Shown: positions 1-64,000 of the stretch, one piece after another
How the letters are laid out: each line of letters starts with the position of its first letter
How positions within the stretch are numbered: the stretch's first letter is position 1
Assembly: GCA_964384235.1 (NCBI GenBank)
Contig: CAYLJX010000002.1
Location: 114,660-178,659 of the forward strand
DNA from: an uncultured Bdellovibrionales bacterium
GTDB lineage: Bacteria; Patescibacteriota; Minisyncoccia; Moranbacterales; UBA1568
Reading direction: 5' to 3'
DNA: 64,000 nt
Notes under the pieces: generated by a model
What the model saw: the letters and a program-made list of their open reading frames with translations, nothing else
The model's database searches: none
Told to the model about the DNA's origin: nothing
Program-made: the position numbers and the translations under genes

Positions 1-1
1 A

Positions 2-166
2 GCGAACGACGCGACGAACACGGAAATCACGAGCGGTCTGAAGGACGGGGACAAGGTAGTGACGCAGACTATCGACGCTTCGGCGTCTTCGTCATCGAGC
101 TCTTCGAACCGGAGTAGCAGCAGCAGCGGACTGAGGATACCTGGTCTTGGCGGTGGCGGAAGGTAA
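2..166 (+). CDS. 5'-truncated C-terminus of an efflux membrane-fusion (MacA/HlyD-family) protein
   Basis: Frame from nt 2 translates to ...TEITSGLKDGDKVVTQTID... followed by a Ser-rich tail and a stop at 164-166. This resembles the C-terminal beta-barrel end of periplasmic adaptor proteins. It lies directly upstream of the ABC ATPase and permease pair. Confidence 0.4.
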   Translation, partial: ANDATNTEITSGLKDGDKVVTQTIDASASSSSSSSNRSSSSSGLRIPGLGGGGR

Positions 167-372
167 TGATTGAAAATAGAATTTTTTCCAGTGAAGTAAT
201 TTTTTTCCGACTCGCCAAACTCGAAGACCTCTTGTTACCGAAAAAATCCGCCCCCGATCAACGGCGGAGAAGCCGATTTTTTCGAACCGAAGAGGTCTTC
301 TCAGACAGTGCCGAGTTCGTCAAAAAATTCTTCTCTGTCAAAAATATTTTCTGATAGAAAGCGAACAGCAGT

Positions 373-1059
373 ATGATCCAGTGCACAGATCTCACGAAGG
401 TATACAGGAACGGCGATGTGGAGACAGCGGCACTCAAAGGCGTTTCCCTTTCGATCGACAAAGGCGAATTCGTCTCCATCGTCGGACCGTCCGGCTCCGG
501 CAAGTCGACCCTCATGCACATCCTCGGGGCGCTCGATACGCCGACGTCAGGGGAATATGTCCTCGACGGCGTACCGGTCTCGCGGATGGACGAGGACGAG
601 CTCTCCGACCTGCGGCGAGACAAGATAGGTTTCGTCTTTCAGGCGTTCAACTTGCTGCCGCGAGCGACCGTGCTCCGGAACGTCATGCTCCCGCTCCTCT
701 ACTCCGACCTCTCCGAGAGCGAGCGGGAGGAACGAGCGCGCGAGGCTTTGCGCTACGCCGGCATGGAAGAGAGCAAGTTCCAGAACCTCTCCAACCAGCT
801 CTCCGGCGGCCAGATGCAACGTGTCGCGATCGCGCGGGCGCTCATCAATCAGCCGTCGATCATCCTCGCCGACGAACCGACCGGCAACCTCGACACCCGG
901 ACGAGCCAGGTCGTGATGGAGACGTTCCGCGAGCTCAACGGGAAGGGTCATACCATCGTGCTCATCACACACGAACCGGAGATAGCGCGCTACGCCGACC
1001 GAACCATATTCGTTCGCGACGGGTTAATAGAAAAAATCGAACGCAATGATATACGCTGA
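373..1059 (+). CDS. ABC transporter ATP-binding protein (MacB/LolD/FtsE-like)
   Basis: Walker A GPSGSGKST, ABC signature LSGGQMQRVAIARAL, Walker B ILADEPTGNLD. Confidence 0.85.
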   Translation: MIQCTDLTKVYRNGDVETAALKGVSLSIDKGEFVSIVGPSGSGKSTLMHILGALDTPTSGEYVLDGVPVSRMDEDELSDLRRDKIGFVFQAFNLLPRATVLRNVMLPLLYSDLSESEREERAREALRYAGMEESKFQNLSNQLSGGQMQRVAIARALINQPSIILADEPTGNLDTRTSQVVMETFRELNGKGHTIVLITHEPEIARYADRTIFVRDGLIEKIERNDIR

Positions 1060-2263
1060 CATCCTCAAGGAAACGTTCTGGTCGCTTGCCGGCAACAAGG
1101 TCCGGTCCGGTTTGACGATCCTCGGTATCGTCATCGGTATCGCCTCGGTCATCACGATGATCGCGATCGGCCAAGGGGCGCAGGCTTCCATCGAGCAGAA
1201 CATCCAGTCCATCGGCTCCAATCTCATCATCGTCTTTCCCGGGGCGCAGCGCGGCGGCGGACTTTCCGGCGGCCGGGGGAGCGCCCAGACGCTCACGCTC
1301 GATGACGCGGAGGCCATCGCCAAGGAAACGCCGTCGGTCAAGGCGGTCGCGCCGGAAGTGACGCGCCGCTACCAGGTCACCGCCCGAGGCAACAACACCA
1401 ACACCCAGGTGATCGGGACAACGACCGACTATCCGACCGTGCGAAACGTCAAAATGAACTTCGGGACATTCGTCACCATGCAACAGATCAAGGGTTCGGC
1501 CAAGGTGGCGGTCTTGGGTCCGACGGCGCGAGACGACCTCTTCGGTGTGAATGCCAATCCGATCGGGCAGACGGTCCGCATCAACAACACCGACTTCCAG
1601 GTCATCGGCGTGGCCCAGAGCAAGGGCGGATCGGGTTTCAATAATCCCGATGACGCCATCTATGTGCCGCTCTCCTCGGCGCAGAACTTCCTTTCCGGAG
1701 ACCAGTATGTCACGTCCATCGGCGTGGCTGCGACGGATCAGAACTCCATGACGGCCGTACAGGACGGGATCACGGCGCTTCTGCGTGAACGGCACCGTAT
1801 CGCTCCCTCGGGACAGGCGGATTTCAACCTCTTGAACCAGACCGACATCGTCGCGACCGCTTCGAGCGTGACGGGTACGTTTACGATCCTCCTCTCTTCC
1901 ATCGCGAGCATCTCGCTTCTGGTCGGCGGCATCGGCATCATGAACATGATGCTCACGACCGTCACCGAACGCACCCGCGAAATCGGCCTCCGCAAGGCGG
2001 TCGGTATCCGCAAGCGTTACATCGAGCTGCAGTTTCTCGCTGAGGCGATCGTGCTCACGCTCCTCGGGGGTGTCATCGGCGTGGTGCTCGGGTGGGGAGC
2101 GTCGCTTCTGGTGGCGCAGTTCGCCGGACTCTCGACGGAAATCTCACTTTCGTCGGTACTCCTGGCCTTCGGGGTTTCGGCGGCGGTCGGTATCGTCTTC
2201 GGCTTCTATCCCGCCCGTCGGGCGAGCGAACTCAAGCCGATCGAGGCTCTGCGGTATGAGTGA
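1046..2263 (+). CDS. ABC transporter permease, FtsX/MacB family
   Basis: N-terminal TM helix, large periplasmic domain, and a C-terminal cluster of 3 TM helices typical of FtsX-like permeases. Overlaps the ATPase gene by 14 nt. Confidence 0.8.
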   Translation: MIYADILKETFWSLAGNKVRSGLTILGIVIGIASVITMIAIGQGAQASIEQNIQSIGSNLIIVFPGAQRGGGLSGGRGSAQTLTLDDAEAIAKETPSVKAVAPEVTRRYQVTARGNNTNTQVIGTTTDYPTVRNVKMNFGTFVTMQQIKGSAKVAVLGPTARDDLFGVNANPIGQTVRINNTDFQVIGVAQSKGGSGFNNPDDAIYVPLSSAQNFLSGDQYVTSIGVAATDQNSMTAVQDGITALLRERHRIAPSGQADFNLLNQTDIVATASSVTGTFTILLSSIASISLLVGGIGIMNMMLTTVTERTREIGLRKAVGIRKRYIELQFLAEAIVLTLLGGVIGVVLGWGASLLVAQFAGLSTEISLSSVLLAFGVSAAVGIVFGFYPARRASELKPIEALRYE

Positions 2264-2373
2264 TGAGATAAGCTCTAGACTTGCTTCTTCGAAAAAATCT
2301 TGGTATCGTATCTTCATCGAATTCCTCTGATTCTTCTAGGAATTTTTTTGTTTGTAAATATCTCGTTGTGAAT

Positions 2374-2766
2374 ATGTCACAGGAAAAACATCAGCATGTG
2401 CGGGTGAAACGGTCGAAGGCGGGTCTCGGACTCTTTGCACGCCGACCGATCAAGAAGGGCGAGACCGTCATCGAGTACATCGGCGAGCGGATCCGGTCAA
2501 GCGAGGGAGACGAGCGTGATAACCGTTACATCTTCAATATCAACACGCGCTTCGACATCGACGGCAGCCCGCGCTACAACACGGCCCGCTACATCAATCA
2601 TTCCTGCCGTCCCAACTGCGAGGCGATCAATCGTCGCGGCCGCATTTTCATCGTGGCCAAGCGCAACATCAAGGAAGGCGAGGAGCTCGCCTACCACTAC
2701 GGCAAGGACCACTTCGAGGGGTACATCAAACCCGCCGGCTGCGTCTGCGTCAAATGTTCTGACTGA
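2374..2766 (+). CDS. SET-domain protein (putative protein-lysine methyltransferase)
   Basis: GLGLFA...KGETVIEYIGE (SET-N), NHSCRPNCE and EELAYHYG motifs. ATG at 2374 inside the longer ORF 2281..2766. Confidence 0.75.
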   Translation: MSQEKHQHVRVKRSKAGLGLFARRPIKKGETVIEYIGERIRSSEGDERDNRYIFNINTRFDIDGSPRYNTARYINHSCRPNCEAINRRGRIFIVAKRNIKEGEELAYHYGKDHFEGYIKPAGCVCVKCSD

Positions 2767-2850
2767 ACAAGAGAGATGGCAGGTTGACACCCGGGAACCG
2801 GAGTGATAGACTTCTTTTCTTCTTTCACAATTTCACCATCGGAGGTTCGT

Positions 2851-3237
2851 ATGACGGATACACAGTTCTTGCGGGTGCTCTCCATCGCGCTCCGCATCCT
2901 GCGGCGCTCGCGGCACGGGACGCGGCCGCGACTGAAGCGACGGGAACGGGCGGTACTTGGGATTCTTATGGATCTTTCGCTCACGAGGCGGATACCTGAG
3001 GCGTATGCCGATATCCATGAGGATTTCGACTACCTGATCAGCATGGCGACATGGGAAGCGGTAGGATCACATGGACGGGCCCTCCCAAGGTTCCATAAGT
3101 ATTTGAGAGTGTACTTGAATCACAGGAACCCAGGAGAAGAGACGAACCTCTATCTCAGTCTGATCCTTCTCGGTGTGCAACACATCGTCGAAGGGGAAGG
3201 GTTGTACATCGCAAACAGTCCACGCAGGAAAGCTTGA
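2851..3237 (+). CDS. hypothetical protein
   Basis: ATG at 2851 preceded by GGAGG 6 nt upstream. No recognisable motifs. Confidence 0.4.
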   Translation: MTDTQFLRVLSIALRILRRSRHGTRPRLKRRERAVLGILMDLSLTRRIPEAYADIHEDFDYLISMATWEAVGSHGRALPRFHKYLRVYLNHRNPGEETNLYLSLILLGVQHIVEGEGLYIANSPRRKA

Positions 3238-3280
3238 AGCATGTCACGAAACATCGGCATGCTTTTTTCTTTTTCTCAAT

Positions 3281-3316
3281 GTTACACATAAACAACGGCC
3301 GTGTGTTATGTGTAAC
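3281..3316. repeat. perfect 11-bp inverted repeat GTTACACATAA / TTATGTGTAAC with a 14-nt loop, between convergent genes
   Basis: Read directly from the sequence. Lies between the 2851..3237 (+) ORF and pyrC (-). Confidence 0.6.
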
Positions 3317-3414
3317 AATACAGAAACTGTCTGAAAAGGAGTTTTGTATAAAAAACAACCCCGGCCCGTGTCTCTGCACGTTTGGTCGGGGGATGAGGCA
3401 CTTTGCCTCGGGGA

Positions 3415-4467
3415 TTAGGCCTGGACTCTCCAGCGAACCACTCCGCCGGCCCGCAGGGGGATGACGACGTCGTTCCCGAAAGGGAGCTCTTCGGGGACTT
3501 TCTGGTCTTCGTGGACGAGCGTGATGGTGTCGGTATTGCGCGGCAGGCCGTAGAAGTCCGGTCCGAAGTGGCTTGCGAACCCTTCTAATTTGTCGAGCTT
3601 CCCGACCGAATCGAACGCTTCGGCGTAGAGTCCCATCGCCGTGTGAGCCGTGTAACAGCCGGCGCAACCGCAGGCAGATTCCTTGGCGCCTTTGGCATGG
3701 GGTGCCGAATCGGTGCCGAGGAAGAACTTCGGATTGCCCGAAGTGGCGGCCACGATGAGAGCTTGACGGTGAGAATCACGTTTCAGGATCGGCTTGCAGT
3801 ACAAATGCGGATTGATCCCGTCAGCGAGCAGGTTGTTCCGATTGGCAATCAGATGATGCGCCGTGATGGTAGCGGCCAATCTGTCGACATCTATCACGAA
3901 TTCCACTGCTTCTTGTGTCGTCACATGTTCCAGGACGATCTTCAGATTGGGGAAGTCGTTGATGAGGGGGCGGAGAACACGGTCGATGAAGACACGCTCA
4001 CGGTCGAAGACGTCCACGTTCGGACTGGTCACCTCGCCGTGGATGAGAAGCGGCATGCCGACTTCCTGCATCTTTTCCAGTACGGCACGGACCTTGCGGA
4101 TATCTGTCACGCCGCCGGCAGAGTTGGTCGTGGCGCCGGCCGGATAGAGCTTGACTGCATGCACGATGCCGCTCTTCTTGGCGAGGACGATCTCATCGGG
4201 CGACGTATTGTCGGTGAGGTAGAGAGTCATGAGCGGTTGGAAGTGATGACCCAAGTCGAGTCTCTTCACTTCGGCGCAGATCGCTTCGTAATACTCCCAT
4301 GCTTGTAGCACGGCCGTGACGGGTATCTTGAGGTTGGGCATGATGATGGCTCGGCCGAACACCCTTGCGGTGTCCGGGAGCACGGCAGCCATTGCGGCTC
4401 CGTAGCGCAGATGCAGATGCCAGTCGTCAGGACGGGTGATGGTGAGGCTATCGACTTTCATTTCCAT
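3415..4467 (-). CDS. pyrC: dihydroorotase (type II, E. coli PyrC-like)
   Basis: [10 protein letters not shown] metal-binding motif. 350 aa, full-length similarity pattern to class II dihydroorotases. Confidence 0.85.
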
Positions 4468-4579
4468 TTGGATCTCCTGTTACAATAGATTGTGAAAGGC
4501 CAATTGGCCGGACAAGGAAAACCCTCGACAAGTGCGAGGATTGGCGGTAGAATAGCACTTTCCAGACGATTGTCAACGT

Positions 4580-5638
4580 ATGAAAATAGCCGTGTTGGTA
4601 TCGGGCGGGGTGGACAGTTCGGTAGCTCTCCGACTCTTGAAGGACGAGGGTCACGAGCTCACCGCCTTTTACCTCAAAATCTGGCTGGAGGACGAATTGT
4701 CCTTCCTGGGCGAGTGCCCATGGGAGGAGGATTTGTCATACGTGCGGGCCGTGTGCGAGGAGGCCGGTGTGCCGCTCGAGGTCGTGCCGTTCCAAAAGGA
4801 GTACTGGGAGGAAGTAGTGGCCTACGTGATCGACGAGGTGCGATCCGGCCGGACGCCCAACCCGGACATGCTCTGTAATGCCCGGATCAAGTTCGGCGCT
4901 TTCTACGAAGCGTTCGGCAGGGACTACGATAAAGTGGCGACGGGGCATTATGCCTGGACAGAGGAGTACGACGGCAAAACGCTTTTGCGCGTGTCTCCCG
5001 ATCCCATCAAAGACCAGACGTATTTTCTTTCGCAGCTTTCACAGGAACAGGTGAGCAAGGCACTCTTTCCGATCGGGAAATATGAGAAGGGTGAGGTGCG
5101 GAAACTCGCCGAAAAGTATCATCTCCCCAACGCCAAACGAAAAGACAGTCAGGGTATCTGCTTCCTCGGTAAGATTCCCTTCGACAGGTTCCTCGAACAC
5201 CATCTGGGCAAGCGGCCGGGAAAGATCATTGAATACGAGACCAAGAAAGTCTTGGGCGAGCACGACGGTTTCTACTATTACACGGTCGGACAGCGGCGCG
5301 GCATCAGATTGTCAGGCGGGCCGTGGTACGTGGTAGGGAAAAATGCCGAGATGAACGAAGTCTACATCTCACACGGCGAGCACTACGCATTGTCTGCGCG
5401 TGATACGTTCGTGGTCGGAGGAGTGAATTGGATTTCAGGAACCGTACCGGAGAACAAAGATCTCATGGTCAAGGTTCGCCACGGTGCCAAGATGTATCCG
5501 GCGACGGTTGAGTTTCTGGAAAACGATAGGCTGAATATAACTTTAAAAGAAAAAGACCCGGGCGTTGCCGCGGGTCAGTTCGCCGTATTATACGACGGGG
5601 AGTATTGTCTTGGAGGGGGAACCATATTGGAAGGTTAA
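4580..5638 (+). CDS. mnmA: tRNA-specific 2-thiouridylase MnmA
   Basis: N-terminal PP-loop AVLVSGGVDSSVA, catalytic Cys region, typical 352-aa length. Confidence 0.85.
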   Translation: MKIAVLVSGGVDSSVALRLLKDEGHELTAFYLKIWLEDELSFLGECPWEEDLSYVRAVCEEAGVPLEVVPFQKEYWEEVVAYVIDEVRSGRTPNPDMLCNARIKFGAFYEAFGRDYDKVATGHYAWTEEYDGKTLLRVSPDPIKDQTYFLSQLSQEQVSKALFPIGKYEKGEVRKLAEKYHLPNAKRKDSQGICFLGKIPFDRFLEHHLGKRPGKIIEYETKKVLGEHDGFYYYTVGQRRGIRLSGGPWYVVGKNAEMNEVYISHGEHYALSARDTFVVGGVNWISGTVPENKDLMVKVRHGAKMYPATVEFLENDRLNITLKEKDPGVAAGQFAVLYDGEYCLGGGTILEG

Positions 5639-5702
5639 AACGGTTAACGGGTTACGAGTTAAAAAGTTAAAAACCTGTTAACCTGTGAACTTGTTAACTG
5701 GA
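5639..5702. repeat. GTTAAC-rich intergenic repeat (copy 1 of 4)
   Basis: aacggttaacgggttacgagttaaaaagttaaaaacctgttaacctgtgaacttgttaactgg. Shares the gttaac, aaaagttaaaa and gtgaac vocabulary with copies at about 21231, 45240 and 47756. Confidence 0.6.
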
Positions 5703-5720
5703 AAACAACAAGCGATTCAT

Positions 5721-6710
5721 ATGTCAATCAGAGAAGAAAAAATCGAATTTTTTGAGAAGCACCTGCTCGACTTTTTCAAGAAGGCCGGGCGGGAACATTT
5801 GCCGTGGAGGAAGAAACAGATTACGGCGTACGAGGTGTGGGTGTCGGAGATCATGCTCCAGCAGACTCAAGTTGCGCGCGTCATCTCGTACTACGAGAAT
5901 TTTTTGAAGCGTTTCCCAACGGTCGAGGAGCTTGCGCAGGCGTCGTGGGAAGAATTTCTCCCGTACTACCAGGGTCTCGGCTACTATGCCCGCGGACGAA
6001 ACATGCTCAAGGCGGCACAGATGGTCGTAAAAGAGTACGATGGAAAATTTCCACGTGACAAGAAACTTCTCGAAAGCATTCCTGGTATCGGTCCCTACAC
6101 GGCCGCGGCCATCATGAGCTTCGCCTACGGTGACGACCATCTGGCGTGGGATACCAATCTTAAGCGGGTAACGGGCAGGTTCTTTTTTGGGAGCAAGGGT
6201 GCGCCGATAGATGAGGCAGAATGGGAAAACCGTCTGACGATAAAGAGGAAAACTCTCAACGCCGCGCTCATGGATTTCGGGAGCGCGATATGCGTCGCCC
6301 GGCCCAAGTGCGGAGCGTGTTCTCTTAAGGAGAAATGTATTTACTACAAGGAGAAAGGGAATCAAGAATCTAGAATCATGAATCAAGAATTAGGAAAAGA
6401 AAAAAATCCAAAAAAAAGAACAGATTGGAAAGAGGCGCGAGCAGTAGTTATCCTGCACGAGAATCATAAGAAGTACTACTCGTCAGTGAAAAAAGAATAC
6501 AAACCGTTCGTCCTTCCGAGCGGGTACAATACGCGCGCGGGTATCAAGAAATATTTCAAGGAGAAACATGGACTCGATCTCTCTGTTCGTCCGCCGCACA
6601 AAAAATCCGTCATCAAGGGAAAACCGACGCTCTTCGTGAACGCTCAGATTCTCCTTGGCGAGCCGAAATTCACTGTGTTCTCGAAAGAGATTTTGATGAG
6701 TGACGAGTAG
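5721..6710 (+). CDS. A/G-specific adenine DNA glycosylase (MutY-family HhH-GPD glycosylase) with a Lys-rich C-terminal extension
   Basis: LQQTQV, HhH-GPD region PGIGPYTAAAIMSFAYG, and 4Fe-4S cysteine cluster CxxxxxxCxxCxxxxxC. ATG at 5721 preferred over the GTG at 5685, which lies inside the repeat. Confidence 0.7.
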   Translation: MSIREEKIEFFEKHLLDFFKKAGREHLPWRKKQITAYEVWVSEIMLQQTQVARVISYYENFLKRFPTVEELAQASWEEFLPYYQGLGYYARGRNMLKAAQMVVKEYDGKFPRDKKLLESIPGIGPYTAAAIMSFAYGDDHLAWDTNLKRVTGRFFFGSKGAPIDEAEWENRLTIKRKTLNAALMDFGSAICVARPKCGACSLKEKCIYYKEKGNQESRIMNQELGKEKNPKKRTDWKEARAVVILHENHKKYYSSVKKEYKPFVLPSGYNTRAGIKKYFKEKHGLDLSVRPPHKKSVIKGKPTLFVNAQILLGEPKFTVFSKEILMSDE

Positions 6711-6784
6711 TGCTATACTTCAAGTAAAGGATTTTTCTGTCAGTAATTTTGACTTTTGCCTTTTGAATTTTGACTTTCTTTCCT

Positions 6785-7840
6785 ATGCAACTCAAATCTC
6801 TCAATGTCTATTTCTTTTTCCTTCTGTTCCTTGGCGTGGGGGCAGTGGTGTTTTTCATCTTTCAGCCGTTCCTGACCGCCATGGTGGCGGCCGCCATTCT
6901 CGCAGCGCTCTTCGAGCCGACCTATGATACTCTCATGCGGTGGACGCGTGACCGTCGGGGAACGAGTGCGCTCCTCACGTGCCTCCTCGTCATCGCGATC
7001 ATCGTGACGCCGGTTTTCTTCGTCCTCAGTCTCGCGATCGGCGAGGCGAGCACGATCTTCCATTCTTTCGGAGAGGAAACGTCTCTCAAAAAATTCATCG
7101 GACAGAGTGTGGATTTTTTTCGCGGCATCCCGTATCTCAATCTGATCGGTGCGGACACGCTCAATCAGGACCGTATCCTGGACGATATCAAGAACCTGTC
7201 CCAGAACGCGCTCGGACTCCTGCAGGCGGCGTACCAGGGCATCACGCATTTCGTCTTCTGGGTGTTCGTGATGTTTTTCACGCTTTTCTATTTCCTCATC
7301 GACGGGCGGCGGGCAGTAGCGTTCCTCATGCGGCTTTCACCGCTTCGCGACGAGCATGACAAGCTCCTCATCAAGAAGTTCGTCTCCATCAGCCGGGCGA
7401 CGCTCAAGGGAACGCTCGTGGTCGGAGTCGTCCAGGGTTTCCTCGGGGGAGTGGCGTTCTGGATAGCAGGGGTCCCCTCGCCAGCCATCTGGGGGCTTAT
7501 CATGGTGCTCTTCTCGATCATTCCTCTCGTGGGGAGCGCGGCGGTGTGGCTGCCCGCCGGACTCATCATGCTGTTCTTGGGGAACATCTGGCAAGGTATC
7601 TTCATCCTGTCGGTCGGGGCGGGCGTGATCTCGCTCATCGACAATATCCTCCGTCCCAAGCTGGTGGGTCGCGACACGCAGATGCATCCGCTCCTGGTCT
7701 TCTTCGCGACGCTCGGCGGTATCGCGTATTTCGGTCTCCCGGGTTTCGTCATCGGTCCGATCATCGTGTCGCTCTTCATGGCGCTCGGCGAGATCTATGG
7801 TATCGAGTTCCGGAAGCAGCTGAAGGAATATAATGAATAG
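6785..7840 (+). CDS. AI-2E family (UPF0118/PerM-like) transporter
   Basis: 8-TM topology, conserved C-terminal block NILRPKLVG...HPLLVFFATLGGIAYFGLPGFVIGP. ATG at 6785; the track ORF begins at a TTG at 6770. Confidence 0.65.
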   Translation: MQLKSLNVYFFFLLFLGVGAVVFFIFQPFLTAMVAAAILAALFEPTYDTLMRWTRDRRGTSALLTCLLVIAIIVTPVFFVLSLAIGEASTIFHSFGEETSLKKFIGQSVDFFRGIPYLNLIGADTLNQDRILDDIKNLSQNALGLLQAAYQGITHFVFWVFVMFFTLFYFLIDGRRAVAFLMRLSPLRDEHDKLLIKKFVSISRATLKGTLVVGVVQGFLGGVAFWIAGVPSPAIWGLIMVLFSIIPLVGSAAVWLPAGLIMLFLGNIWQGIFILSVGAGVISLIDNILRPKLVGRDTQMHPLLVFFATLGGIAYFGLPGFVIGPIIVSLFMALGEIYGIEFRKQLKEYNE

Positions 7841-8684
7841 CTGGCAGTACATTCCCGAACATATCGACCCGATCGCGTTCACGGTCGGGTTTTTGTCTGT
7901 CCGGTGGTATGCTCTTTTTCTCCTGTTCGGGACAGTTCTGGCCTTTGCGGCGCTGCGGTGGGAAGAGAGAAAAAGAAAGAGGGAGGCTTTGTCGGAAGAT
8001 TCGTTGTGGGACCTTCTCTTGTTCGTTTTTCTCGGTGCGATCGTCGGAGGGAGGATCGGGTATGTGCTTTTTTATGATCTCCCATATTTCCTGGATCACC
8101 CTCTGGCCATCGTTTCGCTGTACGACTTCGAGCGAGAGATATGGACAGGGATCGCCGGGATGAGTTTTCATGGTGGTCTTCTCGGTGCAGCTTTGGCTGT
8201 ATTTCTTTTTGTCCGGAAAACGAAAGAAGGTTTTTGGGCGATAGCCGATCGGTTGGCGCTGGTCGCTCCGCTCGGGATCCTTTTCGGTCGGTTAGGAAAT
8301 TTCATGAACGGCGAACTCTACGGTCGGGTGACGGAGAAACCGTGGGGGATGTATTTTTCCTCCTCGGATACACCCTTTCTTCTCCGACACCCGTCACAGC
8401 TCTACGAGGCTCTGTTGGAAGGAGCGGCACTTTTTGTTCTTCTTTTCATCTTGAAAAAGAAAACGAGTCTGGCCCCTGGTTTGCTTGCAGTGATTTTTCT
8501 CATCGGCTACGCGACGATACGTTTCATGGTCGAGTTTTTCCGTGAACCGGATCTGCAGATCGGCGTCGTGTTCTGCGGTCTGACGATGGGGCAAGGGCTC
8601 TCCTTAGGTATGTTTTTCTCTGGAATCGTCCTTTTCGGATGGCTGAGACGGAGAAAACGTGCTATACTGCCCGAAGTAAACTAG
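7833..8684 (+). CDS. lgt: prolipoprotein diacylglyceryl transferase
   Basis: Lgt signature GRLGNFMNGELYG. Polytopic membrane protein. Start overlaps the upstream stop. Confidence 0.8.
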   Translation: MNSWQYIPEHIDPIAFTVGFLSVRWYALFLLFGTVLAFAALRWEERKRKREALSEDSLWDLLLFVFLGAIVGGRIGYVLFYDLPYFLDHPLAIVSLYDFEREIWTGIAGMSFHGGLLGAALAVFLFVRKTKEGFWAIADRLALVAPLGILFGRLGNFMNGELYGRVTEKPWGMYFSSSDTPFLLRHPSQLYEALLEGAALFVLLFILKKKTSLAPGLLAVIFLIGYATIRFMVEFFREPDLQIGVVFCGLTMGQGLSLGMFFSGIVLFGWLRRRKRAILPEVN

Positions 8685-8856
8685 AGCCTATCCCAAAAAT
8701 ATTCTTTGACTGGATTTCCCTGAATTTCGGCTGCAACGTCTTCACCACTCGTCGGAATAAAGCTATTATTCCTCCTCGTGCTTCAACCGTTTCGCTCGAA
8801 ATTCAGAAAAATCGTCCGAAAGCTATTTTTGAGATAAGCTTTATGAAATATTTCTT

Positions 8857-9270
8857 ATGTTTCCAAAAAACATCTGGATCGTGATCGTTCTTGCGCTGGC
8901 GCTCATCGGCGGACTCGTCGTGTGGGGGATGCAGGAAGAAAAGAGCGACGAGACGGCTTCATCCGGCATCACCTACTACTACGGCGAGGGCTGTCCGCAC
9001 TGCAAGGTCATTTCCGAGTTCCTCGAAGCCAACAAGATCGCCGAAAAGGTGCAGTTTACCAAGAAGGAGGTCTGGGCGAACCGCGCCAACGCGCGCGAGA
9101 TGGAAAAGCGTGCCAAGGTCTGCAATCTGGCCTCCAGTGAGACCGGTGTCCCGTTCGTCTTCGACAGGAGCGAGAACAAATGCTATATCGGGGAACCGGA
9201 CGTGAAGGGATTCTTCATGAAAAAGGCCGGCATGGAAACGGAAGCATCGCAGCCTGAAAACAAAGAGTAA
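8857..9270 (+). CDS. membrane-anchored thioredoxin-fold protein with CPHC active site (putative extracytoplasmic thiol-disulfide oxidoreductase)
   Basis: N-terminal TM helix, then YYYGEGCPHCK (CxxC) and a second Cys later. Confidence 0.55.
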   Translation: MFPKNIWIVIVLALALIGGLVVWGMQEEKSDETASSGITYYYGEGCPHCKVISEFLEANKIAEKVQFTKKEVWANRANAREMEKRAKVCNLASSETGVPFVFDRSENKCYIGEPDVKGFFMKKAGMETEASQPENKE

Positions 9271-9477
9271 CGGGTATTCGGTCCCAGGGCCCGCCCGCAA
9301 CGATTCGCGTAGCGATTCGGGCAGGCAAGCCCTGGACTCAATCCCTCCGCGGCCAGCCTCGCCGGCTAGGCGGGCAAGCCGCGGGGTATTGAACCCGATT
9401 TTACCAGCGCTCCGCTCGGAAACGAAAGCAAGCCTTCGTTTCACTCGCTACACTTGGTAATAATCGCATCGCTTTCA

Positions 9478-10443
9478 ATGCAATCGCAATCTTCTTTACA
9501 TCGGAGGGAGAACAGAAGAAGAAAACCGTCGCTCGACATGGTGTCCGGCAGCGGAGTGTCTTCGCGGATGGTGATCCTTCCATCAGGGAAGCGACCGGTA
9601 CAACTGACCGTACCGACACGTCGCGGTCTGGACGGCGCCCACTCCAACCGGTCTTTTCTGGCTGATCTTAAGGGTCAGTCCCCGTGGGATTCCGTCCGTC
9701 GTCTGCGGCGCAAGGCGGAACTTTTTTTCCGACGGACACGGCGGGCGCTTCGGCGGATCACCCCGGATCTCGCCCCTAAAAGGGCACTCTACGCCTCGCT
9801 CATGGGCGGTGTCGCGTTCGGTATCGTCTCCATGGCGTTCATCGAACATTTTTTCGGACCAGGCGTCTTTGCCCGCTCGGGGGAACCGGTCCAGTCTCAG
9901 GCAGTGGAGACGACAGCGGTCGTTCCGGAGACCTCTGTCGTCGCGGATGCGGAGGTCGGGAAAGTTCCGTACGACGGCGAGAGTGATATTTTCCTTGAGT
10001 ATTTCGATGAGGCGGCCAAGGAGGAGTACGAGGACAACATCCGCCGGATCGTGAAGGGCTATCCGATCGAATCGATGCTCCCGTATATCTTCGAGAAGGA
10101 TCGGATCGTCGCCGCTTTCCTCATCGGTATCGCCAAGAAGGAGAGCAACTGGGGCAAGCGCGTGCCGGTCCTCGACGGTCAGGACTGCTTCAATTACTGG
10201 GGGTACCGGGGAGTGCGTCGCATGATGGGAACGGGCGGACACACCTGTTTCAACAGCCGAAAGGATGCCGTGGATACGGTCGCCAAGCGTATCGAGAAGT
10301 TGGTCTATTCGGAGAAGCTCAATACGCCCGAAAAGCTCATCGTGTGGAAATGCGGATTCAGCTGTGCCGGCCACAGCCGGGAGAGCGTCAAGAAATGGAT
10401 CAGTGATGTTGATATGTATTACGAACAGTTGAAGGAAGAATAA
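9478..10443 (+). CDS. membrane-anchored hypothetical protein, paralog A, with a conserved Cys-containing C-terminal domain (possibly a divergent GH73/lysozyme-like fold)
   Basis: TM helix followed by a C-terminal domain of about 150 aa: GYPIESM...IGIAKKESNWGKRVP...DCFNYWGYRG...VWKCGFSCAGHSRESVKKWISDV. This domain is shared with the next gene. First ATG at 9478 (the track ORF starts at a TTG at 9454). Confidence 0.55.
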   Translation: MQSQSSLHRRENRRRKPSLDMVSGSGVSSRMVILPSGKRPVQLTVPTRRGLDGAHSNRSFLADLKGQSPWDSVRRLRRKAELFFRRTRRALRRITPDLAPKRALYASLMGGVAFGIVSMAFIEHFFGPGVFARSGEPVQSQAVETTAVVPETSVVADAEVGKVPYDGESDIFLEYFDEAAKEEYEDNIRRIVKGYPIESMLPYIFEKDRIVAAFLIGIAKKESNWGKRVPVLDGQDCFNYWGYRGVRRMMGTGGHTCFNSRKDAVDTVAKRIEKLVYSEKLNTPEKLIVWKCGFSCAGHSRESVKKWISDVDMYYEQLKEE

Positions 10444-10584
10444 GAGTTTTTGTTTTTTGGTACATTCCCTAAGAAAAGGGAAAATTGAAAAAAGTAAGAG
10501 AATAATATTGCTTTAATAAGCCATTTTTCGTGAGAAAAGAGGCTTTTTTGTTGACGGGAAGGCGGAAATCTGGTATCCTCGGAA

Positions 10585-11400
10585 ATGCACCCTATGGATG
10601 CAAACGACGATAAGGGTAACTTGGGAGGGTACCTGTCACAACTGAAAAGATCGGTTTCAAAGCTGCTCGCACAATCGGGAAGAGACGTCTTCCTTTACGG
10701 CGTGGCGGCTTTTTTCGTTGGGACCGGAACATTGGGAAATTTGCCACCTATAGCCCTTTCCAAGGCTGATCAGGGTCAGGAAACCGCCTTAAAACAGGAC
10801 CAACCGGCGTCTTCGCTCAGTACGGAAGAAGAACTGTGTCTGTGGAAACGGGATCTGGCGTTCTTTTCCCGTCTGGGAGAAGAGGATCTTTACCGGCCGG
10901 AAACGGTCGATTGCAGCCAGGATACGGATCAGGAGGAAAAAGAAGGGGGAAACGCTCTTTCTTCGGAAGAGAAGGATGCGGCAAGTCTGATCGACGGTCT
11001 GGTCGCCGGCTATCCTATCGAGGCCATGACGGATTCGATCGCGAAGTATGACCGTGATATCGCCGGTCTCATCATCGGCATCGCCAAGAAGGAGAGCAAC
11101 TGGGGCAAGCGCGTGCCGCGAGCTTCAGACGGGAGCGACTGTTTCAACTATTGGGGGTACAAGGGTGCGGGGAGCCGCGGGATCGCCATGGGACACGGCT
11201 GTTTCGGCAGTCCCGAGGAAGCGGTCCAGGCCGTCGGGAACCGTCTGACGGAACTCGTCGCGAAACGAAACGCTGATAGCGATCCGAAGAACATGATCGT
11301 CTGGAAGTGCGGATCAAGCTGTGCCGGTCACAGTCCTGAGAGCGTCAAGAAATGGATCAGTGACGTGGAACAATACTATCGTCAGATCGCCAGGAATTGA
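10585..11400 (+). CDS. membrane-anchored hypothetical protein, paralog B of the upstream gene
   Basis: Same C-terminal domain. A 38-nt block atcgccaagaaggagagcaactggggcaagcgcgtgcc is identical in both genes. Confidence 0.55.
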   Translation: MHPMDANDDKGNLGGYLSQLKRSVSKLLAQSGRDVFLYGVAAFFVGTGTLGNLPPIALSKADQGQETALKQDQPASSLSTEEELCLWKRDLAFFSRLGEEDLYRPETVDCSQDTDQEEKEGGNALSSEEKDAASLIDGLVAGYPIEAMTDSIAKYDRDIAGLIIGIAKKESNWGKRVPRASDGSDCFNYWGYKGAGSRGIAMGHGCFGSPEEAVQAVGNRLTELVAKRNADSDPKNMIVWKCGSSCAGHSPESVKKWISDVEQYYRQIARN

Positions 11401-11507
11401 TCGTGATCGATCCAGTTTGGATTTTCGAGGCCGCTCCTGTTCAGGGAGCGGCTTTTTGTTTGGAGTTACGGTATAATATAATAGAATCGTAACTTTTTTC
11501 TTTCGGT

Positions 11508-12443
11508 ATGCTCTGGATACCCGTGGCGCTTCTCGGATACTTTTTTAATGCGGTATCCGCCTTGTTTGACAAATACCTTCTCTCCGATCGGATCCCGACG
11601 CCTTCGGTGTACGCCTTTTTCGTCTCGATCTTCAGTCTGTTCGCATTCCCTTTCGTCTTTTTCGGTTTCCAGTTTTTCGATTGGGAATCGACGATGCTGT
11701 TTCTTCTCTCGGGGGCGCTCTTTCTGTACGGATTGGTCGCGTTTTATGCGGCCGTGAAGCGTCATGAGATCTCCCGTATCGCCCCGTTGGTCGGGGTAGT
11801 CATCTCTTTGGTGGCTCTTCTCTCGGCATCGGTCCCGGCCCTTCCTGAGACGGGGTCGGCGGATTCGATCCAGATGCTCTCGCTCGTTCTGCTCATCGCC
11901 GGCGGATTCCTCATCGCCTTTGATCTGCCGTTCCGTCCCGGTGAACGCATCCCGGTCTATGTACTGGTAGCCGGAGTGCTCATGGCAGTCTCCCTCATCC
12001 TTCTCAAGATCGGATACGCGCAAGCGAATTTCATAAGCGGTCTCGTCTGGTCCCGCCTCGGGATATTCGTGGCAGGCATGAGTCTCTTGCTGGTCCCGGT
12101 GTTCCGGCGAGAGATTCTCTCCGCATGTCGGAAGACGTCGGAGAAACCCCGGGCGAGCGCCGGTACCGGCCTCTGGTTCGTCGTCAACAAGACCTGTGCC
12201 GGTGTCGCGTCGTTTCTCATAAGTTACGCGACGTTCCTGGGTCCGGTCACGTTCGTCCAGGCTCTTTCCGGCATGCAGTATGTGTTTCTCCTGGCGCTCG
12301 CGCTCCCGCTCTCCTTCCGGTTTCCCCGCGTGTTCGACGAGAAGCTCTTCTTCTGGGATTGGTTTCAGAAAGTCATCGCCATCCTCCTGATCGCGTTCGG
12401 TCTCTGGCTTGCCGCGACGAACGGGGTAAAACTCTTGATTTAA
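11508..12443 (+). CDS. polytopic integral membrane protein (DMT/EamA-like, uncertain)
   Basis: About 10 predicted TM helices, no soluble domain. TATAAT at about 11472-11477 upstream. Confidence 0.45.
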   Translation: MLWIPVALLGYFFNAVSALFDKYLLSDRIPTPSVYAFFVSIFSLFAFPFVFFGFQFFDWESTMLFLLSGALFLYGLVAFYAAVKRHEISRIAPLVGVVISLVALLSASVPALPETGSADSIQMLSLVLLIAGGFLIAFDLPFRPGERIPVYVLVAGVLMAVSLILLKIGYAQANFISGLVWSRLGIFVAGMSLLLVPVFRREILSACRKTSEKPRASAGTGLWFVVNKTCAGVASFLISYATFLGPVTFVQALSGMQYVFLLALALPLSFRFPRVFDEKLFFWDWFQKVIAILLIAFGLWLAATNGVKLLI

Positions 12444-12468
12444 GAAGATATGTCTAGCCTAATAAATT

Positions 12469-12616
12469 CTCTCCAGGCAAAGTCTTCCTTTTCGGAGTCG
12501 CTCGCCCGTCCGGCGTACGGGCTCCCTCCTGAAGCTCCTTCGCTCTCCTCCTTGCCAGTCGGAACCATGCCCGCTTTCGGATCTTCAAGACTCCGAAAAG
12601 GAATCTTTGCCTTTCG
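12469..12616 (+). repeat. structured inverted-repeat element, copy 1 (arms about 23 bp, conserved core hairpin)
   Basis: Arms ggcaaagtcttccttttcggagtc ... gactccgaaaaggaatctttgcc. Core has gaggagcgaaggagcttcaggag and hairpin gcccgt-ccggcgt-acgggc. A second copy lies in inverse orientation at about 51291-51440. Confidence 0.6.
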
Positions 12617-12636
12617 TTCATTCCTTATATAAAAAC

Positions 12637-13644
12637 ATGCACCCAGATTGGAAATATCTCTTCAGGATTCTCTACTTTTCGGTATTGTCCGTGCTGTTCG
12701 TCGTGTTTGTGGTGTTCGCGTATTTCAACCTTTCCGGACCGGCACCGCGTGAGGATGCGAAACTTGGCGTCACGTTCTCATCGCGCTACGCCACCGACCT
12801 CGGTCTCGATTGGCACGAGACCTATCTCGCGCTTCTCGATGATATGGGCGTGAAAAAGCTCCGCATCCCGGTGTATTGGGATCTGGTGGAAAAGAATCCG
12901 GGCGAATATGACTATGCCGATGTCGATTGGCAGCTCGATGAGGCGGCGAAACGTCATGCCGATGTGATCCTTTCTATCGGTCAGCGGGTGCCGCGTTGGC
13001 CGGAATGCCATATTCCGCAGTGGGCCATGTCCGATACGGCCATCCGGCAGCAGGCGCTGCTTCGGCACCTGGAGAGAACCGTGGAGCGCTACAGAGACCG
13101 CGGCGAGATCGTCACGTGGCAGGTCGAGAACGAACCGTTCCTGACGTTCTTCGGCGAGTGTCCTCCGCTCCAAAAGGAATTCCTCGAACAGGAAGTGGCG
13201 CTGGTGAAAAATCTCGATACGCGACCGGTGCTCCTCACGGACAGCGGGGAATTGTCGCTGTGGTTCCGGGCGGCCAAGCGAGGCGACGTCTTCGGGACGA
13301 CCATGTACCGGCATATCTACAAGGACGGCATCGGATATTTCACCTATCCCGTGGGACCCAATTTTTTCCTGTTCAAGGAATGGCTGACGCGACTCCTCAC
13401 CGATCAGGAACATTTCCTCGTCATCGAGTTGCAGGCGGAACCGTGGGCCAACGGATGGGTAGGAACCCTGCCGCTTGAGGAGCAATTCCGGACGATGGAC
13501 GAGAAAAAACTTCAGGAGAATGTGGAGTACGCGAAGCGCGTCGGCTTCCCGGAGATCTATCTCTGGGGCGGGGAGTGGTGGTATTTTCTCAAGACAAAAA
13601 AAGACTATCCGGCCGTGTGGGAGACCGCGAAAGAACTGTTTTAG
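12637..13644 (+). CDS. membrane-anchored glycoside hydrolase, clan GH-A (GH42/GH35/GH5-like TIM barrel)
   Basis: N-terminal TM helix. WDLVEKNPGEYDY...DWQLDEA and a putative acid/base motif WQVENEP. ATG at 12637, downstream of the repeat element. Confidence 0.5.
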   Translation: MHPDWKYLFRILYFSVLSVLFVVFVVFAYFNLSGPAPREDAKLGVTFSSRYATDLGLDWHETYLALLDDMGVKKLRIPVYWDLVEKNPGEYDYADVDWQLDEAAKRHADVILSIGQRVPRWPECHIPQWAMSDTAIRQQALLRHLERTVERYRDRGEIVTWQVENEPFLTFFGECPPLQKEFLEQEVALVKNLDTRPVLLTDSGELSLWFRAAKRGDVFGTTMYRHIYKDGIGYFTYPVGPNFFLFKEWLTRLLTDQEHFLVIELQAEPWANGWVGTLPLEEQFRTMDEKKLQENVEYAKRVGFPEIYLWGGEWWYFLKTKKDYPAVWETAKELF

Positions 13645-13648
13645 GATC

Positions 13649-14191
13649 ATGAGTCAGGAATTACGGATCAGGAATGACAGGGAGAAGAGAGATCAGGACC
13701 GGCTGGTGTTGATCGTCCACAATGTCCGAAGCGCCCACAACGTCGGGGCGCTCTTTCGGACGGCGGACGGAGCGGGGGTGCGGAGGATATTCCTCACCGG
13801 GTACACGCCGACACCACCGAAAAAGAACGCACCCTACCTGACCTCGGCTGAAAAGTCTTTCAAAAAGACGGCTCTGGGTGCGGAAGAGGGGATTTCGTGG
13901 AAGAAACAAGCGACGCTCAAGCCGATAGTGGATAGGTTGAGAGCGGAAGGGTTCCGGATCATAGCTTTGGAACAGACAGCCGGGAGTGTCGGATACGATA
14001 CTTTCCCGTATCCCGAACGGGTGGCGCTCGTTGTCGGCAACGAGCCGAACGGTATCGATACCAGGATCCTCAGGCAGTGCGACAGTATCGTGGAAATCCC
14101 GATGCGCGGTATCAAGAATTCCCTCAATGTCGCGGTGGCAGCCGGCGTTGCTCTCTACCGGATTCGGAGTACAATGGAAGAAAAGGGCTAA
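13649..14191 (+). CDS. SpoU/TrmH-family RNA 2'-O-methyltransferase
   Basis: LIVHNVRSAHNVGALFRTADGAGV, ...VVGNEPNGI..., IPMRGIKNSLNVAVAAGVALY (SPOUT knot motifs). Confidence 0.7.
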   Translation: MSQELRIRNDREKRDQDRLVLIVHNVRSAHNVGALFRTADGAGVRRIFLTGYTPTPPKKNAPYLTSAEKSFKKTALGAEEGISWKKQATLKPIVDRLRAEGFRIIALEQTAGSVGYDTFPYPERVALVVGNEPNGIDTRILRQCDSIVEIPMRGIKNSLNVAVAAGVALYRIRSTMEEKG

Positions 14192-14208
14192 AACCAACAC
14201 ATAACCGT

Positions 14209-15558
14209 ATGTCTGTCCGAAGAAGCCGTCTTTCGAGGTCCGAGAAGGAGGTCTTTTTGTTTCTTTTGTTCGTGCTGAGCGCCTTTGTCGGGCTTCGGGC
14301 GGTCCTCGGGGAATCGACCACTTCGACCACTACCTCCACCTCGTCCTCGGGCGAGACGGTCTCTTCGACGAGTACGTCTACAGCCACCTCGACATCGACT
14401 TCTTCCGGAGGAACGGCGACTACAACCACGTCTTCGACGACCTCTTCCGTTTCGGGAACGAATATCACCGTGCCGTTGTCGACATCGCTTTCTTCTCCCA
14501 CGCTTTCCATTCCTACGGTCACCTCGGAGACGTTGCTGAAGCAGCTGGAGGAATCGGGACTTAGCGGAACGGACTCCTCGCTCTCTTCCACTCCGACACC
14601 TTCCGCATCCACTCCGACGATTTCTCCAACTACAACCACTTCTCCGACCTACCAACCGACGACAGTGACCTCCCCGACCTATCAGCAGACACAGACACTG
14701 CCGACGTATCCGACAAATACCGTGTCCGGTCAGTATATGCTCACCCAGCCGGTCGTCGGAACCGAACCGCTTCCGAGACGGCAGGAATGGGAAGGTAGTC
14801 CTCTTTCGGAAATCGAGAAAATACGGAATGCCAAGGAAGCGGAGCAGATATCGAAACCGCTTTCAATCATAGACCGGGCCCGTTTCGAGAATTCCGAGGA
14901 GGACACGGATCATGACGCGATTCCCGACGTCGAGGAGATGCGTCTCGGGACCGACCCGCGTTCAGCGGACACCGATCGTGACGGATATGTCGACGGTGCG
15001 GAGGTCTTCGGTGGATACGACCCCAAGGTTTTTTCTCCGGGCGACGGGCGCGACAAGGTCGTTTTCGAATCCGTGAAGGAGAAAAAGGATGCGGCGCCCC
15101 GCACCGACAGGCAATATACGGTACAGGCAGTGGAGCATGCCGTCTCGACGACGGACCCGACGAAGAGCGTGATACGTCTCTCGGGGAAAGGCGCGCCGAA
15201 CCGCCTGATCACGCTCTATATCTACAGCGATCCGATCATCGTGACGGTCAAGACGGATGCCGAAGGCAACTGGGTCTACGATCTCGACAAAGAACTACCG
15301 GATGGGGACCACGAGGTCTATGTCGCGGTGACGGACAATGTCGGGAAAGTGGCTGCCGTGAGCGAACCGCTTCCCTTCGTCAAGACGGCTCAGGCGGTCA
15401 CGGTGAAACCGACGTCGGCCATGCAGGCGAAACAGAATGTCTCGCCGCTGGAGCGTTCGCGGGCCCGGTTCATCCTGGTCGGTGTCGTCGTGACGCTCAC
15501 GTTCCTGGGGCTGGCGATCGTGTTCATCGGCCGCCGTTCATCCCTTTTCACGCGCTAG
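14209..15558 (+). CDS. Ser/Thr-rich surface protein with thrombospondin-type-3-like Ca-binding DxDxDG motifs and a C-terminal TM anchor
   Basis: Signal/TM at the N-terminus, about 150 aa of S/T/P low complexity, DTDHDAIPDVEEMRLGTDPRSADTDRDGYVDGAEV, and a C-terminal hydrophobic helix before the stop. Confidence 0.5.
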   Translation: MSVRRSRLSRSEKEVFLFLLFVLSAFVGLRAVLGESTTSTTTSTSSSGETVSSTSTSTATSTSTSSGGTATTTTSSTTSSVSGTNITVPLSTSLSSPTLSIPTVTSETLLKQLEESGLSGTDSSLSSTPTPSASTPTISPTTTTSPTYQPTTVTSPTYQQTQTLPTYPTNTVSGQYMLTQPVVGTEPLPRRQEWEGSPLSEIEKIRNAKEAEQISKPLSIIDRARFENSEEDTDHDAIPDVEEMRLGTDPRSADTDRDGYVDGAEVFGGYDPKVFSPGDGRDKVVFESVKEKKDAAPRTDRQYTVQAVEHAVSTTDPTKSVIRLSGKGAPNRLITLYIYSDPIIVTVKTDAEGNWVYDLDKELPDGDHEVYVAVTDNVGKVAAVSEPLPFVKTAQAVTVKPTSAMQAKQNVSPLERSRARFILVGVVVTLTFLGLAIVFIGRRSSLFTR

Positions 15559-15561
15559 GCC

Positions 15562-16920
15562 ATGGTCACGGAGGCGTTCAACAGAGGCATCGAATTCACC
15601 AGGAAGAATCCGACGATTCTTTACTCGCTTTTTTTGATCGTCGCCATCACGGGGGCGCTCTTTTTCAACAGCTACTATTCGCTCCAGAAATTTCAGCTGA
15701 CCGCCGACGCCCTTCTCAAGAGCAAGGCGATCCTGGCTGAGAACGTTTTCCGGGTCGTCGGAGAGGATCTCTTCGCTCAAGTCTCCCGGTTGCAGGAAAA
15801 GCTCGATCGGGTGAAGGAGGAGAACGGCGATGTGACGGAGATCACCGTCTTCGTCCGGGAGTCGGAGAGCGCGTCGTTTCGGGTCGCGGCTTCCACCGAT
15901 CATGAGGGCGTAGGGGAGATGGCCGACGAGACGGCTTTGCCTTACCTCATCGCCTGGCAGGACGCCCGCGTCGTCTCGGCTTTTTTGACGAACGATGACG
16001 ATCGGCGGTACTGGAACGTGGTGAAAAAGGTGACGGATCTGGAAGGGCGGGCCTTGGGGTTGGTGCTGTTTCAGTTGTCCCTGGAAGAGCACGATGCCTT
16101 CGTCGAGAAGGCGATCGATCAGGTGTATCTGGTCGCGATCCTCTCTCTCCTCTTCGTACTCCTGCTTCTGGGAAACCACCTGCGTTTTTTCCGCTATGCC
16201 CTGCGGGCGGCCAAACTGGAAGAGGTGGACCGGATGAAAGACGACTTCATTTCCATGGCGAGCCATGAGCTGAAGACCCCGCTCACCGTGCTTCGCGGCT
16301 ACATCGACCTCCTCCGCAACCAGCCGGAATCGCCGACACCTGAAGCGAAAAAGGAAGTGAAAGGCTATCTGGAAAACATGGACGAATCCATCGGCCGCCT
16401 GAACGTCCTCGTGGAAGACATCCTCAATGTCTCCCGTCTGGAACAGAACCGTCTCCCGATCGTCCTGGAGACGCTCGACCTTTCTCCGATGCTCGGGAAG
16501 CTTTCGCATGAGTTCTCCCTGGTCGCAACGGGGAAATCGCTCGCTTTCGTCTATGAGCCGGTGCCGGTTTCTCCGGTATCGGCCGATCCGGAACGGGTCA
16601 AGCAGATACTCGTGAACCTCCTCGGGAACGCCGTCAAGTATACGATCAAGGGGAAGGTGGAAATGAGCGTCAAGGAAACGGACGAGGAAGTAGTGATCGT
16701 GGTGGCGGACACGGGACTCGGTATCTCTGCGCGGAATATGGAGCATCTGTTCTCGAAGTTCTATCGGGTGAAGACGGCGGATACGGAAAAGATTTCCGGA
16801 ACAGGTCTCGGACTCTGGATTTCCCGGGAGATTGCGCGTAAAATGGGAGGAGACATCACGGTCGAGAGCATCGAGGGCGTCGGGTCACATTTCAGCCTGC
16901 ATCTCAAGAAAAGTTCATAA
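15562..16920 (+). CDS. sensor histidine kinase (no response regulator found in this window)
   Basis: H-box MASHELKTPLTVLRGY. N, G1, G2 boxes: GNAVKYT, DTGLGI, GTGLGLWISREIARKMGG. Two N-terminal TM helices. Confidence 0.8.
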   Translation: MVTEAFNRGIEFTRKNPTILYSLFLIVAITGALFFNSYYSLQKFQLTADALLKSKAILAENVFRVVGEDLFAQVSRLQEKLDRVKEENGDVTEITVFVRESESASFRVAASTDHEGVGEMADETALPYLIAWQDARVVSAFLTNDDDRRYWNVVKKVTDLEGRALGLVLFQLSLEEHDAFVEKAIDQVYLVAILSLLFVLLLLGNHLRFFRYALRAAKLEEVDRMKDDFISMASHELKTPLTVLRGYIDLLRNQPESPTPEAKKEVKGYLENMDESIGRLNVLVEDILNVSRLEQNRLPIVLETLDLSPMLGKLSHEFSLVATGKSLAFVYEPVPVSPVSADPERVKQILVNLLGNAVKYTIKGKVEMSVKETDEEVVIVVADTGLGISARNMEHLFSKFYRVKTADTEKISGTGLGLWISREIARKMGGDITVESIEGVGSHFSLHLKKSS

Positions 16921-16965
16921 AGTCCATCAAGTTTGTAAAGTCCGTAAAGTTTTTTCAGGAAAGAA

Positions 16966-17733
16966 ATGAAAACGAAAAAGAACAACAAAATCGCCATTTT
17001 CGATATCGATGGGACGATCTTCCGCAAAAACCTCCACTTCGAGCTCATCAACGAGCTTGCCTGGCTCAAGGTCTTTCCGAACGAGGTGCGCAATACCCTG
17101 ACGGAGGTATACACGAACTGGATCGAACACGAGGGGACCTACGAGGATTACCGCAAGGCGCTCATCAACCTCTACGCGGAGCATATCAGGGGATGCTCCA
17201 AGGAAGACGTGCTCCGGGCGAGCAAGATCCTCATCCCGTTCCATGCCAAGCGTACCTACATCTTCGCCGAGAAACTTATCGGGAAACTCCGTGACGAGGG
17301 GTATCACCTGATTGCTGTCTCCGGATCGCCCATAGAGGTGGTCGAGGAATACAACAGTCATTATCTGAAATTCGATCACGTGTTCGGGAGTATTTACGGG
17401 TTGGATGGCGAGGACCGTTATACGGGTGAGGCGATTTTTGAGCCGTCCAAGAATAAGGGTGACCTAGTAAAACAGTATGTCTACGAGCACGAATTTTCTC
17501 TCAAAGGATCGTATGGTATCGGGGATACCGAATCCGACATTAGTTTTCTCAAGCTGGTAGAGTATCCGATCGCGTTTAATCCTAACCAGAACCTCAAGGA
17601 GGCAGCGGAAAAGGAGGGTTGGAGAATCATCGTGGAGAAAAAGGATGTCGTGTATGAGATTGACCCATCAAAGAAATCAGGAGGTGCTTTAATTGCGATG
17701 AAACCAAGGAAAACAAAGCAGGTCAATAAGTAA
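16966..17733 (+). CDS. HAD-superfamily hydrolase, subfamily IB (phosphoserine-phosphatase-like)
   Basis: Motif I FDIDGTI, motif II AVSGSP, motif IV GIGDTESD. Confidence 0.65.
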   Translation: MKTKKNNKIAIFDIDGTIFRKNLHFELINELAWLKVFPNEVRNTLTEVYTNWIEHEGTYEDYRKALINLYAEHIRGCSKEDVLRASKILIPFHAKRTYIFAEKLIGKLRDEGYHLIAVSGSPIEVVEEYNSHYLKFDHVFGSIYGLDGEDRYTGEAIFEPSKNKGDLVKQYVYEHEFSLKGSYGIGDTESDISFLKLVEYPIAFNPNQNLKEAAEKEGWRIIVEKKDVVYEIDPSKKSGGALIAMKPRKTKQVNK

Positions 17734-17867
17734 TCATATTTTTTATGAACCTCAATAGCGATATAGATACTTTTGTTCGGAAAACACTCTGGATCTGGTT
17801 GCCATTTTACGCGTTTTTTGAATTAATTCGTGCTGCCGGTGATCGGTTTCGCAAATAGGGGTGGCGT

Positions 17868-18338
17868 ATGGAAGATAAACGTTTTTTCGTAATTTTTTTC
17901 CGTGGCCTGGCACTTCTCTTGTGGATGGGGGTTATTTTTTTGTTTTCGTCGATGCCAGGGAGCGGCGTCATGGAAGAACCGTCATTTGCCTACTATCTTG
18001 AACGCAAGGGAGCGCATGTGATTGAATATCTGGTACTGATGCTCTTGGCTATCCGATGTGCCATAAGCCTTTTCCCGGGAGAGCTATTTTCAAGGATTTT
18101 GATGCTTTCGGGCGTATTTTCGCTTGCTTACGCAGTGACTGATGAATTGCACCAATTCTTCATTCCTTTTCGTGGCGCGAAAATGAGCGACGTAGGATTT
18201 GATTTTCTGGGAATTATCCTTATGGGAATGCTCATGAAGCTTGCATGCGATCCCGCTCGTTCACGCCCGAGGCGGACTTCCGAGCCGAGTCTTGGTAAAC
18301 GGTGCGCATGTCGTGAGCGGCTTCGGTCGCTGCGTTAA
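17868..18338 (+). CDS. VanZ-like family membrane protein
   Basis: 4 TM helices. TDELHQFFIPFRGAKMSDVGFDFLG matches the VanZ DExHQ...R...D...D..G pattern. Confidence 0.5.
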   Translation: MEDKRFFVIFFRGLALLLWMGVIFLFSSMPGSGVMEEPSFAYYLERKGAHVIEYLVLMLLAIRCAISLFPGELFSRILMLSGVFSLAYAVTDELHQFFIPFRGAKMSDVGFDFLGIILMGMLMKLACDPARSRPRRTSEPSLGKRCACRERLRSLR

Positions 18339-18413
18339 GTTAACAGGACGGCGTATTGCTTGTCTGTTGCATGTGGTATTGGTATACTATAAAAAAGAAA
18401 ACAAACACACGGT

Positions 18414-19568
18414 ATGTTCAAAACTCTCTCTCTCTCTCGTTACCTCGTAAAGCTCGGAGTTTTTCTTGTTATCTTGATAGCGACGACTTCCGTCCAGTAT
18501 GTTCTGGCTGGTAACGGCCAGTCCGGTGTCGGCTGGCTCTGGGGCGGAAGTGATACCGGAACCGTAAAAGATGTCGCTGTCGATCCGAGGAACTACGTCG
18601 CCTCCGGTCCCGGTTGGATCAGCCTCAACAGCAGTGATTGCGATGCCGATAACAACGGTTTCGTCGATGTTTCGTGCGGAGGTAACAATACCTCGACGCC
18701 GTCTATCGATTACGGTGTCAATATTCCGTTGGCCGACGGTGTTCTTTCCGGTTATGCCTGGTCGGATCGTTTCGGCTGGATCAGTTTCAACGCGGCGGAT
18801 GTCACTGGCTGCCCGTCGGGTATTTGCAACGCGAGACGGGTCGGAAGCGCCCTCAAAGGCTGGGCGAGGATTCTTTCTTTGAACGGTACCGGCGATTGGA
18901 AGGGATTCGTAGCTATCGATCAGGCGTCGTCCGGCGGGAGCGTCTCATACAGCGGCGTGAATCTCCCGTCCGTGATGATCCAGGCTGATGACACGCTCTC
19001 CGGGTATATCTATTCCGATGAGGTGGGTTGGATAGATGTTTCCAGAGCGAGCATCCGTACCGTCCCCACGCTCCAGCTCTGCCGAGATGGTGGTTCCACT
19101 CCTTTCGCTCAGGGCGGAGAAACCCGATCCCTTGCTCTCAATCTTCAACCCGCCGCCGGATCAACGGCCAATATGACTACTTTTTTTGACACTACTCCGG
19201 ATTGCTTCGGTACCGACGTCACCATGAGGAGCACCTTCACTGATAATGCTGCCTCCTCTGTGGTCACTATCTCTCCCAACGGCTCCAACCCCAACGTCTT
19301 CATGGGGAATGATGTTCCTGGATCCTCAGCGGCCGGCCAGCAGTCCGCTTCAGAAACCGTCACTGTCTTCTACTCCGGTCAGACCATCACCGTTCCCGTT
19401 ACCGTCATCGAGTTCTGCTCCTCAAACTGCACCGCCGCTATCCAGGCTGGTACGTGCCAAGGTCAATTGCCTAACCCGGTGGTTAAGAACAGCTGTGGTG
19501 GCGATGAACTCAGCTGCCTCGGTACCCGTTCCTGCGACTTCAACTGGAAGGAAGTGGCGCCGCAGTGA
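18414..19568 (+). CDS. secreted Cys-rich repeat protein (three GW-type repeats)
   Basis: Signal peptide. Repeats GPGWISLNSSDCDADN, SGYAWSDRFGWISFNAADV, SGYIYSDEVGWIDVS. A (CT)7 tract sits at codons 4-8. Confidence 0.5.
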   Translation: MFKTLSLSRYLVKLGVFLVILIATTSVQYVLAGNGQSGVGWLWGGSDTGTVKDVAVDPRNYVASGPGWISLNSSDCDADNNGFVDVSCGGNNTSTPSIDYGVNIPLADGVLSGYAWSDRFGWISFNAADVTGCPSGICNARRVGSALKGWARILSLNGTGDWKGFVAIDQASSGGSVSYSGVNLPSVMIQADDTLSGYIYSDEVGWIDVSRASIRTVPTLQLCRDGGSTPFAQGGETRSLALNLQPAAGSTANMTTFFDTTPDCFGTDVTMRSTFTDNAASSVVTISPNGSNPNVFMGNDVPGSSAAGQQSASETVTVFYSGQTITVPVTVIEFCSSNCTAAIQAGTCQGQLPNPVVKNSCGGDELSCLGTRSCDFNWKEVAPQ

Positions 19569-19632
19569 ATCTGAAAAAGTCCATAAGGTTTATAAAGTCA
19601 TACAGTAATTAAATTAAGTAACAATGTAATAT

Positions 19633-20268
19633 ATGAAGCTCCTCTTTACAAGAGATTTTGCCTATTGGGGGAAAGTGGTCATTTTCGGTGCCGTCTTGGG
19701 TATCGGACTCCAGTTCGCCCACGCCTGGGTGGCTCCGACTTTGGCCCCGCCCAATGGCAATATCGGGCTTAAGAAATATGTTTCGGATTGCAACCAATTT
19801 GCCGTCAATGGCTGGGAAAGCAAAGATGAATGTCTTAAAGACGGTCGGTGGCATTTGGTGCAGTCGACTTCTGGTGGGGCAAACGCCGATCTTATCGCGG
19901 CGATCGGTAGTGGAGCAGAAATACGGATCACCTATGAGGTGGCCGGTGGCGGGGTTGGAACGGCTACAAGGCAGTGTGCGAATGCGTTTATCTATACGCC
20001 GTATGCCTATTGCCAGGGACCGATGCAGTACGGAGGCTCTGTCACGGATACTATCCCGTCCGGGACCCCAGACTACTATACATTTGACAGCGCCGATCCC
20101 CGGCCGCATGCGACGTGGGGTCACATGGGTCTGAATGTCACTCGTTCTGATGGCAGGGTAAAGGGAACGTCTATCGTTCCTCAGATGGACGGAATGCAGA
20201 GAGCCCAGACGACTCTCATGGAAAACACCGGAAGTGTTCCGAGTCTCAAATGGTATGCGAAATACTAA
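19633..20268 (+). CDS. secreted hypothetical protein
   Basis: Signal peptide with AHA cleavage site. No known motifs. Confidence 0.45.
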   Translation: MKLLFTRDFAYWGKVVIFGAVLGIGLQFAHAWVAPTLAPPNGNIGLKKYVSDCNQFAVNGWESKDECLKDGRWHLVQSTSGGANADLIAAIGSGAEIRITYEVAGGGVGTATRQCANAFIYTPYAYCQGPMQYGGSVTDTIPSGTPDYYTFDSADPRPHATWGHMGLNVTRSDGRVKGTSIVPQMDGMQRAQTTLMENTGSVPSLKWYAKY

Positions 20269-20278
20269 CCCGGAAGAT

Positions 20279-20794
20279 ATGAATACTTCTTGTCTTATAG
20301 GTTCTTTCCGGATTTCAGTGGTCGTTTTTAGTGTACTGTCTCTTCTGGCATTTCTCGCCGTAGCGGTTTTCTTTATGAATCGAGGAGGGGGTGATAGCGC
20401 AAAGGAAAAACAGGCCGATCAGGGGATCGCGTGTGTTAACTGTCCCGTTCCAGGATCAGGACAGGATGTGGCGGCTGCGACGTTTTCAGGGAAGGCAGTC
20501 CGGGTGTCTGAAACCGATATCATCGTGGAAGCGGACGGTGTCACGCCACGAACATTCATGATCGATGCCGGGACCAAGGTATCTCGGGAACAGTGCCGGA
20601 AGCTCTCACCAGAGGAGCAGGAAGCTATCCAGCAGGGAACGGTTGGGGGTGTGGTGTCGACCGAGTCTTGTGAGCGCATAGAGGCGGTGAGAGGTGATAT
20701 CGGTGCCGGGCAGACCGTCGTGATCGTTCTTGGTCAGGCGGCCGGCCAGTCTGAGGTTGCTCGTGAAGTCATCATCGCTTTTGATCGGCAGTAG
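20279..20794 (+). CDS. membrane-anchored hypothetical protein
   Basis: TM helix at aa 10-35. ATG at 20279 in the frame of ORF 20234..20794. Confidence 0.4.
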   Translation: MNTSCLIGSFRISVVVFSVLSLLAFLAVAVFFMNRGGGDSAKEKQADQGIACVNCPVPGSGQDVAAATFSGKAVRVSETDIIVEADGVTPRTFMIDAGTKVSREQCRKLSPEEQEAIQQGTVGGVVSTESCERIEAVRGDIGAGQTVVIVLGQAAGQSEVAREVIIAFDRQ

Positions 20795-20833
20795 GGTTAT
20801 CAGAGTAGCATCTTGTACTAAGAAACAGCAAAA

Positions 20834-20864
20834 AACCTCGCCCTTTCGGAACGAGGTTTTTTGT
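20834..20864. terminator. bidirectional rho-independent terminator between convergent genes
   Basis: aaaaa-cctcg...cgagg-tttttt hairpin with an A-run on one side and a T-run on the other. Confidence 0.55.
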
Positions 20865-20875
20865 TTCGGGAAAGA

Positions 20876-21220
20876 CTATCGCACTTTCTCTACGAAGGCC
20901 TTGAATGTCTCGGGGTGCTCCATGGCCATCTGCGAGAGTACCTTGCGGTCGAGCTCGATGTTCTTGGTCTTCTCAAGGGCGATGAAGGCGCGGTAGGTGA
21001 TTCCGTGCATGCGAAGAGCGGTGTTGAGCCGGGTGATCCAGAGCGAGCGGAAGCTTCGTTTCTTGGCGCGGCGATCGCGGCGGGCATACTTGCCAGCCTT
21101 GATGACGGCCTCTTTGGCTTTGGTAAAAAGCTTCTTGCGTCCCCAGCGGAAGCCCTTGGCTTGTTTCAAAATATTCTTGTGGCGCTTTTTGGTCATGACG
21201 CCACGCTTGACTCGTGCCAT
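20876..21220 (-). CDS. rplT: 50S ribosomal protein L20
   Basis: MARVKRGVMTKKRHKNILKQAKGFRWGRK... is the canonical L20 sequence. Confidence 0.9.
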   Translation of the reverse strand: MARVKRGVMTKKRHKNILKQAKGFRWGRKKLFTKAKEAVIKAGKYARRDRRAKKRSFRSLWITRLNTALRMHGITYRAFIALEKTKNIELDRKVLSQMAMEHPETFKAFVEKVR

Positions 21221-21230
21221 AGTTTTACTT

Positions 21231-21345
21231 CAGTTAATCGGTTGAAGGGTTAACAAGTTCACAGGTTAGCAGATTTTTCGATAAAAAGTCAATTCTTGAA
21301 TCCTTACTTGTAACTTTTTAACCTGTTAACCGGGGAACTGGAATT
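21231..21345. repeat. GTTAAC-rich intergenic repeat (copy 2), between rpmI and rplT
   Basis: gttgaagggttaacaagttcacaggttagc...aactttttaacctgttaaccgggg. Confidence 0.55.
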
Positions 21346-21539
21346 TATGCGTACGGGAGGGCCTTTTTGATGTTCTTTTCGACGGCGGCGTAGACATCCT
21401 GGTCACGGCGCTTGGCACGATTCTGGTTGCCGGTCGCTCGGGAGTTGTAGTGGTTCTGTCCGGTGGCGCGGGTCTTGATCCTGCCGCTGCCGGTCACCTT
21501 CACTTTTTTAGCGATGGACTTCTTCGTCTTCTGCTTCAT
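21345..21539 (-). CDS. rpmI: 50S ribosomal protein L35
   Basis: 64 aa, MKQKTKKSIAKKVKVTGSG...ALPYA. Confidence 0.85.
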   Translation of the reverse strand: MKQKTKKSIAKKVKVTGSGRIKTRATGQNHYNSRATGNQNRAKRRDQDVYAAVEKNIKKALPYA

Positions 21540-21565
21540 ATTCTTTGAATCATTTAATCTCGTTA

Positions 21566-22114
21566 TTATTCTGGGGCTATGAGAACCGTAAACCCCTTCG
21601 GTCCCCGCTTCACCTCTTCTTCGGTACGGTAGGGGAGCGTGATGCTTTTGAGGAAGAGACTGAGGTTTTCTCGGGCCTTGTCGGTCATGGCTTTCTCACG
21701 ACCGCGCAGGAGGATCTCGATGCGTACCTTGTTTCCTTTGCCGAGGAATTTTTCCGCCTGAGTCTTCTTGAACAGGAGATCGTGCTTGTCGGTGCGGAAG
21801 CCGATACGGATGCCCTTGGTCTCGACTTTTTTCTGTTTGGCCTTCTGCTGCTGTTCCTGCTTGGCCTGCCGGTACTGGAGCTTGCCGTAATCGGTGATCT
21901 TGCAGACCGGCGGTGTCGCCAAGGGGGAGACTTCCACGAGGTCGGCTTCCTGTTCCTGGGCGAGGGCGATCGCGGCGGCAGTGTCCATCTCACCGAGGTT
22001 TTCACCGCTTCCATCGATGACCATGACACGCGGAACGAGAATCTGCTCGTTGACGCGCAGTCGCTGGATGATCTGTGGTTTCGGTTTCGGTCTATTGTGA
22101 CGTCTTCGTCTCAT
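21566..22114 (-). CDS. infC: translation initiation factor IF-3
   Basis: INEQILVPRVMVIDGSGENLGEM..., conserved IF-3 N and C domains. ATG at 22114 chosen. The track ORF extends to 22168 and overlaps the tmRNA 3' end. Confidence 0.8.
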   Translation of the reverse strand: MRRRRHNRPKPKPQIIQRLRVNEQILVPRVMVIDGSGENLGEMDTAAAIALAQEQEADLVEVSPLATPPVCKITDYGKLQYRQAKQEQQQKAKQKKVETKGIRIGFRTDKHDLLFKKTQAEKFLGKGNKVRIEILLRGREKAMTDKARENLSLFLKSITLPYRTEEEVKRGPKGFTVLIAPE

Positions 22115-22133
22115 TGTTCCGCGTATTAAAAAG

Positions 22134-22528
22134 TGGAGTTGATGGGAATCGCACCCATGTCCAGGCATGTTTTTCCAAAATAGTCTACAAGCTTAGTGTC
22201 GCTTGGCATGAAAGAGGAGGGTAGAAGCGGACGAAATCCCTCATCAGTCTCTTCTTCTGCAACAGGTCCTGAAAATGAAGAGAAGGAAGATTCTCAGGCT
22301 GCCTCGATGATATGGCACCGGATGACTCGTATCGAGAATAGGAGGTCCGATGGCTCACGCGATTAGGCGCGGGCAAAAGCGAAAGACGGAGCAAACGCCG
22401 AAGCGATCGCGGTCTTGGCCTTGGTGATGAAGTTTGCAGTTATCATCGTGGGAACGAGTTTTACGATCATGTTCCCGAGATCGGCTTGCGTATTTTGAAA
22501 GTACATCCTGTCGAGTCTAGACAACCCC
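22134..22528 (-). ncRNA. ssrA: tmRNA (SsrA)
   Basis: On the minus strand. 5' end GGGGUUGUCUAGACUCGACAGG (tRNA-like 5' half). 3' end ACAUGGGUGCGAUUCCCAUCAACUCCA: T-arm plus acceptor strand pairing with the 5' GGGGUUG, giving a G3:U70 pair. Internal candidate tag frame GCA AAC ... GCC TAA. Directly downstream of smpB on the same strand. Confidence 0.55.
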
Positions 22529-22707
22529 TTGGTCATTGCAATAGGCGTGTTGCCATTGTGATGACTGAGCGATAGTGTAGAATGCGGTTTTTCTTTTTGG
22601 ATTGCTCAAATTTTAAATTTCTAATTTCAAATTTCTAAACAAAACCGAATGACTGAATGTCTGAAACATTAAAAATTCGGACTTGATTCAAAATTCTGAA
22701 TTCAAAA

Positions 22708-23154
22708 TTAGAAATTCTTTAAAGCTCGCTCGATCTTTCGTTTCGCTTCACGCTTCCCGATGTCCGAGCGCTTGTCGTAGGCTTTTTTCCCCTTGCCCAC
22801 GGCAAACTCCAACTTGACGAGTTGTTTCTTAGTATACAGTCGAATGGGCACTAAAGTCAAGCCTTCGACGCGTGATTTTCCTATCAGAGAGCGGATTTCC
22901 CGACGACGGAGGAGGAGTTTTCTGGAACGAGTGTCTTCGTGCCTCGTGTCCCGGTGGGCATGTTGATAACGAGGGATGAGGGCATTGGTGAGGTAGAGTT
23001 CGCTTCCTTTGACCGTGACAAAGGCTCCTTTGAGGCTTGCATGTCCAGTTTTGACGGATTTTACCTCGGCTCCGGTCAATACCAAACCCGCCTCATATCG
23101 ATCAGAGAGGGCATAATCGAAACTCGCTCGTTTGTTGGTAGCAATGACTTTCAT
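22708..23154 (-). CDS. smpB: SsrA-binding protein SmpB
   Basis: MKVIATNKRASFDYALSDRYEAGLVLTGAEVKSVK... ATG at 23154 within ORF 22708..23268. Confidence 0.85.
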   Translation of the reverse strand: MKVIATNKRASFDYALSDRYEAGLVLTGAEVKSVKTGHASLKGAFVTVKGSELYLTNALIPRYQHAHRDTRHEDTRSRKLLLRRREIRSLIGKSRVEGLTLVPIRLYTKKQLVKLEFAVGKGKKAYDKRSDIGKREAKRKIERALKNF

Positions 23155-23274
23155 AGTATCTAGTATGTAGTATTGGGTATTTAGGGGGAAGGAGCAAGGG
23201 TGATTGACTTGATATGGGAAAAATAGTACTATACCAAGTCGAAGATCACTTCGACTCTTCTTTATCAACTCACC

Positions 23275-23697
23275 GTGGGGAAAGTCATGAAAATAGATGC
23301 GGGTGATGTAGGGACGGTGCTGGGTGCTCTCATGTTGGGGAGTCTGGCAGCTGAAGATCCTCCGCCAGTCTGGTGGAAAAAAACCATGAATAAACTGCTG
23401 TGGACGTCACTGGTCGGGCTTGTCTTGATCGCTGACGTGGTAGTCGGCGTACTCACGTTCTGTGCCAGTGAATACCTCTTGGCGCAGGTGGCATCGCAGT
23501 ACGCGTTCATCGCCGGCTTTCAGGAATTTTTTTCGCCGTACGGATCCGTTGTCTTTGCCCTGCTGTGTGGTGTCGGGCTCCTGCTCTTGCAGATTGGGGC
23601 AACTGTCGCAATCTGGTTCTGGGTGGAGGATATGTCTCCGGCACCTGTTTCTGGTCGGGACATGACCAACCTCTCATCTTTCCGGTGCTCGGGCTGA
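23275..23697 (+). CDS. hypothetical membrane protein
   Basis: Three hydrophobic helices, no motifs. Confidence 0.3.
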   Translation: MGKVMKIDAGDVGTVLGALMLGSLAAEDPPPVWWKKTMNKLLWTSLVGLVLIADVVVGVLTFCASEYLLAQVASQYAFIAGFQEFFSPYGSVVFALLCGVGLLLLQIGATVAIWFWVEDMSPAPVSGRDMTNLSSFRCSG

Positions 23698-23791
23698 TTC
23701 CTCTGGTGCTGGCTGTTTATCGCTGCCGCATACCCTCTCGTGGGCGTGCGGCAGTTTTCTTTTTGGCTTTTTTCGGCTACGATGGGAAAGT

Positions 23792-25414
23792 ATGAAGATT
23801 CTGATCGAGAAACAATTGAGAGAAGCGATACGGGCATTGCAGGAAACAGGGATACTTCCTGCTTTTGATGTTCCTGGAATCCGTGTGGAGCGGCCCAAGG
23901 ACGATCAGTTCGGGGAGTATACGACCAATGTCGCATTGATGATCTCGAAGCAGGCAGGAAAGAGCCCGAGGGAGATAGCGGAAAAAATCAGAGAACAGCT
24001 AACAGAGAACAGTGAGCAGAATACTCTTTTTGAGAAAGTGGAAGTCGCAGGGCCGGGACATCTGAATTTTTATCTGTCGCAGGAGGCGCTCACGAACGTC
24101 GTGCGGGAGGTTTTGGAAAAAGGAGGATCATTCGGTGATTCGAATATCGGCGTAGGGGAGAAAGTGAACAACGAATTTATTTCGGCCAATCCGACGGGAC
24201 CCTTGCATCTTGGCAATGGCCGTGGCGGATTTTATGCCGATTCACTCTCGCGCGTCTTGCGAAAGAGCGGCTATGACGTGACGAACGAATACTATATCAA
24301 CGACGCCGGCGAGCAGGTGATGAAACTGGGGCATAGTGTCTTAAAGGACAGCGAGGCAGTCTATGGCGGCGACTATATCGACGCGCTCAATGAACAGCTA
24401 ACAGCGAACAGTGAACAGAAAAACCTGAATGCGAAAGAAATTGGGGAGTGGGCGGCGGAGATCGTGATGGAGGAGATGGTCAAGAAGACACTCTCTGAAC
24501 AGATGGCTATCTCGTTTGATGTTTTCACGTCAGAGAAGAAGGATGTCGTGGAGAAAGGTTTCGTAGACAAGGCTATCGAGATTTTCAAAGAAAAAGGGCT
24601 AGCGTTCGAAGAAGAGGGGGCACTTTGGCTTCGTACCACCGAGTTCGGTGACGACAAGGACCGCGTGCTCGTGAAGCAAGACGGCTCTCGGACGTACTTC
24701 GCTTCCGACTGTGGATACATCTTGCAGAAAATAGAGCGTGACTTTACGAGACTCATCGAGACATGGGGCGCTGACCATCACGGCTATGTGGCGCGTTTCA
24801 AGGCAGCAGCACAGGCGCTCGGGTTTCAGGGGAAAATCGATTTCCTTCTTGTTCAGCTCGTGAAGCTCGTCAAGGACGGCGTCGAGGTGAGGATGAGCAA
24901 GCGTGCCGGCAACGTGGTGACGATCGACGAGCTCATCGAGACGGTCGGGCACGACGTGGCGCGGTTCTTTTTCCTTATGTACGCGCCGGAGACACATATG
25001 AACTTCGATCTCGGGCTCGCCGAGGAGCGCTCCGCCAAGAACCCGGTCTTCTACGTGCAGTATGCGCACGCGAGGCTCGCGAGTATTCTGCGCAAAGCCG
25101 AGGAGGAAGGATTCGTATCGGACGGCGCCGACCTCTCCCTTCTTATGCATCCCAAGGAGCGTGAACTCATGCGCGAGCTCCTCTTTTTTCCGGAACTCGT
25201 CGAGACAGTCTCGGAAGACTTTTCCGTGCACAAGCTGCCGCAGTATGCTATCCGTCTTGCCGACAAGCTCCATTCTTTCTATGATGAGTGTCGGGTGCTC
25301 GATGCCGAGAATCAGTCTCTCTCGGCGGCACGCCTCGAACTCATCCGTTCTGTCAAGATCGTCCTCGGTGAAACCCTCTCCCTCATGGGTATCGACGCCC
25401 CGGAGAGGATGTAA
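23792..25414 (+). CDS. argS: arginyl-tRNA synthetase
   Basis: ANPTGPLHLGNGRG (HIGH-class motif), class I ArgRS domain order, 540 aa. Confidence 0.9.
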   Translation: MKILIEKQLREAIRALQETGILPAFDVPGIRVERPKDDQFGEYTTNVALMISKQAGKSPREIAEKIREQLTENSEQNTLFEKVEVAGPGHLNFYLSQEALTNVVREVLEKGGSFGDSNIGVGEKVNNEFISANPTGPLHLGNGRGGFYADSLSRVLRKSGYDVTNEYYINDAGEQVMKLGHSVLKDSEAVYGGDYIDALNEQLTANSEQKNLNAKEIGEWAAEIVMEEMVKKTLSEQMAISFDVFTSEKKDVVEKGFVDKAIEIFKEKGLAFEEEGALWLRTTEFGDDKDRVLVKQDGSRTYFASDCGYILQKIERDFTRLIETWGADHHGYVARFKAAAQALGFQGKIDFLLVQLVKLVKDGVEVRMSKRAGNVVTIDELIETVGHDVARFFFLMYAPETHMNFDLGLAEERSAKNPVFYVQYAHARLASILRKAEEEGFVSDGADLSLLMHPKERELMRELLFFPELVETVSEDFSVHKLPQYAIRLADKLHSFYDECRVLDAENQSLSAARLELIRSVKIVLGETLSLMGIDAPERM

Positions 25415-25431
25415 AACAAAAAGTTTTTCTC

Positions 25432-25590
25432 ATGTTTTTTCTCCTTTCGACCGAACACAAGAAAAAATACAAGAAGAAGCGCGGGTTCGACGAAGACCTG
25501 CTCGGTTTCATCGTGAAGGCTGTCGGATCAGTCTCCTTGTTCGTCGTCGTGGCTGTCGGGTTGGATATCTACCGTCTGTTGCGCTGATTC
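25432..25590 (+). CDS. small tail-anchored membrane protein (52 aa), hypothetical
   Basis: ATG at about 25432. Lys-rich N-terminus and C-terminal TM helix GFIVKAVGSVSLFVVVAVGLDIY. Not in the ORF track (shorter than 60 aa). Confidence 0.25.
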
Positions 25591-25599
25591 TCTTTTCGT

Positions 25600-26169
25600 A
25601 TGGCAGAAAAAAACATCACGTTCTTTCTGGTGCGTCACGGCGAGGCGGAGCAGAACGTGTCCGGTATCGCGAGCTCGTGGCCGGAGACGCGCGAATTCCA
25701 TCTGACGGAAAAAGGTCGGAAGCAGATCGAAGCAGTGGCCGATCTTCTCTCCGGGAAACATATCGACAGGATCTTCTCGTCGCCGATCTGTCGGACGCGC
25801 GAGACGGCGGAAATGATCGCTGAAGCGACGGGTGCATCTGTCGAGTTCGATGAACGTCTGCGTGAGACAGGCCTCGGTATCTTCAATGGTCGGCCGGTCA
25901 GCGAATTCTTCGAAAAGTACTCTCCAGAAGCACGTATCAGTCCCGATCCGGCCGACGGCGTGGAGAGCTACATCGATATGCGCGCGCGCCTCACGCATTT
26001 CCTCGATGATATCAAGGAGAAATGTATCGGCCAGAGTGTCATCATCGTGTCGCATGGCGATCCGCTCGAGCAGCTCCATGGCATCCTCACGAACGAGGCT
26101 CCCGGCCGCTCGGCCACCGGCTGGTACGCCGAAAAGGGGAGTTGTACGGAAGTGACATGGAGATTCTAA
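25600..26169 (+). CDS. histidine phosphatase family protein (phosphoglycerate-mutase-like)
   Basis: LVRHGEAEQN catalytic RHG motif, second His region IVSHGD. Confidence 0.7.
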   Translation: MAEKNITFFLVRHGEAEQNVSGIASSWPETREFHLTEKGRKQIEAVADLLSGKHIDRIFSSPICRTRETAEMIAEATGASVEFDERLRETGLGIFNGRPVSEFFEKYSPEARISPDPADGVESYIDMRARLTHFLDDIKEKCIGQSVIIVSHGDPLEQLHGILTNEAPGRSATGWYAEKGSCTEVTWRF

Positions 26170-26642
26170 CCATCAAGATCCAAAAGAGTATGCTGTATTC
26201 CGAATACCGACAATTGTCTTCCGATGACGCATGTCATTTCTGTGACCCGGAGGACCGGGCGTTCGTCGAGAATGCGGACGCCTTCCTCACCTATGCCATC
26301 GCCCCGTATCATGAACATCACCTCCTTGTGATCCCCAAGCGGCACCGGGCGTCGTTTCTCGAGATGGAACGGGGGGAATTCGATCAGGTGTGGGACCTCA
26401 TCCGCAAGGGCGCGGCCATACTCCTCGAACTGGGATACGAGACCTACACCGTCATTGTCCGGGAAGGCAAGAACGCCGCCAAGAGCATGGAGCACCTGCA
26501 CTATCATCTCATTCCCAACAACCGCATCGGTGATCTCGACCATGCGGGACAAGGCCGATCCGTCATGGAGGCTTCGCAGATCGACCAGGTATCGCGAGAC
26601 GTCCGGGAAGCCATGGATCGGTTGAAATTCAACGGCATCTAA
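26157..26642 (+). CDS. HIT-family hydrolase
   Basis: Histidine triad HLHYHLIP. ATG at 26157, overlapping the upstream gene's end. Confidence 0.7.
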   Translation: MEILTIKIQKSMLYSEYRQLSSDDACHFCDPEDRAFVENADAFLTYAIAPYHEHHLLVIPKRHRASFLEMERGEFDQVWDLIRKGAAILLELGYETYTVIVREGKNAAKSMEHLHYHLIPNNRIGDLDHAGQGRSVMEASQIDQVSRDVREAMDRLKFNGI

Positions 26643-26659
26643 GGTTGCTTTTTCTTTTG

Positions 26660-26940
26660 GCGGGTGATACAGTGGCGGTACAATATTTGAAAGGCGATGA
26701 AGGGATCATCCTCCTGGAGCTCCAAGAAGAAAGCCTTTGCGGCGAGTAGAACTTGGCGGGCACGCCCGTAACAGCCGGAATGAAGGGTATTTTGTATTAT
26801 GTATTTTGTATTATGTATTCCTTATACATAATACTTGATACCAGATACTTCATACCGAACTGAGGTGGTACCACGCTCCGACTCCTTATCGGTCGTTCAG
26901 CGTCCTTAGCACAGAGCGTGTTAAGGATTTTTTGTTTTTA
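26660..26940 (+). promoter_or_regulatory. candidate T-box riboswitch leader (Ile-specific) with intrinsic terminator, upstream of ileS
   Basis: T-box core match AGGUGGUACCACGC at about 26863-26876 (consensus AGGGUGGNACCGCG). Candidate specifier AUC-A at about 26704-26711. Downstream terminator ccttagcac-agagc-gtgttaagg plus T-run at about 26904-26939. The motif 3' half cacgctc can pair with gagcgtg inside the terminator. Confidence 0.4.
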
Positions 26941-26945
26941 TAATT

Positions 26946-29900
26946 ATGTCATTCAAAAAAGTTCCGTCGCAGGTGAGTTTTCCGAAATTGGAGGAGGAGG
27001 TCCTCAAGTATTGGGAGGAGAACAAGATCTTCGAGAAGTCGGTGGAGAAAAATCCCGAGGACAAGACGTTCATTTTTTACGAAGGGCCGCCGACGGCTAA
27101 TGGCAAGCCGGGACTTCATCATGTCCTCGCACGCTCGTTCAAGGACATCATCCCGCGCTACAAGACGATGAAAGGTTATCGTGTCGAGCGCAAGGCCGGC
27201 TGGGACACGCACGGGTTGCCGGTGGAACTCCAGGTGGAAAAAGCACTCGGCCTCAGGAACAAACAGGACATCGAGAATATCGTGCCGGGCGATGCGCGGG
27301 CGAGTGTCATCGAGTTCAACAAGAAGTGCAAGGAATCCGTGTGGGAGTACCGCGACCTCTGGGAGAAGCTCACGCGGCGCATGGGTTATTGGGTCGATAT
27401 GGAACACCCGTACGTGACGTACGAGAACGAATACATCGAGTCGGTGTGGTGGCAGCTCGCGCAGGTCGCGGCACTGAAAAACGAGAAAGGGGAATCTTAT
27501 CTCTACAAGGGACACAAAGTCGTTCCGTACTGCTACCGCTGCGGAACAGCGCTCTCCTCGCACGAGGTGGCGCAGGGGTATCAGACTGTGAAGGATAATT
27601 CAGTGTATGTGAAATTCCAGTTAACAGCGAACAGCGAACAGAAAACGGAAAACAAGACATATCTTTTGGCATGGACCACTACGCCTTGGACTTTACCAGG
27701 AAACGCGGCTTTAGCTGTAAAAAAAGATGAAGTCAAATATATAACACTTGAAACTGAAGCTGATACGTCAAATTTAAAAAAAGGCGATCAAGTAGTCTTT
27801 GCTTTTACCCATGAGATATTAGGACGTGTTTTAGGTGATAATTTTAAGGAATTTCATAAGAGTAACCATGATTTATTGAATGCTGTTCCTGAGGCATACG
27901 AAACAGAAACCGGTGTGAGATATAAAGTTATAGGATTATGTGATGGGAATGAATTGTTAGGAAAACTATACGAACCTCTTTACGAAACCACAGGAAAAGA
28001 TGCGGAGAAATGTTACAGAGTGGTGGCGGGGGATTTCGTCACGACGACCGATGGTACGGGGATCGTGCACATCGCGCCGGCGTTCGGTGAGGATGATGCC
28101 AACGTCGGCAAGGAGAACGGTCTGCCGACGCTCCTGACTGTAGAGACGGACGGAACGCTCATGAAAGGTTTCGGTCTGCCGGGTGAGGGGATTCCGGTCA
28201 AGAAAAAGAACGACAAGAACCGCTATGCCGTGGACGATCTCATCATCGAGGACCTGAAACAGCGAGGACTGTTTTTCAATGAAGAAGTGTATGAGCATGA
28301 GTACCCGTTCTGCTGGCGTTGTGACACGCCGCTTATCTACTTCGCCAAGCCGTCGTGGTTCATCCGAATGGGTGAGCTTCGGGACGAACTCGTAAAGAAC
28401 AACGAGAGTATCACCTGGGTGCCGGAACATATCAAGGAAGGGCGCTTCGGCGAGTGGTTGCGCGGCGTGAAGGATTGGGCCATCTCACGTGAACGTTACT
28501 GGGGTACGCCGCTTCCCATTTGGGAATGTGACACGTGTGATACACGGAAAGTGATTTCTTCGACTGACGAACTGACGAAATTTTCCGGTAAGAAACTCGA
28601 AGATGTGCATAAGCCGTACATTGATGATGTGACGTGGTCATGCGAATGCGGTGGTACGATGAAACGGACGCCGGAAGTGCTCGACGTGTGGTTCGATTCC
28701 GGCGCGATGCCCTTGGCGCAGTTTACCTATCCGGAGCAGTCCGATGCGGTGGTCAAGGAAAAAATCGAATCCGGGAAATATTTCCCGGCGGACTATATCT
28801 GCGAGGCGATCGACCAGACGAGAGGGTGGTTCTATACGCTCCATGCCATCGCGACGCTTCTCAATAAGGCCGGGAAAGTGCCGGTAGGCAACGCCTACAA
28901 GAACGTCATCTGTCTCGGGCACGTGCTCGACGCGCAGGGCAAAAAGATGTCCAAGTCCAAGGGGAATGTCATCGATCCGTTCCAGATGTTTGAGGAATAC
29001 GGTGCCGATCCCTTGCGCTGGATGCTCTTCTCGATCAATCAGCCGGGACTACCGAAGCGTTTCGACGTGAAGGGGATGCGCGACGTGCAGAACCGCGTGT
29101 TCCGTATGCTCTGGAACTCGTACTCGTTCTTCATGACGTATGCGGCAATCGACGGTTGGCAGCCAAAAGCTACAAGCCACAAGCCACAAGCTACAAGCTT
29201 GCTCGACCGATGGATCGTTTCGGAATTACAGATGCTTATTAGGGGGGTCGATGGATCGCTTGCTGCTTATGATGTCTATACACCGACCAAGAAGATCGAG
29301 GTGTTCATTGATAATCTCTCCAATTGGTACATCCGTCGGAGCCGCGACCGCTTCTGGAAATCAGATGATGATACTGACAAGAACCAGGCATATCAGACGC
29401 TCTATGATGTGCTCGTGACGCTCTCGAAATTGATGGCCCCGTTCACGCCGTTCGTCGCCGAAGAAATCTATAGGGGATTAACAGGAAAAGAGTCCGTACA
29501 TCTCGCAGACTGGCCGGAGGCGGATGAAAAATTGATTGATGAAAACCTGAATGAAGAGATGCAACACGCCAGATTTATTGTGACGATGGGATTGAAAGTC
29601 CGCGCCGATGAAAAAATTAAAGTTCGTCAGCCACTTCAGAAAATAACAGCACGCCCGCTTGAGAAGGAACTGCAAGGAATTGTGTTGGATGAACTGAATG
29701 TGAAGGAATATGTCGAGCGTAAGGAAATGAACGAACTAGTTGAACTTGATCTGACTCCCAATGATGATCTTAGACTCGAGGGTGAGATGAATGAGATCAA
29801 CCGGGCAATCCAGGATGGCCGCAAGAAGGCGGAGTTTAATGTGGAGGACCGGATCGTACTCGGCTATCAGGGAAAGGAGGAAGTTTTTGAGAAGTTCGGT

Positions 29901-30020
29901 GATGAGATTGCAAAGAAAATCCTCGCGACGGAAGTAAAGAATGAAAATCTCACCGACGCCGAATACTCCGGAACGGTCGAAATCGAAGGAGAATCATTCT
30001 TGTTCTGGCTCAAACGGTAG
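26946..30020 (+). CDS. ileS: isoleucyl-tRNA synthetase
   Basis: PPTANGKPGLHHVLARSFKDI (HIGH-like region), KMSKSKGN, editing CP1 domain, 1024 aa. Confidence 0.9.
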   Translation: MSFKKVPSQVSFPKLEEEVLKYWEENKIFEKSVEKNPEDKTFIFYEGPPTANGKPGLHHVLARSFKDIIPRYKTMKGYRVERKAGWDTHGLPVELQVEKALGLRNKQDIENIVPGDARASVIEFNKKCKESVWEYRDLWEKLTRRMGYWVDMEHPYVTYENEYIESVWWQLAQVAALKNEKGESYLYKGHKVVPYCYRCGTALSSHEVAQGYQTVKDNSVYVKFQLTANSEQKTENKTYLLAWTTTPWTLPGNAALAVKKDEVKYITLETEADTSNLKKGDQVVFAFTHEILGRVLGDNFKEFHKSNHDLLNAVPEAYETETGVRYKVIGLCDGNELLGKLYEPLYETTGKDAEKCYRVVAGDFVTTTDGTGIVHIAPAFGEDDANVGKENGLPTLLTVETDGTLMKGFGLPGEGIPVKKKNDKNRYAVDDLIIEDLKQRGLFFNEEVYEHEYPFCWRCDTPLIYFAKPSWFIRMGELRDELVKNNESITWVPEHIKEGRFGEWLRGVKDWAISRERYWGTPLPIWECDTCDTRKVISSTDELTKFSGKKLEDVHKPYIDDVTWSCECGGTMKRTPEVLDVWFDSGAMPLAQFTYPEQSDAVVKEKIESGKYFPADYICEAIDQTRGWFYTLHAIATLLNKAGKVPVGNAYKNVICLGHVLDAQGKKMSKSKGNVIDPFQMFEEYGADPLRWMLFSINQPGLPKRFDVKGMRDVQNRVFRMLWNSYSFFMTYAAIDGWQPKATSHKPQATSLLDRWIVSELQMLIRGVDGSLAAYDVYTPTKKIEVFIDNLSNWYIRRSRDRFWKSDDDTDKNQAYQTLYDVLVTLSKLMAPFTPFVAEEIYRGLTGKESVHLADWPEADEKLIDENLNEEMQHARFIVTMGLKVRADEKIKVRQPLQKITARPLEKELQGIVLDELNVKEYVERKEMNELVELDLTPNDDLRLEGEMNEINRAIQDGRKKAEFNVEDRIVLGYQGKEEVFEKFGDEIAKKILATEVKNENLTDAEYSGTVEIEGESFLFWLKR

Positions 30021-30083
30021 AAAAGAAAAAAGACGGGCACGTTGGCTCGTCTGGTCATGGACCGAAAGGAAGAAAGGGTGATC

Positions 30084-30488
30084 TCAGGCGTTTGCCGAGA
30101 GATGAATTGTCATGGCTTCCCCGGTCGGTCTGAAGGCATGGAACTTCATGTTGAGAGTGACCGTGATTCGGAAGGAAGAAGTGCGAGAAGCCTTCTCACA
30201 GTATTCGATCAGATCCGCGACGCTGGTGATTGTCGTCAGTCTTATCTTGAACTGGTTCTCGTTTACATGGCGTACCGGGATCGTCGTCCCTCGGTGGCCG
30301 GGTCGCGGCTGGATGTAGAGTTCGGCTGTCGGGTTTGGTGATAGCGAGATACGTTTCAATCGTCCCTGCATGAACGCCATGGCGTGATCGGGATTGCTGT
30401 CCCTGAAGAGGGTCTTCTCACAGCTGGTCATCGGGTTCTTTTCTCTTACCTCATAAGGGCTTCCAGGGTCTTTTTTGGTAATGTACAT
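30084..30488 (-). CDS. hypothetical protein
   Basis: 134-aa ORF convergent with ileS. No motifs. Confidence 0.3.
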   Translation of the reverse strand: MYITKKDPGSPYEVREKNPMTSCEKTLFRDSNPDHAMAFMQGRLKRISLSPNPTAELYIQPRPGHRGTTIPVRHVNENQFKIRLTTITSVADLIEYCEKASRTSSFRITVTLNMKFHAFRPTGEAMTIHLSANA

Positions 30489-30559
30489 GATGACTCTCCT
30501 TTCGGTGACATCGGTTTGATGCTACCCTTCTTGTGTAAAATAACTTTCAGAAACTGTCA

Positions 30560-31282
30560 ATGGAACTCCGATATACCGCCGTCGTCTTGAGGAAAAAGGA
30601 GGTCGGGGAGACCGACCGGCTGTATACCTTGTACACGAAGGAGCAGGGGAAGGTGCAGGTGACGGGCAAGGGCGTGAGGAAGCCCGCGGCCAAGCTCGCC
30701 GGGCAGCTCGAGACGCTCACACAAGGACTCGTCATCGTGGAAAAAGGACGCGGCCGAGGACAGATCTCGGGCGCGCTCGCGGAGAACTATTTTTTCTCGG
30801 TCCGGAGCGATGTGGAGGCGCTTCGGCGTGTTTTGGAGACGACCGATATGTTCGAGCGCCTGGTCGGGTTCGACGAACCGGACGCGGAACTCTTTTCGCT
30901 TCTCCAGACATTCCTGGAACAAAGCGACGTACTCGCGGTGGAAGGAAAATCCGACAAAGTGACGCTCCTTTCGGAGGGATTTCTCTTTCAGTTGTTCGCG
31001 CATCTCGGGTACCGGATAGAGACGGGGGTGTGCGCGGTCTCGGGGGAGAAGCTCCGACCGGGCGGACGATACTTCTTCAGTCCTGACGCGGGAGGCATGG
31101 TCTCGGAGCGGTACGGTTCGCAGGCCAAGAGCGTCTTTCCCGTTCGGGAGAATACCGTCAAGCTCATCCGGCTGTTTCTCGGCAACCGTTTGGAAGCGCT
31201 CCCGCGCGTTCAGGCTGAGACAAAGGACTTGCGGGAGGTGTATCAGGTAGCGCAGCGATTCTATCAGTGGATCCTGAGGTAG
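30560..31282 (+). CDS. recO: DNA repair protein RecO
   Basis: N-terminal OB-fold pattern ...AVVLRKKEVGETDRLYTLYTKEQGKV..., Cys-containing C-terminal region CAVSGEKL, about 240 aa. Confidence 0.55.
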   Translation: MELRYTAVVLRKKEVGETDRLYTLYTKEQGKVQVTGKGVRKPAAKLAGQLETLTQGLVIVEKGRGRGQISGALAENYFFSVRSDVEALRRVLETTDMFERLVGFDEPDAELFSLLQTFLEQSDVLAVEGKSDKVTLLSEGFLFQLFAHLGYRIETGVCAVSGEKLRPGGRYFFSPDAGGMVSERYGSQAKSVFPVRENTVKLIRLFLGNRLEALPRVQAETKDLREVYQVAQRFYQWILR

Positions 31283-31391
31283 GGTTGACTTTTTAGCTGT
31301 TCGGAGGTATAACAGAGTACTGTCGTTTAACAATTGATTTGGCTCATCCAAGCCATATCCGGTTCCAACCTGGTTCAGAGAGGAGAGAAAC

Positions 31392-32345
31392 ATGAACCGA
31401 TTCTGGGAAAGTCCGCTGATGGTACCGATCGTGCTGTTTTCGGTGTTCATAGTCGTGGCGGCGTATCTGTTCCATCGTCCCGCTGTCTCGGCTGTGCCAG
31501 AGACACAGCGTATGGTCCAAGGCCCCGTCGCTCCGCTGGTGATTTCGATCACTGGCACCGGCAGGGACGGAAGCGAAAAGAAACACACGGTGCGGAAAGG
31601 GGACACCCTGACCAGACTGACGCTTCGCTTCTGCGGCAACCTCGGCGCGATGGCGGGTGTGATCCGTGACAACGGTATCAAAAACCCTCATCGTATATTC
31701 ATCGATCAATCGCTCACCTTCAAATGTGAGCATGCTGTTTCCCCGGAACAGGTAAAGAAAGAAAGTGCTTCTCCGGGGAAGTTCGCCAGCAGTGGTGGAG
31801 CTTCTCAGGACAAGCGTATTTCAAATTCTGTCCTGGAAAGGAAGCTTCGCTTCCGCCAAGAGCTCCTCGCTCGCTTGGATCTCGCGGATCCCGACTGCCT
31901 GTATGCGAAACACTCAGGCACGTGGAAGGTGAACACGCTCGCGCGCGTCGTCTGCATCCGCAAGAACTACGGCGAAACCATCGAGCGGGCGGCCAAGGAG
32001 CACAAGCTCCCGGTCAACCTGCTCTATGCCATCGTCCATCAGGAGTCCAAGGGACAGCCTGACGCCGTGTCACCCACCGGGTGCAAGGGCATCATGCAGT
32101 TCGAGAGTCGGACTGCCAGAGGCTATGGCGTCACGGACGTCTTCGATCCCTTCGTGAGCATACCGAAGGGAGCGCACGTCCTCGCGGACTACATGCGGTT
32201 CTGGAAGAACGACCTCGATCGAGGTATCGCTTCCTACAACGTCGGTCCCCGGATGGTCGGCACGCGAGGCTTCGATGCAGGCCGCTTCCCGTACACCGAG
32301 AGTGTGCGGCGAGTTTGGCGGCTCATCGATTCGATGCCAGGATGA
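31392..32345 (+). CDS. membrane-bound lytic transglycosylase with LysM domain (MltD-like)
   Basis: LysM HTVRKGDTLTRLTLRFCGN. SLT catalytic region LLYAIVHQESKGQPDAVSPTGCKGIMQF. Confidence 0.75.
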   Translation: MNRFWESPLMVPIVLFSVFIVVAAYLFHRPAVSAVPETQRMVQGPVAPLVISITGTGRDGSEKKHTVRKGDTLTRLTLRFCGNLGAMAGVIRDNGIKNPHRIFIDQSLTFKCEHAVSPEQVKKESASPGKFASSGGASQDKRISNSVLERKLRFRQELLARLDLADPDCLYAKHSGTWKVNTLARVVCIRKNYGETIERAAKEHKLPVNLLYAIVHQESKGQPDAVSPTGCKGIMQFESRTARGYGVTDVFDPFVSIPKGAHVLADYMRFWKNDLDRGIASYNVGPRMVGTRGFDAGRFPYTESVRRVWRLIDSMPG

Positions 32346-32504
32346 CCACGTATTTTCTCTGCCGGATAAAAAGGTGTTCCGCACGTACGAAAGTACGGCG
32401 AGGACATGGGTCAGGGAGAATGGAAAGAATTTTTAAGGGAATGTTCCCTTCAGCCCGTTACCGTGAGCGCATCGCGCCGGTAGCGGGTTTTCGTTTGTCT
32501 CGAC

Positions 32505-34487
32505 ATGCGTATTTTGGTAAAATACGGACACAAAACACAAACTTTCCCTTACGAATTTATGAGTCTACAAGAACTGAACGACGAGCTGCATGGACGCGAG
32601 GTGCACCGCCGCGTGCATGAGGCCATTCCCTACGATCCGGCGGTCGAACCGGAAAAACCGGAAGTGGTAGGACAATTCCAGACGACGGAAGAGTGGCAGA
32701 ATCCCGTTTTGGGGACGACGCCCGATACTCTTGCGGCGGAAGCGGAACAGGAAAGAAAGAAACGCCGATATATCGCCTTGGGACTCGGCGGTGTAGCACT
32801 CCTCCTGCTCTTGGTAGGGGCCGCTTGGAAGATCCACTCAATGATCTTCGACGAGGCGCGCGTTTCGGTCGCCATCGCCGGCCCCAAGAGCGTGGCGAGC
32901 GCCGAGACGGTAAGCTTCACTTTGAGCTATGGCAACGACAACTGGTCCTCGCTCGACGATGCGGTGCTGGTGCTCACGTATCCGGAATCCTTCCACCCGG
33001 AAGAGGACGGCAAGATCAAGGTGACGGGACTGCGGGCGGAAATCCCTGTGGGAGACATCAAGAGCAACAGTAACGGCAAAGTGGTCGTCTCCGGCAAGTT
33101 CTACGGCTCCAAGGGCGACCTCGGTTATCTCAAGGCGACACTTCAGTACCTGCCGACCAACGTGACGAGCCGTCTCGAGACATCGGCGCAGTTCGGGGTG
33201 AGTGTCGCTTCTTCGCCGCTCTCGCTCGAGCTCACCGCGCCGCAGGAGCTCGCTTCCGGTCAGGATGTCGAATACGTGATCGACTATGGCAACCAGAGCG
33301 GGATGCCGTTTTCCAACCTCCGGGTGAAGGTTGATTATCCGGCCGGCTTCCGATTCGTTTCGGCGGAGCCTCGTCCGAGCGAAGGGGAGGGCATGTGGAA
33401 TGTCGGTACGCTCTCCGGGAACGCTGGGAACAAGATCCGGATCCGCGGGACGCTTTCCGGCTCCCGTGACGAGCACAAGCGCGTGCATGCCCGGATCGGC
33501 TACGTCCAGGGCAACGGCAACTTCGTGGTCTACAGCGAGAACGAACGCTCTACCCGCATCATCGCTTCGCCACTCTCCATCTATCAGACGATGAACGGCG
33601 AGGTGGATGCGACCGCGACACCGGGAGACCTCCTGCAGTATGTCATCCGCTACCGGAACGACGGCAACATCGGCGTCCGCGACACGATCGTGACCTTCAT
33701 GGTCGATTCGCCGCTCCTCGACTATACCAAGCTCTCCCTCACGAAAGGCGCCTACGACCCTTCGCGCAAGATGATCGTATGGAAGGCTTCCGATATCCCG
33801 ACCCTGAGGAATCTCGAGCCCGGACAGGAAGGTCAGATCGAATTCTCCGTGCCGGTGCGTGCCGATGTCCAGGCGAGCGGGGAGACCAGGAATTTCTCCG
33901 TGCGTTCCGTCGCGACTATCGACAGTCCCGACGTGCCGACGCCCATCGGGTCCAACAAGATCATCTCGAGCAACACGCTCATCGTGAAGCTCTCCTCCCT
34001 CATCACGCTCGACCTCAAGGGATATTATGAGGACGCAGTCTTTCCCAATAGCGGTCCGGTGCCACCGGTGGTCGGACAGACGACCTCGTACACCATGCAC
34101 CTCAGGGTGACCAATTCCTCGAACGATATTCGGGACACGCGCGTTTCCATTGTGCTCCCGACGGGTATCAAGTATACTGGCAAAGTTTCGCCGGAGAGCG
34201 AGACGGTCCGTTTCAACGAACGTACGAGCGAGATTGTCTGGGAACTCGGATCGGTTGCGGCGGGCAGTGCCGGGACGAGAGAGCTGGTGTTCCAGGTTTC
34301 CACGACGCCGGACCCGAGCCTGACCGGCAAGGCGGTCGATCTCGTGAAATCGGTGACGTTCACGGCGGACGATCTCTTCACGAACAAGGAAATTCGCAAG
34401 GAAACGGGAACCAAGAACAACTATCTCGAGGAAGACAAGACGATCGCCGGCAAGACGAATCAGGTGCAACCGGCGCCAGCCTCATGA
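32505..34487 (+). CDS. large cell-surface protein with DUF11-type (conserved repeat domain) repeats, N-terminal TM anchor
   Basis: TM helix near aa 95-115. Multiple beta-rich repeats such as GQDVEYVIDYGNQSGMPFSNLRVKVDYPAGFRFVS and GDLLQYVIRYRNDGNIGVRDTIVT. Confidence 0.5.
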   Translation: MRILVKYGHKTQTFPYEFMSLQELNDELHGREVHRRVHEAIPYDPAVEPEKPEVVGQFQTTEEWQNPVLGTTPDTLAAEAEQERKKRRYIALGLGGVALLLLLVGAAWKIHSMIFDEARVSVAIAGPKSVASAETVSFTLSYGNDNWSSLDDAVLVLTYPESFHPEEDGKIKVTGLRAEIPVGDIKSNSNGKVVVSGKFYGSKGDLGYLKATLQYLPTNVTSRLETSAQFGVSVASSPLSLELTAPQELASGQDVEYVIDYGNQSGMPFSNLRVKVDYPAGFRFVSAEPRPSEGEGMWNVGTLSGNAGNKIRIRGTLSGSRDEHKRVHARIGYVQGNGNFVVYSENERSTRIIASPLSIYQTMNGEVDATATPGDLLQYVIRYRNDGNIGVRDTIVTFMVDSPLLDYTKLSLTKGAYDPSRKMIVWKASDIPTLRNLEPGQEGQIEFSVPVRADVQASGETRNFSVRSVATIDSPDVPTPIGSNKIISSNTLIVKLSSLITLDLKGYYEDAVFPNSGPVPPVVGQTTSYTMHLRVTNSSNDIRDTRVSIVLPTGIKYTGKVSPESETVRFNERTSEIVWELGSVAAGSAGTRELVFQVSTTPDPSLTGKAVDLVKSVTFTADDLFTNKEIRKETGTKNNYLEEDKTIAGKTNQVQPAPAS

Positions 34488-34491
34488 CACT

Positions 34492-35610
34492 ATGTGGGAA
34501 GAACAAGGAAGAACAGGAACCAAGCGTTACGGAATGTTGAAAACGAGGGGAGGAGTGATACCCACTCCTTTTTTCATGCCGGATGCGACGAGGGCGTCGG
34601 TGCGGGGACTTTCCAAGGACGATCTGAACACGGTCGGCGTATGGCCGATGGTGGTGAATACGTACCATCTCATGCTTCAGCCGGGCGTTGAATTGATCAA
34701 ACAAGCGGGAGGCACGCATCGTTTCATGAACTCTGACGGACCGCTCCTCTCTGATTCCGGCGGGTACCAGGTCTACTCGCTCATTCACAAGAATCCGGAA
34801 CTGGGAAAGATCACCGAAGAGGGGGCGGAGTTTCGCTCGCCTCTTGATGGTCGCAAGCATCTCCTGACGCCGGAGCGTTCCATCGGGATCCAGTTCGATC
34901 TCGGCGTCGACATGATGGTCTGTCTCGATGACCCGCGCCCCAATGATGCGCCACGGGAAGAGATCGTGGCCGCGGTGGACCGTACGATCCGCTGGGCGAA
35001 GCGGTGCAAGGAAGAGTACGACAGACAAGTGGTCGCGCGCGGAATGAATGATGAGGCAAGACCGCTCCTCTTCGGTGTGGTACAGGGCGGGATGCTCGTG
35101 GAAGAACGGAAGCGCTGTGCCGAGGGGCTGGTCGCGATCGGTTTCGACGGGTACGGTTTCGGTGGTCGGCATGTGGACGGTGACGGCCGATTTCTCGAGG
35201 AGATCGTCAGGGAGACCGCGTCGTTCATCCCGGAAGACAAACCGCGTTTCGCGCTCGGGGTCGGGACGCCTCAGGATATCGTGCGCTGCCATGCGCTCGG
35301 ATGGGACATGTTTGACTGCGTCATCCCCACCCGTGAAGGAAGACACGGCCGTTTGTTCGTGTTTAACCCACAAGCTACCAGCTACCAGCTACAAGCTGAT
35401 TTCTACGAAACGATCAATATCACGAACGAACAGTACAAGGATGACTTCGCGCCGGTGGATGCAGCATGCGATTGTCTCCTGTGTACGAAATACACCAAAG
35501 CGTATCTCAAACATCTTTTCAAAGTAGCTGACCCGCTCGCCGGCCGTCTCGCTTCGATGCACAACTTGCGCTTCTATATGAAGCTGATGGAAAAACTCCG
35601 GGAGGAGTAA
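34492..35610 (+). CDS. tgt: queuine tRNA-ribosyltransferase
   Basis: LGVGTPQDIVRCHALGWDMFDCVIPTREGRHG and C-terminal Zn site CDCLLC...H. Confidence 0.85.
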   Translation: MWEEQGRTGTKRYGMLKTRGGVIPTPFFMPDATRASVRGLSKDDLNTVGVWPMVVNTYHLMLQPGVELIKQAGGTHRFMNSDGPLLSDSGGYQVYSLIHKNPELGKITEEGAEFRSPLDGRKHLLTPERSIGIQFDLGVDMMVCLDDPRPNDAPREEIVAAVDRTIRWAKRCKEEYDRQVVARGMNDEARPLLFGVVQGGMLVEERKRCAEGLVAIGFDGYGFGGRHVDGDGRFLEEIVRETASFIPEDKPRFALGVGTPQDIVRCHALGWDMFDCVIPTREGRHGRLFVFNPQATSYQLQADFYETINITNEQYKDDFAPVDAACDCLLCTKYTKAYLKHLFKVADPLAGRLASMHNLRFYMKLMEKLREE

Positions 35611-35879
35611 TACTAAATCTCGAAGCTTCTCTTCCTTTTTCGAACATTATGCCTCGCTCGGTCACACGCACGATGAAGCCGTCGCTAGAAAACGAGCGTG
35701 ACGCGTGGCTTAGTTAGCAGGACAGCGAGTTTTGTCGACGGTGAGTCGATGCGTGTTCGAGGAGTCAGACGTGAGAAAAAGGAAGAGAAGCGGAGAGAAA
35801 TGGAGAAAAAGGATGGAATGAAAAAAGGCAGCCCGGAGGTTGCCTTCTCTTGGTTCGGTCTTTGCCGAGCTTATCGTTC

Positions 35880-36071
35880 TTACTTCACCCGCCACTCGTG
35901 CCCGCAGGAACAATGGGCAGTCACCGCGACGACCGCGTTGTTCTTACCGCGAACGTTTGTCGTTTGGACGCCGAAACGTCCGCAATTCGGGCAGGCGTTC
36001 AGGGGTTCCACCGTGAGCTGCTTCTTGAACGGCTTGAATGCCGTTACTACTCCCTTTGTGATTGCGTTCAC
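35880..36071 (-). CDS. small zinc-ribbon protein (63 aa; CPNCG...CSCGH), GTG start
   Basis: Four Cys in CxxC...CxC. Own terminator hairpin ggcagcccggaggttgcc plus U-run at about 35821-35844 on the minus strand. Confidence 0.4.
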   Translation of the reverse strand: MNAITKGVVTAFKPFKKQLTVEPLNACPNCGRFGVQTTNVRGKNNAVVAVTAHCSCGHEWRVK

Positions 36072-36270
36072 TTTTTATTACTCCTTCCTTGTTGACTGAT
36101 TTGTAGGTGGATGGCGGATAGGGCGGTCCCTATCCTTTTGTTAAAAAGCAGAGTGAAACGGTACAACTATGATATTATACTCTTAGTCAGGGGTTTTGTC
36201 AAGATTTGTGCTTTACAATCGCGTAATAAAAGGCTAAGATAAGGCATCTAACGGCTTTCCAATAACCACT

Positions 36271-37686
36271 ATGTCGCAAGAAAATAACGCGCAACTGATG
36301 GACAAGATCGTCTCTCTCGCCAAGCGCCGAGGATTCGTGTTTCCGTCATCGGAAATCTACGGCGGTTTCGCGGCGGTCTATGACTTCGGACCGTATGGCG
36401 TGGAGCTCGCCAAGAACATCCGCGAGGCGTGGTGGAAGGCGATGGTGTACGAACACGACAACATCGTCGGGCTCGACAGCGCCATCTTCATGCATCCGAA
36501 GGTCTGGGAAGCATCCGGTCATGTCGGCGGTTTCAGCGATCCTTTGGCTGAGTGCAAGGAGTGTCATACCCGCGTGCGCGTCGATCATCTCCTCGAAGAA
36601 GCGGGTGTCTTCGCGGACGAAAAGATGAGTGAGACGGAAATCAATGAACTCTTTCGGTCCGTCCGTGACAAAGTGAAGTGTCCCAAGTGCGGTAACAAAA
36701 ACTTCTCCGACGCCAAGAAGTTCAATCTCCTCGTCAAATCGAATCTCGGAAACTTCACTGGCGATTGGAATGACAACCCGACCTACCTGCGTGGCGAGAC
36801 GTGCCAGGGTATCTATGTCAATTTCAAGAACGTGCTCGATTCGTCCCGCGTCAAGGTACCCTTCGGCATCGCACAGATCGGCAAGGCGTTCCGCAACGAA
36901 ATCACGGCGCGGCAGTTCATCTTCCGCAAGCGCGAGTTCGAACAGATGGAGATGCAGTACTTCGTCCGACCGGAAGAAGCCGAAGCGACCTACGAGGAGT
37001 GGCGCAAGAAGCGTTTTCAGTACTATCTCGACCTCGGATTGAAAGCGGAAAATCTCCGCTGGCACGAGCATGAGAACCTCGTCTTCTATGCCAAGGCGGC
37101 CTGGGATATCGAGTATAACTTTCCCTTCGGCTTCAAGGAGCTCGAAGGTATCCACAACCGAAGCGATTACGACCTCACGCAGCATTCCAAATTCTCCGGT
37201 GTCGATCTTTCCTATCGTGACCCGCAGACCGGCGAGAAGTATATCCCGTGGATCGTGGAAACGTCGGTCGGTCTCGATCGGACGTTCCTCGCGGTGTTGA
37301 CCGATGCGTACACGGAGGAACAAGTCGGGGAGGGTGACACTCGTGTCGTCCTGAAATTTCCGAAGTCGCTCGCGCCGGTACAGGTGGCGGTGTTCCCGCT
37401 TCTCAAGAACAAGCCGGAGCTCGTGGAGAAGGCACGCGAGGTATACACCATGCTCAAGAAGGAGTTCCGCTCTGAATGGGATGACAATGGTAATGTCGGC
37501 AAGCGCTACCGCCGTCAGGACGAGATCGGCACACCGTACTGCGTCACCATCGACTTCGACACGTTGGGTGCTGGCACGGATGCATCCCTTACCGGTACCG
37601 TCACCGTCCGCGACCGCGACACGATGCAGCAGACCCGTATCGCCATCGCTGACTTGCAGAAGTATTTTTCCGAGAACCTCTCGTAA
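36271..37686 (+). CDS. glyQS: glycyl-tRNA synthetase, dimeric class II type
   Basis: FVFPSSEIYGGFAAVYDFGPYGVELAKNIREAWW, class II motifs 2 and 3 (FRNEITARQFIFRKREFEQMEMQYF). Confidence 0.9.
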   Translation: MSQENNAQLMDKIVSLAKRRGFVFPSSEIYGGFAAVYDFGPYGVELAKNIREAWWKAMVYEHDNIVGLDSAIFMHPKVWEASGHVGGFSDPLAECKECHTRVRVDHLLEEAGVFADEKMSETEINELFRSVRDKVKCPKCGNKNFSDAKKFNLLVKSNLGNFTGDWNDNPTYLRGETCQGIYVNFKNVLDSSRVKVPFGIAQIGKAFRNEITARQFIFRKREFEQMEMQYFVRPEEAEATYEEWRKKRFQYYLDLGLKAENLRWHEHENLVFYAKAAWDIEYNFPFGFKELEGIHNRSDYDLTQHSKFSGVDLSYRDPQTGEKYIPWIVETSVGLDRTFLAVLTDAYTEEQVGEGDTRVVLKFPKSLAPVQVAVFPLLKNKPELVEKAREVYTMLKKEFRSEWDDNGNVGKRYRRQDEIGTPYCVTIDFDTLGAGTDASLTGTVTVRDRDTMQQTRIAIADLQKYFSENLS

Positions 37687-37783
37687 AAAGTAGAACCACC
37701 ACTCGTCCGAAAAAATCGGACAACGTAGATTAGATTTTCAGATATACCTGATACATACTACGTAATACATAATACTGACGGGA

Positions 37784-39055
37784 ATGAAATACCAGAAACA
37801 CACGTTGAAGAACGGGTTGCGGGTGATCCTCGCGCCGATGCAGGAGACGGAGACGGCGACGGTCATCGTCATGACGGGTGTCGGCTCGCGCTACGAGACG
37901 AGGCAGGAGAACGGTCTCGCACACTTTCTCGAGCATATGTTCTTCAAGGGAACCGAGAAGCGTCCGACCGCCATGGACATTTCCAAGGAGCTCGACGCCA
38001 TCGGGGCCGAGTACAACGCCTACACCGGCAAGGACCGCACGGCCTACTACGCCAAGGTGGAGGCGCACCATTGGGAGACGGCGCTCGACGTGGTGAGCGA
38101 CCTCTTCCTCAATGCCAAGATCGAACAGGAGGAGATCGATCGCGAACGCGGTCCGGTCATTCAGGAGCTCAACATGTACGAGGACACGCCCATGCGTCAC
38201 ATCGGTGATCTCTGGGAACTTCATCTCTACGGCGACCATCCCTTGGGCTGGGAGATCATCGGACCCAAGGAAAATCTCCGGCGGTTCCAGCGCCAGGACT
38301 TTATCAAGTACCTGAGCCGCGGCTACGTAGCCGAGAACGTCGTCATCGGCGTCGCCGGAAAGATCGATCCCAAGAAAGTAAAGAAAGAGATCGAAAAGCA
38401 TTTCGCAAAGATCCGCACCGGTAAGAAACCGACCTTCAAGAAAGCGGATGACAAACAGTCGAAACCCGGTCTCTATATCCAGCACAAGAAGACCGACCAG
38501 ACTCACATGATCCTCGGCGTACGCTCCTATGATATGTACCACAAGGACCGCTACGTCCTCTCGGTACTCTCGACGATCCTCGGCGGGGGGATGTCCTCGC
38601 GGCTCTTCATGGCGGTGCGTGAGCGAAGAGGTTTGGCTTACAGTGTGCACACCATGGTGGAGAACTACCACGACGCCGGCTATCTCGCCACGCAGTGCGG
38701 TGTGGAGCATGAGAATCTCGAGCAGACCATCCGGGTCATCCTCGACGAGTACCGACAGATCGCGACGGAGCTGGTCGACAAGGAAGAGCTCAAGAAGGCC
38801 AAAGAATACATCAAGGGCAAGATGGCGATGAGCTTCGAGGGGTCGGACGACGTGGCGGAGTACCTCGTCACGCAGGAAACCATTCGAAACGAGATCGTCC
38901 TCCCCAAGGAAAAACGGAAAATGATCGACCAGGTGACGGCGGAGGACGTACTCCGCGTCGCCAAGGATATCTTCGTCAATAAGAGATTGAATTTGGCGAT
39001 CATCGGCCCGCACGCGTCCGAAGCGAAGCTTCGGAAAATATTGAATGTAGAATAG
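37784..39055 (+). CDS. M16-family (pitrilysin-like) zinc peptidase
   Basis: Inverted zinc motif HFLEHMFFKGT (HxxEH) and downstream E. Confidence 0.8.
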   Translation: MKYQKHTLKNGLRVILAPMQETETATVIVMTGVGSRYETRQENGLAHFLEHMFFKGTEKRPTAMDISKELDAIGAEYNAYTGKDRTAYYAKVEAHHWETALDVVSDLFLNAKIEQEEIDRERGPVIQELNMYEDTPMRHIGDLWELHLYGDHPLGWEIIGPKENLRRFQRQDFIKYLSRGYVAENVVIGVAGKIDPKKVKKEIEKHFAKIRTGKKPTFKKADDKQSKPGLYIQHKKTDQTHMILGVRSYDMYHKDRYVLSVLSTILGGGMSSRLFMAVRERRGLAYSVHTMVENYHDAGYLATQCGVEHENLEQTIRVILDEYRQIATELVDKEELKKAKEYIKGKMAMSFEGSDDVAEYLVTQETIRNEIVLPKEKRKMIDQVTAEDVLRVAKDIFVNKRLNLAIIGPHASEAKLRKILNVE

Positions 39056-39089
39056 ATTGTCATTCCCGCGGAGACGGGAATCCAGGAAT

Positions 39090-40115
39090 ATGACGATTGA
39101 TGAAAGAGTAGAAACCGGAACCAAGCTTCTCATCCGTGCGGCGCTCATCGTGGCAGGGATTTACGTTCTTTACCTCATCCGGGACGTGGTGTTGTTGACG
39201 CTCTTCGCGGTGCTCGCGGCAGCGGCACTCGCGCCGCTTATCGTCAAACTCTCCCGGTATGGTCTCTCCCGGACGGCTTCCGTGATCATCGTCTATATGG
39301 TGATCTTTCTCGGTGGGACGGCGCTTCTTATCGCATTCCTGCCGGTACTCTTCTCCGAAATCAAGGAATTTCTCTCGAATTGGCCCAAGTATGCCGAGAG
39401 CATAGGAGGGATGCTTGCTGGGTGGGAATCATATTTTCACAGTATCGGTATCGGTTTCGAGAAGGAAGTCTTTTTTCAGGACATCGAGCAGAGCGTGACG
39501 GAAACGGTGGGGAATCTCTTCTCGACGACACTCAGTCTTTTCCAGGGGTTCATACACTTCATCGGGTTCTTCTTCCTCTCGCTCTATCTCTCCCTCGAGG
39601 AGCGCGGTATCGAGAAATTCTTCCTGCTCCTCACGCCGGAGCATTACCATGAGCACGCGCTTTCGATCGTCTCACGGATGCGTGACAAGGCGAGCCAGTG
39701 GCTCTTCGGGCAGACGCTTCTCATCCTCATCGCGTTCGGCATCTACGCTATCGGGCTCTCCGCCATCGGTATTCCCTACGCGCTCGCCATCGCGCTCTTC
39801 GGCGCTCTCATGGAGATCCTGCCGTATATCGGACCGGTGCTCGCGGCTATCCCGGCCATCCTCTCGGGACTTTTCGTCTCGCCGGGTCTCGCCATCGCGG
39901 CACTGGTGTTCTATATCATCGCGCATCAGCTCGAGGCTCACATCATCGCGCCGCAGGTCATGAAACGATCTGCCTCGCTCAATCCGGTGGCCTTCATCAT
40001 CGCGGTCCTGGTAGGCGCACAGCTCGGCGGTCCCTTGGGCATCGTCCTCGCGGTCCCGATCACGATGATGATGACGGTGTTCGTGGACGATCTTCTTATC
40101 AAGCGAAACGCGTAA
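39090..40115 (+). CDS. AI-2E family transporter (second copy)
   Basis: Polytopic. C-terminal block IAHQLEAHIIAPQVMKRSASLNPVAFIIAVLVGAQLGGPLGIVLAVP. ATG at 39090 within the TTG-initiated track ORF. Confidence 0.65.
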   Translation: MTIDERVETGTKLLIRAALIVAGIYVLYLIRDVVLLTLFAVLAAAALAPLIVKLSRYGLSRTASVIIVYMVIFLGGTALLIAFLPVLFSEIKEFLSNWPKYAESIGGMLAGWESYFHSIGIGFEKEVFFQDIEQSVTETVGNLFSTTLSLFQGFIHFIGFFFLSLYLSLEERGIEKFFLLLTPEHYHEHALSIVSRMRDKASQWLFGQTLLILIAFGIYAIGLSAIGIPYALAIALFGALMEILPYIGPVLAAIPAILSGLFVSPGLAIAALVFYIIAHQLEAHIIAPQVMKRSASLNPVAFIIAVLVGAQLGGPLGIVLAVPITMMMTVFVDDLLIKRNA

Positions 40116-40118
40116 CGT

Positions 40119-40799
40119 ATGGAATCTTCCGGAACACTGTTTGTTGTCGCGACGCCGATCGGCAACCTCGGAGACATCACGCTTCGCGCGCTCGAGACGT
40201 TCAAGTCCGTTGATGCGATCCTCTGCGAGGACACGCGCGTGACGGGGAAACTTTTGAAACACTACGAGATCTCCAAGCCGCTCGTCTCGTGCCACGAGCA
40301 TACCGACCGGGAGAAACTCGGGAGCCTTGTGGAGCGGATGCAGCGAGGGGAAAACATGGCGCTCGTCACCGACGCCGGGACGCCGGGACTCTCCGATCCG
40401 GGGAACCTCCTCGTGTCGCTCGCGCGGGAGGGAGAGATAGCAGTCGTGCCGATCCCGGGTGTGTCGGCCCTCGGGGCGATCGTCTCGGTCGCGGGGATCG
40501 ATATGCGCGAATTTCTTTTCAAGGGGTTCCCGCCCCACAAGAAGGGACGGCAGACGTTTTTCACGGAAGTGGCAGAGAGCCAGGTACCGGTCGTCTACTA
40601 CGACTCCGTGCACCGTGTGGTCAAGAATATGGAACTCCTTTCGACGCTCGCACCGGAGAAAAGGGTGATCATCGGCCGAGAACTGACCAAGATGTTCGAG
40701 GAAGTCACGACAGGGAGCGTCGTCGAGGCCAAAGAGTTTTTTGAAAAGAATCAGGGGAAAGTGAAAGGAGAATTCGTCGTGATAGCGTATAATAAATGA
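40119..40799 (+). CDS. rsmI: 16S rRNA (cytidine1402-2'-O)-methyltransferase
   Basis: LFVVATPIGNLGDITLRALETFKSVDAILCEDTR (tetrapyrrole-methylase-fold RsmI signature). Confidence 0.75.
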   Translation: MESSGTLFVVATPIGNLGDITLRALETFKSVDAILCEDTRVTGKLLKHYEISKPLVSCHEHTDREKLGSLVERMQRGENMALVTDAGTPGLSDPGNLLVSLAREGEIAVVPIPGVSALGAIVSVAGIDMREFLFKGFPPHKKGRQTFFTEVAESQVPVVYYDSVHRVVKNMELLSTLAPEKRVIIGRELTKMFEEVTTGSVVEAKEFFEKNQGKVKGEFVVIAYNK

Positions 40800-40844
40800 T
40801 GAAGCCCGGCGTTCGTTTGAACATTCCGGGCTCCGGGTCACTCG

Positions 40845-41005
40845 ACGAGGCTGATCACCCAGTCGAGTCCGATGGTGAGGCCGCCGCCTACGACGACCAT
40901 CAGAGTGATGAGGCCGCCGACAAGTAGGAGAGCCTTGGTCAACGGGGACATCTCGCGGCGGGTTTGGTTGGACTCCCTCCAGCCGCGATTGTGCATCAGA
41001 TTCAT
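40845..41005 (-). CDS. small hydrophobic protein (about 53 aa), hypothetical
   Basis: Minus-strand ORF MNLMHNRGWRESNQTRREMSPLTKALLLVGGLITLMVVVGGGLTIGLDWVISLVE, convergent between rsmI and metG. Shorter than the track threshold. Confidence 0.25.
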
Positions 41006-41098
41006 TTTCTGCCTCCTCGTTGGTTGCGCTAAAAGGTACTGCTATACTACAAAACAATCCATTATACACCTAAAATCCGTAAAAGTCAAGCAGAGAAT

Positions 41099-42556
41099 AT
41101 GGAAAATACCGAAAATAAGCCAGCCCGCATCGCTACGCGAAGCGTTGCTGGCGGGCCATTTTTTATTACGACACCCATCTATTACGTGAACGGGCGGCCC
41201 CATATCGGCCATGCCTATACGACCGTGGCGGCGGACTGTCTCGCTCGGTTCAAACGTCTTCAGGGGGAAGAAATCTTCTTCTCGACGGGAACGGACGAGC
41301 ACGGGATGAAGATACAGAAAAAGGCCGAGGAAGAAGGGAAAGAGACAAGTGTCTTCGTCGACGGGATCGCGGAAACGTTCCGAGACCTCTGGGAGAAACT
41401 CGGTATCAGCTATACGCGGTTCATCCGCACGACCGAGCCGGCACACAAGGCAGCGGTACAAAAGGTGCTCCAGGATTTCTATGACCGTGGCATCATCTAC
41501 AAGGGTTTTTACGAGGGACTCTACTGCGCCGGCTGCGAACAGTTCAAGATCGCGGACGATCTGGTCGATGGCAAGTGTCCCGACCATGGCACCGTTCCGG
41601 AGCTCATGAAAGAGGAGAGCTACGTCATGAAGATGACCGTCATGCAGGACGAGCTCATCCGAAGAATCGAGCAGGACGAGCTGTATGTCGCACCGGAGAA
41701 ATACAAGACGGAAATATTGTCTTTCCTCAAAGGCGAACGGCTCGAGGATATCTCCATCTCACGCAAGAACGTCCGGTGGGGGATACCGCTTCCTTTCGAT
41801 GGGACGCATACGACGTACGTGTGGGTGGACGCTTTCCTTAATTACCTCACGGTGCTCGGTTGGGACGGGAACAGGGAGAGCGTTCCGCGAGAGTGGCCGG
41901 CCGACGTGCAGTTCATCGGCAAGGATATCCTCCGCGTGCATGCCACCATCTGGCCGGTGATTCTCATGCACCTCGGGTTCCCCACGCAGAAAGTCCTCTT
42001 CACGCACGGATTCATCCTCTCCGGTGGCAAGAAGATGAGCAAGACCCTCGGGAACGTCATCTCACCCGACGAGATGATCGAGCGCTTCGGTGCCGACGGG
42101 ACGAGGTACCTCCTCATGAGTGCCGGACGTTTCGGTGAGGATATCGATTTGACGCTTGAGCGCGCGACGGAGAAATACAACGCCGACCTCGCGAACGGTC
42201 TCGGCAACCTGGTTTCGCGCGTGATGAAGCTCGCGGAGAGTTCATCGAACGTAAGCTATCCGCTCGTCACGGGATGGCCTGAGGAGTTCGTCCTGTATAT
42301 GGGCGCGTGCTCCCTGTATGAGGCGCTCGAATCCGTGATGGACCGGGTGCGCGCCATGAACAAGAAGATCGACGACGCCAAACCATGGGTCTTAGTGAAA
42401 GAAGACAAACCGAAATTCGAGGAAGTCATGAACGGGTTCCTCGCCGAACTCAACGAACTCTCGTTCCTGCTGCAGCCGTTCCTCCCGGAAACCGCCCAAA
42501 AAATCCAAACCGCCCTCACGGAAGGCAAAACCGAACCACTTTTTAAGAGAATCTAG
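41099..42556 (+). CDS. metG: methionyl-tRNA synthetase
   Basis: PIYYVNGRPHIGHAYT (HIGH), KMSKTLGN, Zn-knuckle CAGCEQF...CPDHG. Confidence 0.9.
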   Translation: MENTENKPARIATRSVAGGPFFITTPIYYVNGRPHIGHAYTTVAADCLARFKRLQGEEIFFSTGTDEHGMKIQKKAEEEGKETSVFVDGIAETFRDLWEKLGISYTRFIRTTEPAHKAAVQKVLQDFYDRGIIYKGFYEGLYCAGCEQFKIADDLVDGKCPDHGTVPELMKEESYVMKMTVMQDELIRRIEQDELYVAPEKYKTEILSFLKGERLEDISISRKNVRWGIPLPFDGTHTTYVWVDAFLNYLTVLGWDGNRESVPREWPADVQFIGKDILRVHATIWPVILMHLGFPTQKVLFTHGFILSGGKKMSKTLGNVISPDEMIERFGADGTRYLLMSAGRFGEDIDLTLERATEKYNADLANGLGNLVSRVMKLAESSSNVSYPLVTGWPEEFVLYMGACSLYEALESVMDRVRAMNKKIDDAKPWVLVKEDKPKFEEVMNGFLAELNELSFLLQPFLPETAQKIQTALTEGKTEPLFKRI

Positions 42557-42560
42557 AGAC

Positions 42561-42656
42561 ATGTAGAAAGTATCATGTAGTATGTATCATGTATGGGATA
42601 GAATGCGTGATACCGAATACAAGATACTTGATACATAATACGATATACATAATACG
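42561..42656. repeat. GTAT/ATAC-rich intergenic repeat (one of six copies)
   Basis: catgtagaaagtatcatgtagtatgtatcatgtatgggatagaatgcgtgataccgaatacaagatacttgatacataatacgatatacataatacg. Shares TACATAATAC / GTATTATGTA and GATACCGAATAC modules with copies at about 23156, 26789, 37741, 48755 and 57118. Confidence 0.55.
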
Positions 42657-43502
42657 ATGCTTGATATCCATACCCATCTCTATTGGAAGGACTTCGATGA
42701 GGATCGGGACGATGTCGTCCTGCGGGCGAGGGCGGCCGGCGTGTCGAAGATGATCTCCGTCGGGACGGATATGGAGACGAGCCGGCAGGCTATCCAGATA
42801 GCGGAGGCGCATGAGGGGATATGGGCGAGTATCGGTATTCATCCGCACGAGTTCAACGAGTCCGAGATTTCCCATCTGGAATCCTGGGGGAAGGAATTGC
42901 GGGAGCTTGCGAAGCACCCGAAAGTCATCGGCATAGGCGAGTGCGGCTTGGACTACTTCGGACGCGACCGGGAGGTATCCGACGATGCGAAAGCCAGACA
43001 GAAGGCGGCTTTCCTCATGCAGCTGGAGCTCGCTTCGGAACTCGACCTGCCTCTCATCATCCATACCCGCCCCTCCTCGGATACTCAGGATGCTTACGAA
43101 GATGTCTTTGGTATTTTGAAAGCTAATGCAGCTAGTGAAGCTAGGAAGCTAAAAGCTGTCTTACATTGCTACCAAGGCGATATTGAAGTCACCAAAAAGT
43201 TCCTCGAACTGCCGAACGTGTACTTCTCCTTTGCCGGGAATATTACCTATCCGGTGAAACAGGCGCTCGTCGGAACCAAGGATGACCTTACGGAAACCGT
43301 AAAACTCGTGCCACTCGAGAGACTCTTCACCGAGACGGATTGCCCCTTCCTTGCGCCGCAGGCGAAGCGGGGAGAGCGCAACGAGCCGAGCTTCGTGCAG
43401 TACGTCGTGGAAAAGGCGGCGGAACTGCATGGTACGGATATGGACGGCATCGCGTCGCAGACCGAGCGGAATTTCGAGCGCGTGTTCGGTGTGGTATCAT
43501 GA
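42657..43502 (+). CDS. tatD: TatD-family metal-dependent DNase/hydrolase
   Basis: MLDIHTHLYWKDF (HxH), downstream His/Glu/Asp ligands, 281 aa. Confidence 0.8.
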   Translation: MLDIHTHLYWKDFDEDRDDVVLRARAAGVSKMISVGTDMETSRQAIQIAEAHEGIWASIGIHPHEFNESEISHLESWGKELRELAKHPKVIGIGECGLDYFGRDREVSDDAKARQKAAFLMQLELASELDLPLIIHTRPSSDTQDAYEDVFGILKANAASEARKLKAVLHCYQGDIEVTKKFLELPNVYFSFAGNITYPVKQALVGTKDDLTETVKLVPLERLFTETDCPFLAPQAKRGERNEPSFVQYVVEKAAELHGTDMDGIASQTERNFERVFGVVS

Positions 43503-43517
43503 GTACGTGTAACTCTT

Positions 43518-43958
43518 TTGAAACGATCTATGTTTGGAAGACTTTTTGGGAAAAAATCTGAAGTTCCAGCAAACGGAATGGAAAAACCGAAGCTGGTGCA
43601 GCCCGGGGAAGTGTCAGAACCGCAAGGCAAGGTGGAAGATAGGATTCTTCGCAGGGAAATCCCGGCTCATAACCCAGGGTTTGATGATACGGATCTGACA
43701 AAGCAAGGGGAAGAGGAACAAGCCGGAGCAAAAGATTCGATCTACGAGCTCCCGACGAGGGACAAGATATATAAGGATTGGCAAAAAGGAGCGGCGGATA
43801 CGACTCCTCCGGAGGAAGGTGCAAATGCTCATGTGGAACTTCCAGCTGCAGGGGAGGACACGAGGGTCGAGAGGGAGAAATTATTGGATCGCATCCGGGG
43901 AATGAAGACTGACTTGCCGGAAAAGAGTGATGACACGGATAAAAGGCTCGCCGCATAG
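43518..43958 (+). CDS. hypothetical charged low-complexity protein
   Basis: No motifs. Highly charged E/K/D-rich. Confidence 0.35.
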   Translation: MKRSMFGRLFGKKSEVPANGMEKPKLVQPGEVSEPQGKVEDRILRREIPAHNPGFDDTDLTKQGEEEQAGAKDSIYELPTRDKIYKDWQKGAADTTPPEEGANAHVELPAAGEDTRVEREKLLDRIRGMKTDLPEKSDDTDKRLAA

Positions 43959-44107
43959 CCTGAAATATCTCGGAGGTTTGACGGTTTTCGTTTTCGGACG
44001 TATACTGGAAGCGCTTTTTTGAAGGCGTGAAGCCTTACAAAAGCGCTTTTTTGTTTAGCCGTATTCTCGTTGTCGGTTGTGAGTTGTAAGTCGTGAGTCA
44101 TTAAGAC

Positions 44108-44860
44108 ATGGAAGTCTCGATTGCTGCGGAAAAACTGTTCAGTCTGGGGAACTTTCCGGTGACCAACGCCTTTTTCATCGGTCTTTTGGTGAGTTTTATT
44201 CTCATCGTCGCGACGCAGCTTGTGGTCCGCAGGAAGCGGTTGGTGCCGCGCGGCCTCCAGAACGTCTTTGAGCTCGTACTGGAAGGACTCCTCTCCCTCA
44301 TCGAAGGCGTGACGCAGGACAAGGCGCAGGCCAAGAAGTTTTTTCCTCTCATCGTGACCATTTTCCTCTTTGTCCTGCTCTCCAACTGGGTCGGTCTCCT
44401 GCCGGGCATGGGGACGGTCGGCCTCGCGCATGGCGAGGGAGAACACGCGACGATCATCCCGTTCCTGCGGAGCACCTCGGCCGATCTCAACTTCACCATG
44501 GCGCTCTCGCTCATCGCGGTCCTGACGACGCAGTTCACCGGGATCGCCGCACTCGGTGTCGTGCGGTACGGCAAGAAATTCCTCGTGAGTCCCTTCCACA
44601 AGCCGTACGGTCTCGGTACCTTCATGGGACTCCTGGAGCTTATCAGTGAGTTCGCCAAGTTTCTCTCCTTTTCCTTCCGTCTGTTCGGCAATATCTTCGC
44701 CGGCGAGATCCTCCTTACGGTGATGCTCCATCTGGTGCCGTACTTCCTGCCGCTCCCGTTCCTTTTTCTCGAGATCTTCGTCGGGTTCATCCAGGCGGTG
44801 GTCTTTGCGATGCTGACCTTGGTGTTCATGAAGATGGCGACACTCGAAGCGGAACACTAA
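44108..44860 (+). CDS. atpB: ATP synthase F0 subunit a
   Basis: FRLFGNIFAGEILL with the conserved Arg, 5 TM helices. Confidence 0.85.
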   Translation: MEVSIAAEKLFSLGNFPVTNAFFIGLLVSFILIVATQLVVRRKRLVPRGLQNVFELVLEGLLSLIEGVTQDKAQAKKFFPLIVTIFLFVLLSNWVGLLPGMGTVGLAHGEGEHATIIPFLRSTSADLNFTMALSLIAVLTTQFTGIAALGVVRYGKKFLVSPFHKPYGLGTFMGLLELISEFAKFLSFSFRLFGNIFAGEILLTVMLHLVPYFLPLPFLFLEIFVGFIQAVVFAMLTLVFMKMATLEAEH

Positions 44861-44930
44861 AAAAGAAGTCAAAAGTCAAAGGTGAAAAGTCAAAAGTCCA
44901 AGTCGAAATTCAAAAGTTTGAATTGAAAAA
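44861..44930. repeat. AAAGTC(A/C) direct-repeat tract between atpB and atpE
   Basis: aaaaagaagtcaaaagtcaaaggtgaaaagtcaaaagtccaagtcgaaattcaaaagtttgaattg. Related tracts at about 6746-6778 (inverted), 16921-16950 and 19571-19600. Confidence 0.5.
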
Positions 44931-44999
44931 TATGGACAAGAGTAGAAAAACGCTCTACAATGGGAAATCAGTAATCAAATAAGTAATCAGTTTTAATAA

Positions 45000-45233
<234 letters not shown>

Positions 45234-45239
45234 GATTAT

Positions 45240-45312
45240 TATCCGGTTAAAAAGTTAAAAGGTTAACAGGTTTAGGAATCCAAACCCGTTAACTCGTTAA
45301 CCTGCAACTGTC
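45240..45312. repeat. GTTAAC-rich intergenic repeat (copy 3), between atpE and atpF
   Basis: atccggttaaaaagttaaaaggttaacaggtttaggaatccaaacccgttaactcgttaacctgcaactg. Confidence 0.55.
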
Positions 45313-45325
45313 TAACTGAATCATC

Positions 45326-45814
45326 ATGGAAGCGCTCGCAAATCTCGGTGTCGATTGGAAGCTGTTCCTGGCGCAGGTCGTCAACTTCGTCGTGCTTCTC
45401 TTTATCCTGCGCCGGTATGCCTACCGGCCGATGCTTGAGTTTCTCGAGAAGCGGAGCTCCCGTATCGAACAGGGACTGAAGGACGCCGAGGCGGCCCAGG
45501 CGAAGCTTCGGGAGATGGAAGAGAAGGAGAAAGAAGTACTCTCTGCCGCTCGTCATGAGGCCAAGGGTATCCTCACCGCGGCTGAAGAGACTGCCAAGAA
45601 GCATGGCGAAACGATCGTCGCCAAGACGGAGGCGGAGGTGAAGCGCATGCTCGCGGAAGCCGAGAAGAAGATCGCTGAGGAAAAGGAGAAGCTCCTCGCG
45701 GAAGCGAAGCAGGAAATCGCCGAGACGGTGATGCTTGCGGTAGAAAAGGTGGTGCGCGAGAAAGTGGATACGACCAAGGACAAGGAACTCATCGAAACCG
45801 CGATACGCTCATGA
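45326..45814 (+). CDS. atpF: ATP synthase F0 subunit b
   Basis: N-terminal TM helix then long coiled coil, typical b subunit. Confidence 0.8.
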   Translation: MEALANLGVDWKLFLAQVVNFVVLLFILRRYAYRPMLEFLEKRSSRIEQGLKDAEAAQAKLREMEEKEKEVLSAARHEAKGILTAAEETAKKHGETIVAKTEAEVKRMLAEAEKKIAEEKEKLLAEAKQEIAETVMLAVEKVVREKVDTTKDKELIETAIRS

Positions 45815-46209
45815 GACCGACAGCAGCCCAGTATGCCAAGACTCTCAAGGCTCTTTCCCAGGAAGGTGGCTCCGATGCGGTGATGCTCGTCAAGGATTTT
45901 CTCTCGATGCTCAAGCGGCGTGGGGAAATGAAGAAGCTTGGGAGCATCCTGAAGTATCTCGAAAAGCTGGAGCAGGAAGAGAAGAATGAGATTTCCGTCA
46001 CAGCAACACTCGCACATGAGACCGACGAGACGATGAAGCAGACAATCGCTTCTCAGGCAAAAAAACTGTTTCCCGGAAAGAATGTTTCGCTCGAGTATGC
46101 TCTCGACCCGGCCCTTATCGGCGGTGTCAGACTCCGCACAGACGAAACTTTGTATGATGCCAGTGTGGCTGCGAATCTTCGCGCTTTGAAAAAAACTTTG
46201 GTTAATTAA
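45811..46209 (+). CDS. atpH: ATP synthase F1 delta subunit (short form)
   Basis: Position between b and alpha. C-terminal IGGVRLRTDETLYDASV matches the delta/OSCP C-terminus. Confidence 0.7.
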   Translation: MRPTAAQYAKTLKALSQEGGSDAVMLVKDFLSMLKRRGEMKKLGSILKYLEKLEQEEKNEISVTATLAHETDETMKQTIASQAKKLFPGKNVSLEYALDPALIGGVRLRTDETLYDASVAANLRALKKTLVN

Positions 46210-46255
46210 TTCTCTCTTTTCTCTAAAATTCCTAACCTCCTAACTCCTTCCCCAT

Positions 46256-47755
<1,500 letters not shown>

Positions 47756-47822
47756 CAGTTAACAAGTTAAAAGGTTAACAGCTTAAGAAAGCTTGTTAAC
47801 TTGTGAACTCGTTAACCGAATA
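47756..47822. repeat. GTTAAC-rich intergenic repeat (copy 4), between atpA and atpG
   Basis: cagttaacaagttaaaaggttaacagcttaagaaagcttgttaacttgtgaactcgttaaccg. Confidence 0.55.
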
Positions 47823-47833
47823 ACTGAAGGATT

Positions 47834-48754
47834 ATGGCTTCAGCTCGTGACATCCGACGGCGAATAAAGGGCGTGAAATCCACCGGCAAGATCACCCGGG
47901 CGATGGAGATGATTTCGGCCGTCAAGATGCGCAAGGCCGTGAGTTCGGTGCTCGCCATCCGTCCGTATGCCCAAGGGGCGATTGGGATGCTTCAGCGGCT
48001 TTCCCAGGCGGTCGGCAATGAACAGCATCCGCTTCTCATGGAACGACCGGTAAAGAAAGAACTCTACGTCGTCATCGCCTCCAATCGAGGTCTCTGCGGC
48101 GCGTTCAACGCCCAGATCGGGAAGCGTCTGCGCCAGGTCCTCCTCGAGGATACCGGTCGGGACCGGGTCTTCATTACGATCGGGAAGAAGGCAGACGCCA
48201 TGGTGCGTCGTGTCCAGGGAGAAACCATCGCGTCGTTTCCGGACGTGCTCAACGCCCTCAAGGCGGAGGACCTTCGGCCGGTGGCGCGCGTCATCATGGA
48301 CGAGTTCGAGGCGAAACGCGTCGACCGCGTGGTGATGGTGTACACGGATTTCGTCTCGATGCTCTCGCAGGAGGTGAAGGTCCGGGCGCTCCTCCCGGTC
48401 GCGATCAAGGACACGAGGAAGGCCTTGAACGAAATGGGAGAAATGAGTGAAAAGGGAGAAACGGGAGACGAAAAAGGGAAGGGCGGCATGCAAGCCGAGT
48501 ATCTGATCGAGCCGAGTGCCAAGAAGGTATTGTGGCGGATGATTCCGCGGCTCATCGAGATGGAACTCTATCATGCCGTTCTCGAGAGCAACGCCTCGCA
48601 GGAGTCGGCCCGGATGATGGCCATGCGCAACGCGACCGACGCCGCCAAGGAAATGGTGGCCGACCTCACGCTCGCCTACAACCAGGTCCGTCAGGGCAAG
48701 ATCACGCAGGAAATCGCCGAGCTCTCGGCGGGTATGGCGGCTGTCTCGAAATAG
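47834..48754 (+). CDS. atpG: ATP synthase F1 gamma subunit
   Basis: MASARDIRRRIKGVKSTGKITRAMEMISAVKMRKA N-terminus and conserved C-terminal helix. Confidence 0.85.
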   Translation: MASARDIRRRIKGVKSTGKITRAMEMISAVKMRKAVSSVLAIRPYAQGAIGMLQRLSQAVGNEQHPLLMERPVKKELYVVIASNRGLCGAFNAQIGKRLRQVLLEDTGRDRVFITIGKKADAMVRRVQGETIASFPDVLNALKAEDLRPVARVIMDEFEAKRVDRVVMVYTDFVSMLSQEVKVRALLPVAIKDTRKALNEMGEMSEKGETGDEKGKGGMQAEYLIEPSAKKVLWRMIPRLIEMELYHAVLESNASQESARMMAMRNATDAAKEMVADLTLAYNQVRQGKITQEIAELSAGMAAVSK

Positions 48755-48903
48755 TATTCAGTATTTCGTATATCGTATGGCGTATTCCGGTACGTGATGC
48801 GAGATACCAGATACCGAATCTGGAAGGAATTTTAAAAAAGCACGCAGAAATGATTCAAGACAGTCCGCGTTGCGAACTGTCTTGTCGAGAGGGGTGGCCG
48901 TGG

Positions 48904-49125
48904 TCAATCCTGCTTCATGGAGGGCGATGGCAATAAGACCAGGGCGATGGCTGTGGCCAGCATCAGCGCGAAGAACGCCATGTTGAGCGGGACCGGATAC
49001 ATCGGCTGATGACTCACCCAGAGCATGGGCGCGTAGGTCCACAGGAAGCTGACACCGAAAAGAACCAGGAGAATGCAGGCGATCCAGAGGACTACCCGGA
49101 AGAGTTTGAACATGATGATCTCCAA
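48904..49125 (-). CDS. small two-TM membrane protein (73 aa) encoded antisense between atpG and atpD
   Basis: GGAG RBS 6 nt before the ATG. Two hydrophobic helices. Own hairpin terminator caagacag...ctgtcttg at about 48856-48884 followed by a U-run on the minus strand. Confidence 0.4.
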   Translation of the reverse strand: MEIIMFKLFRVVLWIACILLVLFGVSFLWTYAPMLWVSHQPMYPVPLNMAFFALMLATAIALVLLPSPSMKQD

Positions 49126-49241
49126 TTTTTCAGAAGGAACGATTATCGTTATATACCGCTACGTGTCTCCTGTCCCTGTAGTACTCCCAAAAGTGAAAAA
49201 CGTCAATACTTCATATCATAACTAATCAGGATTTCCTTTAA

Positions 49242-50639
<1,398 letters not shown>

Positions 50640-50641
50640 GT

Positions 50642-51094
50642 ATGTCTCTTATAAAGTTCAAAATCGTTACTCCCGAACGCACGGTGGTGGAACAGGAGGT
50701 CTACCAGGCGACGCTGCCGGTCGAGGGGGGAGAAGTGACCATCCTGCCGGAGCATATGCCGTACATCGGGGCGCTCAAGGCGGGGGAGATCATCTTGCGC
50801 CGCACGCAGGGCGGCGAGGAGGAGAGCCTCGCGACGTCAGGCGGCTTCGCGGAGTTTCATGACAATACCCTCTCCATCCTCGCGGATACGGCTGAGCGTG
50901 CCGAGGAGATCGATCTTGCGCGTGCCGAAGAGGCGAGGAAGCGCGCCGAGAAGCTCAAGGAAGAGCGACATCTCATGGACGACGAGGAATATGCCCGCAC
51001 CGCGGCCGCGATCGAGAAGGAACTGGCCCGCGTACGTGTCGCCCGCAAGCACCGTTCCAGACCAGGTTTCTCCACCAACGGAGATTCTCTTTAG
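50642..51094 (+). CDS. atpC: ATP synthase F1 epsilon subunit
   Basis: N-terminal beta-sandwich KFKIVTPERTVVEQEV and C-terminal helical hairpin. Confidence 0.8.
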   Translation: MSLIKFKIVTPERTVVEQEVYQATLPVEGGEVTILPEHMPYIGALKAGEIILRRTQGGEEESLATSGGFAEFHDNTLSILADTAERAEEIDLARAEEARKRAEKLKEERHLMDDEEYARTAAAIEKELARVRVARKHRSRPGFSTNGDSL

Positions 51095-51290
51095 AGGACA
51101 TTCCCTCCTTTCCTCCAGCAACCTCCTTTCTCGACCCGCTCACTCACTCCAACCCCATATGTGATAGCCTCCGTTTTGCAGTAGTCGTTTCGTTCGCTTA
51201 GTACAAATTTTGTCTTTGAAACAAGAGGAGGCCGATGGCACAAAATTTGTAAGGGTCTCGAAAAGAGTTGCTGTTCGGAAAGGAGAAACT

Positions 51291-51440
51291 CGGAAGGCAA
51301 AGATTCCTTTTCGGAGTCTTGAAGATCCGAAAGCGGGCATGGACTCCGAGCGAAGTCGAGGAGGAGCGAAGGAGCTTCAGGAGTGAGGTTGCACGCCGGG
51401 CAACCGAGCGACTCCGAAAAGGAAGACTTTGCCTGGAGAG
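51291..51440 (-). repeat. structured inverted-repeat element, copy 2 (inverse orientation relative to the copy at 12469-12616)
   Basis: Terminal 50 nt on each side are nearly identical to the reverse complement of copy 1. The core hairpin ggttgc-acgccgg-gcaacc replaces gcccgt-ccggcgt-acgggc, with compensatory changes. Confidence 0.6.
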
Positions 51441-51522
51441 AGAAGATTGCTTATAGAGTATTTCAAGAGTAGAATGAAAGCGTGAACAGGAATGTTCGCG
51501 CTTTTCCATTAAACAAAACTGT

Positions 51523-52521
51523 ATGCAACCAGCCGTGCAGAAGGTAGCCAAGGGGGTATTGATCGGGGTACTCGGACTGTTTCTCGTGGGACTTCTCGTT
51601 TTCTTCATGACCGTTCTCTTCGGTCAGCCTGGAAACTTCCGTATGACGGGAGACGGGTCGGTGTCATCGGGAACGATGATGGTGCAGCCGGAGATCGGAG
51701 GGATGGGTCGGGGCGGCATGGGCGGTGACATGATGACCGATGAAGGAGCGGCACCGATGTTCGAGGGCAAGATGGCGCTCGGTGCTCCGGAAGGCGTTTC
51801 CTTTGATATGGCACCGGTTGCCGAGGAAACCGTTCCGGCTGACAAGAGAGTGATGAAGGACGGTTCGCTCGATATCCGGGTCCGGAGTGCCGACGAAGCG
51901 GCCGAGAATATCCGAAAGGTCGCCGAAGCGAAAGGCGGATCGGTGCAGCAGTCGAATTTCTGGCAGATGACCGACAACGTGAAGACCGGTTCCGTCACCG
52001 TCAAGGTGCCTGTGGACAGGTTCGAGGAGACGTTCGCGGAGCTAAAGAAGGTCGCGACGTTCGTCGTGAGCGAGAACATGTCGGGAAGCGACGTGACGGA
52101 GCAGTTCATCGACCTCAAGGCACGGCTCGACAACAAGAAGGCCCAGGAGCAGGCCCTCCAAGCTCTCCTCACCCGGGCCGAGAAGGTGAGCGATGTGATC
52201 GACGTGACACGCGAGCTCGGCAAGGTGCGCGCGGAGATCGAATCGCTCGAAGGACAGATGCGGTATCTCAGCAATCAGACCGATATGGCCTCCATCACGG
52301 TGTCGCTCACGGAGGATGCACGTATCACGCCGGACGGCAGTTTCCGTCCCGGGCAGTCGTTCGCCGATGCGCTCAAGCAGCTCATCTGGAGCCTCGGGAA
52401 GATAGCGACCGGACTCATGCTGTTCCTGATCGTCGCGGTGCCGATCTTCCTCGTCTTCGGTCTCGTCTTCTGGGTCATCTTCATCATCGTCCGCAAGGTC
52501 GTGATGAAGTTCTGGAAGTGA
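51523..52521 (+). CDS. DUF4349-like membrane protein (N- and C-terminal TM helices flanking a coiled-coil/beta domain)
   Basis: Architecture and central region LDIRVRSADEAAENIRKVAEAKGGSV...FIDLKARLDNKKAQEQAL...LGKVRAEIESLEGQMRYLSNQTDMASITVSL. Confidence 0.45.
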   Translation: MQPAVQKVAKGVLIGVLGLFLVGLLVFFMTVLFGQPGNFRMTGDGSVSSGTMMVQPEIGGMGRGGMGGDMMTDEGAAPMFEGKMALGAPEGVSFDMAPVAEETVPADKRVMKDGSLDIRVRSADEAAENIRKVAEAKGGSVQQSNFWQMTDNVKTGSVTVKVPVDRFEETFAELKKVATFVVSENMSGSDVTEQFIDLKARLDNKKAQEQALQALLTRAEKVSDVIDVTRELGKVRAEIESLEGQMRYLSNQTDMASITVSLTEDARITPDGSFRPGQSFADALKQLIWSLGKIATGLMLFLIVAVPIFLVFGLVFWVIFIIVRKVVMKFWK

Positions 52522-52602
52522 CGTAAAAAAGTCTGTAAAAAAATTGAAGCGCGCTCCGGCTGATGCCGAGGCGCGCTTTGTCGTTGGGAAGTGAAGAACA
52601 GG

Positions 52603-53037
52603 CTAGTCTGAAAAGAACCCGCTCTTCTTGATGAAGTTCTCCCATGCTGCGTCGCAGGATTCTGATGTCGCGACGCGATGGTGTACGGCGAGCATATCCT
52701 TCTTGTGCCAAGAGCAGTAGGCCTCCTTGGTCATGCGAACATGTTGCGTTTCCAGGATGATGAATTCCTGTTCATGGGGGAGAAGAGCTTCGTTAACCAG
52801 GAGGGTATCCCAGTGTGCGGTGCATTCTACCCACCTCTCTCCCACATGATGACCGCACACGTCGCTTCTTGATTTCAGGGCCCGGAAGGTATACGATATG
52901 TCGTTGGTGTCTTCCGTAAGGAGCAGTGTGATCCATTTCTTTTCTGCTCCCGGAGGAGTAGCCGTGGTTCCGGCGTGAGCCGAGAACGCGAAGGACAAGA
53001 GTACAACAAACATCGCGAGCAGACGGTTCATGTACAT
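52603..53037 (-). CDS. secreted hypothetical protein (signal peptide, 4 Cys)
   Basis: MYMNRLLAMFVVLLSFAFSAHA signal peptide. No motifs. Confidence 0.4.
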   Translation of the reverse strand: MYMNRLLAMFVVLLSFAFSAHAGTTATPPGAEKKWITLLLTEDTNDISYTFRALKSRSDVCGHHVGERWVECTAHWDTLLVNEALLPHEQEFIILETQHVRMTKEAYCSWHKKDMLAVHHRVATSESCDAAWENFIKKSGFFSD

Positions 53038-53193
53038 CCCTTTCTTGAGAGTGGGTTGGTGGGGCGGGTTGGTAAAGGTCAGAGATACATTATATCCCGA
53101 AACACGGATCAGTCAAGGGTCGCGGTCGGATCGCTTGAAAGAACGGGACGGATTGGGTAGAGTAGAAATACTCGAAAAGATAACATTTCGCAT

Positions 53194-55632
53194 ATGTCCA
53201 AGTCGTACAACCCCAAGTCCATCGAGGGAAAATGGCAGAAAACATGGGAGAAACAAGGTATCTATCGGCAATACAAGCGGTCGAAAAAGTTCTACGTGCT
53301 CGATATGTTTCCCTATCCGTCGGGCGCAGGGCTCCATGTCGGCCATCCCAAGGGTTACATCGCGACGGACGTGGTAGCACGAATGAAACAACTGCAGGGC
53401 TACGGCGTGCTCCATCCGATGGGATGGGATGCGTTCGGATTGCCGGCGGAGCAGTTCGCCATCAAGAACAAGGTCCATCCGGAAATCGCCGTGAGAAAGA
53501 ACGTCGCGACGTTCAAGAAACAGCTCGCGAAGATCGGTTTCACATACGACTGGGAGCGCGAGATCAACACGACCGACCCGGAGTACTACCGGTGGACGCA
53601 GTGGATCTTTCTCCAACTCTGGAAGAAAGGACTGGCCTACGAGTCATACGATCCGATCAACTGGTGTCCGTCGTGCCAGACGGGACTCGCGAACGAGGAT
53701 CTGGAGCAGGGGAAGTGCGAGCGCTGTGCCAGTGTCGTCGAGAAGAAACCGATGCGACAGTGGGTGCTCGCGATGACCAGGTACGCTGACCGGCTGCTCA
53801 AGGACCTGGATACGCAGAAACTCGAGTGGAGCGAATCGATCAAGGAACAGCAGCGCAACTGGATCGGACGGAGCGAAGGGATGCTTTTTACGTCGCCGAT
53901 CAAGGATAGTGACCTGAAGATCCAGACATTCAGTGCTCATTTTGAAGCATTTCGTGCCGACACATTCGTAGTGATTGCCCCTGATCATCCGATGCTTCCG
54001 AAGCTGCTTGATGGCGTAAAGGACAAGGAAAAAATCCTTCAAGTCTGTTCCGAGATGATCAGGAAACGCGAAGCGGCAGGATATGAGAATCAGAAGGAGA
54101 TCGAAGGGGTATTTACCGGACGACACACGGTGGATCCGGTCGGAAACGGAGAGCTTCCTATCTGGGTAGCGAGCTATGCTTTGGCTGAATATGGTACGGG
54201 TATCGTGAAGTGCTCAGCACACGATGAGCGTGATTTCGCTTTCGCGAAGAAATACGGGATCCGATTGAAACCGGTATTGTTTCCGGAAGATCTGATAGAA
54301 AGGAAAAAAGTCGAGAATCTGGAATATTGCTACAGTGATATGTCGCAGGGGGTTCTGACGGAGCCGGTGGAGTTCAATGGGAAAAAATCAGGCGAGTCCC
54401 GGCAGGAGATTATAGGGTATCTTGCGAAGAATAAGCTTGCCGCAAAGAAAGTCTCCTACAAGATGCGTGACTGGACGTTCTCGCGGCAGCGATACTGGGG
54501 CGAGCCGATTCCGCTCATTTATTGTGAGAAGTGCGGAGTCGTGCCGGTGCCGGAAAAGGATCTACCGGTGCTCCTTCCGAAGGTGAAATCGTATGAGCCG
54601 ACAGGGACGGGAGAATCGCCGCTTGCCAACATCACCAAGTGGGTGAATGTACGGTGTCCGAAGTGCAAGGGCAAGGCTAAGCGAGAAACGAATACCATGC
54701 CGCAGTGGGCGGGGTCCTGCTGGTACTACCTGCGCTACATCGATCCCAAGAGCCGGAAAGCGCTCGTCGACAAGAAGTTAGAGAAGAAGATGATGCCGGT
54801 CGACGTCTATGTCGGCGGGACGGAGCATGCCACGAGGCACCTCCTCTATGCGCGTTTTTGGCACAAATTCCTCTATGATATCAAGGCGGTTTCCGGCAAG
54901 GAGCCTTTCAAGAAGCTCGTTAATCAGGGACTCATCCTTGCTTCCGACGGGCGCAAGATGTCTAAGCGCTGGGGGAATGTCATCAATCCTGACGATATGA
55001 TCGATCAGTTCGGCGCGGACGCATTCCGACTTTATGAGATGTTCATGGGACCGTTCACACAATCGATCGCGTGGAATACGGACGGTGTGGTGGGAACACG
55101 CAGATTTCTGGAGAAGGTGTGGAAACTTCGGGATCGAATATCGAATATCGAATATCGAATATCGAATAAAGATACGGAAACCCTCCTTCACAAGACTATC
55201 AAGAGTGTTACCGAAGATATTGAGGACTTCAAATTCAATACCGCGGTCAGCAGTCTGATGATCTTGGTGAATGCCCTGGAAAAAGAAACCAATATTTCAC
55301 ATTCTACATTCAATATTCTTCTTATCCTTCTCTCTCCGTTTGCGCCGCATATCGCGGAGGAACTCTGGTATGAAATGGGGAACAAGAAGTCCATCTTTCT
55401 TGCCGAGTGGCCGAAGTGGGATAAGCGAAAAATCGTCGCCGAGACGGTGAAGATCGCCGTGCAGGTAAATGGCAAGGTGCGTGCGACGGTCGAGGTGGAA
55501 AGCGGAGCGACAGAAGAGGTAGTGAAAGCGCTCGCGCTCGCCGATACGAACGTCCAAGCGCACGTGGCCGGCAAAGAAATCCGCAAAGCGATCTATGTCC
55601 CCGGGAGAATACTGAATCTGGTGGTTATGTGA
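53194..55632 (+). CDS. leuS: leucyl-tRNA synthetase
   Basis: FPYPSGAGLHVGHPKGY (HIGH), KMSKRWGN, CP1 editing domain, 812 aa. Confidence 0.9.
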   Translation: MSKSYNPKSIEGKWQKTWEKQGIYRQYKRSKKFYVLDMFPYPSGAGLHVGHPKGYIATDVVARMKQLQGYGVLHPMGWDAFGLPAEQFAIKNKVHPEIAVRKNVATFKKQLAKIGFTYDWEREINTTDPEYYRWTQWIFLQLWKKGLAYESYDPINWCPSCQTGLANEDLEQGKCERCASVVEKKPMRQWVLAMTRYADRLLKDLDTQKLEWSESIKEQQRNWIGRSEGMLFTSPIKDSDLKIQTFSAHFEAFRADTFVVIAPDHPMLPKLLDGVKDKEKILQVCSEMIRKREAAGYENQKEIEGVFTGRHTVDPVGNGELPIWVASYALAEYGTGIVKCSAHDERDFAFAKKYGIRLKPVLFPEDLIERKKVENLEYCYSDMSQGVLTEPVEFNGKKSGESRQEIIGYLAKNKLAAKKVSYKMRDWTFSRQRYWGEPIPLIYCEKCGVVPVPEKDLPVLLPKVKSYEPTGTGESPLANITKWVNVRCPKCKGKAKRETNTMPQWAGSCWYYLRYIDPKSRKALVDKKLEKKMMPVDVYVGGTEHATRHLLYARFWHKFLYDIKAVSGKEPFKKLVNQGLILASDGRKMSKRWGNVINPDDMIDQFGADAFRLYEMFMGPFTQSIAWNTDGVVGTRRFLEKVWKLRDRISNIEYRISNKDTETLLHKTIKSVTEDIEDFKFNTAVSSLMILVNALEKETNISHSTFNILLILLSPFAPHIAEELWYEMGNKKSIFLAEWPKWDKRKIVAETVKIAVQVNGKVRATVEVESGATEEVVKALALADTNVQAHVAGKEIRKAIYVPGRILNLVVM

Positions 55633-55707
55633 GACAGAGAAACGGAAAGGAATTATCCCCGTTTCTTTTCCGGATTCAAAATTCTATATTCGATATTCTA
55701 TTCATAT

Positions 55708-56415
55708 ATGCAAGCAGTGATACTGGCGGCAGGACGAGGGACACGGATGGGGACATTGACCGACGAGATTCCCAAACCGATGCTTCCGCTTTTCGACAAA
55801 CCGATGCTCGAGTGGAAACTGGAGATGCTTCCTGGTGACATCGACGAAGTGGTGTTGGTGGTCGGCTATCTCGGTGAAACGGTCCGAGAATACTTCGGTG
55901 ACCAATGGAAGAGCCGTAAGATCCGGTATGTCGAGCAGAAAGAGCTTAACGGAACGGGCGGAGCGATTCTTCTGACACGCGATCTCGTACGGGGGAAGTT
56001 TCTCGTCACGATGGGAGACGATCTCTATACCCGCGAGGATCTGGAAGCGCTTGGACGTCATGATCTCTCGGTGCTCGCCTATCGTACCGACGAGGCCGAG
56101 CACTACGGACTTCTGGATACGGATGAAACAGGCAACCTCGCGAGCGTCATCGAGCGGCCGCACGATCGGACGGAAGGATTCGTCAACGCGGCGGCCTATA
56201 TCCTCGATGGGCGGATATTCAGCGAACCGCTGGTGCGGATCAGTGAGAAGGAACACGGTCTCCCACAGATGCTCGTCGAACTCGGCAAGAAATATCCGGT
56301 GAAAGTCGTCGTGACGGAGAGGTGGCAGCCGGTCGGCAAGCCGGAGGATATCGCTTTGGGGGAAGAGTTTCTGCGAAAACACTGGATACATGACAGCGGC
56401 GATGAGATTGGATAG
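55708..56415 (+). CDS. sugar-phosphate nucleotidyltransferase (NTP-transferase domain)
   Basis: AVILAAGRGTRMG...PKPMLP signature. Confidence 0.7.
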   Translation: MQAVILAAGRGTRMGTLTDEIPKPMLPLFDKPMLEWKLEMLPGDIDEVVLVVGYLGETVREYFGDQWKSRKIRYVEQKELNGTGGAILLTRDLVRGKFLVTMGDDLYTREDLEALGRHDLSVLAYRTDEAEHYGLLDTDETGNLASVIERPHDRTEGFVNAAAYILDGRIFSEPLVRISEKEHGLPQMLVELGKKYPVKVVVTERWQPVGKPEDIALGEEFLRKHWIHDSGDEIG

Positions 56416-56439
56416 AATAGATAAGAGACCAAATCGCTT

Positions 56440-57117
56440 TTGTCTATGAAAACCACTATCCCACAATTTCTTCCGCTCGATCGGCCGCTTATCATCTTCG
56501 ACTTGGAAACGACAGGACTTGGGGCCGGCGAGGACAAGATCCTCGAACTCGCCTACGAGAAGATCTTGCCGGACGGTGAGATCATCGAGAGGGTGCAGCG
56601 TTTCAACCCGGGGAAACATATCCCGGAGGAAGCGAGCCGCATCAACGGCATCTACGACCAGGACGTGGCGGATGCTCCGAGTTTTGCGACGCTCTGCTAC
56701 GAGCTCTGGAACATGTTCGAGGGATCGGATGTCGGCGGATTCAACGTGCTCGGGTTCGACTTGCCGTTTCTCAAGGGCGAGTTCGGAAGCGTCGGCAAGA
56801 ATTTCGATTTCACCCAGAAGCGCATCCTCGACGCCAAGATCCTCTATCACAAGATGGAAGCCAAGGATATGTTCGCGCCGAGAAACCTCTCCGCCGCGTA
56901 CAGGCTCTACTGCGGCAAGGATCATACCTCGGCCCATACCGGGGCGGGGGACGTGCGCGTGACGGTGGAAGTGCTGGAGAAACAGCTCGAGAAGTATCCG
57001 GAATTCCGCAGCTGGGACTACATCGCGGAACTGAACGGCAACAAGAAGCTTCAGGAATCGATCAGGACGGAACATGCTCCGGTCGCGGAAGCCAGTCTGT
57101 TCGGTTCGTTGTTTTAG
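56440..57117 (+). CDS. DEDDh 3'-5' exonuclease (DNA polymerase III epsilon-like)
   Basis: Exo I FDLETTGL, Exo II GFNVLGFDLPFL, Exo III HTGAGD. Confidence 0.7.
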   Translation: MSMKTTIPQFLPLDRPLIIFDLETTGLGAGEDKILELAYEKILPDGEIIERVQRFNPGKHIPEEASRINGIYDQDVADAPSFATLCYELWNMFEGSDVGGFNVLGFDLPFLKGEFGSVGKNFDFTQKRILDAKILYHKMEAKDMFAPRNLSAAYRLYCGKDHTSAHTGAGDVRVTVEVLEKQLEKYPEFRSWDYIAELNGNKKLQESIRTEHAPVAEASLFGSLF

Positions 57118-57225
57118 CGTATCTAGTATCTAGTATCTTGTATTATGTATTGGGTATGATATATTGAATTTTTTTTCCATACATAATACAAAATACATAC
57201 TACATAATACATACTCCTTACTACG

Positions 57226-57993
57226 ATGGATTTCATCGACGCTCTCATTCTCGGTATCGTTGAGGGGCTGACGGAGTTTCTGCCGGTCTCTTCGACCGGG
57301 CATCTCATCCTTGCCTCGGAACTTCTGAAGATTCCTCAGACGGAGTTTTTGAAAACGTTTGAGGTGTCTATTCAATTGGGAGCGATTCTCGCGGTCGTGG
57401 CGCTCTATTGGAGGAAGCTCCTCCTTGATCGGCGCATCATGGAACGTCTCATCGTCGCGCTTCTTCCGGCCCTCGGTGTCGGATTTCTCTTTTATGCGTC
57501 GATCAGAAAGTTGTTCGAATCGGAGATGACGGTCGTCGTGGCGCTTCTTATCGGCGGTATCCTGCTCATTCTCTTCGAGTGGTTTCACAAGGGTAAGGAA
57601 GGTGAGGTGGAAGACCTCTCAGCACTTCCCTACCGGACGGCTTTTCTCATCGGTCTTTTCCAGGCGCTTGCGGTCATTCCAGGCGTGTCGCGGGCAGGAG
57701 CGACGATCCTTGGCGGGTTGCTCCTCGGTCTCAAGCGCACGGCCATCGTGGAGTTCTCGTTTCTTCTCGCCGTACCGACCATGGTGGCGGCGACCGGACT
57801 CGATCTCATGAAAAACGCCGCTTCGTTCTCATCGGCGGATTTCCACCTGCTTCTCGTCGGCTTCGTTGTCTCTTTCATGGTAGCGATCGCGGCGATCAAG
57901 TTTCTTCTGCGGTTCGTCCAGTCACATACCTTCATTCCGTTCGGGGTGTACCGTATCCTGGCAGCTCTGGCGTTTTTCTTTCTCGTCTTGTAG
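57226..57993 (+). CDS. uppP: undecaprenyl-diphosphate phosphatase
   Basis: GIVEGLTEFLPVSSTGHLIL and PGVSRAGATI motifs. Confidence 0.85.
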   Translation: MDFIDALILGIVEGLTEFLPVSSTGHLILASELLKIPQTEFLKTFEVSIQLGAILAVVALYWRKLLLDRRIMERLIVALLPALGVGFLFYASIRKLFESEMTVVVALLIGGILLILFEWFHKGKEGEVEDLSALPYRTAFLIGLFQALAVIPGVSRAGATILGGLLLGLKRTAIVEFSFLLAVPTMVAATGLDLMKNAASFSSADFHLLLVGFVVSFMVAIAAIKFLLRFVQSHTFIPFGVYRILAALAFFFLVL

Positions 57994-58027
57994 AATATCT
58001 TTTCTCTGAATATTCACTGTCCGCCGT

Positions 58028-58900
58028 ATGACCGTCGCTTCCAGAGCCTACAGAAGAATGGCCAAGCCGCTCCTTGGGAAACCGATCGCTGAGCGGATAC
58101 TTCATGATGTCAAAACGCGTATTTCTACGTCGGGAAAGATGCCGGGTCTCGCGGTCATCCTGGTGGGGGACGATACGCCGTCGCAGATCTATGTCGGTCT
58201 GAAGGAGCGGGCCGCCGAGGAGGTGGGTATCCGGTTCGAGCGGTATGAGTTTCCTCGGACCGCTTCCAAAGAAGAAATTTTTTCCTGTATCGACGAGCTC
58301 AACGCGCGTGATGATATCCATGGCATCATCGTACAGCTGCCGCTCCCGATCGGTTTTCCGACGGACGAAACGATAGCCCGTATCGATCCGAAAAAGGATA
58401 CGGACGGTTTTCACAAGGAGACGCTCCGACGATTTCTACGAGGTGACGCTGCTGCCTGCCCGGTCTTTCCTCGGGCGGTCGTGGAGCTCTTGCGTTCGAG
58501 CGGGGAATCGCTCGAGGGAGAGTACGCCGTAGTCATCGTCAATTCGGAACTTCTTGGTGAAGTGATGGTACAGGCCCTGCGGTTCGAGGGATTGGACGCG
58601 GCATATATCTTGAGTCTGCATGCGTCGGCGGTCGTCGCAGAGGCGACAAAGCGGGCCCGGGTCGTGGTCACCGCCTGCGGCAGCATCAATTCGCTTCGCG
58701 GTACGATGCTCGATGAGGATGCGATCGTCATCGATGGCGGTATCAGCCGTTTCAACGGGAAGGTCGTGGGGGATATCGATCCGAAAACGGTCATTCGGAA
58801 AGCCGCGTATTACTCTCCGGTACCAGGCGGCGTCGGACCGGTCACGGTCGCGACGCTCCTCGCCCGCGTGACGGATGCCGCTCTAAAAGAGGAATCTTGA
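58028..58900 (+). CDS. folD: bifunctional methylenetetrahydrofolate dehydrogenase/cyclohydrolase
   Basis: PGLAVILVGDDTPSQIYV, GIIVQLPLP, and C-terminal PVPGGVGPVTVA. Confidence 0.85.
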   Translation: MTVASRAYRRMAKPLLGKPIAERILHDVKTRISTSGKMPGLAVILVGDDTPSQIYVGLKERAAEEVGIRFERYEFPRTASKEEIFSCIDELNARDDIHGIIVQLPLPIGFPTDETIARIDPKKDTDGFHKETLRRFLRGDAAACPVFPRAVVELLRSSGESLEGEYAVVIVNSELLGEVMVQALRFEGLDAAYILSLHASAVVAEATKRARVVVTACGSINSLRGTMLDEDAIVIDGGISRFNGKVVGDIDPKTVIRKAAYYSPVPGGVGPVTVATLLARVTDAALKEES

Positions 58901-58933
58901 CAGTAAAAGAGCGAATCGGCATACTCGAAAAAT

Positions 58934-59016
58934 GCCGCGGTGGTGGAATGGTAGACACACGGGACTCAAAATCCCGCGATAGCAATATCATGAGAGTTCG
59001 AGTCTCTCCCGCGGCA
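58934..59016 (+). tRNA. tRNA-Leu (anticodon CAA), long variable arm
   Basis: GCCGCGG acceptor, 3-bp D-stem, anticodon loop CUCAAAA, long extra arm, T-arm GAGAG-TTCGAGT-CTCTC, acceptor CCGCGGC plus A. CCA not encoded. Confidence 0.7.
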
Positions 59017-59023
59017 CACCTGA

Positions 59024-59047
59024 TCCCTTCCAGAAAGGGATTTTTTT
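59024..59047 (+). terminator. rho-independent terminator after tRNA-Leu
   Basis: tccctt-ccaga-aaggga followed by ttttttt. Confidence 0.6.
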
Positions 59048-59179
59048 ATCCAAAAAACACTGATTGATAATCGTTCGTCAATGGAATATAATAGCAATGA
59101 GCGGTTAGCGTCTAGCGATAAGTTTTTTGCTACCCGCTTTTAACTGAGTGCTGCACGCTCGACGCTGAACGCTGTTTTT

Positions 59180-59971
59180 ATGGCTAAAGTCATCGGTTTC
59201 GTCAATCAGAAGGGCGGGGTAGGCAAGACCACTTCGACGATCAACGTGGCCACGTATCTCGCTGAGGCCGGGAAGAAGGTGCTCCTGGTGGATCTCGATC
59301 CGCAGGGGAACGCTTCGTCTGGTCTCGGTATCGATGCCAAGAGCCTGGAGAAGAACCTCTATCATGCCATGATCCTCGGGCTGCCGCCGCAAGAGATCAT
59401 CCTGCGCACAGGTACCGAGAGACTCCATATCATCCCGGCCGCGCAGGATCTGGCGGGTGCGGAGATCGAGATGGTACATCTGGAAAATCGCGAGTTTCGG
59501 CTGCATCACGTGCTTCGTCAGGTGCGTCCGTACTACGATTACATCCTGATCGACAGTCCGCCCAGTCTCGGGCTTCTCACGATCAACGGTCTCGTCGCTT
59601 CCGACGAGGTGGTGATCCCGGTACAGACGGAGTATTATGCGCTCGAGGGGCTTTCCCAGCTTTTGGGGACGATCGAGCTCGTCCGCGAGCATATCCAGCC
59701 GAACCTCAAGATCATGGGAGCGCTCCTGACGCTGTATGACCGCCGGAATCGTCTGGCGCGACAGGTGGTCAACGAGGTGCGAGCGCATTTTCCTGGCCCG
59801 GTGTTCGAGGATGTCGTCCCGCGTTCGGTTCGTCTGGCGGAGGCACCGAGTTATGGCAAGTCTATCCTGGATTTCGATGCATTCTCCAAAGGCGCCCGCG
59901 CCTACAAAGGTGTCGTCCGCGAGATGATCGCCCGGGAAGAAGAGGAGAAGAAGAAGTTAAAGGTACTCTAA
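59180..59971 (+). CDS. parA: chromosome-partitioning ATPase ParA/Soj
   Basis: Deviant Walker A NQKGGVGKTT. Confidence 0.85.
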   Translation: MAKVIGFVNQKGGVGKTTSTINVATYLAEAGKKVLLVDLDPQGNASSGLGIDAKSLEKNLYHAMILGLPPQEIILRTGTERLHIIPAAQDLAGAEIEMVHLENREFRLHHVLRQVRPYYDYILIDSPPSLGLLTINGLVASDEVVIPVQTEYYALEGLSQLLGTIELVREHIQPNLKIMGALLTLYDRRNRLARQVVNEVRAHFPGPVFEDVVPRSVRLAEAPSYGKSILDFDAFSKGARAYKGVVREMIAREEEEKKKLKVL

Positions 59972-59975
59972 CGAT

Positions 59976-60932
59976 ATGGCGCAACAATACGGACTGGGAC
60001 GGGGGCTCGCCTCACTCATCCCGCCCAAAAAGAAAGACGAGAAAAAAGACGAGACGAGATCCGCTTCCCCGTTCACCCCGGAGGAACTGGCTTCGCATCC
60101 GTCATCCGCTTCGGTGGTACCTCCCACTGTGGTATTGCCGGAGAACCACAGCACGTCGATTTTGGAAGTCCCCATCGGAAAGATCGTCCCCAATCCGCAC
60201 CAGCCGCGTCTCCATTTCGATGAGGAGAAGCTTGATGAGCTCGCCCAGTCGATCAGGGAGCACGGCATCCTGCAGCCGCTGGTGGTGACGAAGAACGGAA
60301 TCGATGGCTATGAGCTTATCGCTGGAGAACGTCGTTTCCAGGCCGCCAAGCGGGCTGGTCTCGGCACGGTACCGGTTGTGGTGCGCGACGTTCAGGAACA
60401 ACAGAAACTCGAGCTTGCTATCATTGAAAATACCCAGCGGCACAATCTTAATCCGATCGAGGAGGCCAAGGCGTATGCTCGGCTCATCGAAGAATTTGGT
60501 CTGCACCAGGAAGAAGTAGCCAAGAAGATGGGCAAGAGCCGGAGTTCCGTCGCCAACACGCTCCGTCTCCTGCATCTTCCGATAGAGATCCAGCGTGCGG
60601 TAGCGGAAGGTAAGATCAGTGAAGGTCATGCCAAGGCGCTTCTCGCTATCGAGAACCCGGAGAAACAGCGCGCGGTGTTCGACCTCATCATCAAGGAAGA
60701 GCTCACGGTACGGGAAACGGAAATGAAAGTACGGACGGTAGCTGTCAAACCGCATGTGCGGAGCACGGCCGTGGCGAGCCCGGAGATCGCTGCTCGTGCG
60801 GAGCACCTCATGCAGCTCCTCGGGACCAAAGTGAAGATCGCTCCTTCCGGAAAAGGTGGTCGTATCGTCATCGAATATTACTCACCGGAAGAACTGGAAG
60901 GGTTGTTTCAAAAGTTAGGGAACGGTGAATAA
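59976..60932 (+). CDS. parB: chromosome-partitioning protein ParB/Spo0J
   Basis: ParB box GERRFQAAKRAGL, HTH region, arginine patch. Confidence 0.85.
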   Translation: MAQQYGLGRGLASLIPPKKKDEKKDETRSASPFTPEELASHPSSASVVPPTVVLPENHSTSILEVPIGKIVPNPHQPRLHFDEEKLDELAQSIREHGILQPLVVTKNGIDGYELIAGERRFQAAKRAGLGTVPVVVRDVQEQQKLELAIIENTQRHNLNPIEEAKAYARLIEEFGLHQEEVAKKMGKSRSSVANTLRLLHLPIEIQRAVAEGKISEGHAKALLAIENPEKQRAVFDLIIKEELTVRETEMKVRTVAVKPHVRSTAVASPEIAARAEHLMQLLGTKVKIAPSGKGGRIVIEYYSPEELEGLFQKLGNGE

Positions 60933-60978
60933 TGCGTAGTGAGCAGAAAACATCGTCGAAAATCAGGAGCATGCAAAA

Positions 60979-61003
60979 GGAGCCGGTGGGCTCCTTTTTC
61001 TTT
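60979..61003. terminator. bidirectional rho-independent terminator between parB and the convergent manC-like gene
   Basis: aaaa-ggagcc-ggtg-ggctcc-ttttt. Confidence 0.6.
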
Positions 61004-61034
61004 GTCACGTACTAGTCACTACAAACTACTCACT

Positions 61035-62138
61035 CTACAGATAGAGTTCTTTCCCTTCCATTTTGAGTTTCTCGATCAGTTTCTTGATCTCTCCAGAGAC
61101 TTCGCTACGGCGGGCGACGAGGAGTGTGTCGTCGGTGTCGATGATGACGAGATCCCGGATCCCGAGCGTTGCGACGAGGCGGCTGTTGGCGAAGACGAGC
61201 GAATCCTTGCTTCCGAGATCGAGGTGGTTGCCGCGGGTGATCATCTCGCCGCCGGTCTTTTCCTGGAGGAAATCAAAGAGCGTTCCCCAGGAGCCGACGT
61301 CGCTCCATTTGAGTGGACTCGGGATGACGAGGCGTGTCTCGGGGGAGAGCTTCTCGACGATGAGTGTGTCGATCGGCTCGCTCGGCGTTTGTCCGTAGAG
61401 GTCTTCAAGGATTTTTTCGGTGAGTGTCCCGGCTTTCTGATGTTCAGAAATGCGTTTCATCGCCTCATGGAGTTCGGGGGAACACTTGGCCGTCCATTCC
61501 GCGAACGTGGCGGCGGAGAAGATGAAGTACCCGGCGTTCCAGAGGTATTCCCAGCCGGCGAGGTATTCCTCGGCGGTCTTCTGATCAGGTTTTTCCTTGA
61601 ACGCGTCGACAAGAAAGACCCGCTTTTCCTGACTGTTGGCCTTTTTCAGTTCCTTGCCCATCTTGATATAGCCGAGGCCGGTGTCGGGACGGGTCGGGTT
61701 GATACCGATGACCACGAGCCGGTCTTTGTGTTTGGAAACCGTTTCCAAGGCGGCCGTGATGGTGGTTACGAACTCGCCGGTGTTCTCGATGGCATGATCG
61801 GAGGCGATGGTCGCGACGATGGCCGAGGGGTCTCGGGACCGAAGCGTTTCGGCGACGAGGGCGATGGCGGGCGCGGTATTGCGGCTTTTCGGTTCGAGGA
61901 TGAGTTGGTCCTCGGTAAGGGAGGAGAGCTGTTCGAGGACGAGCTCGGCACAGGCCTTGGTCGTCGAGACGAAAATGTGGTCCTCAGGGACGACCTTGGA
62001 GATCCGGTCGAAGGTTTCCTGGATCATGGTCCGTGACGAGGTGAAGCGCTGAAACTGCTTGGGGGTGTCCTTGCGCGAGAGCGGCCAGAGGCGGGTGCCG
62101 GAACCGCCCGCCATAATGACGGCGTAGAAATGATCCAT
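61035..62138 (-). CDS. mannose-1-phosphate guanylyltransferase (NTP-transferase family)
   Basis: MDHFYAVIMAGGSGTRLWPLSR...KQF N-terminus typical of ManC/GMP. Confidence 0.75.
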   Translation of the reverse strand: MDHFYAVIMAGGSGTRLWPLSRKDTPKQFQRFTSSRTMIQETFDRISKVVPEDHIFVSTTKACAELVLEQLSSLTEDQLILEPKSRNTAPAIALVAETLRSRDPSAIVATIASDHAIENTGEFVTTITAALETVSKHKDRLVVIGINPTRPDTGLGYIKMGKELKKANSQEKRVFLVDAFKEKPDQKTAEEYLAGWEYLWNAGYFIFSAATFAEWTAKCSPELHEAMKRISEHQKAGTLTEKILEDLYGQTPSEPIDTLIVEKLSPETRLVIPSPLKWSDVGSWGTLFDFLQEKTGGEMITRGNHLDLGSKDSLVFANSRLVATLGIRDLVIIDTDDTLLVARRSEVSGEIKKLIEKLKMEGKELYL

Positions 62139-62530
62139 AGGGAAGAGTTAGCTTTTAGACATCTTTACAGTATACGAAAGTTCCAAAAAAAGGCAATGTT
62201 TGTTAGGTCGCAGGCGTTTTTCGTGAGTTTAAGACAGTTTTTTAGGGTAATGTGGGTATGAGTTTGAGATGATGAAAATCCCGAGCACTTCTTTGAAAGG
62301 AGAGGTGCCTTAGTTTTTACTTAATTCTCTTGACGCTGTTTCGTCGATTGAACATTTTCTTATTTGCAGTGCAGGGCTTATTATAAGGCAACTCAAAACA
62401 GACAAGATTGGAATTGTAGAAATAAAGACTTTCTTTTGGAAAGCGTCGTTTTATGGTAAAATTTCTTTTGTGAAGGGGAAAGGAAATCTTTTGAAAAAGG
62501 GAAATTTGGTGTCTAGGGGGTGATTGTGTT

Positions 62531-63238
62531 ATGGCAGACGTGTTCGCTCCAGAGGTGATGCCGGAGCGTAAGGGAGGAATCTTGCAAAGGGTGTGGCAGA
62601 GGGGGAGATGGATCCTTCTCCTGGTAGTTTTTGTCTTGTTCGGATTCAGCGGATACCTCTGGTGGCAGCGCGGCCAGTCGGTACCAGAAACGGTTGAGAT
62701 ACCGGAAGAGAAAACCGTGACGGAGAGCAAGTCGAGTCTCGTTCCCTCCGAAGCGCTGATTGAAACGGAACCACTTCCGCTCTTTGGTGATGGAAACTAC
62801 AAGAGCGAAAATTTTCAGGTAGGAGAAGTGGCGATTGGTGGCGAGGCGGAATTTCTTTTGTCGGAAGACAGTCCCGAGCCGCTCTCTATCGAGGACGTGC
62901 GAGGCGAGGCATTCACCGAAAAAAATAAGCCGGAGGTGCGTCTCGTCCTCTCCTGGAAGACCAACAAGCTTGCCCTCTCTCAAATTTCTTATTCCAAGGG
63001 GGTGGGTCAACCCGCCAAGTCGATCCAGGAAGATGATTACAGTCTCAGTCATAGCGTCGTCATCCCGGGATTGGATCAGGCCTCGACCTATGTCTACACC
63101 ATTACGGGGCAGGACCGTTACGGGAACGAAGTGACAAGCGAGGCGCATGCGGTGTATACAGGATCACGGACGGTATCGCTCTTTGACCTCATCGCGGACG
63201 CCGTGGGCGAGGTGTTCGGATGGGCGGTGAAGAAATAA
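62531..63238 (+). CDS. membrane-anchored hypothetical protein (beta-rich extracytoplasmic domain)
   Basis: TM helix aa 27-45. No motifs. Confidence 0.35.
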   Translation: MADVFAPEVMPERKGGILQRVWQRGRWILLLVVFVLFGFSGYLWWQRGQSVPETVEIPEEKTVTESKSSLVPSEALIETEPLPLFGDGNYKSENFQVGEVAIGGEAEFLLSEDSPEPLSIEDVRGEAFTEKNKPEVRLVLSWKTNKLALSQISYSKGVGQPAKSIQEDDYSLSHSVVIPGLDQASTYVYTITGQDRYGNEVTSEAHAVYTGSRTVSLFDLIADAVGEVFGWAVKK

Positions 63239-63342
63239 TGCTTTAGTTTTGTTTGGACTCATTAACCCTCTAGTCTTTAAAGAGAGTAAAGAGATGTAAT
63301 TCAAGATAAAAAACAGCTGTTGACAGGGTATGAAAACCATTT

Positions 63343-63369
63343 TTGATACGCGGAAAATCGTGGTATAAT
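63343..63369 (+). promoter_or_regulatory. sigma-70-like promoter with extended -10 (TTGATA ... TGgTATAAT)
   Basis: TGGTATAAT at about 63361-63369. TTGATA about 15 nt upstream. A perfect TTGACA also lies at about 63320-63325. ATG of the downstream ORF is at 63396. Confidence 0.5.
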
Positions 63370-63395
63370 TTCAGAGATATCCCGGTTGAAATGAC

Positions 63396-64000
63396 ATGCC
63401 GTTATATGTAAAAAATAAAAACCGAAAAACAGCATACCAAGTCCTCTTGATCGCAGTCGCGATAGGGACGTTATTTACAGGGTGGTACAATTTACGGCCT
63501 GTTTTTGCGCAGTCCGTCGAGGACTCTATTCGGCAGATTTCGCTTTCAGCATCGCTTTTTAACAATGAAGGACGCATTATTACTAATGGTACGTACGAAG
63601 TACGCTTTGGTATTTATACCAAAGACCGTACTTCAGCAGATCCGTATCCTTCCAATACCGACGGGGGAAGCCGTCTGTGGGAGGAGACGCAGACCGTGAC
63701 CGTAAAGAACGGTATCTTCCGGGTCTTTCTCGGGTCAGTGAACGCCTTTCCGGAAAGCCTTGATTTTGAGAACGGGGAGTACTATGTCGGGATGCGTATC
63801 GGGACCGATTCAGAAATGGTGCCTCGCAAAAAACTCGGGTCGGTGCCTCGTGCGCTCAATGCTGAGCGCTTGCAGGGCCGGAAGATCGGTACGGTACAAG
63901 GCGATATCGTGACGCTTGGCAAGGGCAACAAGATTGATATCAAGCAGCTACCGACCGGCGAGGGAGACAAGCAGTTGGTCCTAGGGAACGATCCCCGGTT
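63396..64000 (+). CDS. 3'-truncated secreted/membrane-anchored hypothetical protein
   Basis: ATG at 63396. Open frame runs to the window end. N-terminal TM/signal VLLIAVAIGTLFTGWY. Confidence 0.45.
   Translation, partial: MPLYVKNKNRKTAYQVLLIAVAIGTLFTGWYNLRPVFAQSVEDSIRQISLSASLFNNEGRIITNGTYEVRFGIYTKDRTSADPYPSNTDGGSRLWEETQTVTVKNGIFRVFLGSVNAFPESLDFENGEYYVGMRIGTDSEMVPRKKLGSVPRALNAERLQGRKIGTVQGDIVTLGKGNKIDIKQLPTGEGDKQLVLGNDPR

Follow-up and report, generated by a model that had tools for sequence, protein, structure and literature searches.

Are the short palindromes that recur between operon genes in a Moranbacteria (Patescibacteria) genome REP-like elements, regulatory signals or some other kind of repeat? 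The question arises from a 64-kb stretch of this genome (the whole of the DNA analysed, here called the window), in which the original prediction had located four related GTTAAC-rich elements. Patescibacteria (Candidate Phyla Radiation) have tiny genomes, and the organisation of their transcription and translation is almost unknown. The four elements are indeed found at the predicted positions, on which a hexamer count, a 20-mer search and a profile HMM agree. GTTAAC occurs 16 times in the window, 11 of them within the four elements, against an expectation of 7.5 for the whole window, and none of 100 shuffles reached this count. The 20-mer TAACNNGTKAACNNGTTAAC (up to 3 mismatches) has 38 overlapping matches, every one within the elements, where chance would give 0.23. 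The family profile HMM returns exactly the same four (E = 1e-15 to 9e-21), so that the window holds exactly four related, non-coding palindromes of the GTTAAC-type octamer repeat. TRF reports period-8 arrays in elements 1, 3 and 4, and a repeat search yields one direct family (D3) as well as the inverted pairs I3, I5 and I13, the last of which joins element 2 to element 1 over 30 nt with 93% complementarity.

Each element consists of two inverted arrays of 3-4 octamers, which form arms of 24-35 nt split by a loop of 4-45 nt. The octamer unit combines the self-complementary GTTAAC (variants GTGAAC/GTTCAC and GTTAAA) with a 2-nt filler, made of purines in the first arm and of pyrimidines in the second. 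This simple-sequence-repeat nature of the arms, with its period of 8 nt, had been overlooked in the first reading. The outer ends take the form CAGTTAAC...GTTAACTG. Copies in the window are ~65-85% alike, with a mean column identity of 63-68%, and differ by whole units. They begin 0-14 nt past the upstream stop codon and end 7-20 nt ahead of the next ATG. While the predicted positions hold, the predicted sizes do not: the elements are slightly larger, their outer units overlapping or abutting the upstream stop codon.

Element 1 (5636..5710, plus strand) fills the spacer between mnmA and a MutY-like HhH-GPD gene. Its 5' arm (~5641-5672, plus strand) reads GGTTAAC GG GTTAC GA GTTAAAAA GTTAAAAA and its 3' arm (~5674-5700, plus strand) CCT GTTAAC CT GTGAAC TT GTTAAC TG. 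The first GGTTAAAA unit includes the mnmA stop codon TAA (5636-5638), and the likely downstream ATG is at 5721. The sense strand folds at -20.8 kcal/mol (z = -2.9), and the HMM finds the element with E = 1e-15. Element 2 (21228..21342) is read on the minus strand, in the rpmI/rplT spacer between the rpmI stop codon (21345-21347) and the rplT ATG (21220-21218). Within these limits, and on the same strand, its 5' arm runs GGTTAAC AG GTTAAAAA GTTACAAG, its middle is a 45-nt loop or insert with GAATC/ATTCAAG-type units, and its 3' arm runs CTG CTAAC CT GTGAAC TT GTTAAC CC TTCAAC CGATTAACTGAAG (HMM E = 1.7e-15).

The other two elements lie on the plus strand of the atp operon. Element 3 (45239..45320) occupies the atpE/atpF spacer, bordered by the atpE stop codon (45231-45233) and the atpF ATG (45326). 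Inside it, a 5' arm CC GGTTAAAAA GTTAAAAG GTTAAC AGG, a centre GGTTTAGGAATCCAAACC and a 3' arm C GTTAAC TC GTTAAC CT GCAAC TGTC TAACTGAA follow one another on the plus strand (fold z = -3.3; HMM E = 9e-21). Element 4 (47746..47829) occupies the atpA/atpG spacer, with the atpA stop codon TAG at 47753-47755 and the atpG ATG at 47834. Again on the plus strand, it is composed of a 5' arm CA GTTAAC AA GTTAAAAG GTTAAC AGCTT, a loop AAGA and a 3' arm AAGCTT GTTAAC TT GTGAAC TC GTTAAC CGAA TAACTGAAGG, and it has a sense fold of -24.3 kcal/mol (z = -4.3; HMM E = 2e-18). Pfam bears out the gene pairs named in the original prediction, namely tRNA_Me_trans (mnmA) and HhH-GPD glycosylase, L35 and L20 (minus strand, downstream of IF3), ATP-synt_C and ATP-synt_B, and ATP synthase alpha and gamma; for the MutY-like gene after element 1 it shows the glycosylase domain alone.

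On the sense strand, all four elements are predicted to fold into long imperfect hairpins (-20.8 to -24.3 kcal/mol, z = -2.0 to -4.3) with stems of 17-23 Watson-Crick base pairs and no U-tail. In these folds, the base of the stem pairs stop-proximal with start-proximal sequence. A sense-strand scan of the four window elements detected neither a sigma-70 promoter (TTGACA-/TATAAT-like hexamers, 16-18 nt apart) nor an intrinsic terminator (G+C-rich stem plus U-run), in line with the earlier view that they are not promoters. Element 3 is the sole one to be flagged as terminator-like, on the antisense (minus) strand. Canonical signals do exist nearby: there are promoters before mnmA (TCGACA-17-TAGAAT) and before atpE (TGGACA-17-TACAAT, kept in relatives), and a terminator with stem and T-run follows rplT. 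The elements are not matched by Rfam, either at the gathering threshold or at E ≤ 0.05; at E ≤ 0.05, the whole window gives only tmRNA, tRNA and a T-box leader.

It is highly unlikely, in our view, that the elements act as a signal at the DNA level, whether as an operator array bound by a protein, as a promoter of near-leaderless mRNAs or as a unidirectional terminator of antisense transcription. Such a signal could exploit the 8-nt period, which sets TTAACN hexamers 24 nt apart and, with the AATAAT tail in AT-rich genomes, produces TTAACY-16/17-AATAAT matches. However, no window element passes the sense-strand promoter scan, the -10-like hexamers lack the -7 T, and their distance to the ATG is inconsistent. 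In L080, the TTAACY-16-AATAAT matches are weak and in one of two cases too near the ATG. The A-rich arm comes first relative to transcription in all four window elements, and their antisense strand presents a stem plus CTTTTAAC; yet elsewhere in the genome promoters and terminators of good canonical form are present. Spaced 8 bp apart, the units are out of helical phase for cooperative protein binding, and the switch of a T-box leader that contains a sibling hairpin would be broken by a promoter or terminator at that place. A resemblance to parS, the CtsR box and the DnaA box was considered and dropped, spacing and sequence both being unfitting.

Family members also exist beyond the window: at least 14 other genomes, most of them from Patescibacteria, contain this architecture, which there adjoins gene 3' ends. 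Records with family members carry the labels of several phyla, including Gammaproteobacteria, Cloacimonadota, Bacteroidota and Acidobacteriota. Across genomes, 19 of the spacers are co-directional, 8 convergent and 2 divergent, and the median distance is 2 nt to the stop codon and 15 nt to the start codon (range to the start 4-243 nt). The original proposal of a dispersed palindromic family that occupies spacers of co-directional genes is borne out. In all, 22 elements from ~14 genomes align in one layout of stop codon, purine-filler arm, loop, pyrimidine-filler arm and start codon. Purine-type filler arrays are stop-proximal 18 times and start-proximal 5 times, as against 1 and 8 times, respectively, for pyrimidine-type arrays; since the palindrome reads alike on both strands, these counts show only that one palindrome type dominates, and filler polarity relative to transcription was rejected as a feature of the family. 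Placement next to the stop codon is equally explained by purifying selection on where junk can sit.

Comparison of orthologous junctions reveals gain and loss. In the syntenic relatives L210, L211 and L212, the atpE/atpF junction measures 10 nt and the atpA/atpG junction 2 nt, and neither contains an element. As close syntenic relatives do without them, the elements must be dispensable at these junctions and cannot be ordinary conserved spacer sequence. At the atpA/atpG junction, the two closest relatives carry other short repeats instead, L209 (AtpG identity 85%) a GAATC-unit hairpin and L214 (AtpG identity 80%) a TTTGAAA array, and more distant relatives have hairpins built of other heptamers. 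A copy with a similar central loop is present in L129 (AtpG identity 50%), at a different atp junction, and L080 has one copy in each of three consecutive spacers. The architecture, the family of copies, their placement and their presence or absence in relatives are established, as is the lack of a promoter or terminator consensus.

We consider it moderately probable that the elements are REP/STRR-like dispersed hairpins, made and resized by slippage and co-transcribed as a stem-loop behind the upstream cistron, and we infer transcription, folding in vivo, a copying mechanism and any benefit. The arms would be simple-sequence repeats that grow and shrink via replication slippage, and the module may have spread to new spacers via inverted duplication or copying. 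Copies would survive only where insertion is harmless, that is, right behind a stop codon and ahead of the start signals of the next gene. With a TAA recurring at 8-nt steps, three units suffice to close all three reading frames on both strands, and the protein of a gene invaded near its end thus stops within a few codons. Co-transcription with the operon would yield a stem-loop without U-tail immediately behind the upstream stop codon. Such a stem-loop may serve as a REP-type intercistronic structure, either as a barrier to 3'-5' exonucleases or as a site of pausing or processing where the upstream cistron ends. The fold would also keep the stop codon spatially near the following start codon, which lacks a Shine-Dalgarno sequence.

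Short tandem repeats abound in this genome. TRF reports 37 rows with period 7, 8, 14 or 16 in the window, compared to a mean of 3.3 (maximum 8) in dinucleotide shuffles, and 7 is the dominant period in 658 kb of related loci. The GTTAAC family is one flavour of this genome-wide excess of 7-8-nt tandem repeats; sibling heptamer families in the window are GTATnnn, TTTTGAC and ATTCAAA. Arrays also occur in frame in variable protein linkers (ArgRS, IleRS, LeuRS, TGT and the MutY-like gene). Those of ArgRS and IleRS code for QLT(A/E)NSEQ with GTTAAC-related AACAGYG units, the variable linker of LeuRS contains a perfect (ATCGAAT)x5, and in the ileS T-box leader Stem III is made by a GTAT/ATAC sibling hairpin, an instance of such repeats being tolerated as RNA helices. 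The first reading had overlooked these several sibling 7-8-nt repeat-hairpin families, which pervade the genome, coding linkers and T-box stem included.

Against this background, the elements could be functionless by-products, neutral or mildly selfish DNA palindromes that arise by slippage and template switching in a small, repair-poor genome and endure only at harmless sites, with the RNA hairpin being incidental. We regard this as rather unlikely. The quick turnover at orthologous junctions, the absence from syntenic relatives and the invasion of variable linkers by like arrays in frame all fit such an origin, and the genome-wide heptamer excess agrees with the slippage view of long simple sequence repeats (LSSR) that is summarised in PMC4679880. 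Tests for selection on the RNA point the same way. Over the 22-element alignment, 82.8% of the cells of a 27-pair stem pair, as opposed to 20-41% when the partner is slid. However, shuffled partners pair in 84.1% of cells, as well as the real ones, and compensatory changes are not in excess, so column conservation fully explains the pairing. RNAalifold alone recovers only 6 pairs, because the arms pair in several registers. For 24 spacer hairpins, the predicted fold is as stable on the sense strand as on the antisense strand (mean -20.6 vs -21.3 kcal/mol, Wilcoxon p = 0.77). A strand bias of G.U and A.C mismatches is likewise absent (22 vs 31, sign test p = 0.39), so the symmetry of the elements may be purely DNA-level.

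Conservation at finer scale tells against mere by-products. In one species pair, L072 and L091, which are 91.7% identical over 2063 nt, the 125 nt of the element, including loop and tail, contain 0 substitutions where ~10 are expected. Architecture, filler polarity and termini are kept across genomes labelled as different phyla, and multiple copies of the same flavour per genome need copying or selection of the flavour, for which independent slippage is insufficient. Between close strains, slippage is not seen: element 3 has the same sequence in 10 independent assemblies of one strain (99.5-100% identical), and neither it nor the neighbouring arrays show an indel among them. The strain occurs in SRR16481186, SRR16481187, ERZ15185866 and SRR32548958, among others. 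Changes in repeat copy number are found between species only.

A further possibility is that the elements act on the following gene. The pyrimidine-filler 3' arm with its TAACTGA end would form a ribosome landing site for that gene, independent of Shine-Dalgarno (SD) pairing, as has been proposed for TAACTGA repeats. The 5' arm would mask it until the stem base is opened by a ribosome terminating on the upstream gene, which would couple the translation of the two genes. The genome has next to no SD motifs. Of four TAACTGA heptamers in the window, all single (expected 3.25), three are the last unit of elements 2 (21230-21236, minus strand), 3 (45313..45319, plus strand, 6 nt ahead of the atpF ATG) and 4 (47821-47827, plus strand), in sense orientation and 6-10 nt ahead of the ATG. 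TAAC-core arrays abut the starts in forward orientation in elements 1-4, as do forward ATAC-core arrays before 37784, 42657, 57226, 57075 (minus strand) and 23154 (minus strand), and the stem base links stop-proximal with start-proximal sequence. In E. coli, rpmI-rplT and atpH-atpA are classic cases of structure-mediated coupling, which we counted in favour of this reading. TAACTGA repeats have moreover been reported shortly before start codons without a ribosome-binding site (RBS) (MacGregor 2015, PMC4679880). Nevertheless, we judge coupling or initiation to be quite improbable, as in the genomes compared the element keeps its position relative to the stop and not to the start, whose distance varies from 4 to 243 nt. 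Eight copies reside in convergent spacers, which have no start codon downstream, and a canonical promoter intervenes between one element of L080 and the following gene. TAACTGA is present in single copy only, and it forms the outer unit of either end of the palindrome; relatives cope with junctions of 2-10 nt.

How far, then, does the likeness to repetitive extragenic palindromes (REPs) extend? As 3' stem-loops, REPs stabilise the mRNA upstream of them, and those near a stop codon influence the ribosome that terminates there. Like the REP/BIME sequences of Enterobacteria and Pseudomonas, the octamer elements are short imperfect palindromes in many copies that adjoin gene 3' ends, often in operons, lack a U-tail and would be transcribed with the operon. 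The REP-like placement put forward originally is thus upheld, as most spacers are co-directional and the stop codon is near. Membership in the REP/BIME class is not: a REP is a single 20-40-nt palindrome with a conserved GTAG-type head, whereas the window family has tandem 8-nt arms, no such head, an unrelated sequence and a Patescibacteria host. A gene for RAYT, the cognate Y1/HUH transposase of REPs, or for any other transposase was not detected by Pfam among the ~60 genes of the window, nor was copying machinery for the family identified.

The lack of transposase, RAYT and integrase genes in the window also bears on whether the elements are non-autonomous mobile elements (MITE- or REP-like) whose inverted arms are recognised by a transposase, which is very unlikely. 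They do share inverted arms with MITEs, have conserved outer ends, and occur in several copies per genome at junctions that differ between genomes, in records labelled as several phyla and with a 'purine arm first' palindrome type dominant. In contrast to MITEs, the copies are merely ~65-85% alike with whole-unit differences, and filled junctions compared with the empty ones of L210 and L212 show no target-site duplication. Many other flavours with the same architecture coexist in the genome, and a separate transposase for each is implausible. Rickettsia palindromic elements (RPE) are 100-150 bp palindromic repeats of a reduced genome that also insert in frame into conserved protein genes and have no tandem short units. 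The ArgRS and IleRS arrays resemble them in being in-frame copies within protein genes, though they are direct repeats and not full palindromes.

Closer known relatives than REP are the cyanobacterial heptamer repeats, LSSR and the TAACTGA repeats. The first of these, short tandem repeats, go by the name STRR and were reportedly described by Mazel in 1990. Cyanobacterial STRR, the Nostoc operon repeats and LSSR share with the present family tandem units of 5-11 nt, mostly heptamers, which are intergenic in co-transcribed operons; they come in few flavours per genome with tens of copies each, some forming hairpins. The window arrays, too, consist of head-to-tail short-unit copies beyond chance, the mark of LSSR/STRR-like repeats. 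Unlike these, the octamer family has a unit of 8 nt, not 7, that contains a 6-nt palindrome, and its arrays are short (3-4 units), arranged as inverted pairs, of defined filler polarity and with ends conserved in several genomes. In the co-transcribed hyp operon of Nostoc, TTGTCAG x3, ATTGCGA x2 and other repeats have been described, with 11-79 copies per genome (PMC2408588). Heptamers are the commonest LSSR, for which polymerase slippage was proposed as the cause (Mrazek 2007, as summarised in PMC4679880).

TAACTGA direct repeats lie just upstream of RBS-less start codons in Beggiatoaceae, Cyanobacteria and Bacteroidetes (MacGregor 2015, PMC4679880). They have in common with the octamer family short TAAC-core units, placed forward and a few nt ahead of RBS-less starts, stop codons in the forward frames and a patchy spread across phyla. 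Here, however, TAACTGA is a single terminal unit and not tandem, the period is 8 nt instead of 7, and anchoring across genomes is to the stop codon and not to the start. TAACTGA arrays are predicted to be unstructured, whereas the octamer arrays have an inverted partner arm and hence a hairpin. TIGR-Tas arrays (PMC12045711) have ~36-nt units, box C/D motifs, two 8-9-nt spacers and a tas gene with a Nop domain; a TIGR array was ruled out by the 8-nt period, the 2 variable bases per unit, the 3-4 units per arm and the lack of a Nop-domain protein in the window. The octamer elements are a new family within a known kind, the short-repeat intergenic hairpin. We found no prior description of such repeats in Patescibacteria, which, as literature coverage is incomplete, is weak evidence of novelty.

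In a broader and improbable reading, the GTKAAC-octamer hairpin would be a 'punctuation' module conserved among bacteria that rarely rely on Shine-Dalgarno sequences, namely Patescibacteria and certain genomes with the labels Gammaproteobacteria, Cloacimonadota, Bacteroidota and Acidobacteriota. Through recognition of the hairpin, a host factor common to them (such as an RNase III-type enzyme or an RNA binder of the S1/Csp kind) would cut or gate polycistronic mRNAs where cistrons meet. The module would resemble the TAACTGA repeats in its logic and perhaps share their origin, and the many other 7-8-nt flavours would be interchangeable forms of it. Be that as it may, this genome tolerates, and perhaps uses, dense short-repeat hairpins exactly at its cistron boundaries, and a T-box leader and tRNA-synthetase linkers are reshaped by these repeats as well. 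Should the hairpins act on mRNA, they would offer a simple and fast-evolving means to tune expression within operons; if inert, they record unusually active slippage and template-switching mutation. Such arrays also break assemblies and mislead gene callers via extended ORFs, and they make good strain or species markers.

The original prediction had placed four related GTTAAC-rich palindromes in short spacers inside operons, and the content it described was found at each of them. A profile HMM of the family matched exactly four loci in the window, in the spacers mnmA/HhH-GPD (MutY-like) glycosylase (5636-5710), IF3-L35/L20 (21228-21342, minus strand), ATP synthase c/b (45239-45320) and ATP synthase alpha/gamma (47746-47829); these Pfam assignments agree with the flanking genes first named. 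GTTAAC occurs 16 times in the window against 7.5 expected, a count reached in none of 100 shuffles, and 11 of the 16 hexamers fall within the four elements. All 38 matches to the 20-mer TAACNNGTKAACNNGTTAAC (up to 3 mismatches; 0.23 expected) also lie within them. This is a real, non-random, dispersed repeat family, which belongs to a known class of intergenic palindromes built from short repeats. In the 46-nt atpH/atpA spacer, 10 nt upstream of the atpA ATG, two TAAC-core octamers (CCTAACCT and CCTAACTC, 46231-46246) are unmatched by the family HMM and may be a degenerate single arm of the family.

Aligned in the direction of transcription, the four elements have one plan in common. A first arm of 3-4 units of 8 nt (GTTAAC or GTTAAA plus purine filler) is followed by a loop of 4-45 nt and a second arm of 3-5 units (GTTAAC or GTGAAC plus pyrimidine filler), which in three of the four degrades into ...TAACTGAAG/T. 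The first arm starts 0-14 nt 3' of the upstream stop codon, and after mnmA the upstream TAA itself belongs to the first repeat unit; 7-20 nt separate the predicted stem from the downstream ATG. As the period of 8 is 2 modulo 3, three units give TAA in every frame on both strands, so that frame closure by three GTTAAC units is read straight from the sequence.

Predicted sense-strand folds of the four elements range from -20.8 to -24.3 kcal/mol (z = -2.0 to -4.3). In an alignment of 22 elements, 82.8% of cells pair in a 27-pair stem, compared with 20-41% when partners are slid. Shuffling partners among the sequences gave 84.1% pairing, the same as the real partners, and the stem has no excess of compensatory changes. 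For 24 spacer hairpins, predicted folding is as good on the antisense strand as on the sense strand (p = 0.77), and G.U versus A.C mismatches show no sense-strand bias. The palindrome is a genuine, conserved sequence family; the alignment, folding and mismatch tests found no signature specific to sense RNA. A DNA-level signal is, in our view, the least probable of the alternative readings.

Neither a sigma-70 promoter nor an intrinsic-terminator consensus was matched on the sense strand of the four elements. Canonical signals occur in the same genome: a promoter upstream of mnmA (TCGACA-17-TAGAAT), a promoter-like site before atpE that is kept in relatives (TGGACA-17-TACAAT), and a classic terminator, stem plus T-run, downstream of rplT. 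The atpB/atpE site (window 44933-44961; ~7250-7285 in the comparison loci L210 and L212, ~7110-7145 in L215) is conserved in a way that suggests an internal atp promoter, and in the window AAGTCAA-type arrays (44861-44917) are added 5' of it. An Rfam scan of the elements matched no family. Mobilisation by a transposase, with the dispersed copies being a MITE, is very improbable; MITE membership was rejected on the absence of target duplications and the divergence of copies, and no transposase or Nop-domain protein was found among the ~60 window genes. TIGR arrays were also rejected, their units being 36 nt long (PMC12045711) and the period here 8 nt.

The host genome is unusually rich in short tandem repeats. 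TRF returned 37 rows of period 7, 8, 14 or 16 in the window; 20 dinucleotide shuffles gave 3.3 on average and never more than 8. By AtpG, the nearest homologues carry the label Candidatus Moranbacteria/Moraniibacteriota, and in 658 kb of AtpG-anchored loci of the group period 7 is dominant and period 8 third. Most other period-7/8 arrays in the window consist of an array and its own inverted copy within a spacer. GTATnnn/ATACnnn arrays, a second repeat family, form such pairs at 26786-26856, 42560-42656, 48754-48820 and 57112-57225, with further sites at 37744-37779 and 23149-23181; TTTTGAC/GTCAAAA arrays lie at 6747-6777 and 44861-44917. A 180-nt heptamer palindrome of ATTCAAA/TTTGAAT type (22529-22710; predicted sense fold -41.5 kcal/mol) separates smpB from the tmRNA gene (22131-22528, minus strand).

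Almost none of the ~60 window genes has a Shine-Dalgarno-like motif at a proper distance from its start; instead, A/T-rich or repeat sequence precedes many of the starts. TAACTGA arrays are known just 5' of start codons that lack an RBS (PMC4679880). An element of that kind, serving Shine-Dalgarno-independent initiation or coupling, is an improbable explanation; only single TAACTGA units are present, and membership in that repeat family was rejected. Forward ATAC arrays reach or nearly reach the starts of tatD (42657), uppP (57226), an M16 peptidase (37784), smpB (23154, minus) and the divergent gene ending at 57075; in the divergent spacer, each GTATnnn/ATACnnn arm faces its own gene.

One sibling array lies in a recognisable RNA. 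A T-box leader upstream of ileS (26688-26910) gives a full-length RF00230 match of 37 bits (E = 7e-7), short of the gathering score of 93, and the GTATnnn/ATACnnn hairpin at 26786-26856, with 33 nt per arm, takes the position of its Stem III. At least this sibling therefore belongs to transcribed RNA. A helix is expected at Stem III, and a promoter or terminator there would be harmful; this example shows that a functional RNA can accommodate hairpins of this type. Related units also form direct arrays that run in frame through variable linkers of ArgRS, IleRS, LeuRS, TGT and the MutY-like gene. In LeuRS, a perfect (ATCGAAT)x5 (55133-55168) encodes RISNIEYRISN in place of the relatives' 9-residue linker; ACAAGCY arrays lie in IleRS (29161-29198) and TGT (35373-35397), and a GAATCAA array in the glycosylase linker (6359-6390). 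Two tRNA synthetases share a nearly identical in-frame stretch of 24-28 nt, CAG(C/T)TAACAG(C/A)GAACAG(T/C)GA(A/G)CAG, at three sites (ArgRS 23989-24020 and 24392-24418; IleRS 27610-27645). It is related to GTTAAC, has a 7-nt period and encodes QLT(A/E)NSEQ each time.

In ten other samples of the same strain (99.5-100% identity), the atpE/atpF element and neighbouring arrays are unchanged. Three syntenic relatives (L210, L211 and L212; AtpG 77-78%) have no element and tight junctions of 10 nt at atpE/atpF, 2 nt at atpA/atpG and 2 nt at metS/tatD, while L215 has 3 nt at atpA/atpG and an unrelated 157-nt atpE/atpF spacer. At atpA/atpG, the closest relative (L209, 85%) carries a 91-nt hairpin of GAATCnn units, the next closest (80%) a TTTGAAA array, and more distant ones hairpins of other heptamers or nothing. 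Two further loci that are ~90% identical have differing arrays directly after atpG and an identical TTTTGAA array further on. Since relatives' junctions differ or are empty, the elements turn over fast and a given junction can do without them. An inert by-product would behave in this manner, and we consider that reading possible, if rather unlikely. In contrast, for one species pair, L072 and L091, both labelled uncultured Gammaproteobacteria, 2063 aligned nt contain 172 substitutions (91.7% identity), and none of these falls in the 125 nt that include a GTTAAC element, its loop and its tail (L072 2497-2621, in the spacer from a stop codon to the following start), where ~10 are expected. The window (48904-49125) and L209 (1614-1829) both have a short ORF on the minus strand, inserted between atpG and atpD, that carries a terminator-like hairpin of its own; in L210 and L212 the spacer measures 41 nt and the ORF is missing.

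A pattern scan with TAACNNGTGAACNNGTTAAC, one genome per species, returned at least 118 loci, with ~280 chance hits expected in 596 Gb. Among the matches listed, 64 of 118 have a further in-register GTKAAC unit, against ~4 expected by chance, and these concentrate, by the taxon labels given in the records, in Moraniibacteriota and other Patescibacteria, Cloacimonadota, Bacteroidota, Acidobacteriota and MAGs labelled uncultured Gammaproteobacteria. The family HMM found full-length copies in ~14 other genomes, including L080, where three successive spacers hold one apiece, and L065, with three within 8 kb. A locus whose AtpG is 50% identical to that of the window carries a copy at atpH/atpA, a junction different from those of both window atp copies, and its central GGTTAGGATTCCTAAC loop is similar. 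The spacers holding the 29 full-length copies are co-directional in 19 cases, convergent in 8 and divergent in 2. The copies' distance from the stop codon has a median of 2 nt (17/19 within 20 nt), and that to the start codon a median of 15 nt (range 4-243). In Cloacimonadota, the same GTKAAC octamers also occur downstream of stop codons as direct arrays hundreds of bases long (L004 1739-2164), and assemblies break inside them, at contig ends or N runs (L014, L030 and L096).

By position, the family most closely resembles REP/BIME elements; by construction, it is closest to cyanobacterial heptamer repeats, LSSR and TAACTGA repeats. REP membership was rejected, as there is no GTAG head and no RAYT was seen in the window, and STRR membership because the unit here is 8 nt. 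REPs impede 3' exonucleases and affect ribosomes terminating close to them. The most economical reading, to which we give about an even chance, combines a slippage-type origin with a REP-like stem-loop consequence. The genome would readily duplicate 7-8-nt units, like others rich in long simple sequence repeats; palindromes would arise from inverted copies, and a few flavours would be copied into many spacers. Insertions would survive immediately 3' of stop codons, where they leave start signals undisturbed; the GTTAAC flavour closes all reading frames unaided. Once transcribed within an operon, the element would be a long stem-loop without a U-tail that ends the upstream cistron, the same situation as that of REP elements. 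Its folding would hold stop and start codons close and so preserve termination-reinitiation coupling at junctions that measure 2-10 nt in relatives. Heptamers are, in the account of Mrazek 2007 given in PMC4679880, the commonest class of long simple sequence repeats, with polymerase slippage as the proposed origin, and the co-transcribed Nostoc hyp operon has dispersed heptamer arrays in its spacers (PMC2408588). In the literature found, of incomplete coverage, neither this family nor hairpins of this sort in Patescibacteria were described. The family is of interest for its recurrence across lineages, its strict placement after stop codons and its unusually repeat-prone, Shine-Dalgarno-poor host genome.

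Other repeats were seen in the window. A ~150-nt element without an Rfam match is present in two copies (12468-12616, plus strand, just upstream of a gene at 12637; 51291-51441, minus strand), which are 85% identical with a 52-nt block at 98%. Both have a 25-bp closing helix, and their internal hairpins differ by four compensatory pairs, making the element a candidate structured RNA or MITE. A G+C-rich hairpin repeat, GTCATTCCCGCGGAGACGGGAATCC (ATTCCC-N8-GGGAAT), lies at ~39063-39090, just 5' of the AI-2E gene start, and a 39-nt inverted pair of G+C-rich hairpin repeats (9288-9326 and 41119-41157) is 90% complementary over a distance of 32 kb.

Follow-up and report, generated by a model that had tools for sequence, protein, structure and literature searches.

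An old tandem pair of GH73-like domain proteins in a conserved envelope gene cluster of Moraniibacteriota

Two adjacent genes of a Moranbacteria genome (candidate phyla radiation), A (9478-10443) and B (10585-11400), both confirmed as open reading frames on the + strand, are best explained as ancient duplicates that carry an exported domain allied to GH73, cleave peptidoglycan and are braced by disulfides, a reading to which we assign a probability of about 0.6. They lie in a window of 64,000 nucleotides, which is the whole stretch of DNA that was analysed. The domain that they share is a very divergent, cysteine-rich relative of the GH73 cell-wall glucosaminidases; the pair represents a known enzyme type in a form specific to this lineage, and not a new kind of system. 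The cell-wall turnover and division enzymes of the candidate phyla radiation are largely unannotated, and here a conserved 'hypothetical' family next to lgt gains a probable function, the cleavage of glycan strands, on the basis of sequence comparison and structural modelling. The practical value is moderate and consists of better annotation and a target for biochemistry; no new biological principle is established.

Gene cluster and layout of the two paralogs

Upstream of the pair lie lgt (7833-8684, + strand), coding for prolipoprotein diacylglyceryl transferase (Pfam PF01790, E 4.8e-69), and a gene for a 137-aa glutaredoxin/thioredoxin-fold protein with a CPHC motif (8857-9270, + strand). 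Downstream follow genes for a conserved 311-aa polytopic membrane protein with roughly 9-10 hydrophobic segments by hydropathy (11508-12443, + strand) and for a glycosidase that is membrane-anchored, clan GH-A-like (TIM-barrel) and bears the motif WQVENEP (12607-13644, + strand), the synteny of both being part of their assignment. The first-pass annotation had placed the pair between these neighbours; all of them were found, and the order AI2E-LGT-(GRX)-DOM-DOM-MEM-GHA is kept in most of 86 related loci of Moraniibacteriota. The neighbourhood of A and B is supported as a conserved envelope cluster. Its lgt gene is a conserved upstream neighbour of the domain family even in distant single-copy lineages, one locus of which (L089) retains the order AI2E-LGT-...-DOM.

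The membrane protein and the glycosidase are fixed downstream neighbours of A and B. Searches of Pfam, NCBIfam and the PDB gave no match for the membrane protein. The glycosidase, in which ENEP is invariant, matches GH42, GH5, GH35 and GH2 weakly in Pfam, and among PDB profiles it matches Endoglucanase H (7vt5, E 2.8e-10) as well as GH35 and PslG. Directly 3' of B, a terminator-like hairpin (11427-11455, + strand) with a 12-bp stem, 7 GC and a T-rich tail, recognised by consensus match only, suggests a transcript end; such sites are no more numerous in this region than in shuffled sequence, and promoter-like sites likewise do not exceed chance there.

Paralog A (321 aa from ATG 9478) may start at ATG 9478 or at TTG 9454, homolog lengths fitting either. 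Its basic N-terminus (24 K/R vs 7 D/E in residues 1-100) is predicted to be cytoplasmic and places 6 K/R within the 15 residues before a TM helix, a positive-inside N-flank. The helix spans residues 103-126 counted from ATG 9478 (nt 9784-9855) and is strongly conserved. It is followed by an acidic linker and by the GH73-like domain at about residues 190-321 (nt 10045-10440), with the putative catalytic Glu222 (nt 10141-10143) and Cys 237, 257, 292 and 296, the only four cysteines of the protein. The A-type marks are YWGYR and WKCG[F/Y]SC.

Paralog B (271 aa) begins with a moderately hydrophobic segment at about residues 35-57, which could serve as a signal anchor or be cleaved off as a signal peptide. 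Its hand-computed Kyte-Doolittle mean over about residues 35-53 is ~1.5, below the TM-scan cut-off of 1.6; the earlier view that both proteins are membrane-anchored holds for A, with its clear TM helix, and is not established for B. An acidic linker with two near-invariant Cys (85 and 110; ELCxW...PC) leads to the GH73-like domain at residues 139-271 (nt 10999-11397), which contains the putative catalytic Glu170 (nt 11092-11094) and Cys 186, 206, 242 and 246, for a total of six cysteines. B-type proteins are marked by YWGYK and WKCGSSC. The N-terminal architectures of A and B differ, and each kind is conserved.

The setting also bears on the substrate. A and B might act on a foreign or non-peptidoglycan glycan, such as a host wall in episymbiosis, chitin-like polymers, or an exopolysaccharide of the cell itself that is handled by the membrane protein and the GH-A glycosidase. 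Patescibacteria are widely regarded as episymbionts (PMC12102498), and the fixed neighbours of the pair include the GH-A glycosidase, with its PslG-like similarity. We consider such a substrate quite improbable, since the strongly conserved TM anchor of A would keep that protein at the surface of its own producer, the terminator-like hairpin sits between B and the membrane protein and glycosidase genes, and the nearest matches of the domain are peptidoglycan enzymes. The genes around the loci that were looked at are housekeeping ones, namely mnmA, mutY-like, lgt, SpoU and those of ribosomal proteins; secretion or mobile-element contexts are not their setting.

The shared domain and its relation to GH73

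The C-terminal ~133 aa of A and B align with 56% identity and 68% positives (E 1e-50) and contain the motifs GYPIE-M, IGIAKKESNWGKRVP, DCFNYWGY-G and VWKCG-SCAGHS-ESVKKWISDV, so that the common domain and the motifs quoted for it earlier are present, at a length of ~133 aa vs the about 150 aa first given. A deep profile search of 1.84 billion representatives retrieved 302 clusters at E<=1e-3, 235 of them at E<=1e-30. The family comprises about 300 clusters at 50% identity, with 316 loci in species-representative genomes, and it is seen almost only in MAGs of Moraniibacteriota (Patescibacteria), as a conserved tandem pair. Literature searches turned up nothing specific on this domain family in Patescibacteria. 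Viral contigs were scanned for relatives of the family and gave none, and a phage-endolysin origin was set aside for that reason.

All conservation counts given for the domain refer to the best 150 of the 302 family representatives (50% identity clusters). Among these, the putative catalytic Glu is conserved in 150/150, and the segment downstream of it reads N-Y-W-G-[Y/F]-[R/K], with N, W and G each in 150/150 and the last position R in 94 and K in 55. The four domain Cys are each present in 149-150 of the 150, which confirms the conserved cysteines first noted in both proteins.

An AF2 model of the B domain built with 150 diverse homologs (pLDDT 96.4, pTM 0.90) shows a lysozyme-like alpha/beta fold with a groove between alpha-lobe and beta-lobe. 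The GH73 or lysozyme-like fold that had been anticipated from the sequence was recovered by Foldseek, the top 6 matches of this model all being FlgJ GH73 structures (prob 0.90-1.00, TM 0.43-0.61), at E-values that are weak (4.5e-3). Comparison of the family with FlgJ by hhalign (prob 82-86%, E 1e-5 to 5e-6) aligns KKESNWG...NYWGYKG with FlgJ ALESGWG...YNLFGVKA and places the invariant Glu on the catalytic Glu of FlgJ, which bears out the likeness to the GH73 catalytic region proposed for AKKESNWG...NYWGYRG. In the model this Glu stands at the C-terminal end of helix 20-34, the place of the catalytic residue in GH73 enzymes, and the counterpart of NYWGY[KR]G in GH73 is the segment N-x-F-G-x-K.

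The profile signals point the same way and stay below the family thresholds. NCBIfam FlgJ muramidase models match B at E 7.9e-6 to 7e-3, below threshold, and PF01832 is the only Pfam family matched repeatedly, by 49 of the best 150 of the 302 representatives, always sub-threshold and at best with E 4.4e-5; the B domain itself scores 13.9 bits against PF01832, whose cut-off is 30.2. Full-length A and B gave nothing in Pfam at E<=1, and scans of the two full-length proteins against Pfam, NCBIfam and PHROGs returned no family at threshold and FlgJ only weakly. Sequence-profile searches of the PDB, run with the full-length alignment and with that of the domain alone, returned only chance matches (ACT domain, gp41); FlgJ scored no better than E about 1.

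In GH73, the proton donor is a strictly conserved Glu at a helix end (AtlA E212, Auto E122, FlgJ E184), the N-x-F-G-x-K segment supplies a conserved Lys and an aromatic residue (AtlA K232 and F229), and the YATD signature holds a conserved Tyr (AtlA Y310) (PMC9108991). A second catalytic Glu on an extended beta-hairpin is confined to clusters 1-2 and is not universal (PMC9108991). The known systems closest to A and B are the GH73 N-acetylglucosaminidases FlgJ, Listeria Auto, E. faecalis AtlA, S. pneumoniae LytB and the C. difficile Ecd09610 domain (8yxk), the last a PF01832/GH73 glucosaminidase domain that is lytic by experiment (PMC9405191). A and B share with them the helix-end catalytic Glu, the N-x-[F/W]-G-x-[K/R] segment and the nature of predicted exported, wall-facing proteins. 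They differ in that about 18 residues of the beta-hairpin tip, including the second Glu, are deleted in the A/B family: hhalign sets an 18-residue deletion exactly at the hairpin tip of FlgJ, and the remaining 13-residue loop holds no conserved Glu or Asp. They differ likewise in the YATD signature, which is absent throughout the family; in its place stand G-S-S-C-A-[G/T]-H (B) and G-[F/Y]-S-C-x-G-H (A). A low-confidence hhalign register equates G-Y-A-T-D with G-[S70/Y42/N10/F8/R8]-S-C-x (counts among the best 150 of the 302 representatives), the Tyr position being Phe in A and Ser in B of the window; the signature is degenerate in A and lost in B. In addition, the four invariant Cys occupy positions where FlgJ, the sole GH73 enzyme compared residue by residue, has none, and the family has been seen almost only in Moraniibacteriota MAGs, occurs as a conserved tandem pair and stays below the Pfam and NCBIfam thresholds.

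Fold model and alignments together support a lysozyme-like fold with GH73 as the nearest known family. Because the Pfam threshold is not reached and YATD is lacking, the domain is called GH73-like here, membership in GH73 not being demonstrable; among the best 150 of the 302 family clusters, no sequence was visible that would bridge to canonical GH73. For CAZy classification it may represent a new subgroup of GH73 or else a sister family, and it would illustrate the extent to which a GH73 core can be trimmed, with no hairpin, no YATD and four Cys added.

The same fold could also serve a lytic transglycosylase, in which a single Glu drives attack of the MurNAc C6-OH and leaves 1,6-anhydroMurNAc ends. 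The domain resembles family-1 lytic transglycosylases/GH23 (Slt70, Cj0843c, MltF, MltE) in its helix-end Glu-Ser and single essential carboxylate: one invariant carboxylate stands at the expected position, the hairpin with the second Glu is deleted, and family-1 SLT domains likewise have the dipeptide ES, as their motif I. The combination that marks SLT/GH23, namely ES, GLMQ and AYNxG together with a Pfam SLT match, was nevertheless not found. GLMQ and AYNxG are missing from the family consensus, no SLT Pfam family recurs among the best 150 of the 302 representatives, and profile searches yield no SLT signal; the sequence signals (NCBIfam FlgJ, PF01832 in 49/150 of the best 150, hhalign) are all GH73/FlgJ, and N-x-W-G-x-[KR] fits the N-x-F-G-x-K of GH73. 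GH73 outranks GH23 in three independent comparisons, and we regard a transglycosylase as unlikely.

On the GH73-allied reading, A and B would each expose a compact lysozyme-fold domain outside the cytoplasmic membrane, derived from or a close ally of the GH73 N-acetylglucosaminidases. Its most likely role would be to cut glycan strands in the peptidoglycan of the producing cell itself, either in wall remodelling or in the separation of daughter cells. The general acid would be the invariant Glu with which the KKES helix ends (Glu222 and Glu170 in A and B, respectively), and the substrate groove would be lined by the conserved segment N-Y-W-G-Y-[K/R]. Since the beta-hairpin with the second Glu is deleted, catalysis would proceed with a single carboxylate, either substrate-assisted, as has been proposed for GH73 clusters that lack the second Glu, or in the manner of lytic transglycosylases.

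Invariant cysteines and the adjacent CPHC protein

The four invariant Cys are probably paired in two disulfides, which would brace both the shortened beta-lobe and the loop replacing the YATD region, and the linker of B holds a third Cys pair. The disulfide dependence first suggested for the module is an inference, and it is weakened by the loci described below that lack the CPHC gene. The protein encoded directly upstream has an N-terminal TM or signal-anchor segment at residues 1-27, CPHC at residues 46-49 (nt 8992-9003), two more conserved Cys (89 and 109) and a GVPF motif of the cis-Pro type. It scores E 4.2e-4 and 20.9 bits against Pfam Glutaredoxin, whose cut-off is 22.9, and E 3.9e-4 against TIGR02196. 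Among 60 homologs, CPHC is present in 59, all four Cys in 59, and VPF is invariant; PF00462 is recorded for several of them. A CxxC motif and a cis-Pro loop on a Trx/Grx fold, the features that define a thiol-disulfide oxidoreductase, are thus found together in this protein.

The oxidase DsbA of E. coli has CPHC as its active-site motif. The window protein is like DsbA in this motif, in its thioredoxin/glutaredoxin-fold signals and in its extracytoplasmic site as predicted from the N-terminal TM segment. Unlike DsbA, it has only 137 aa, too short for the helical insertion domain, it gives no match to PF01323 at E<=1, and its best models are glutaredoxin or YruB-like ones, below threshold, so that the CPHC context alone is held in common with the DsbA family. 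A search for a DsbB or VKOR partner, near the locus and in the window, identified none; all that it returned was another TM+CxxC ORF (20255-20794, CVNC), which has no Pfam family. Redox neighbours stand beside family members elsewhere, among them a DsbA-like CPFC protein, DsbD_2 and Ferric_reduct/ApbE.

Four invariant Cys, two of them as CxxxC, are also compatible with a structural Cys4 zinc site, in which case the CPHC protein would serve another process, for instance envelope thiol homeostasis in general or the maturation of lipoproteins next to lgt, and its adjacency would be incidental. Of about 60 loci in which the interval between lgt and A is visible, about 14 have lgt, A and B and no CPHC gene there; the gene is also absent in distant members, and third paralogs adjoin a P-type ATPase and an HMA/DsbD_2 protein. 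The domain is, however, predicted to be extracytoplasmic, and conserved even-numbered sets of Cys outside the cytoplasm usually form disulfides. Nearby His positions are not invariant (H66 is H in 95 and Y in 53, H110 is H in 116 and D in 20, of the best 150 of the 302 representatives), B carries its extra conserved Cys pair in an otherwise disordered linker, the CPHC protein has a second conserved Cys pair of the kind typical of exported proteins, and in locus L006 a DsbA-like protein follows the pair. We regard a metal site as unlikely.

If the cysteines do form disulfides, the adjacent membrane-anchored CPHC protein would be a likely dedicated thiol-disulfide oxidoreductase for A and B, in an oxidising or a reducing direction. 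This pairing offers a concrete, testable case of dedicated oxidative folding; no description of disulfide-bond machinery in this lineage was found in the literature searchable here. A more elaborate proposal, which we consider a long shot, is that the domain is a minimal GH73 derivative, seen almost only in Moraniibacteriota to date, that lost the carboxylate of the hairpin as well as, in the case of B, the tyrosine of YATD, and relies instead on a disulfide-braced scaffold with a distinct single-Glu chemistry. Its activity would be switched by the dedicated, membrane-anchored CPHC oxidoreductase, and the redox state outside the cytoplasm would thereby gate autolysis or cell separation in these ultra-small bacteria. 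A and B would then not be redundant; one might be catalytic and the other regulatory, for instance.

Age of the duplication and the intergenic element

The longest exact DNA match between A and B is a run of 39 nt on the + strand (10129-10167 in A, 11080-11118 in B), which encodes IAKKESNWGKRVP and includes the catalytic Glu codon; an identical stretch had been reported before, with a length of 38 nt that falls one short. Stretches of 59-74 nt are 86-93% identical between the two genes. From the identical stretch a recent duplication had been put forward, with gene conversion as the alternative. A and B are old paralogs, and the duplication is not recent, because the two form clean orthogroups in 58/58 genomes: the closest relative of every A is the A of another genome, and the same holds for every B (58/58 each). 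Mean identity across the 58 genomes is 77% for A-A, 69% for B-B and 52% for A-B, and A-B identity is about 52% in same-genome and different-genome pairs alike.

The distinct and conserved N-terminal architectures likewise argue against a recent pair. Identity at the nucleotide level does not extend beyond the two stretches that are most conserved, and the same local surplus of codons in common recurs across the 58 genomes, which is the pattern of gene conversion between old paralogs. We therefore hold a recent origin of the pair to be extremely improbable. Gene conversion is the only one of the two options that fits the data, and the 39-nt run is probably a short conversion tract between old paralogs.

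Between the glutaredoxin-like gene and A lies a GC-rich structured intergenic element (9268-9400, + strand) with a predicted RNA fold of -81.7 kcal/mol (z -4.45; 0/200 shuffles as stable). It matched no Rfam family, and a second copy was not found within the window. The element is lineage-specific. The matching gap measures only 5-64 nt in loci L001, L002 and L005.

A tandem gene pair and its conserved envelope cluster

The gene cluster lies on the forward strand and consists of an AI-2E transporter (6770-7840), lgt (7833-8684; PF01790, E 5e-69), a gene for a 137-aa glutaredoxin-like (Grx-like) protein with a CPHC motif (8857-9270), paralog A (9478-10443, with an alternative TTG start at 9454), paralog B (10585-11400), a polytopic membrane protein (11508-12443) and a clan GH-A-like glycosidase (12607-13644). 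The wider surroundings are housekeeping genes (mnmA, a mutY-like gene, SpoU and HAD). A and B are 56% identical over their C-terminal ~133 residues (E 1e-50), and these are the only two copies of the domain in the window. The longest exact DNA match between them is 39 nt (10129-10167 and 11080-11118), encoding IAKKESNWGKRVP; the sequence observation of the first-pass annotation was accurate throughout, apart from the length of this run, which had been given as 38 nt. A terminator-like hairpin lies directly 3' of B (11427-11455), but the number of such matches in the region is not above chance.

Homologs of B numbered 1868 at E<=1e-3 in a word-indexed protein collection; none carried a Pfam domain, all were unnamed or 'hypothetical', and those with organism names all belonged to Candidatus Moranbacteria/Moraniibacteriota. 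When 1.84 billion cluster representatives were searched exhaustively with a profile, a compact family of 302 clusters emerged at E<=1e-3, 235 of them at E<=1e-30. Species-representative genomes contained 316 relatives, and the best 80 of these 316 loci were nearly all from Moraniibacteriota MAGs; a search for domain relatives in viral contigs found none. Many of the species-representative MAGs with this Moranbacteria-type locus bear the title 'uncultured Bdellovibrionales bacterium' (L009, L012, L013 and ~30 others), apparently because their records are taxonomically mislabelled. Some Moranbacteria genomes encode elsewhere a third, shorter paralog of ~210-240 aa with the motif WKCG[F/W][S/D]C[D/S]GH (L061, L062, L065, L068, L071, L074, L079, L082, L083 and L087; match at ~4700-5400 in full-length loci). 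It lies downstream of ApbE, Ferric_reduct and pseudouridine synthase genes in L074, and in L068 a P-type ATPase and an HMA/DsbD_2 protein are close by.

The gene order of the window was found again in other Moranbacteria contigs. In the synteny comparison that had been proposed as a check, the order transporter, lgt, Grx-like gene, two domain genes, membrane protein, glycosidase was dominant among 86 related loci, being complete in 31 and present in many truncated versions. In one related locus (L006, 7105-9920) the usual membrane protein and glycosidase are not downstream of the A-B pair; their place is taken by a Ferric_reduct protein, a protein of 405 aa and a DsbA-like protein with a membrane anchor and a CPFC motif.

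The identical run had been attributed to recent duplication or gene conversion, and the first of these must be rejected. Across 58 non-redundant tandem pairs the nearest relative of each A domain was another genome's A and that of each B another B, with mean identities of 77% (A-A), 69% (B-B) and 52% (A-B, both within and between genomes). Since the proteins sort by type in this way and have separate, conserved N-terminal architectures, the duplication is old. Distant single-copy members still occupy the expected surroundings, one of 451 aa linked to the AI-2E transporter and lgt (L089, 4058-7356) and one in a SpoU/L20/L35/IF3/SmpB neighbourhood (L090, 6001-6759), so the lgt linkage and genomic position are older than the duplication. 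A and B are an ancient tandem pair maintained within a conserved cluster of envelope genes, and not a new kind of system.

Gene conversion fared better. Codon use was compared at sites where A and B have the same amino acid, with same-genome partners set against partners shuffled among genomes (1000 shuffles). In the IAKKESNWGKRVP stretch the same codon was used at 62% of sites in same-genome partners versus 42 +/- 2% in shuffled ones (maximum 48%), and in the rest of the domain at 49% versus 41%. Against the expectation from own-genome codon usage, the observed fractions were 0.62 for 0.41 expected (z 10.4) and 0.49 for 0.43 expected (z 7.4), respectively. The A/B nucleotide identity is more than purifying selection. 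The excess is highest in the two best-conserved stretches (domain columns 19-43 and 91-127), and some derived residues are common to both proteins of one genome (IGIGKK in the L005 pair; WGRR and YWGF in the L006 pair). This codon sharing is most simply read as recurrent short-tract gene conversion between the two old tandem paralogs, which is our candidate explanation.

Relation of the domain to GH73

Pfam, NCBIfam and PHROG scans of full-length A and B gave no family at threshold, and PDB sequence-profile searches with the A/B family were silent. GH73 is nevertheless indicated by four weaker signals, each independent of the others. NCBIfam FlgJ muramidase models matched B residues 114-197 (E 7.9e-6 to 7e-3). 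With hhalign, the family aligned to E. coli FlgJ or to a three-sequence FlgJ alignment with 82-86% probability (E 1e-5 to 5e-6), pairing LIIGIAKKESNWGKRVP...DCFNYWGYKG with FlgJ LILAQAALESGWGQRQI...PSYNLFGVKA, so that the invariant Glu of the KKES block coincides with the catalytic Glu of FlgJ. PF01832 (Glucosaminidase) was the sole Pfam family matched repeatedly, by 49 of 150 representatives scanned singly (best E 4.4e-5), all under the 30.2-bit cut-off (13.9 bits for the window B domain). The six best Foldseek matches in the PDB were all FlgJ. The earlier GH73 lead is thereby supported at both fold and profile level.

Residue conservation was counted in the best 150 of the 302 cluster representatives, in domain numbering. 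Invariant or nearly so are Glu32 and Ser33 in KKES, with Gly36 and Pro40; Asn50, Trp52 and Gly53 in NYWG; Trp101, Lys102 and Gly104 in WKCG, with Trp118; and the cysteines C48 (149/150), C68, C103 and C107 (each 150/150), in agreement with the conserved cysteines first reported for both proteins.

GH73 is defined by a proton-donor Glu that is strictly conserved where a helix ends, by a further Glu carried on an extended beta-hairpin (clusters 1-2 only), by a YATD signature, and by conserved Lys and aromatic residues (PMC9108991); for the Ecd09610 glucosaminidase domain, lysis has been shown experimentally (PMC9405191). The family keeps the Glu at the catalytic position and an N-x-[F/W]-G-x-[K/R] segment, but relative to FlgJ hhalign places an 18-residue deletion exactly at the hairpin tip, and in what is left of the loop no acidic residue is conserved among the best 150 representatives. 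YATD is absent from the family: in a low-confidence hhalign register GYATD falls on G-[S/Y/F]-S-C-x, with Phe or Tyr (Phe in window A) at the Tyr position in A-type and Ser in B-type proteins. Where FlgJ has a helix ahead of YATD, this family has the WKCGxSC loop, and the four invariant cysteines are an addition of this family. The domain is a structurally trimmed and putatively cysteine-braced variant, specific to this lineage, of an enzyme type already known. We have high confidence (roughly 0.9) in the fold assignment and moderate confidence in the predicted peptidoglycan glycosidase function. The finding helps annotation and makes the domain a reasonable target for biochemistry.

Topology, cysteines and the CPHC neighbour

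The first ~100 aa of paralog A are basic (24 K/R versus 7 D/E); a clear TM helix follows at residues 103-126, with 6 K/R among the 15 residues preceding it, and after it come an acidic linker and the domain, which by the positive-inside rule is predicted to face outward. Both proteins had been described as membrane-anchored, which holds for A; the N-terminal segment of B is moderately hydrophobic, falls under the usual TM cut-off, and could serve either as a signal anchor or as a signal peptide that is cleaved off.

All four cysteines of A are inside the domain; B shares these four and carries two more in its linker (ELCxW...PC), near-invariant among B orthologs. In the hhalign register C48 and C68 fall on the two segments forming the base of the GH73 beta-lobe (FlgJ PSYNLFG and FRVY strands), and C103 and C107 are spaced four residues apart in the loop preceding the last helix, making C48-C68 and C103-C107 plausible pairs. 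The invariant Cys columns carry no covariation on pairing, and the rival to disulfides is a Cys4 metal site; the neighbouring histidines vary, position 66 being His in 95 and Tyr in 53, and position 110 His in 116 and Asp in 20, of the best 150 representatives.

With the domain cysteines read as disulfides, the 137-aa protein would be the oxidase for A and B, a role suggested by adjacency, predicted co-localisation and the cysteine content of its neighbours. It has an N-terminal hydrophobic anchor, CPHC at residues 46-49, an invariant GVPF (cis-Pro type) motif and two further conserved cysteines, and it matches the Glutaredoxin and GlrX_YruB models, both sub-threshold. The 60 homologs that could be detected, all from Moranbacteria, carry the annotation 'glutaredoxin'; 59 have CPHC and 59 all four cysteines. 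The oxidase DsbA uses CPHC as its active-site motif, but the 137-aa protein is too short for the DsbA helical insertion domain and has no PF01323 match, which excludes it from the DsbA family. The DsbA-like CPFC and Ferric_reduct proteins downstream of the L006 pair, and the ApbE/Ferric_reduct or DsbD_2/HMA genes flanking third paralogs, are redox neighbours that favour the oxidase role circumstantially. Against it, the Grx-like gene is dispensable at the lgt-A position in about a quarter of loci (absent from ~14). Disulfide dependence, which the first-pass annotation proposed, and this role for the CPHC protein are tentative readings, somewhat short of probable.

Another ORF that combines a hydrophobic N-terminal segment with CxxC (CVNC; 5 Cys) lies at 20255-20794; neither it nor its neighbours (18414-19568 and 19633-20268) has a Pfam family.

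Other features of the window

The 311-aa membrane protein (11508-12443) has no Pfam, NCBIfam or PDB match, is 54-68% identical across five related loci with many invariant residues, and is always paired with the GH-A-like glycosidase. For the latter (12607-13644) the original GH-A label is reasonable, given an invariant ENEP motif and nearest matches to Endoglucanase H (E 2.8e-10), GH35 enzymes and PslG.

The Grx-like gene and A are separated by a gap of 207 nt, which contains a GC-rich element (9268-9400) with a very stable fold (-81.7 kcal/mol, z -4.45, 0/200 shuffles equally stable), with no second copy in the window and no Rfam match. It looks like a lineage-specific insertion, because the same gap is only 5-64 nt in related loci. 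Between SpoU and the HAD hydrolase, whose genes are adjacent in related loci, the window has, at 14077-16920, two further genes. One encodes a 493-aa Ser/Thr-rich surface protein with a Big_13 domain, Asp-rich repeats of calcium-binding-like type and a hydrophobic C-terminal tail, the other a histidine kinase (15562-16920). A tmRNA gene lies on the reverse strand at 22131-22528 (Rfam, 106.7 bits; not reported by ARAGORN), and a tRNA-Leu(CAA) on the forward strand at 58934-59017.

Follow-up and report, generated by a model that had tools for sequence, protein, structure and literature searches.

A functional-looking one-piece tmRNA gene between smpB and infC in an uncultured Candidatus Moranbacteria genome

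The transfer-messenger RNA (tmRNA) is the ribosome-rescue RNA of almost all bacteria. In the window (the whole stretch of 64,000 nucleotides that was analysed), a candidate gene for this RNA, ssrA, lies on the minus strand between the gene for its partner protein, smpB, and a group of translation genes that begins with infC. The features of this region are, in 5' to 3' order on that strand:

22708-23154, minus strand: smpB, tmRNA-binding partner protein, 148 aa (Pfam PF01668, 2.6e-51, full profile)
22529-22707, minus strand: smpB-ssrA spacer, AT-rich, 179 nt (sequence)
22134-22528, minus strand: ssrA, one-piece tmRNA (RF00023; relaxed ARAGORN; homologues in 30 relatives; covariation)
22115-22133, minus strand: ssrA-infC spacer CUUUUUAAUACGCGGAACA, 19 nt (sequence)
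21566-22114, minus strand: infC, encoding IF3, 182 aa, ATG start (Pfam IF3_N and IF3_C; TIGR00168, 2.8e-40)
21345-21539, minus strand: rpmI, encoding L35 (Pfam PF01632, 2.1e-10)
20876-21220, minus strand: rplT, encoding L20 (Pfam PF00453, 3.7e-38)
20829-20863, minus strand: terminator-like hairpin after rplT, 15-pair stem and T-rich tail (scan)

The smpB gene is intact and lies 179 nt upstream of ssrA on the same strand. Its product scores above the cut-offs of the NCBIfam equivalogs NF003843 and TIGR00086 and is 88-89% identical to proteins from Candidatus Moranbacteria/Moraniibacteriota MAGs. At the other side of ssrA, the N-terminus of the infC product (M/V/L-RRRRHNRPKPK) is conserved, with ATG, GTG or TTG as start codon, and several relatives have in-frame stops upstream of it; the infC start is thus fixed at 22114. 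When Rfam was run below threshold over 20700-23400 in search of an L20 leader or another cis-element, the matches were all at chance level, and the rpmI-rplT spacer folds no better than its shuffles (z -1.2).

The proposal of the sequence-only reading, a tmRNA gene downstream of smpB, is borne out by four lines of evidence: the Rfam tmRNA model, ARAGORN with relaxed thresholds, the same gene in 30 relatives and covariation of the predicted helices. RF00023 matches 22131-22528 of the minus strand with 106.7 bits (gathering score 47; E-value: 1e-40), and the alignment spans model positions 1-374 of 374, so that the match is full-length rather than truncated. It is the sole tmRNA match by Rfam within the 64-kb window. 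The gene has no intron and measures 395 nt up to the discriminator A (22134). A two-piece (permuted) tmRNA was considered and rejected: RF00023 is the one-piece family, the match is colinear over 1-374, and ARAGORN reports the non-permuted form. Based on these results and those below, we judge it very probable (about 0.96) that 22528-22134 of the minus strand is the functional ssrA of an uncultured member of Candidatus Moranbacteria (Patescibacteria/CPR).

The arrangement recurs in related genomes. In 30 Moranbacteria loci, smpB is immediately followed, on its own strand, by a full-length tmRNA (85-133 bits by Rfam). Next to this tmRNA comes infC in 26 of these loci and also in L019; the remaining three loci end before the infC position. 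An insertion in place of infC had been suspected in L019 and was discarded, as an N-masked gap had hidden the gene and the infC N-terminus is present. In most relatives the ssrA-infC spacer is 15-32 nt long. A genomic island or phage attachment at ssrA was likewise rejected: the 3' 23 nt of the gene are single-copy in the window, no viral contig matches were found, and infC comes directly after ssrA. A literature search on tmRNA in CPR, Parcubacteria or Moranbacteria returned nothing particular to this clade.

Within ssrA, the following elements were delimited, again from 5' to 3':

22510-22528, minus strand: acceptor 5' strand G1-G7, D-loop UCUAGACU and CGAC (sequence, 31-sequence alignment)
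22450-22484, minus strand: pseudoknot 1 (PK1), CGAUC/GAUCG crossing GGGAAC/GUUCCC (covariation)
22363-22437, minus strand: tag frame, GCA (22437-22435), 24 codons, then UAA (22365-22363), peptide ANFITKAKTAIASAFAPSFAFARA (ARAGORN, Rfam, substitutions)
22353-22374, minus strand: helix 5 with the stop codon in its loop, GC..CGCG CCUAAU CGCG..GC (MFE fold, Rfam alignment)
22302-22352, minus strand: pseudoknot 2 (PK2), CAUCGGA..CUC/GAG..UCCGGUG crossing UCUCGAU/AUCGAGG (covariation)
22248-22298, minus strand: pseudoknot 3 (PK3), CCUGAGAAU/AUUUUCAGG crossing UCUCUUC/GAAGAGA (pyrimidine/purine runs) or a homologous register (per-sequence search)
22198-22242, minus strand: pseudoknot 4 (PK4), GAGGG/CCCUC crossing GUC.GCUU/AAGC.GAC (per-sequence search, RNAalifold)
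22134-22192, minus strand: 3' strands of helix 2, T-arm, acceptor 3' strand and discriminator A (pairing, covariation)

The two ends of the molecule form the tRNA-like domain. The 5' end, read on the minus strand from 22528, is GGGGUUGUCUAGACUCGACAGG, and its first seven bases (G1-G7) pair over 7 bp with the acceptor 3' strand CAACUCC (22141-22135), which is followed by the discriminator A. The pairing of 5' GGGGUUG with the 3' acceptor strand, including a G3:U pair, had been read from the sequence beforehand and is indeed visible there; across the 31 aligned Moranbacteria sequences the acceptor stem (P1) is 100% paired with one covarying pair, and G3:U is invariant (31/31). The T-arm AUGGG-UGCGAUU-CCCAU, also noticed earlier, is found in place at 22158-22142 and consists of a 5-bp stem and a 7-nt loop, 100% paired with two covarying pairs in the same set. 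Its loop is unusual in that G replaces the second U seen in tRNAs and most tmRNAs (the psi55 position; U342 of E. coli tmRNA), and a UGCRAUU T-loop is found in all 31 Moranbacteria sequences. The D-loop carries AG and not the usual GG, as it does in nearly all of these sequences (L025 and L026 have CG). We suggest that the D-loop A could contact the T-loop G in place of an interaction of the G18-psi55 type seen in tRNA. The three bases that follow the discriminator are CUU, so the window ssrA does not encode CCA, which must therefore be added after transcription; six relatives do encode it. Post-transcriptional addition of CCA is common among tRNA-like genes and is no objection to membership in the tmRNA family.

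The secondary structure was examined on a MAFFT alignment of the 31 sequences with a hand-written full structure that includes all four pseudoknots. RNAalifold predicts the acceptor stem, helix 2, the T-arm, a PK4 stem and one stem each of PK1 and PK2, with compensatory changes at 39 of 65 predicted pairs. Under the full structure 81.6% of the cells are paired, compared with 74.0 +/- 0.4% in shuffles and 40-50% after displacement of the partners by 1-3 columns, and both sides have changed at 62 pairs (42.5 in shuffles). On each of five measures, none of 500 shuffles reached the observed value. Pairing is 84-100% in P1, in the three segments of helix 2 (P2a, P2b and P2c), in both stems of PK1 and of PK2, and in the T-arm; the long helix 2, itself within this range, shows compensatory changes. 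The stems of PK1 are 97% and 87% paired; one pair has 14 double changes, and six of six pairs of its second stem covary. PK2 (helices 7-9) is 86-96% paired with many double changes, such as A-U to G-C in 14 sequences. The register of helix 5 differs between relatives.

On the MAFFT columns, PK3 and PK4 are just 52-67% paired. The register shifts by one column between sequences in this alignment, so column-based covariation is unreliable for these two pseudoknots, and each sequence was instead searched on its own for two tandem H-type pseudoknots. PK3 and PK4 were found at homologous positions, with differing sequences, in all 24 closer relatives. Stem 1 of PK3 occurs as CCUGAGAAU/AUUUUCAGG, GAAGAA/UUCUUC or CCGACA/UGUCGG, and stem 1 of PK4 as GAGGG/CCCUC, AAAUGAAUGAG/CUCAUUCAUUU or CCCUGAAAAG/CUUUUCAGGG. 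The search gave 64 for the window against 42.4 +/- 7.0 for shuffles, a comparison to be read as indicative given a null of 20 mononucleotide shuffles per sequence. RNAalifold independently reports the second stem of PK4 as a helix with covariation, and stem 1 of PK3 appears in the minimum free energy (MFE) fold. The MFE fold of the single sequence also contains the acceptor stem, helix 2, the T-arm, the nested pseudoknot stems and helix 5, whose loop contains UAA; the folding z-score of the whole molecule is modest (-1.9). Taken together, the helices and pseudoknots describe a canonical one-piece tmRNA with four pseudoknots.

The frame from GCA to UAA that the sequence-only reading had put forward as the tag was arrived at again by three routes: the tag given by relaxed ARAGORN (ANFITKAKTAIASAFAPSFAFARA*) is identical to it, GCA aligns to the consensus resume codon in the Rfam alignment, where it follows AUAACU, and the substitutions are those of a coding sequence. 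The AUA at -6 to -4 of the resume codon is conserved in the 31-sequence alignment and is the context of the E. coli resume codon too. The frame opens with an alanine resume codon, has neither a start codon nor a Shine-Dalgarno sequence and stops in the hairpin loop of helix 5. Because the tmRNA-borne alanine precedes the 24 encoded residues, the appended tag would be 25 residues long.

A related tag of 23-25 residues that ends in A-x-A is encoded by all 31 sequences, with the consensus ANFITK[AT]KNA[IF]AQAFAPSFA..A. Its commonest forms are ANFITKAKNA[IF]AQAFAPSFAPALA and ANFITKTKNAIAQAFAPSF[AS]LALA, and the ending of the window tag, FAFARA, is found in L029 also. Seven residues never vary (A1, N2, K8, A12, A14, F15 and the terminal A) and P17-S18-F/Y19 hardly do. 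The penultimate position is occupied by any of L, R, F, H, I, T or A, and the window tag ends in ARA compared with the usual ALA or LAA. For the 27 tags that are 24 codons long, minor-allele counts at codon positions 1, 2 and 3 are 81, 54 and 192; where codons differ, the difference is synonymous 2264 times in the tag frame and 668 and 175 times when the other two are read. Third-position variability and an excess of synonymous differences in this frame alone indicate that the tag frame is under coding selection.

The E. coli ssrA sequence and the smpB-ssrA gene order of that species served as the basis for comparison. As in E. coli SsrA and RF00023 generally, the window gene has a tRNA-Ala-like domain with G3:U and a discriminator A, the junction motifs UCGAC and GGAC, and helix 2. 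As in E. coli SsrA, PK1 precedes a GCA resume codon, the loop of helix 5 holds the stop codon and three further pseudoknots follow; smpB is immediately upstream of ssrA in both. The E. coli tag has 10 encoded residues and ends in LAA, against 24 and ARA for the window tag. The window gene further differs from that of E. coli in its UGCGAUU T-loop, in a D-loop with two bases fewer and AG where GG is usual, in the lack of an encoded CCA and in the start of infC within 19 nt. The architecture is shared by four other Patescibacteria loci (L043, L045, L050 and L046), which encode shorter related tags (..PSFAPxLA/..PTFAPALA; ANNVMAMIKNAFRVPSFAPALA, ANLLNKVKAAFAPTFAPALA). Unlike the window, all four have a canonical UUCRAUY T-loop. 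The D-loop is GG in L043, L045 and L050, and L046 combines AG with the canonical T-loop; in L043, L045 and L050, ssrA lies on the opposite strand to smpB, which also differs from the window. Mycoplasma ssrA tags are long (about 27 residues) and are degraded by Lon. The window tag resembles them in being unusually long, hydrophobic and alanine-rich in a lineage with a reduced genome, but shares no sequence similarity with them. For a T-loop G in place of E. coli U342, there are precedents in the tmRNAs of Caulobacter crescentus and the Reclinomonas americana mitochondrion (PMC1168896), although both belong to unrelated lineages and are either permuted and two-piece or reduced, whereas the window tmRNA is one-piece with four pseudoknots.

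ARAGORN, which had been suggested as a check, gave a divided answer. With default settings it calls a tRNA-Leu(CAA) at 58934-59017 alone in the window and no tmRNA, whereas with relaxed thresholds it calls ssrA at 22133-22528, with the label 'tmRNAp', read here as a low-score flag. The default miss, this flag, and a T-loop, D-loop and tag end that are off consensus would fit a decaying pseudogene, a former ssrA that has drifted and no longer functions. Such decay is very improbable here, as the UGCRAUU T-loop is shared by all 31 Moranbacteria sequences and the AG D-loop by nearly all of them, together with strong compensatory changes in their helices; the tag frame has evolved under purifying, coding-type substitution, the Rfam score exceeds the gathering threshold more than twofold, and the adjoining smpB is intact. 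The miss itself has a simple cause. Changing T-loop G to U, D-loop A to G, or the tag ending ARA to ALA in silico restores the default call, each change being sufficient alone; adding CCA in silico did not restore it. The gene thus falls just short of the default score threshold, which is no sign of decay, and small clade-specific departures in the T-loop, the D-loop and the ending ARA account for the shortfall. Gene callers suggest a different reading of the same bases, namely a small protein gene. On Logan contigs (assembled from public sequencing runs) they place a 57-aa ORF (22536-22363) over the 5' half of ssrA, and on two of five such contigs they stretch infC into the ssrA 3' end, as a 200-aa product from 22168. 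Both ORFs exist mechanically, but we give a protein-coding role almost no credence. The ATG of the 57-aa ORF (22536) lies in a non-conserved leader upstream of G1 where relatives are wholly different, and upstream of the resume codon substitutions track RNA pairing (the PK1 covariation) and not codons. The longer infC is opposed by the conservation of the N-terminus MRRRRHNRPKPK with its ATG/GTG/TTG starts and by the upstream in-frame stops of several relatives. The preferred reading thus stays that of a functional-looking ssrA, and this ssrA is an ordinary further member of a very well-known family, a standard one-piece tmRNA.

How ssrA and infC are expressed is less clear-cut. The smpB-ssrA spacer contains weak sigma-70-like sites (22639-22610), tandem repeats of 7/14 nt and an inverted repeat of 18 nt. 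About 50-65 nt before G1, most relatives carry the motif TAGAC-N3-4-TC and, after it, a hairpin whose sequence varies; the window version of the motif has diverged (CUACACUAUCGC). The motif and leader hairpin suggest a dedicated ssrA promoter and a leader that would be cut off by RNase P. The ssrA 3' end had been described as adjoining the infC start, and the two are indeed close, with 19 nt between A22134 and the infC ATG (22114). This spacer is too short for a promoter, so infC transcription must start within or upstream of ssrA. It is plausible that ssrA, infC, rpmI and rplT are co-transcribed; the 19-nt spacer, the clade-wide gene order and the lone terminator-like hairpin 3' of rplT (the only such hairpin on the minus strand in 20500-23800) are consistent with this. 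A U-run follows the acceptor stem in the window and in many relatives and could cause partial termination. On a different account, ssrA would be an independent unit that ends at this U-run, infC-rpmI-rplT would be transcribed from a promoter inside the 3' part of ssrA, and no functional co-transcript would exist. The acceptor 3' strand is followed by AC-UUUUU, with T-runs in many relatives, and a weak promoter-like match lies inside the gene (22335-22307). In E. coli, infC is transcribed from promoters within the upstream gene thrS, which offers a parallel. We consider this account possible, if somewhat short of an even chance: the internal match agrees at only 9 of 12 positions and does not stand out in a region with 8 such sites against 2.1 expected (shuffled), no canonical terminator hairpin abuts the U-run, and the tight ssrA-infC junction conserved across the clade is explained equally well by read-through and processing.

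The window ssrA is probably transcribed from a promoter of its own within the AT-rich smpB-ssrA spacer. By analogy with other tmRNAs, RNase P would cut the precursor at G1, the 3' end would be trimmed after A395 and CCA supplied by the CCA-adding enzyme, and alanyl-tRNA synthetase (AlaRS) would charge the RNA with alanine via G3:U. Together with SmpB and EF-Tu, the tmRNA would occupy the vacant A site when a ribosome has stalled on a broken mRNA, and the nascent chain would be passed to it. Translation would then switch to the tag frame, and the released protein would carry A-ANFITKAKTAIASAFAPSFAFARA and be marked for proteolysis. Transcription of infC-rpmI-rplT must begin inside ssrA or else read through it, in which case processing would remove the tRNA-like 3' end.

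A more far-reaching proposal is that the Moranbacteria tmRNA has been remodelled in three linked ways, at its elbow, in its degron and in a shared ssrA-infC transcript. At the elbow, the change of the U55-equivalent of the T-loop to G and of a D-loop G to A could together form a different tertiary contact, for which a modification of the psi55 type would be unneeded. The degradation signal may reside in the conserved interior AFAPSF of the 25-residue tag rather than in a C-terminal dipeptide; the penultimate residue of the tag varies freely. Finally, excision of the CCA-less tRNA-like 3' end may create a short infC mRNA 5' end poor in Shine-Dalgarno sequence. If true, a single ssrA-infC-rpmI-rplT transcript would couple ribosome rescue with the supply of an initiation factor. 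That all three changes hold jointly seems to us unlikely. The T-loop and D-loop changes, long tag, absent CCA and infC link are minor variations and unsurprising.

The significance of this gene is chiefly one of annotation, and knowledge of tmRNA itself is unchanged. ARAGORN with default settings misses 14 of the 30 Moranbacteria relatives, and because of such misses and the spurious ORF calls, annotations of MAGs could wrongly list genomes of this kind as having no tmRNA. The locus also indicates that a CPR lineage with a reduced genome has kept a complete trans-translation system with a four-pseudoknot tmRNA, and specialists may find modest leads in the altered T-loop and D-loop, in the long and conserved tag and in the short distance between ssrA and infC. 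None of the ten large ORFs annotated in the window encodes Lon, Clp or FtsH. The window otherwise holds housekeeping genes, among them those for ArgRS, IleRS, MetRS, LeuRS, a class II synthetase, the alpha and beta subunits of ATP synthase and an M16 peptidase. This locus occurs in the public sequencing runs SRR14932582, SRR16481187, SRR25392349, SRR25392347 and SRR16481186. The exact SmpB protein was found on five assembled Logan contigs, in which the gene order is identical to that of the window.

The tmRNA T-loop has the sequence UGCRAUU, with G at the psi55-equivalent position (the second T-loop base), and this is fixed in all of the Moranbacteria loci related to the window (L006-L040). 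AG replaces GG in the D-loop of nearly all of these loci. In contrast, other Patescibacteria (loci L043, L045 and L050) retain UUC in the T-loop together with GG in the D-loop. An earlier known case of a T-loop G is that of Caulobacter. At default settings, ARAGORN missed the tmRNAs of 14 of the 30 relatives. The corresponding window sites are:

22151-22152, minus strand: T-loop site
22518, minus strand: D-loop site

Three relatives carry an insertion of approximately 35 nt immediately 3' of the tag stop codon, which is probably an extended helix 5; ARAGORN did not find these three tmRNAs, even with relaxed settings. They are located at:

L013, 4822-5260: tmRNA with insertion
L025, 4549-4984: tmRNA with insertion
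L026, 4551-4986: tmRNA with insertion

Within this one clade, CCA is encoded at the tmRNA gene's 3' end in six genomes (L010, L012, L019, L021, L024 and L030) and is encoded neither in the window, where CUU is found, nor in the remaining relatives.

Public gene calls overlap ssrA at both ends. A 57-aa ORF is called over the 5' half of the tmRNA (22363-22536, minus strand) in an identical sequence, and on two contigs the infC start is called at 22168, within the tmRNA 3' end, which makes the called infC product 200 aa long. Both the ORF and the 200-aa product are artefacts. Because the infC N-terminus is conserved and in-frame stops occur upstream of it in relatives, the infC start is fixed at 22114.

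22115-22168, minus strand: N-terminal over-extension of infC into the tmRNA (public gene calls)

The ssrA-infC spacer is 15-32 nt in most of the clade, whereas it is 70-105 nt in three relatives, in which it contains tandem repeats or palindromic sequence (GCTAACGAAGCTAGAGAA is present twice in that of L008). These regions are:

L006, 4956-5098: long-spacer region
L008, 5053-5195: long-spacer region
L022, 4921-5030: long-spacer region

On the other side of the gene, the sequence between smpB and ssrA (window 22529-22716) is AT-rich and includes the following repeats:

22606-22638 and 22686-22717: 7/14-nt tandem repeats
22616-22633 with 22699-22716: 18-nt inverted repeat, overlapping the smpB stop codon

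GGAAATT/AGAAATT repeats resembling those of the window are found 5' of ssrA in L006, L025, L026, L028 and L036. Approximately 50-65 nt before the 5' end of the tmRNA, most relatives (L007-L035) have a conserved TAGAC-N3-4-TC(A/G)C motif, followed on its 3' side by a hairpin in which pairing is kept while the sequence varies (for example, L008 4590-4648). The window's counterpart of the motif is CUACACUAUCGC, at about 22575-22590. The motif and hairpin may constitute a promoter or leader element.

Many of the closest relatives (L006, L011, L012, L014 and other TPA MAG records) are labelled "uncultured Bdellovibrionales". These labels look like mis-assignments, as the SmpB, tmRNA and gene order of the relatives that bear them are those of Moranbacteria MAGs.

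Elsewhere, this one 64-kb window carries multiple aminoacyl-tRNA synthetase genes (ArgRS, IleRS, a class II enzyme, MetRS and LeuRS), as well as a tRNA-Leu(CAA) gene and ATP synthase genes:

23792-25414, 26946-30020, 36271-37686, 41099-42556, 53194-55632 and 58934-59017: aminoacyl-tRNA synthetase genes and tRNA-Leu(CAA)
46256-47755 and 49254-50639: ATP synthase alpha and beta

What the first reader, a model, noticed from the sequence alone, without database searches (positions are those of the whole stretch)
23992..24426. Near-identical ~30-nt segments inserted in frame in argS (twice) and ileS, derived from the GTTAAC repeat vocabulary
Three segments share more than 80 % nucleotide identity across two different essential genes: argS 23992-24023 gaacagctaacagagaacagtgagcagaa, argS 24393-24426 gaacagctaacagcgaacagtgaacagaaaaacc, and ileS about 27617-27648 ccagttaacagcgaacagcgaacagaaaacgg. 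They encode QLT(A/E)NSEQ(K/N). Nucleotide-level identity across unrelated proteins points to a sequence element rather than protein homology. The cagttaacag and gaacag units are those of the intergenic GTTAAC repeats. This parallels the in-frame insertion of palindromic elements known from Rickettsia (RPEs).
Basis: partly seen in the sequence, partly recalled or inferred. Interest (0 to 1): 0.7.

Follow-up and report, generated by a model that had tools for sequence, protein, structure and literature searches.

The report
In-frame heptamer repeat arrays in tRNA synthetases
Three near-identical 26-base segments in the arginyl- and isoleucyl-tRNA synthetase genes of a Moranbacteria (CPR) genome are short tandem arrays of one 7-base unit (AACAGNN) read in frame in variable loops: a real DNA-level repeat of an already described kind, not a Rickettsia-type palindromic insertion.

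Summary
Three + strand copies of CAGYTAACAGMGAACAGYGARCAGAA lie at 23996, 24395 (argS) and 27618 (ileS), 85-92% identical, with 0 expected by chance. All are in frame and encode QLT(E/A)NSEQ.

Each copy is a 4-6 unit tandem array of the heptamer AACAGNN. The window, from a Candidatus Moranbacteria genome, holds 19 period-7 arrays against 0 in shuffles. Seven are in frame, in argS, ileS, leuS, tgt and an HhH-GPD glycosylase gene.

The shared feature is DNA, not peptide. The arrays use this genome's rare codons (CTA/TTA, ACA, AGY).

- The arrays are not palindromic.
- They are not built from the 8-nt GTTAAC intergenic repeats.
- The two argS arrays are old. The site-1 array is orthologous in all nine relatives with DNA, with ACA and AAC invariant.
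- Only the ileS copy is lineage-specific, and there it replaces a native hairpin loop rather than being a simple insertion.

The same CAGxTAA/CAGxGAA arrays occur in cyanobacteria and other phyla, sometimes in frame.

Best reading: heptanucleotide simple-sequence arrays tolerated in flexible loops. The nucleotide-level maintenance of the pattern is unexplained.

The parts
23792..25414 (+). argS (arginyl-tRNA synthetase, 540 aa), host of two arrays
   Evidence: ORF. PDB ArgRS hits down to E=1e-78. 100% match to an NCBI/Logan protein, and relatives are named Moranbacteria ArgRS.
23987..24021 (+). Array c1, argS site 1: ATCAGAG AACAGCT AACAGAG AACAGTG AGCAGAA, encoding I-R-E-Q-L-T-E-N-S-E-Q-N (aa 66-77)
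   Evidence: TRF period 7. Core match. Orthologous 7-periodic array in 9 of 9 relatives with DNA. Lies at the end of helix 59-72 plus turn 74-78, in a pLDDT dip of 67.
24393..24420 (+). Array c2, argS site 2: AACAGCT AACAGCG AACAGTG AACAGAA, encoding E-Q-L-T-A-N-S-E-Q-K (aa 201-210)
   Evidence: End of helix 194-204 plus loop 205-213, pLDDT 71. The site is hypervariable among 120 ArgRS.
26946..30020 (+). ileS (isoleucyl-tRNA synthetase, 1024 aa), host of two arrays
   Evidence: ORF. PDB IleRS hits. Moranbacteria IleRS relatives.
27616..27657 (+). Array c3, ileS site 1: TCCAGTT AACAGCG AACAGCG AACAGAA AACGGAA AACAAGA, encoding Q-L-T-A-N-S-E-Q-K-T-E-N-K (aa 225-237)
   Evidence: Hairpin loop just before WTTTPWTLPGN at the entry to the CP1 editing domain. 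Absent from 4 syntenic orthologs and from the nearest IleRS relatives.
29161..29200 (+). Second in-frame heptamer array in ileS (AGCCACA/AGCTACA, about 5.4 units), encoding QPKATSHKPQATS (aa 739-752)
   Evidence: (D17). The four syntenic orthologs with DNA have non-periodic sequence here. This site carries 7-aa-periodic peptides in many Moranbacteria IleRS.
35368..35398 (+). In-frame heptamer array in tgt (ACAAGCT/ACCAGCT), encoding PQATSYQLQAD; same unit family as 29161-29200
   Evidence: The loop is 13 aa longer than in solved Tgt structures. Other lineages carry different heptamer arrays at this site.
55131..55172 (+). Perfect (ATCGAAT)x5.1 in-frame array in leuS, encoding RDRISNIEYRISNKD
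   Evidence: TRF 100% match.. Lies in a variable loop of the LeuRS anticodon-binding region.
6359..6390 (+). In-frame (GAATCAA-type) array in an HhH-GPD glycosylase gene, encoding GNQESRIMNQEL
   Evidence: Pfam HhH-GPD on the same gene in L214.
26784..26858 (.). Example of the intergenic form: (GTATTnT)5 facing (AnnATAC)5, a hairpin with periodic stems, upstream of ileS
   Evidence: Fold -26.1 kcal/mol, z = -6.7.

Best explanation
The three segments are short tandem arrays (4-6 units) of one heptanucleotide, AACAGNN (the same array read as CAGNNAA). They belong to a genome-wide and clade-wide population of period-7 simple-sequence arrays in Moranbacteria.

Inferred origin: such arrays arise and are reshaped by strand slippage or template switching in a 7-nt register. 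Inside genes, only some versions survive:
- those in the one stop-free phase (CAG as a codon, giving Q-L-T-x-N-S-E-Q);
- those whose net length keeps the frame;
- those that fall in flexible, length-tolerant loops, where the hydrophilic peptide acts as a neutral spacer.

Shown history: the argS site-1 array is inherited, being orthologous in all nine relatives with DNA. The site-2 array is of the same type in some relatives, while other relatives carry different heptamer units there. The ileS array is a recent, lineage-specific replacement of a native hairpin loop.

Inferred: the ileS copy was most likely copied from, or homogenised with, the argS site-2 array 3.2 kb upstream. The two are 24/26 identical over the core (26/28 over the extended block) and share a 9/9 identical peptide.

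Shown but unexplained: the nucleotide pattern, including rare codons, is maintained over deep divergence. This could be concerted evolution or selection on DNA or RNA.
For: Period 7 is the only enriched period: 19 arrays against 0 in shuffles, with other periods at most 2. The same holds in relatives' loci.

All three copies are AACAGNN arrays, and no other such array occurs in 64 kb. Seven in-frame arrays sit in five housekeeping genes.

The arrays use rare codons and have fewer mismatches than their peptides predict. The joint chance of [CT]TA + ACA + AGY is about 1.3e-3 per copy, calculated from the table.

At site 1 the pattern is CAR-nTA-ACA-nnn-AAC in 9 of 9 orthologs. ACA and AAC are invariant in the 8 non-chimeric orthologs. 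Only 13 of 210 invariant-residue columns keep a single codon (hypergeometric P about 0.004). ACA makes up only 11-31% of Thr codons in those genomes.

The hot spots carry different heptamer units in other lineages: AAGGCAA x4, AATCAAA, AACGAAC x4, GACGACT, GAATATG x3, CAATATT x4. Residue identity at a spacing of 7 residues along the peptide is raised at three of the four hot spots (0.108-0.115 against a background of 0.062-0.068).

The sites are local confidence dips at helix ends and loops in a pLDDT-90 model, and their length varies among orthologs.

The same CAGxTAA/CAGxGAA arrays gave more than 120 hits across cyanobacteria, Bacteroidota, Verrucomicrobiota and other groups. Some are in frame in proteins that look like RNase R (QLTVNSEQ) and DnaG primase (QVTGNREQ); those two identities are my reading of the translations, not a family search.

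Precedents in the literature:
- Heptamers are the most abundant long SSR class in bacteria (PMC4679880, PMC4692102).
- Geobacter metallireducens has a four-heptamer element at 49 inter- and intragenic sites, sometimes more than one per gene (PMC2700814).
Against: - No unit-number polymorphism was seen in the few independent assemblies available. That is unlike a typical SSR, though 3-5 imperfect units in essential genes should be stable.
- Net length differences from orthologs are not multiples of 21 nt (+5, +5/6, +6 or -3, +2 aa). Simple three-unit slippage alone therefore does not explain the arrays' origin.
- Invariant rare codons over about 30% protein divergence fit a purely neutral passenger poorly.
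- The same array family at the same IleRS site in lineages that are not nearest relatives (P0140, P0147, P0221) needs recurrent gain, loss or recombination.
- The slippage step itself was not observed.
Confidence: 0.6

Rival explanations
1. Functional cis-element. The heptamer arrays, both in genes and in intergenic hairpins, are recognition sites on DNA or RNA for a factor that binds one heptamer per subunit (for example an OB-fold or cold-shock-type protein), or they act as pause or recombination signals. On this view selection maintains them at the nucleotide level, and the encoded peptide is a by-product.
For: Rare codons are kept in all three copies. ACA and AAC are invariant across orthologs at site 1, although synonymous sites elsewhere are saturated. 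An intergenic (AATTTCN)n array near smpB recurs in the window, L205 and L206. The intergenic arrays form strong periodic hairpins. The heptamer-binding idea appears in PMC4679880.
Against: Unit sequences differ widely between arrays and between lineages at the same site, so no single recognition motif exists. L003 has no strong array in 16 kb, and many orthologs lack arrays at the hot spots. No candidate factor was identified.
Confidence: 0.2
2. Miniature mobile element (RPE- or MITE-like). A discrete 26-40-nt element transposes or is copied into genes in frame.
For: Near-identical copies sit in two unrelated genes. The ileS copy is lineage-specific. The ACAAGCY arrays in ileS and tgt also share a unit family. 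Genuine palindromic elements are inserted in frame at the same hot spots in other Moranbacteria, one of them about 700 nt from a Y1 transposase gene.
Against: The copies show no inverted repeat or hairpin, and no defined ends: similarity stops at the array. Only three copies occur in 64 kb, all within 3.7 kb. The argS site-1 copy is vertically inherited. The same array sequence arises in unrelated phyla. No match to the palindromic element occurs in the window beyond noise.
Confidence: 0.12
3. Peptide-level convergence. QLTxNSEQ is a selected protein motif shared by class I synthetases, for example a docking or solubility tag, and the DNA similarity is secondary.
For: The peptide is identical in 9 of 9 residues between argS site 2 and ileS. 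Q[LI]TxNxxQ recurs in many ArgRS and some IleRS.
Against: Codon choice is the opposite of the genome's preference and follows the heptamer. Many orthologs lack the motif or carry unrelated arrays at the same sites. The sites have low model confidence. The same DNA array is mostly intergenic in other phyla.
Confidence: 0.05

Closest known systems
Four-heptanucleotide elements of Geobacter metallireducens (GGGACCG x4; PMC2700814)
   Same: [quoted passage not shown] Function unknown.
   Different: The Geobacter unit is GC-rich and was proposed as a regulatory RNA. It forms one dominant family of 49 copies. Here many A-rich unit families coexist, the copies sit in essential synthetase genes, and orthologous arrays persist across a clade.
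Cyanobacterial tandem heptanucleotide repeats (STRR of Calothrix/Nostoc, cited in PMC4692102) and the CAGTTAA/CAGTGAA arrays found here in Rivularia, Calothrix and others
   Same: Period 7 and tandem. The unit vocabulary is literally the same (CAGxTAA/CAGxGAA). From my own memory, STRR3 is CAACAGT; I did not verify that in a paper.
   Different: The cyanobacterial arrays are mostly longer and intergenic. Here the arrays have 4-6 units, are imperfect, and lie in frame in housekeeping genes of a small CPR genome.
TAACTGA direct repeats of marine Beggiatoaceae, cyanobacteria and Bacteroidetes (PMC4679880)
   Same: Heptamer direct repeats of 2-6 copies with a patchy phylogenetic spread. The reverse complement, CAGTTAT, is one base from CAGTTAA. 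Stop codons restrict which strand and phase can be coding.
   Different: TAACTGA sets lie mostly upstream of start codons and are proposed to regulate translation. Here the arrays are internal to genes and are translated.
Rickettsia palindromic elements (RPE; own knowledge, Ogata et al. 2000)
   Same: Repeat DNA translated in frame within essential proteins, at positions away from the catalytic core.
   Different: RPEs are 100-150 bp, palindromic, dispersed and mobile. These segments are 28-42 nt direct heptamer arrays with no hairpin. True RPE-like insertions do occur at these hot spots in other Moranbacteria.
NeuO heptanucleotide VNTR of E. coli K1 (PMC13001214)
   Same: Heptanucleotide repeats inside a coding region. 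The frame is kept only when the copy number is a multiple of three.
   Different: The NeuO tract is long, perfect and phase-variable, and sits at the 5' end of an accessory gene. Here the arrays are short, imperfect and stable, in essential genes.
Borg tandem repeats that create disordered protein regions (PMC9879509)
   Same: Nucleotide tandem repeats that arise in ORFs and add flexible, hydrophilic peptide segments.
   Different: I recall that Borg in-ORF repeat units are multiples of 3 nt and that the elements are archaeal and extrachromosomal; I did not check this in the paper. Here the unit is 7 nt, so the peptide repeats every 7 residues.

Membership tests
Heptanucleotide simple-sequence (STRR/LSSR-type) arrays | Head-to-tail tandem copies (3 or more) of a 7-nt unit | tested here: met
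   TRF period 7 at all three sites. (AACAGNN)3 matches only there. Lag-7 scan.
Heptanucleotide simple-sequence (STRR/LSSR-type) arrays | Part of a genome-wide excess of period-7 arrays, mostly intergenic | tested here: met
   19 arrays against 0 in shuffles in 64 kb, with other periods at most 2. Period 7 only in L205, L206 and L207.
Heptanucleotide simple-sequence (STRR/LSSR-type) arrays | Copy-number variation between strains | tested here: inconclusive
   No variation in the few same-species assemblies. Between species the arrays differ in unit number and unit type.
Heptanucleotide simple-sequence (STRR/LSSR-type) arrays | Unit vocabulary shared with described heptamer repeats | tested here: met
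   The pattern hit more than 120 CAGxTAA/CAGxGAA arrays, mainly in cyanobacteria.
Rickettsia palindromic elements (RPE) | Element of about 100-150 bp | tested here: not met
   The shared block is 26-28 nt and whole arrays are 28-42 nt.
Rickettsia palindromic elements (RPE) | Palindromic, able to form a stable hairpin | tested here: not met
   Fold z-scores +0.65, +0.07 and -1.0. No inverted copy on the minus strand.
Rickettsia palindromic elements (RPE) | Many dispersed copies per genome | tested here: inconclusive
   Three copies in 64 kb, all within 3.7 kb.
Rickettsia palindromic elements (RPE) | In-frame presence in conserved proteins as a lineage-specific addition | tested here: inconclusive
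   All three are in frame. The ileS copy is lineage-specific but is a replacement. The argS site-1 copy is ancestral in the subclade.
Phase-variable contingency locus (NeuO-type heptamer VNTR) | Long perfect tract with variable copy number that switches an accessory gene on and off | tested here: not met
   The arrays have 4-6 imperfect units in argS and ileS, which I take to be single-copy and essential (copy number not tested). No copy-number variation was seen.
Diversity-generating retroelement target (VR) | Adenine-specific differences from a template repeat, with a nearby reverse transcriptase | tested here: not met
   Differences between copies are A/C, G/A, T/A, C/T and T/C, so they are not adenine-specific. 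The window was not scanned for a reverse transcriptase.
DNA uptake sequence (USS/DUS) | A single short motif at about 1 per kb throughout the genome | tested here: not met
   The AACAGNN array occurs at only 3 loci in 64 kb. Other arrays use unrelated units.

The most novel reading that the evidence does not exclude
Moranbacteria may maintain heptamer arrays as nucleotide-level elements inside essential genes. On this reading, specific loop-coding hot spots in aaRS, Tgt and other housekeeping genes are repeatedly rewritten with 7-nt arrays or small palindromes. The rewriting would be done by a dedicated or strongly biased mechanism: templated copying between arrays, or a heptamer-register polymerase or recombination activity. 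The TAACA...AACA core would be kept by selection for a DNA- or RNA-level function.
Probability: 0.2. Interest if true: 0.75.

Novelty: new member of a known kind. Interest (0 to 1): 0.45.

Why it matters
Part of the sequence of essential enzymes in a CPR bacterium is set by a DNA repeat process rather than by selection on the protein. Identical 9-residue peptides in ArgRS and IleRS arise from one heptamer array read in the only stop-free phase.

Practical consequences:
- Such segments can mislead homology searches, alignments and motif discovery in Patescibacteria proteins.
- The hot spots identify loops in ArgRS, IleRS, LeuRS and Tgt that tolerate arbitrary insertions.

Conceptual interest: rare codons persist in an orthologous array across deep divergence, and the same array family recurs at the same sites. 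This makes the long-standing question of why bacteria favour 7-nt repeats testable in a small genome.

Tried and rejected
1. Genome-wide census of the core. It was informative about how general the array is, but it did not show the source genome.
2. Ortholog DNA through the search for related loci on metagenomes. The back-translated patterns were too generic, so only ArgRS of 37-53% identity came back. I did not use them.
3. L001/L002 looked like an 83% relative with a different array. They are in fact chimeric scaffolds: about 75% identical to the window before position 24950, 100% identical after it, with runs of N. I used only their 5' part, as one more distant ortholog.
4. Extending beyond the window with end-of-window proteins returned short contigs that lie almost entirely inside the window. 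They served only to check array stability.
5. Naming the source genome returned no name or accession.
6. Rfam found only a tmRNA and a tRNA-Leu.
7. Ideas considered and rejected:
   - DGR target: the differences between copies are not adenine-specific.
   - DNA uptake sequence: there is no single dense motif.
   - Phase variation: the genes are essential and the arrays are short and imperfect.
   - Derivation from the 8-nt GTTAAC arrays.
   - An antisense partner array: none on the minus strand.
   - The palindromic element of other Moranbacteria being present in this window.
8. A neighbour-joining tree timed out. I replaced it with UPGMA clustering, which is too crude to count gains and losses.
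Full report
**1. Observation**

The 26-nt core CAGCTAACAGCGAACAGTGAACAGAA matches at three places on the + strand:
- 23996-24021, 2 mismatches
- 24395-24420, 0 mismatches
- 27618-27643, 2 mismatches

There are no further matches with up to 3 mismatches, and none in 100 dinucleotide-preserving shuffles. The first two copies lie in a 540-aa ORF, 23792-25414. It hits solved ArgRS structures and Moranbacteria ArgRS. The third lies in a 1024-aa ORF, 26946-30020, that is IleRS.

All three are in frame and give EQLTENSEQN, EQLTANSEQK and FQLTANSEQK.

Independent assemblies carry the same sequences:
- P0002 has the same ArgRS arrays.
- The 3' parts of L001 and L002 are 100% identical to the window across the ileS copy.

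**2. What the segments are**

Each segment is a tandem array of a heptamer:
- c1: ATCAGAG AACAGCT AACAGAG AACAGTG AGCAGAA
- c2: AACAGCT AACAGCG AACAGTG AACAGAA
- c3: TCCAGTT AACAGCG AACAGCG AACAGAA AACGGAA AACAAGA

Period 7 is a property of the genome. With a threshold of 15 of 18 self-matches, the window has 19 lag-7 arrays against 0 in shuffles, and every other period from 2 to 13 has at most 2.

Most arrays are intergenic. There they occur as facing pairs that fold into hairpins with periodic stems. An example is 26784-26858, with a z-score of -6.7.

Seven arrays are inside genes and in frame:
- the three above
- ileS 29161-29200 (QPKATSHKPQATS)
- tgt 35368-35398 (PQATSYQLQAD, same unit family as the ileS array just above)
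- leuS 55131-55172 (perfect ATCGAAT x5.1)
- an HhH-GPD glycosylase gene, 6359-6390

**3. The shared feature is DNA, not peptide**

Codon usage from 14 genes of the window shows that the arrays use minority codons:

| Residue | Codon(s) in the arrays | Share of that residue's codons |
|---|---|---|
| Leu | CTA / TTA | 2% / 3% |
| Thr | ACA | 11% |
| Ser | AGT / AGC | 7% / 16% |

The chance of [CT]TA + ACA + AGY in one copy is about 1.3e-3, calculated from the table.

Given their peptides, c1 and c2 differ at 3 positions against 7.1 expected (P=0.012). c2 and c3 differ at 2 against 5.6 expected (P=0.04).

The common reading phase is forced by stop codons. In c1 and c2 both other frames hit TAA or TGA. 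In every long-ORF example from other phyla, the phase with CAG as a codon was the one used.

**4. History, from orthologs**

The organism is a Candidatus Moranbacteria (Patescibacteria/CPR). I aligned 120 ArgRS of 62-100% identity and obtained DNA for nine syntenic or partial orthologs.

*ArgRS site 1.* All nine orthologs carry an orthologous 7-periodic array, CAR-nTA-ACA-nnn-AAC-ARn-nAn-CAR. L207 has a nearly perfect (CAGCGAA)x3.
- Thr is ACA and Asn is AAC in every ortholog.
- Among the 8 non-chimeric sequences, only 13 of 210 invariant-residue columns keep a single codon. The chance that both array columns are among them is about 0.004.
- ACA is only 11-31% of Thr codons in those genomes.

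*ArgRS site 2.* The window, L003, L205, L208 and L210 have CAGnnAA-type arrays. Other lineages have different units:
- L207: (AATCAAA)n
- the foreign part of L001: (AAGGCAA)x4
- L212: (AACGAAC)x4
- L211: (GACGACT)n

*Length classes among the 120 ArgRS*:

| Site | Length (aa): number of sequences |
|---|---|
| Site 1 | 11: 36; 16-18: 65; 28-37: 8 |
| Site 2 | 15-16: 70; 19-21: 30; longer, up to 51 |

States at the two sites are patchy and recombine across a similarity clustering.

*IleRS site 1.* The array is missing in four syntenic orthologs, which have EL[IV]DEPGT. It is also missing in the 14 closest IleRS (70-81% identity), which have a K.K.GQKIGDFTTD loop that is 3 aa longer. Here the array replaced a native hairpin. 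More distant IleRS (P0140, P0147, P0221) carry QLTDNNEQLT-type peptides at the same site.

*IleRS site 2 and the Tgt loop.* Both are also hot spots with lineage-specific arrays. Residue identity at a spacing of 7 residues is raised at three of the four hot spots (0.108-0.115 against a background of 0.062-0.068).

**5. Structural context**

An AlphaFold2 model of the ArgRS (mean pLDDT 90.1) places the sites as follows:
- Site 1 lies at the end of helix 59-72 and the turn 74-78. The 10-residue block there has pLDDT 67.
- Site 2 lies at the end of helix 194-204 and the loop 205-213, with pLDDT 71.

These are the two local confidence dips apart from residues 361-380.

- The IleRS site is the hairpin loop before WTTTPWTLPGN, and its length varies among solved IleRS.
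- The Tgt array lengthens a turn by 13 aa compared with solved Tgt.
- The LeuRS array lies in a variable loop.

**6. Generality**

The hits were mainly Rivularia, Calothrix and other cyanobacteria. Bacteroidales, Oscillospiraceae, Verrucomicrobiota, Acidobacteriota, Gemmatimonadota and Alcanivorax were also represented.

All hits are CAGxTAA/CAGxGAA heptamer arrays and most are intergenic. A few are in frame, in proteins that I read from their translations as an RNase R-like protein (QLTVNSEQ) and a DnaG primase (QVTGNREQ). The 'core' is therefore a widespread array vocabulary, not a Moranbacteria-specific element.

**7.

- The in-gene arrays have no hairpin potential.
- The 8-nt GTTAAC intergenic arrays contain no GAACAG and no CAG[CT]TAACAG.
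- The RPE analogy holds only in outcome: repeat DNA translated inside essential proteins.

True palindromic in-frame insertions do exist at the same hot spots in other Moranbacteria:
- L211 argS site 1 is a 65-nt GTCATTCCGAG...CTCGGGATGAC hairpin that encodes LCHSE..IPRQARDD. A Y1 transposase gene lies about 700 nt upstream.
- An 'APTPQSRGLDSSPQAGEQ' element appears in both ArgRS and IleRS of different lineages.

**8. Mechanism**

Shown:
- a heptamer-array nature
- forced phase
- location in loops
- old argS arrays and a new ileS array
- retention of the nucleotide pattern

Inferred:
- Origin by slippage or template switching in a 7-nt register, as proposed for bacterial heptamer SSRs (PMC4679880).
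- Intragenomic copying or homogenisation between the argS site-2 array and the ileS array. The two are 3.2 kb apart, 24/26 identical over the core (26/28 over the extended block), and share an identical 9-residue peptide.

Unexplained:
- why the TAACA..AACA core is conserved
- why net length changes are not multiples of 21 nt
- why the same family recurs at the same IleRS site

**9. Verdict**

This is a genuine nucleotide-level repeat in essential genes, and a member of the known class of heptanucleotide tandem arrays. The closest described case is the four-heptamer inter- and intragenic element of Geobacter metallireducens (PMC2700814). Here the kind is documented in a CPR lineage, with hot-spot behaviour. 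Interest is moderate.

Noticed in passing
window 5630-5700, 21233-21281, 45245-45310, 47750-47816 (period 8); 26784-26858, 42560-42655, 48751-48814, 57112-57221 (period 7): Intergenic spacers between co-directional genes are largely filled by hairpins. Each arm is a short-period array with a conserved 4-5-mer (GTAT or GTTAA) plus 2-3 variable bases, which gives stems with regular internal loops. There is no Rfam match.
   Followed up: partly
window 22606-22638; L205 8037-8067; L206 8564-8596: An (AATTTCN)n heptamer array lies beside smpB, between tmRNA and smpB in the window. It recurs with nearly the same units in lineages whose ArgRS is only about 66-70% identical. This suggests a conserved non-coding array.
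   Followed up: partly
L211 9760-9835 (argS site 1 of P0013); the Y1_Tnp gene is at L211 8415-8879: A 65-nt GC-rich palindrome (GTCATTCCGAG...CTCGGGATGAC) is translated in frame inside ArgRS as LCHSESSEAESRNLEIPRQARDD. A Y1 (IS200/RAYT-type) transposase gene lies about 700 nt upstream of argS. Similar 'CHSREGGNP..DPRVKPEDD' and 'PTPQSRG.DSSP.AGEQ' peptides sit in IleRS hot spots of other Moranbacteria (P0153, P0161, P0179, P0193).
   Followed up: partly
window 55131-55172: A perfect (ATCGAAT)x5.1 array lies in frame in leuS (RDRISNIEYRISNKD). It is the most recent-looking array in the window. Five units are not a multiple of three, so its birth cannot be a single clean three-unit expansion from nothing.
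   Followed up: partly
L001 and L002 (ENA scaffolds), against window 23755-28978: These scaffolds are chimeric or recombinant. They are about 75% identical to the window up to position 24950 and 100% identical after it, with a run of N at about 28100 and divergence again after about 28970. L214 shows a similar mosaic (99.8% and 92% segments).
   Followed up: yes
window 10109-10167 / 11060-11118 and 10339-10412 / 11296-11369: Two adjacent ORFs (9454-10443 and 10585-11400) share stretches of 86-93% nucleotide identity. This looks like a tandem paralog pair.
   Followed up: no
window 12686-12718, 16910-16952, 43120-43151, 48431-48468: Weaker period-9 or period-18 tandem arrays (TGTTCGTGG, AAAGTCCAT, AAGCTAGTG, GAAATGGGA), some apparently inside ORFs.
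   Followed up: no
window 22131-22528 (-) and 58934-59017 (+): A tmRNA gene (Rfam 106.7 bits) that ARAGORN did not report, and a tRNA-Leu(CAA).
   Followed up: no
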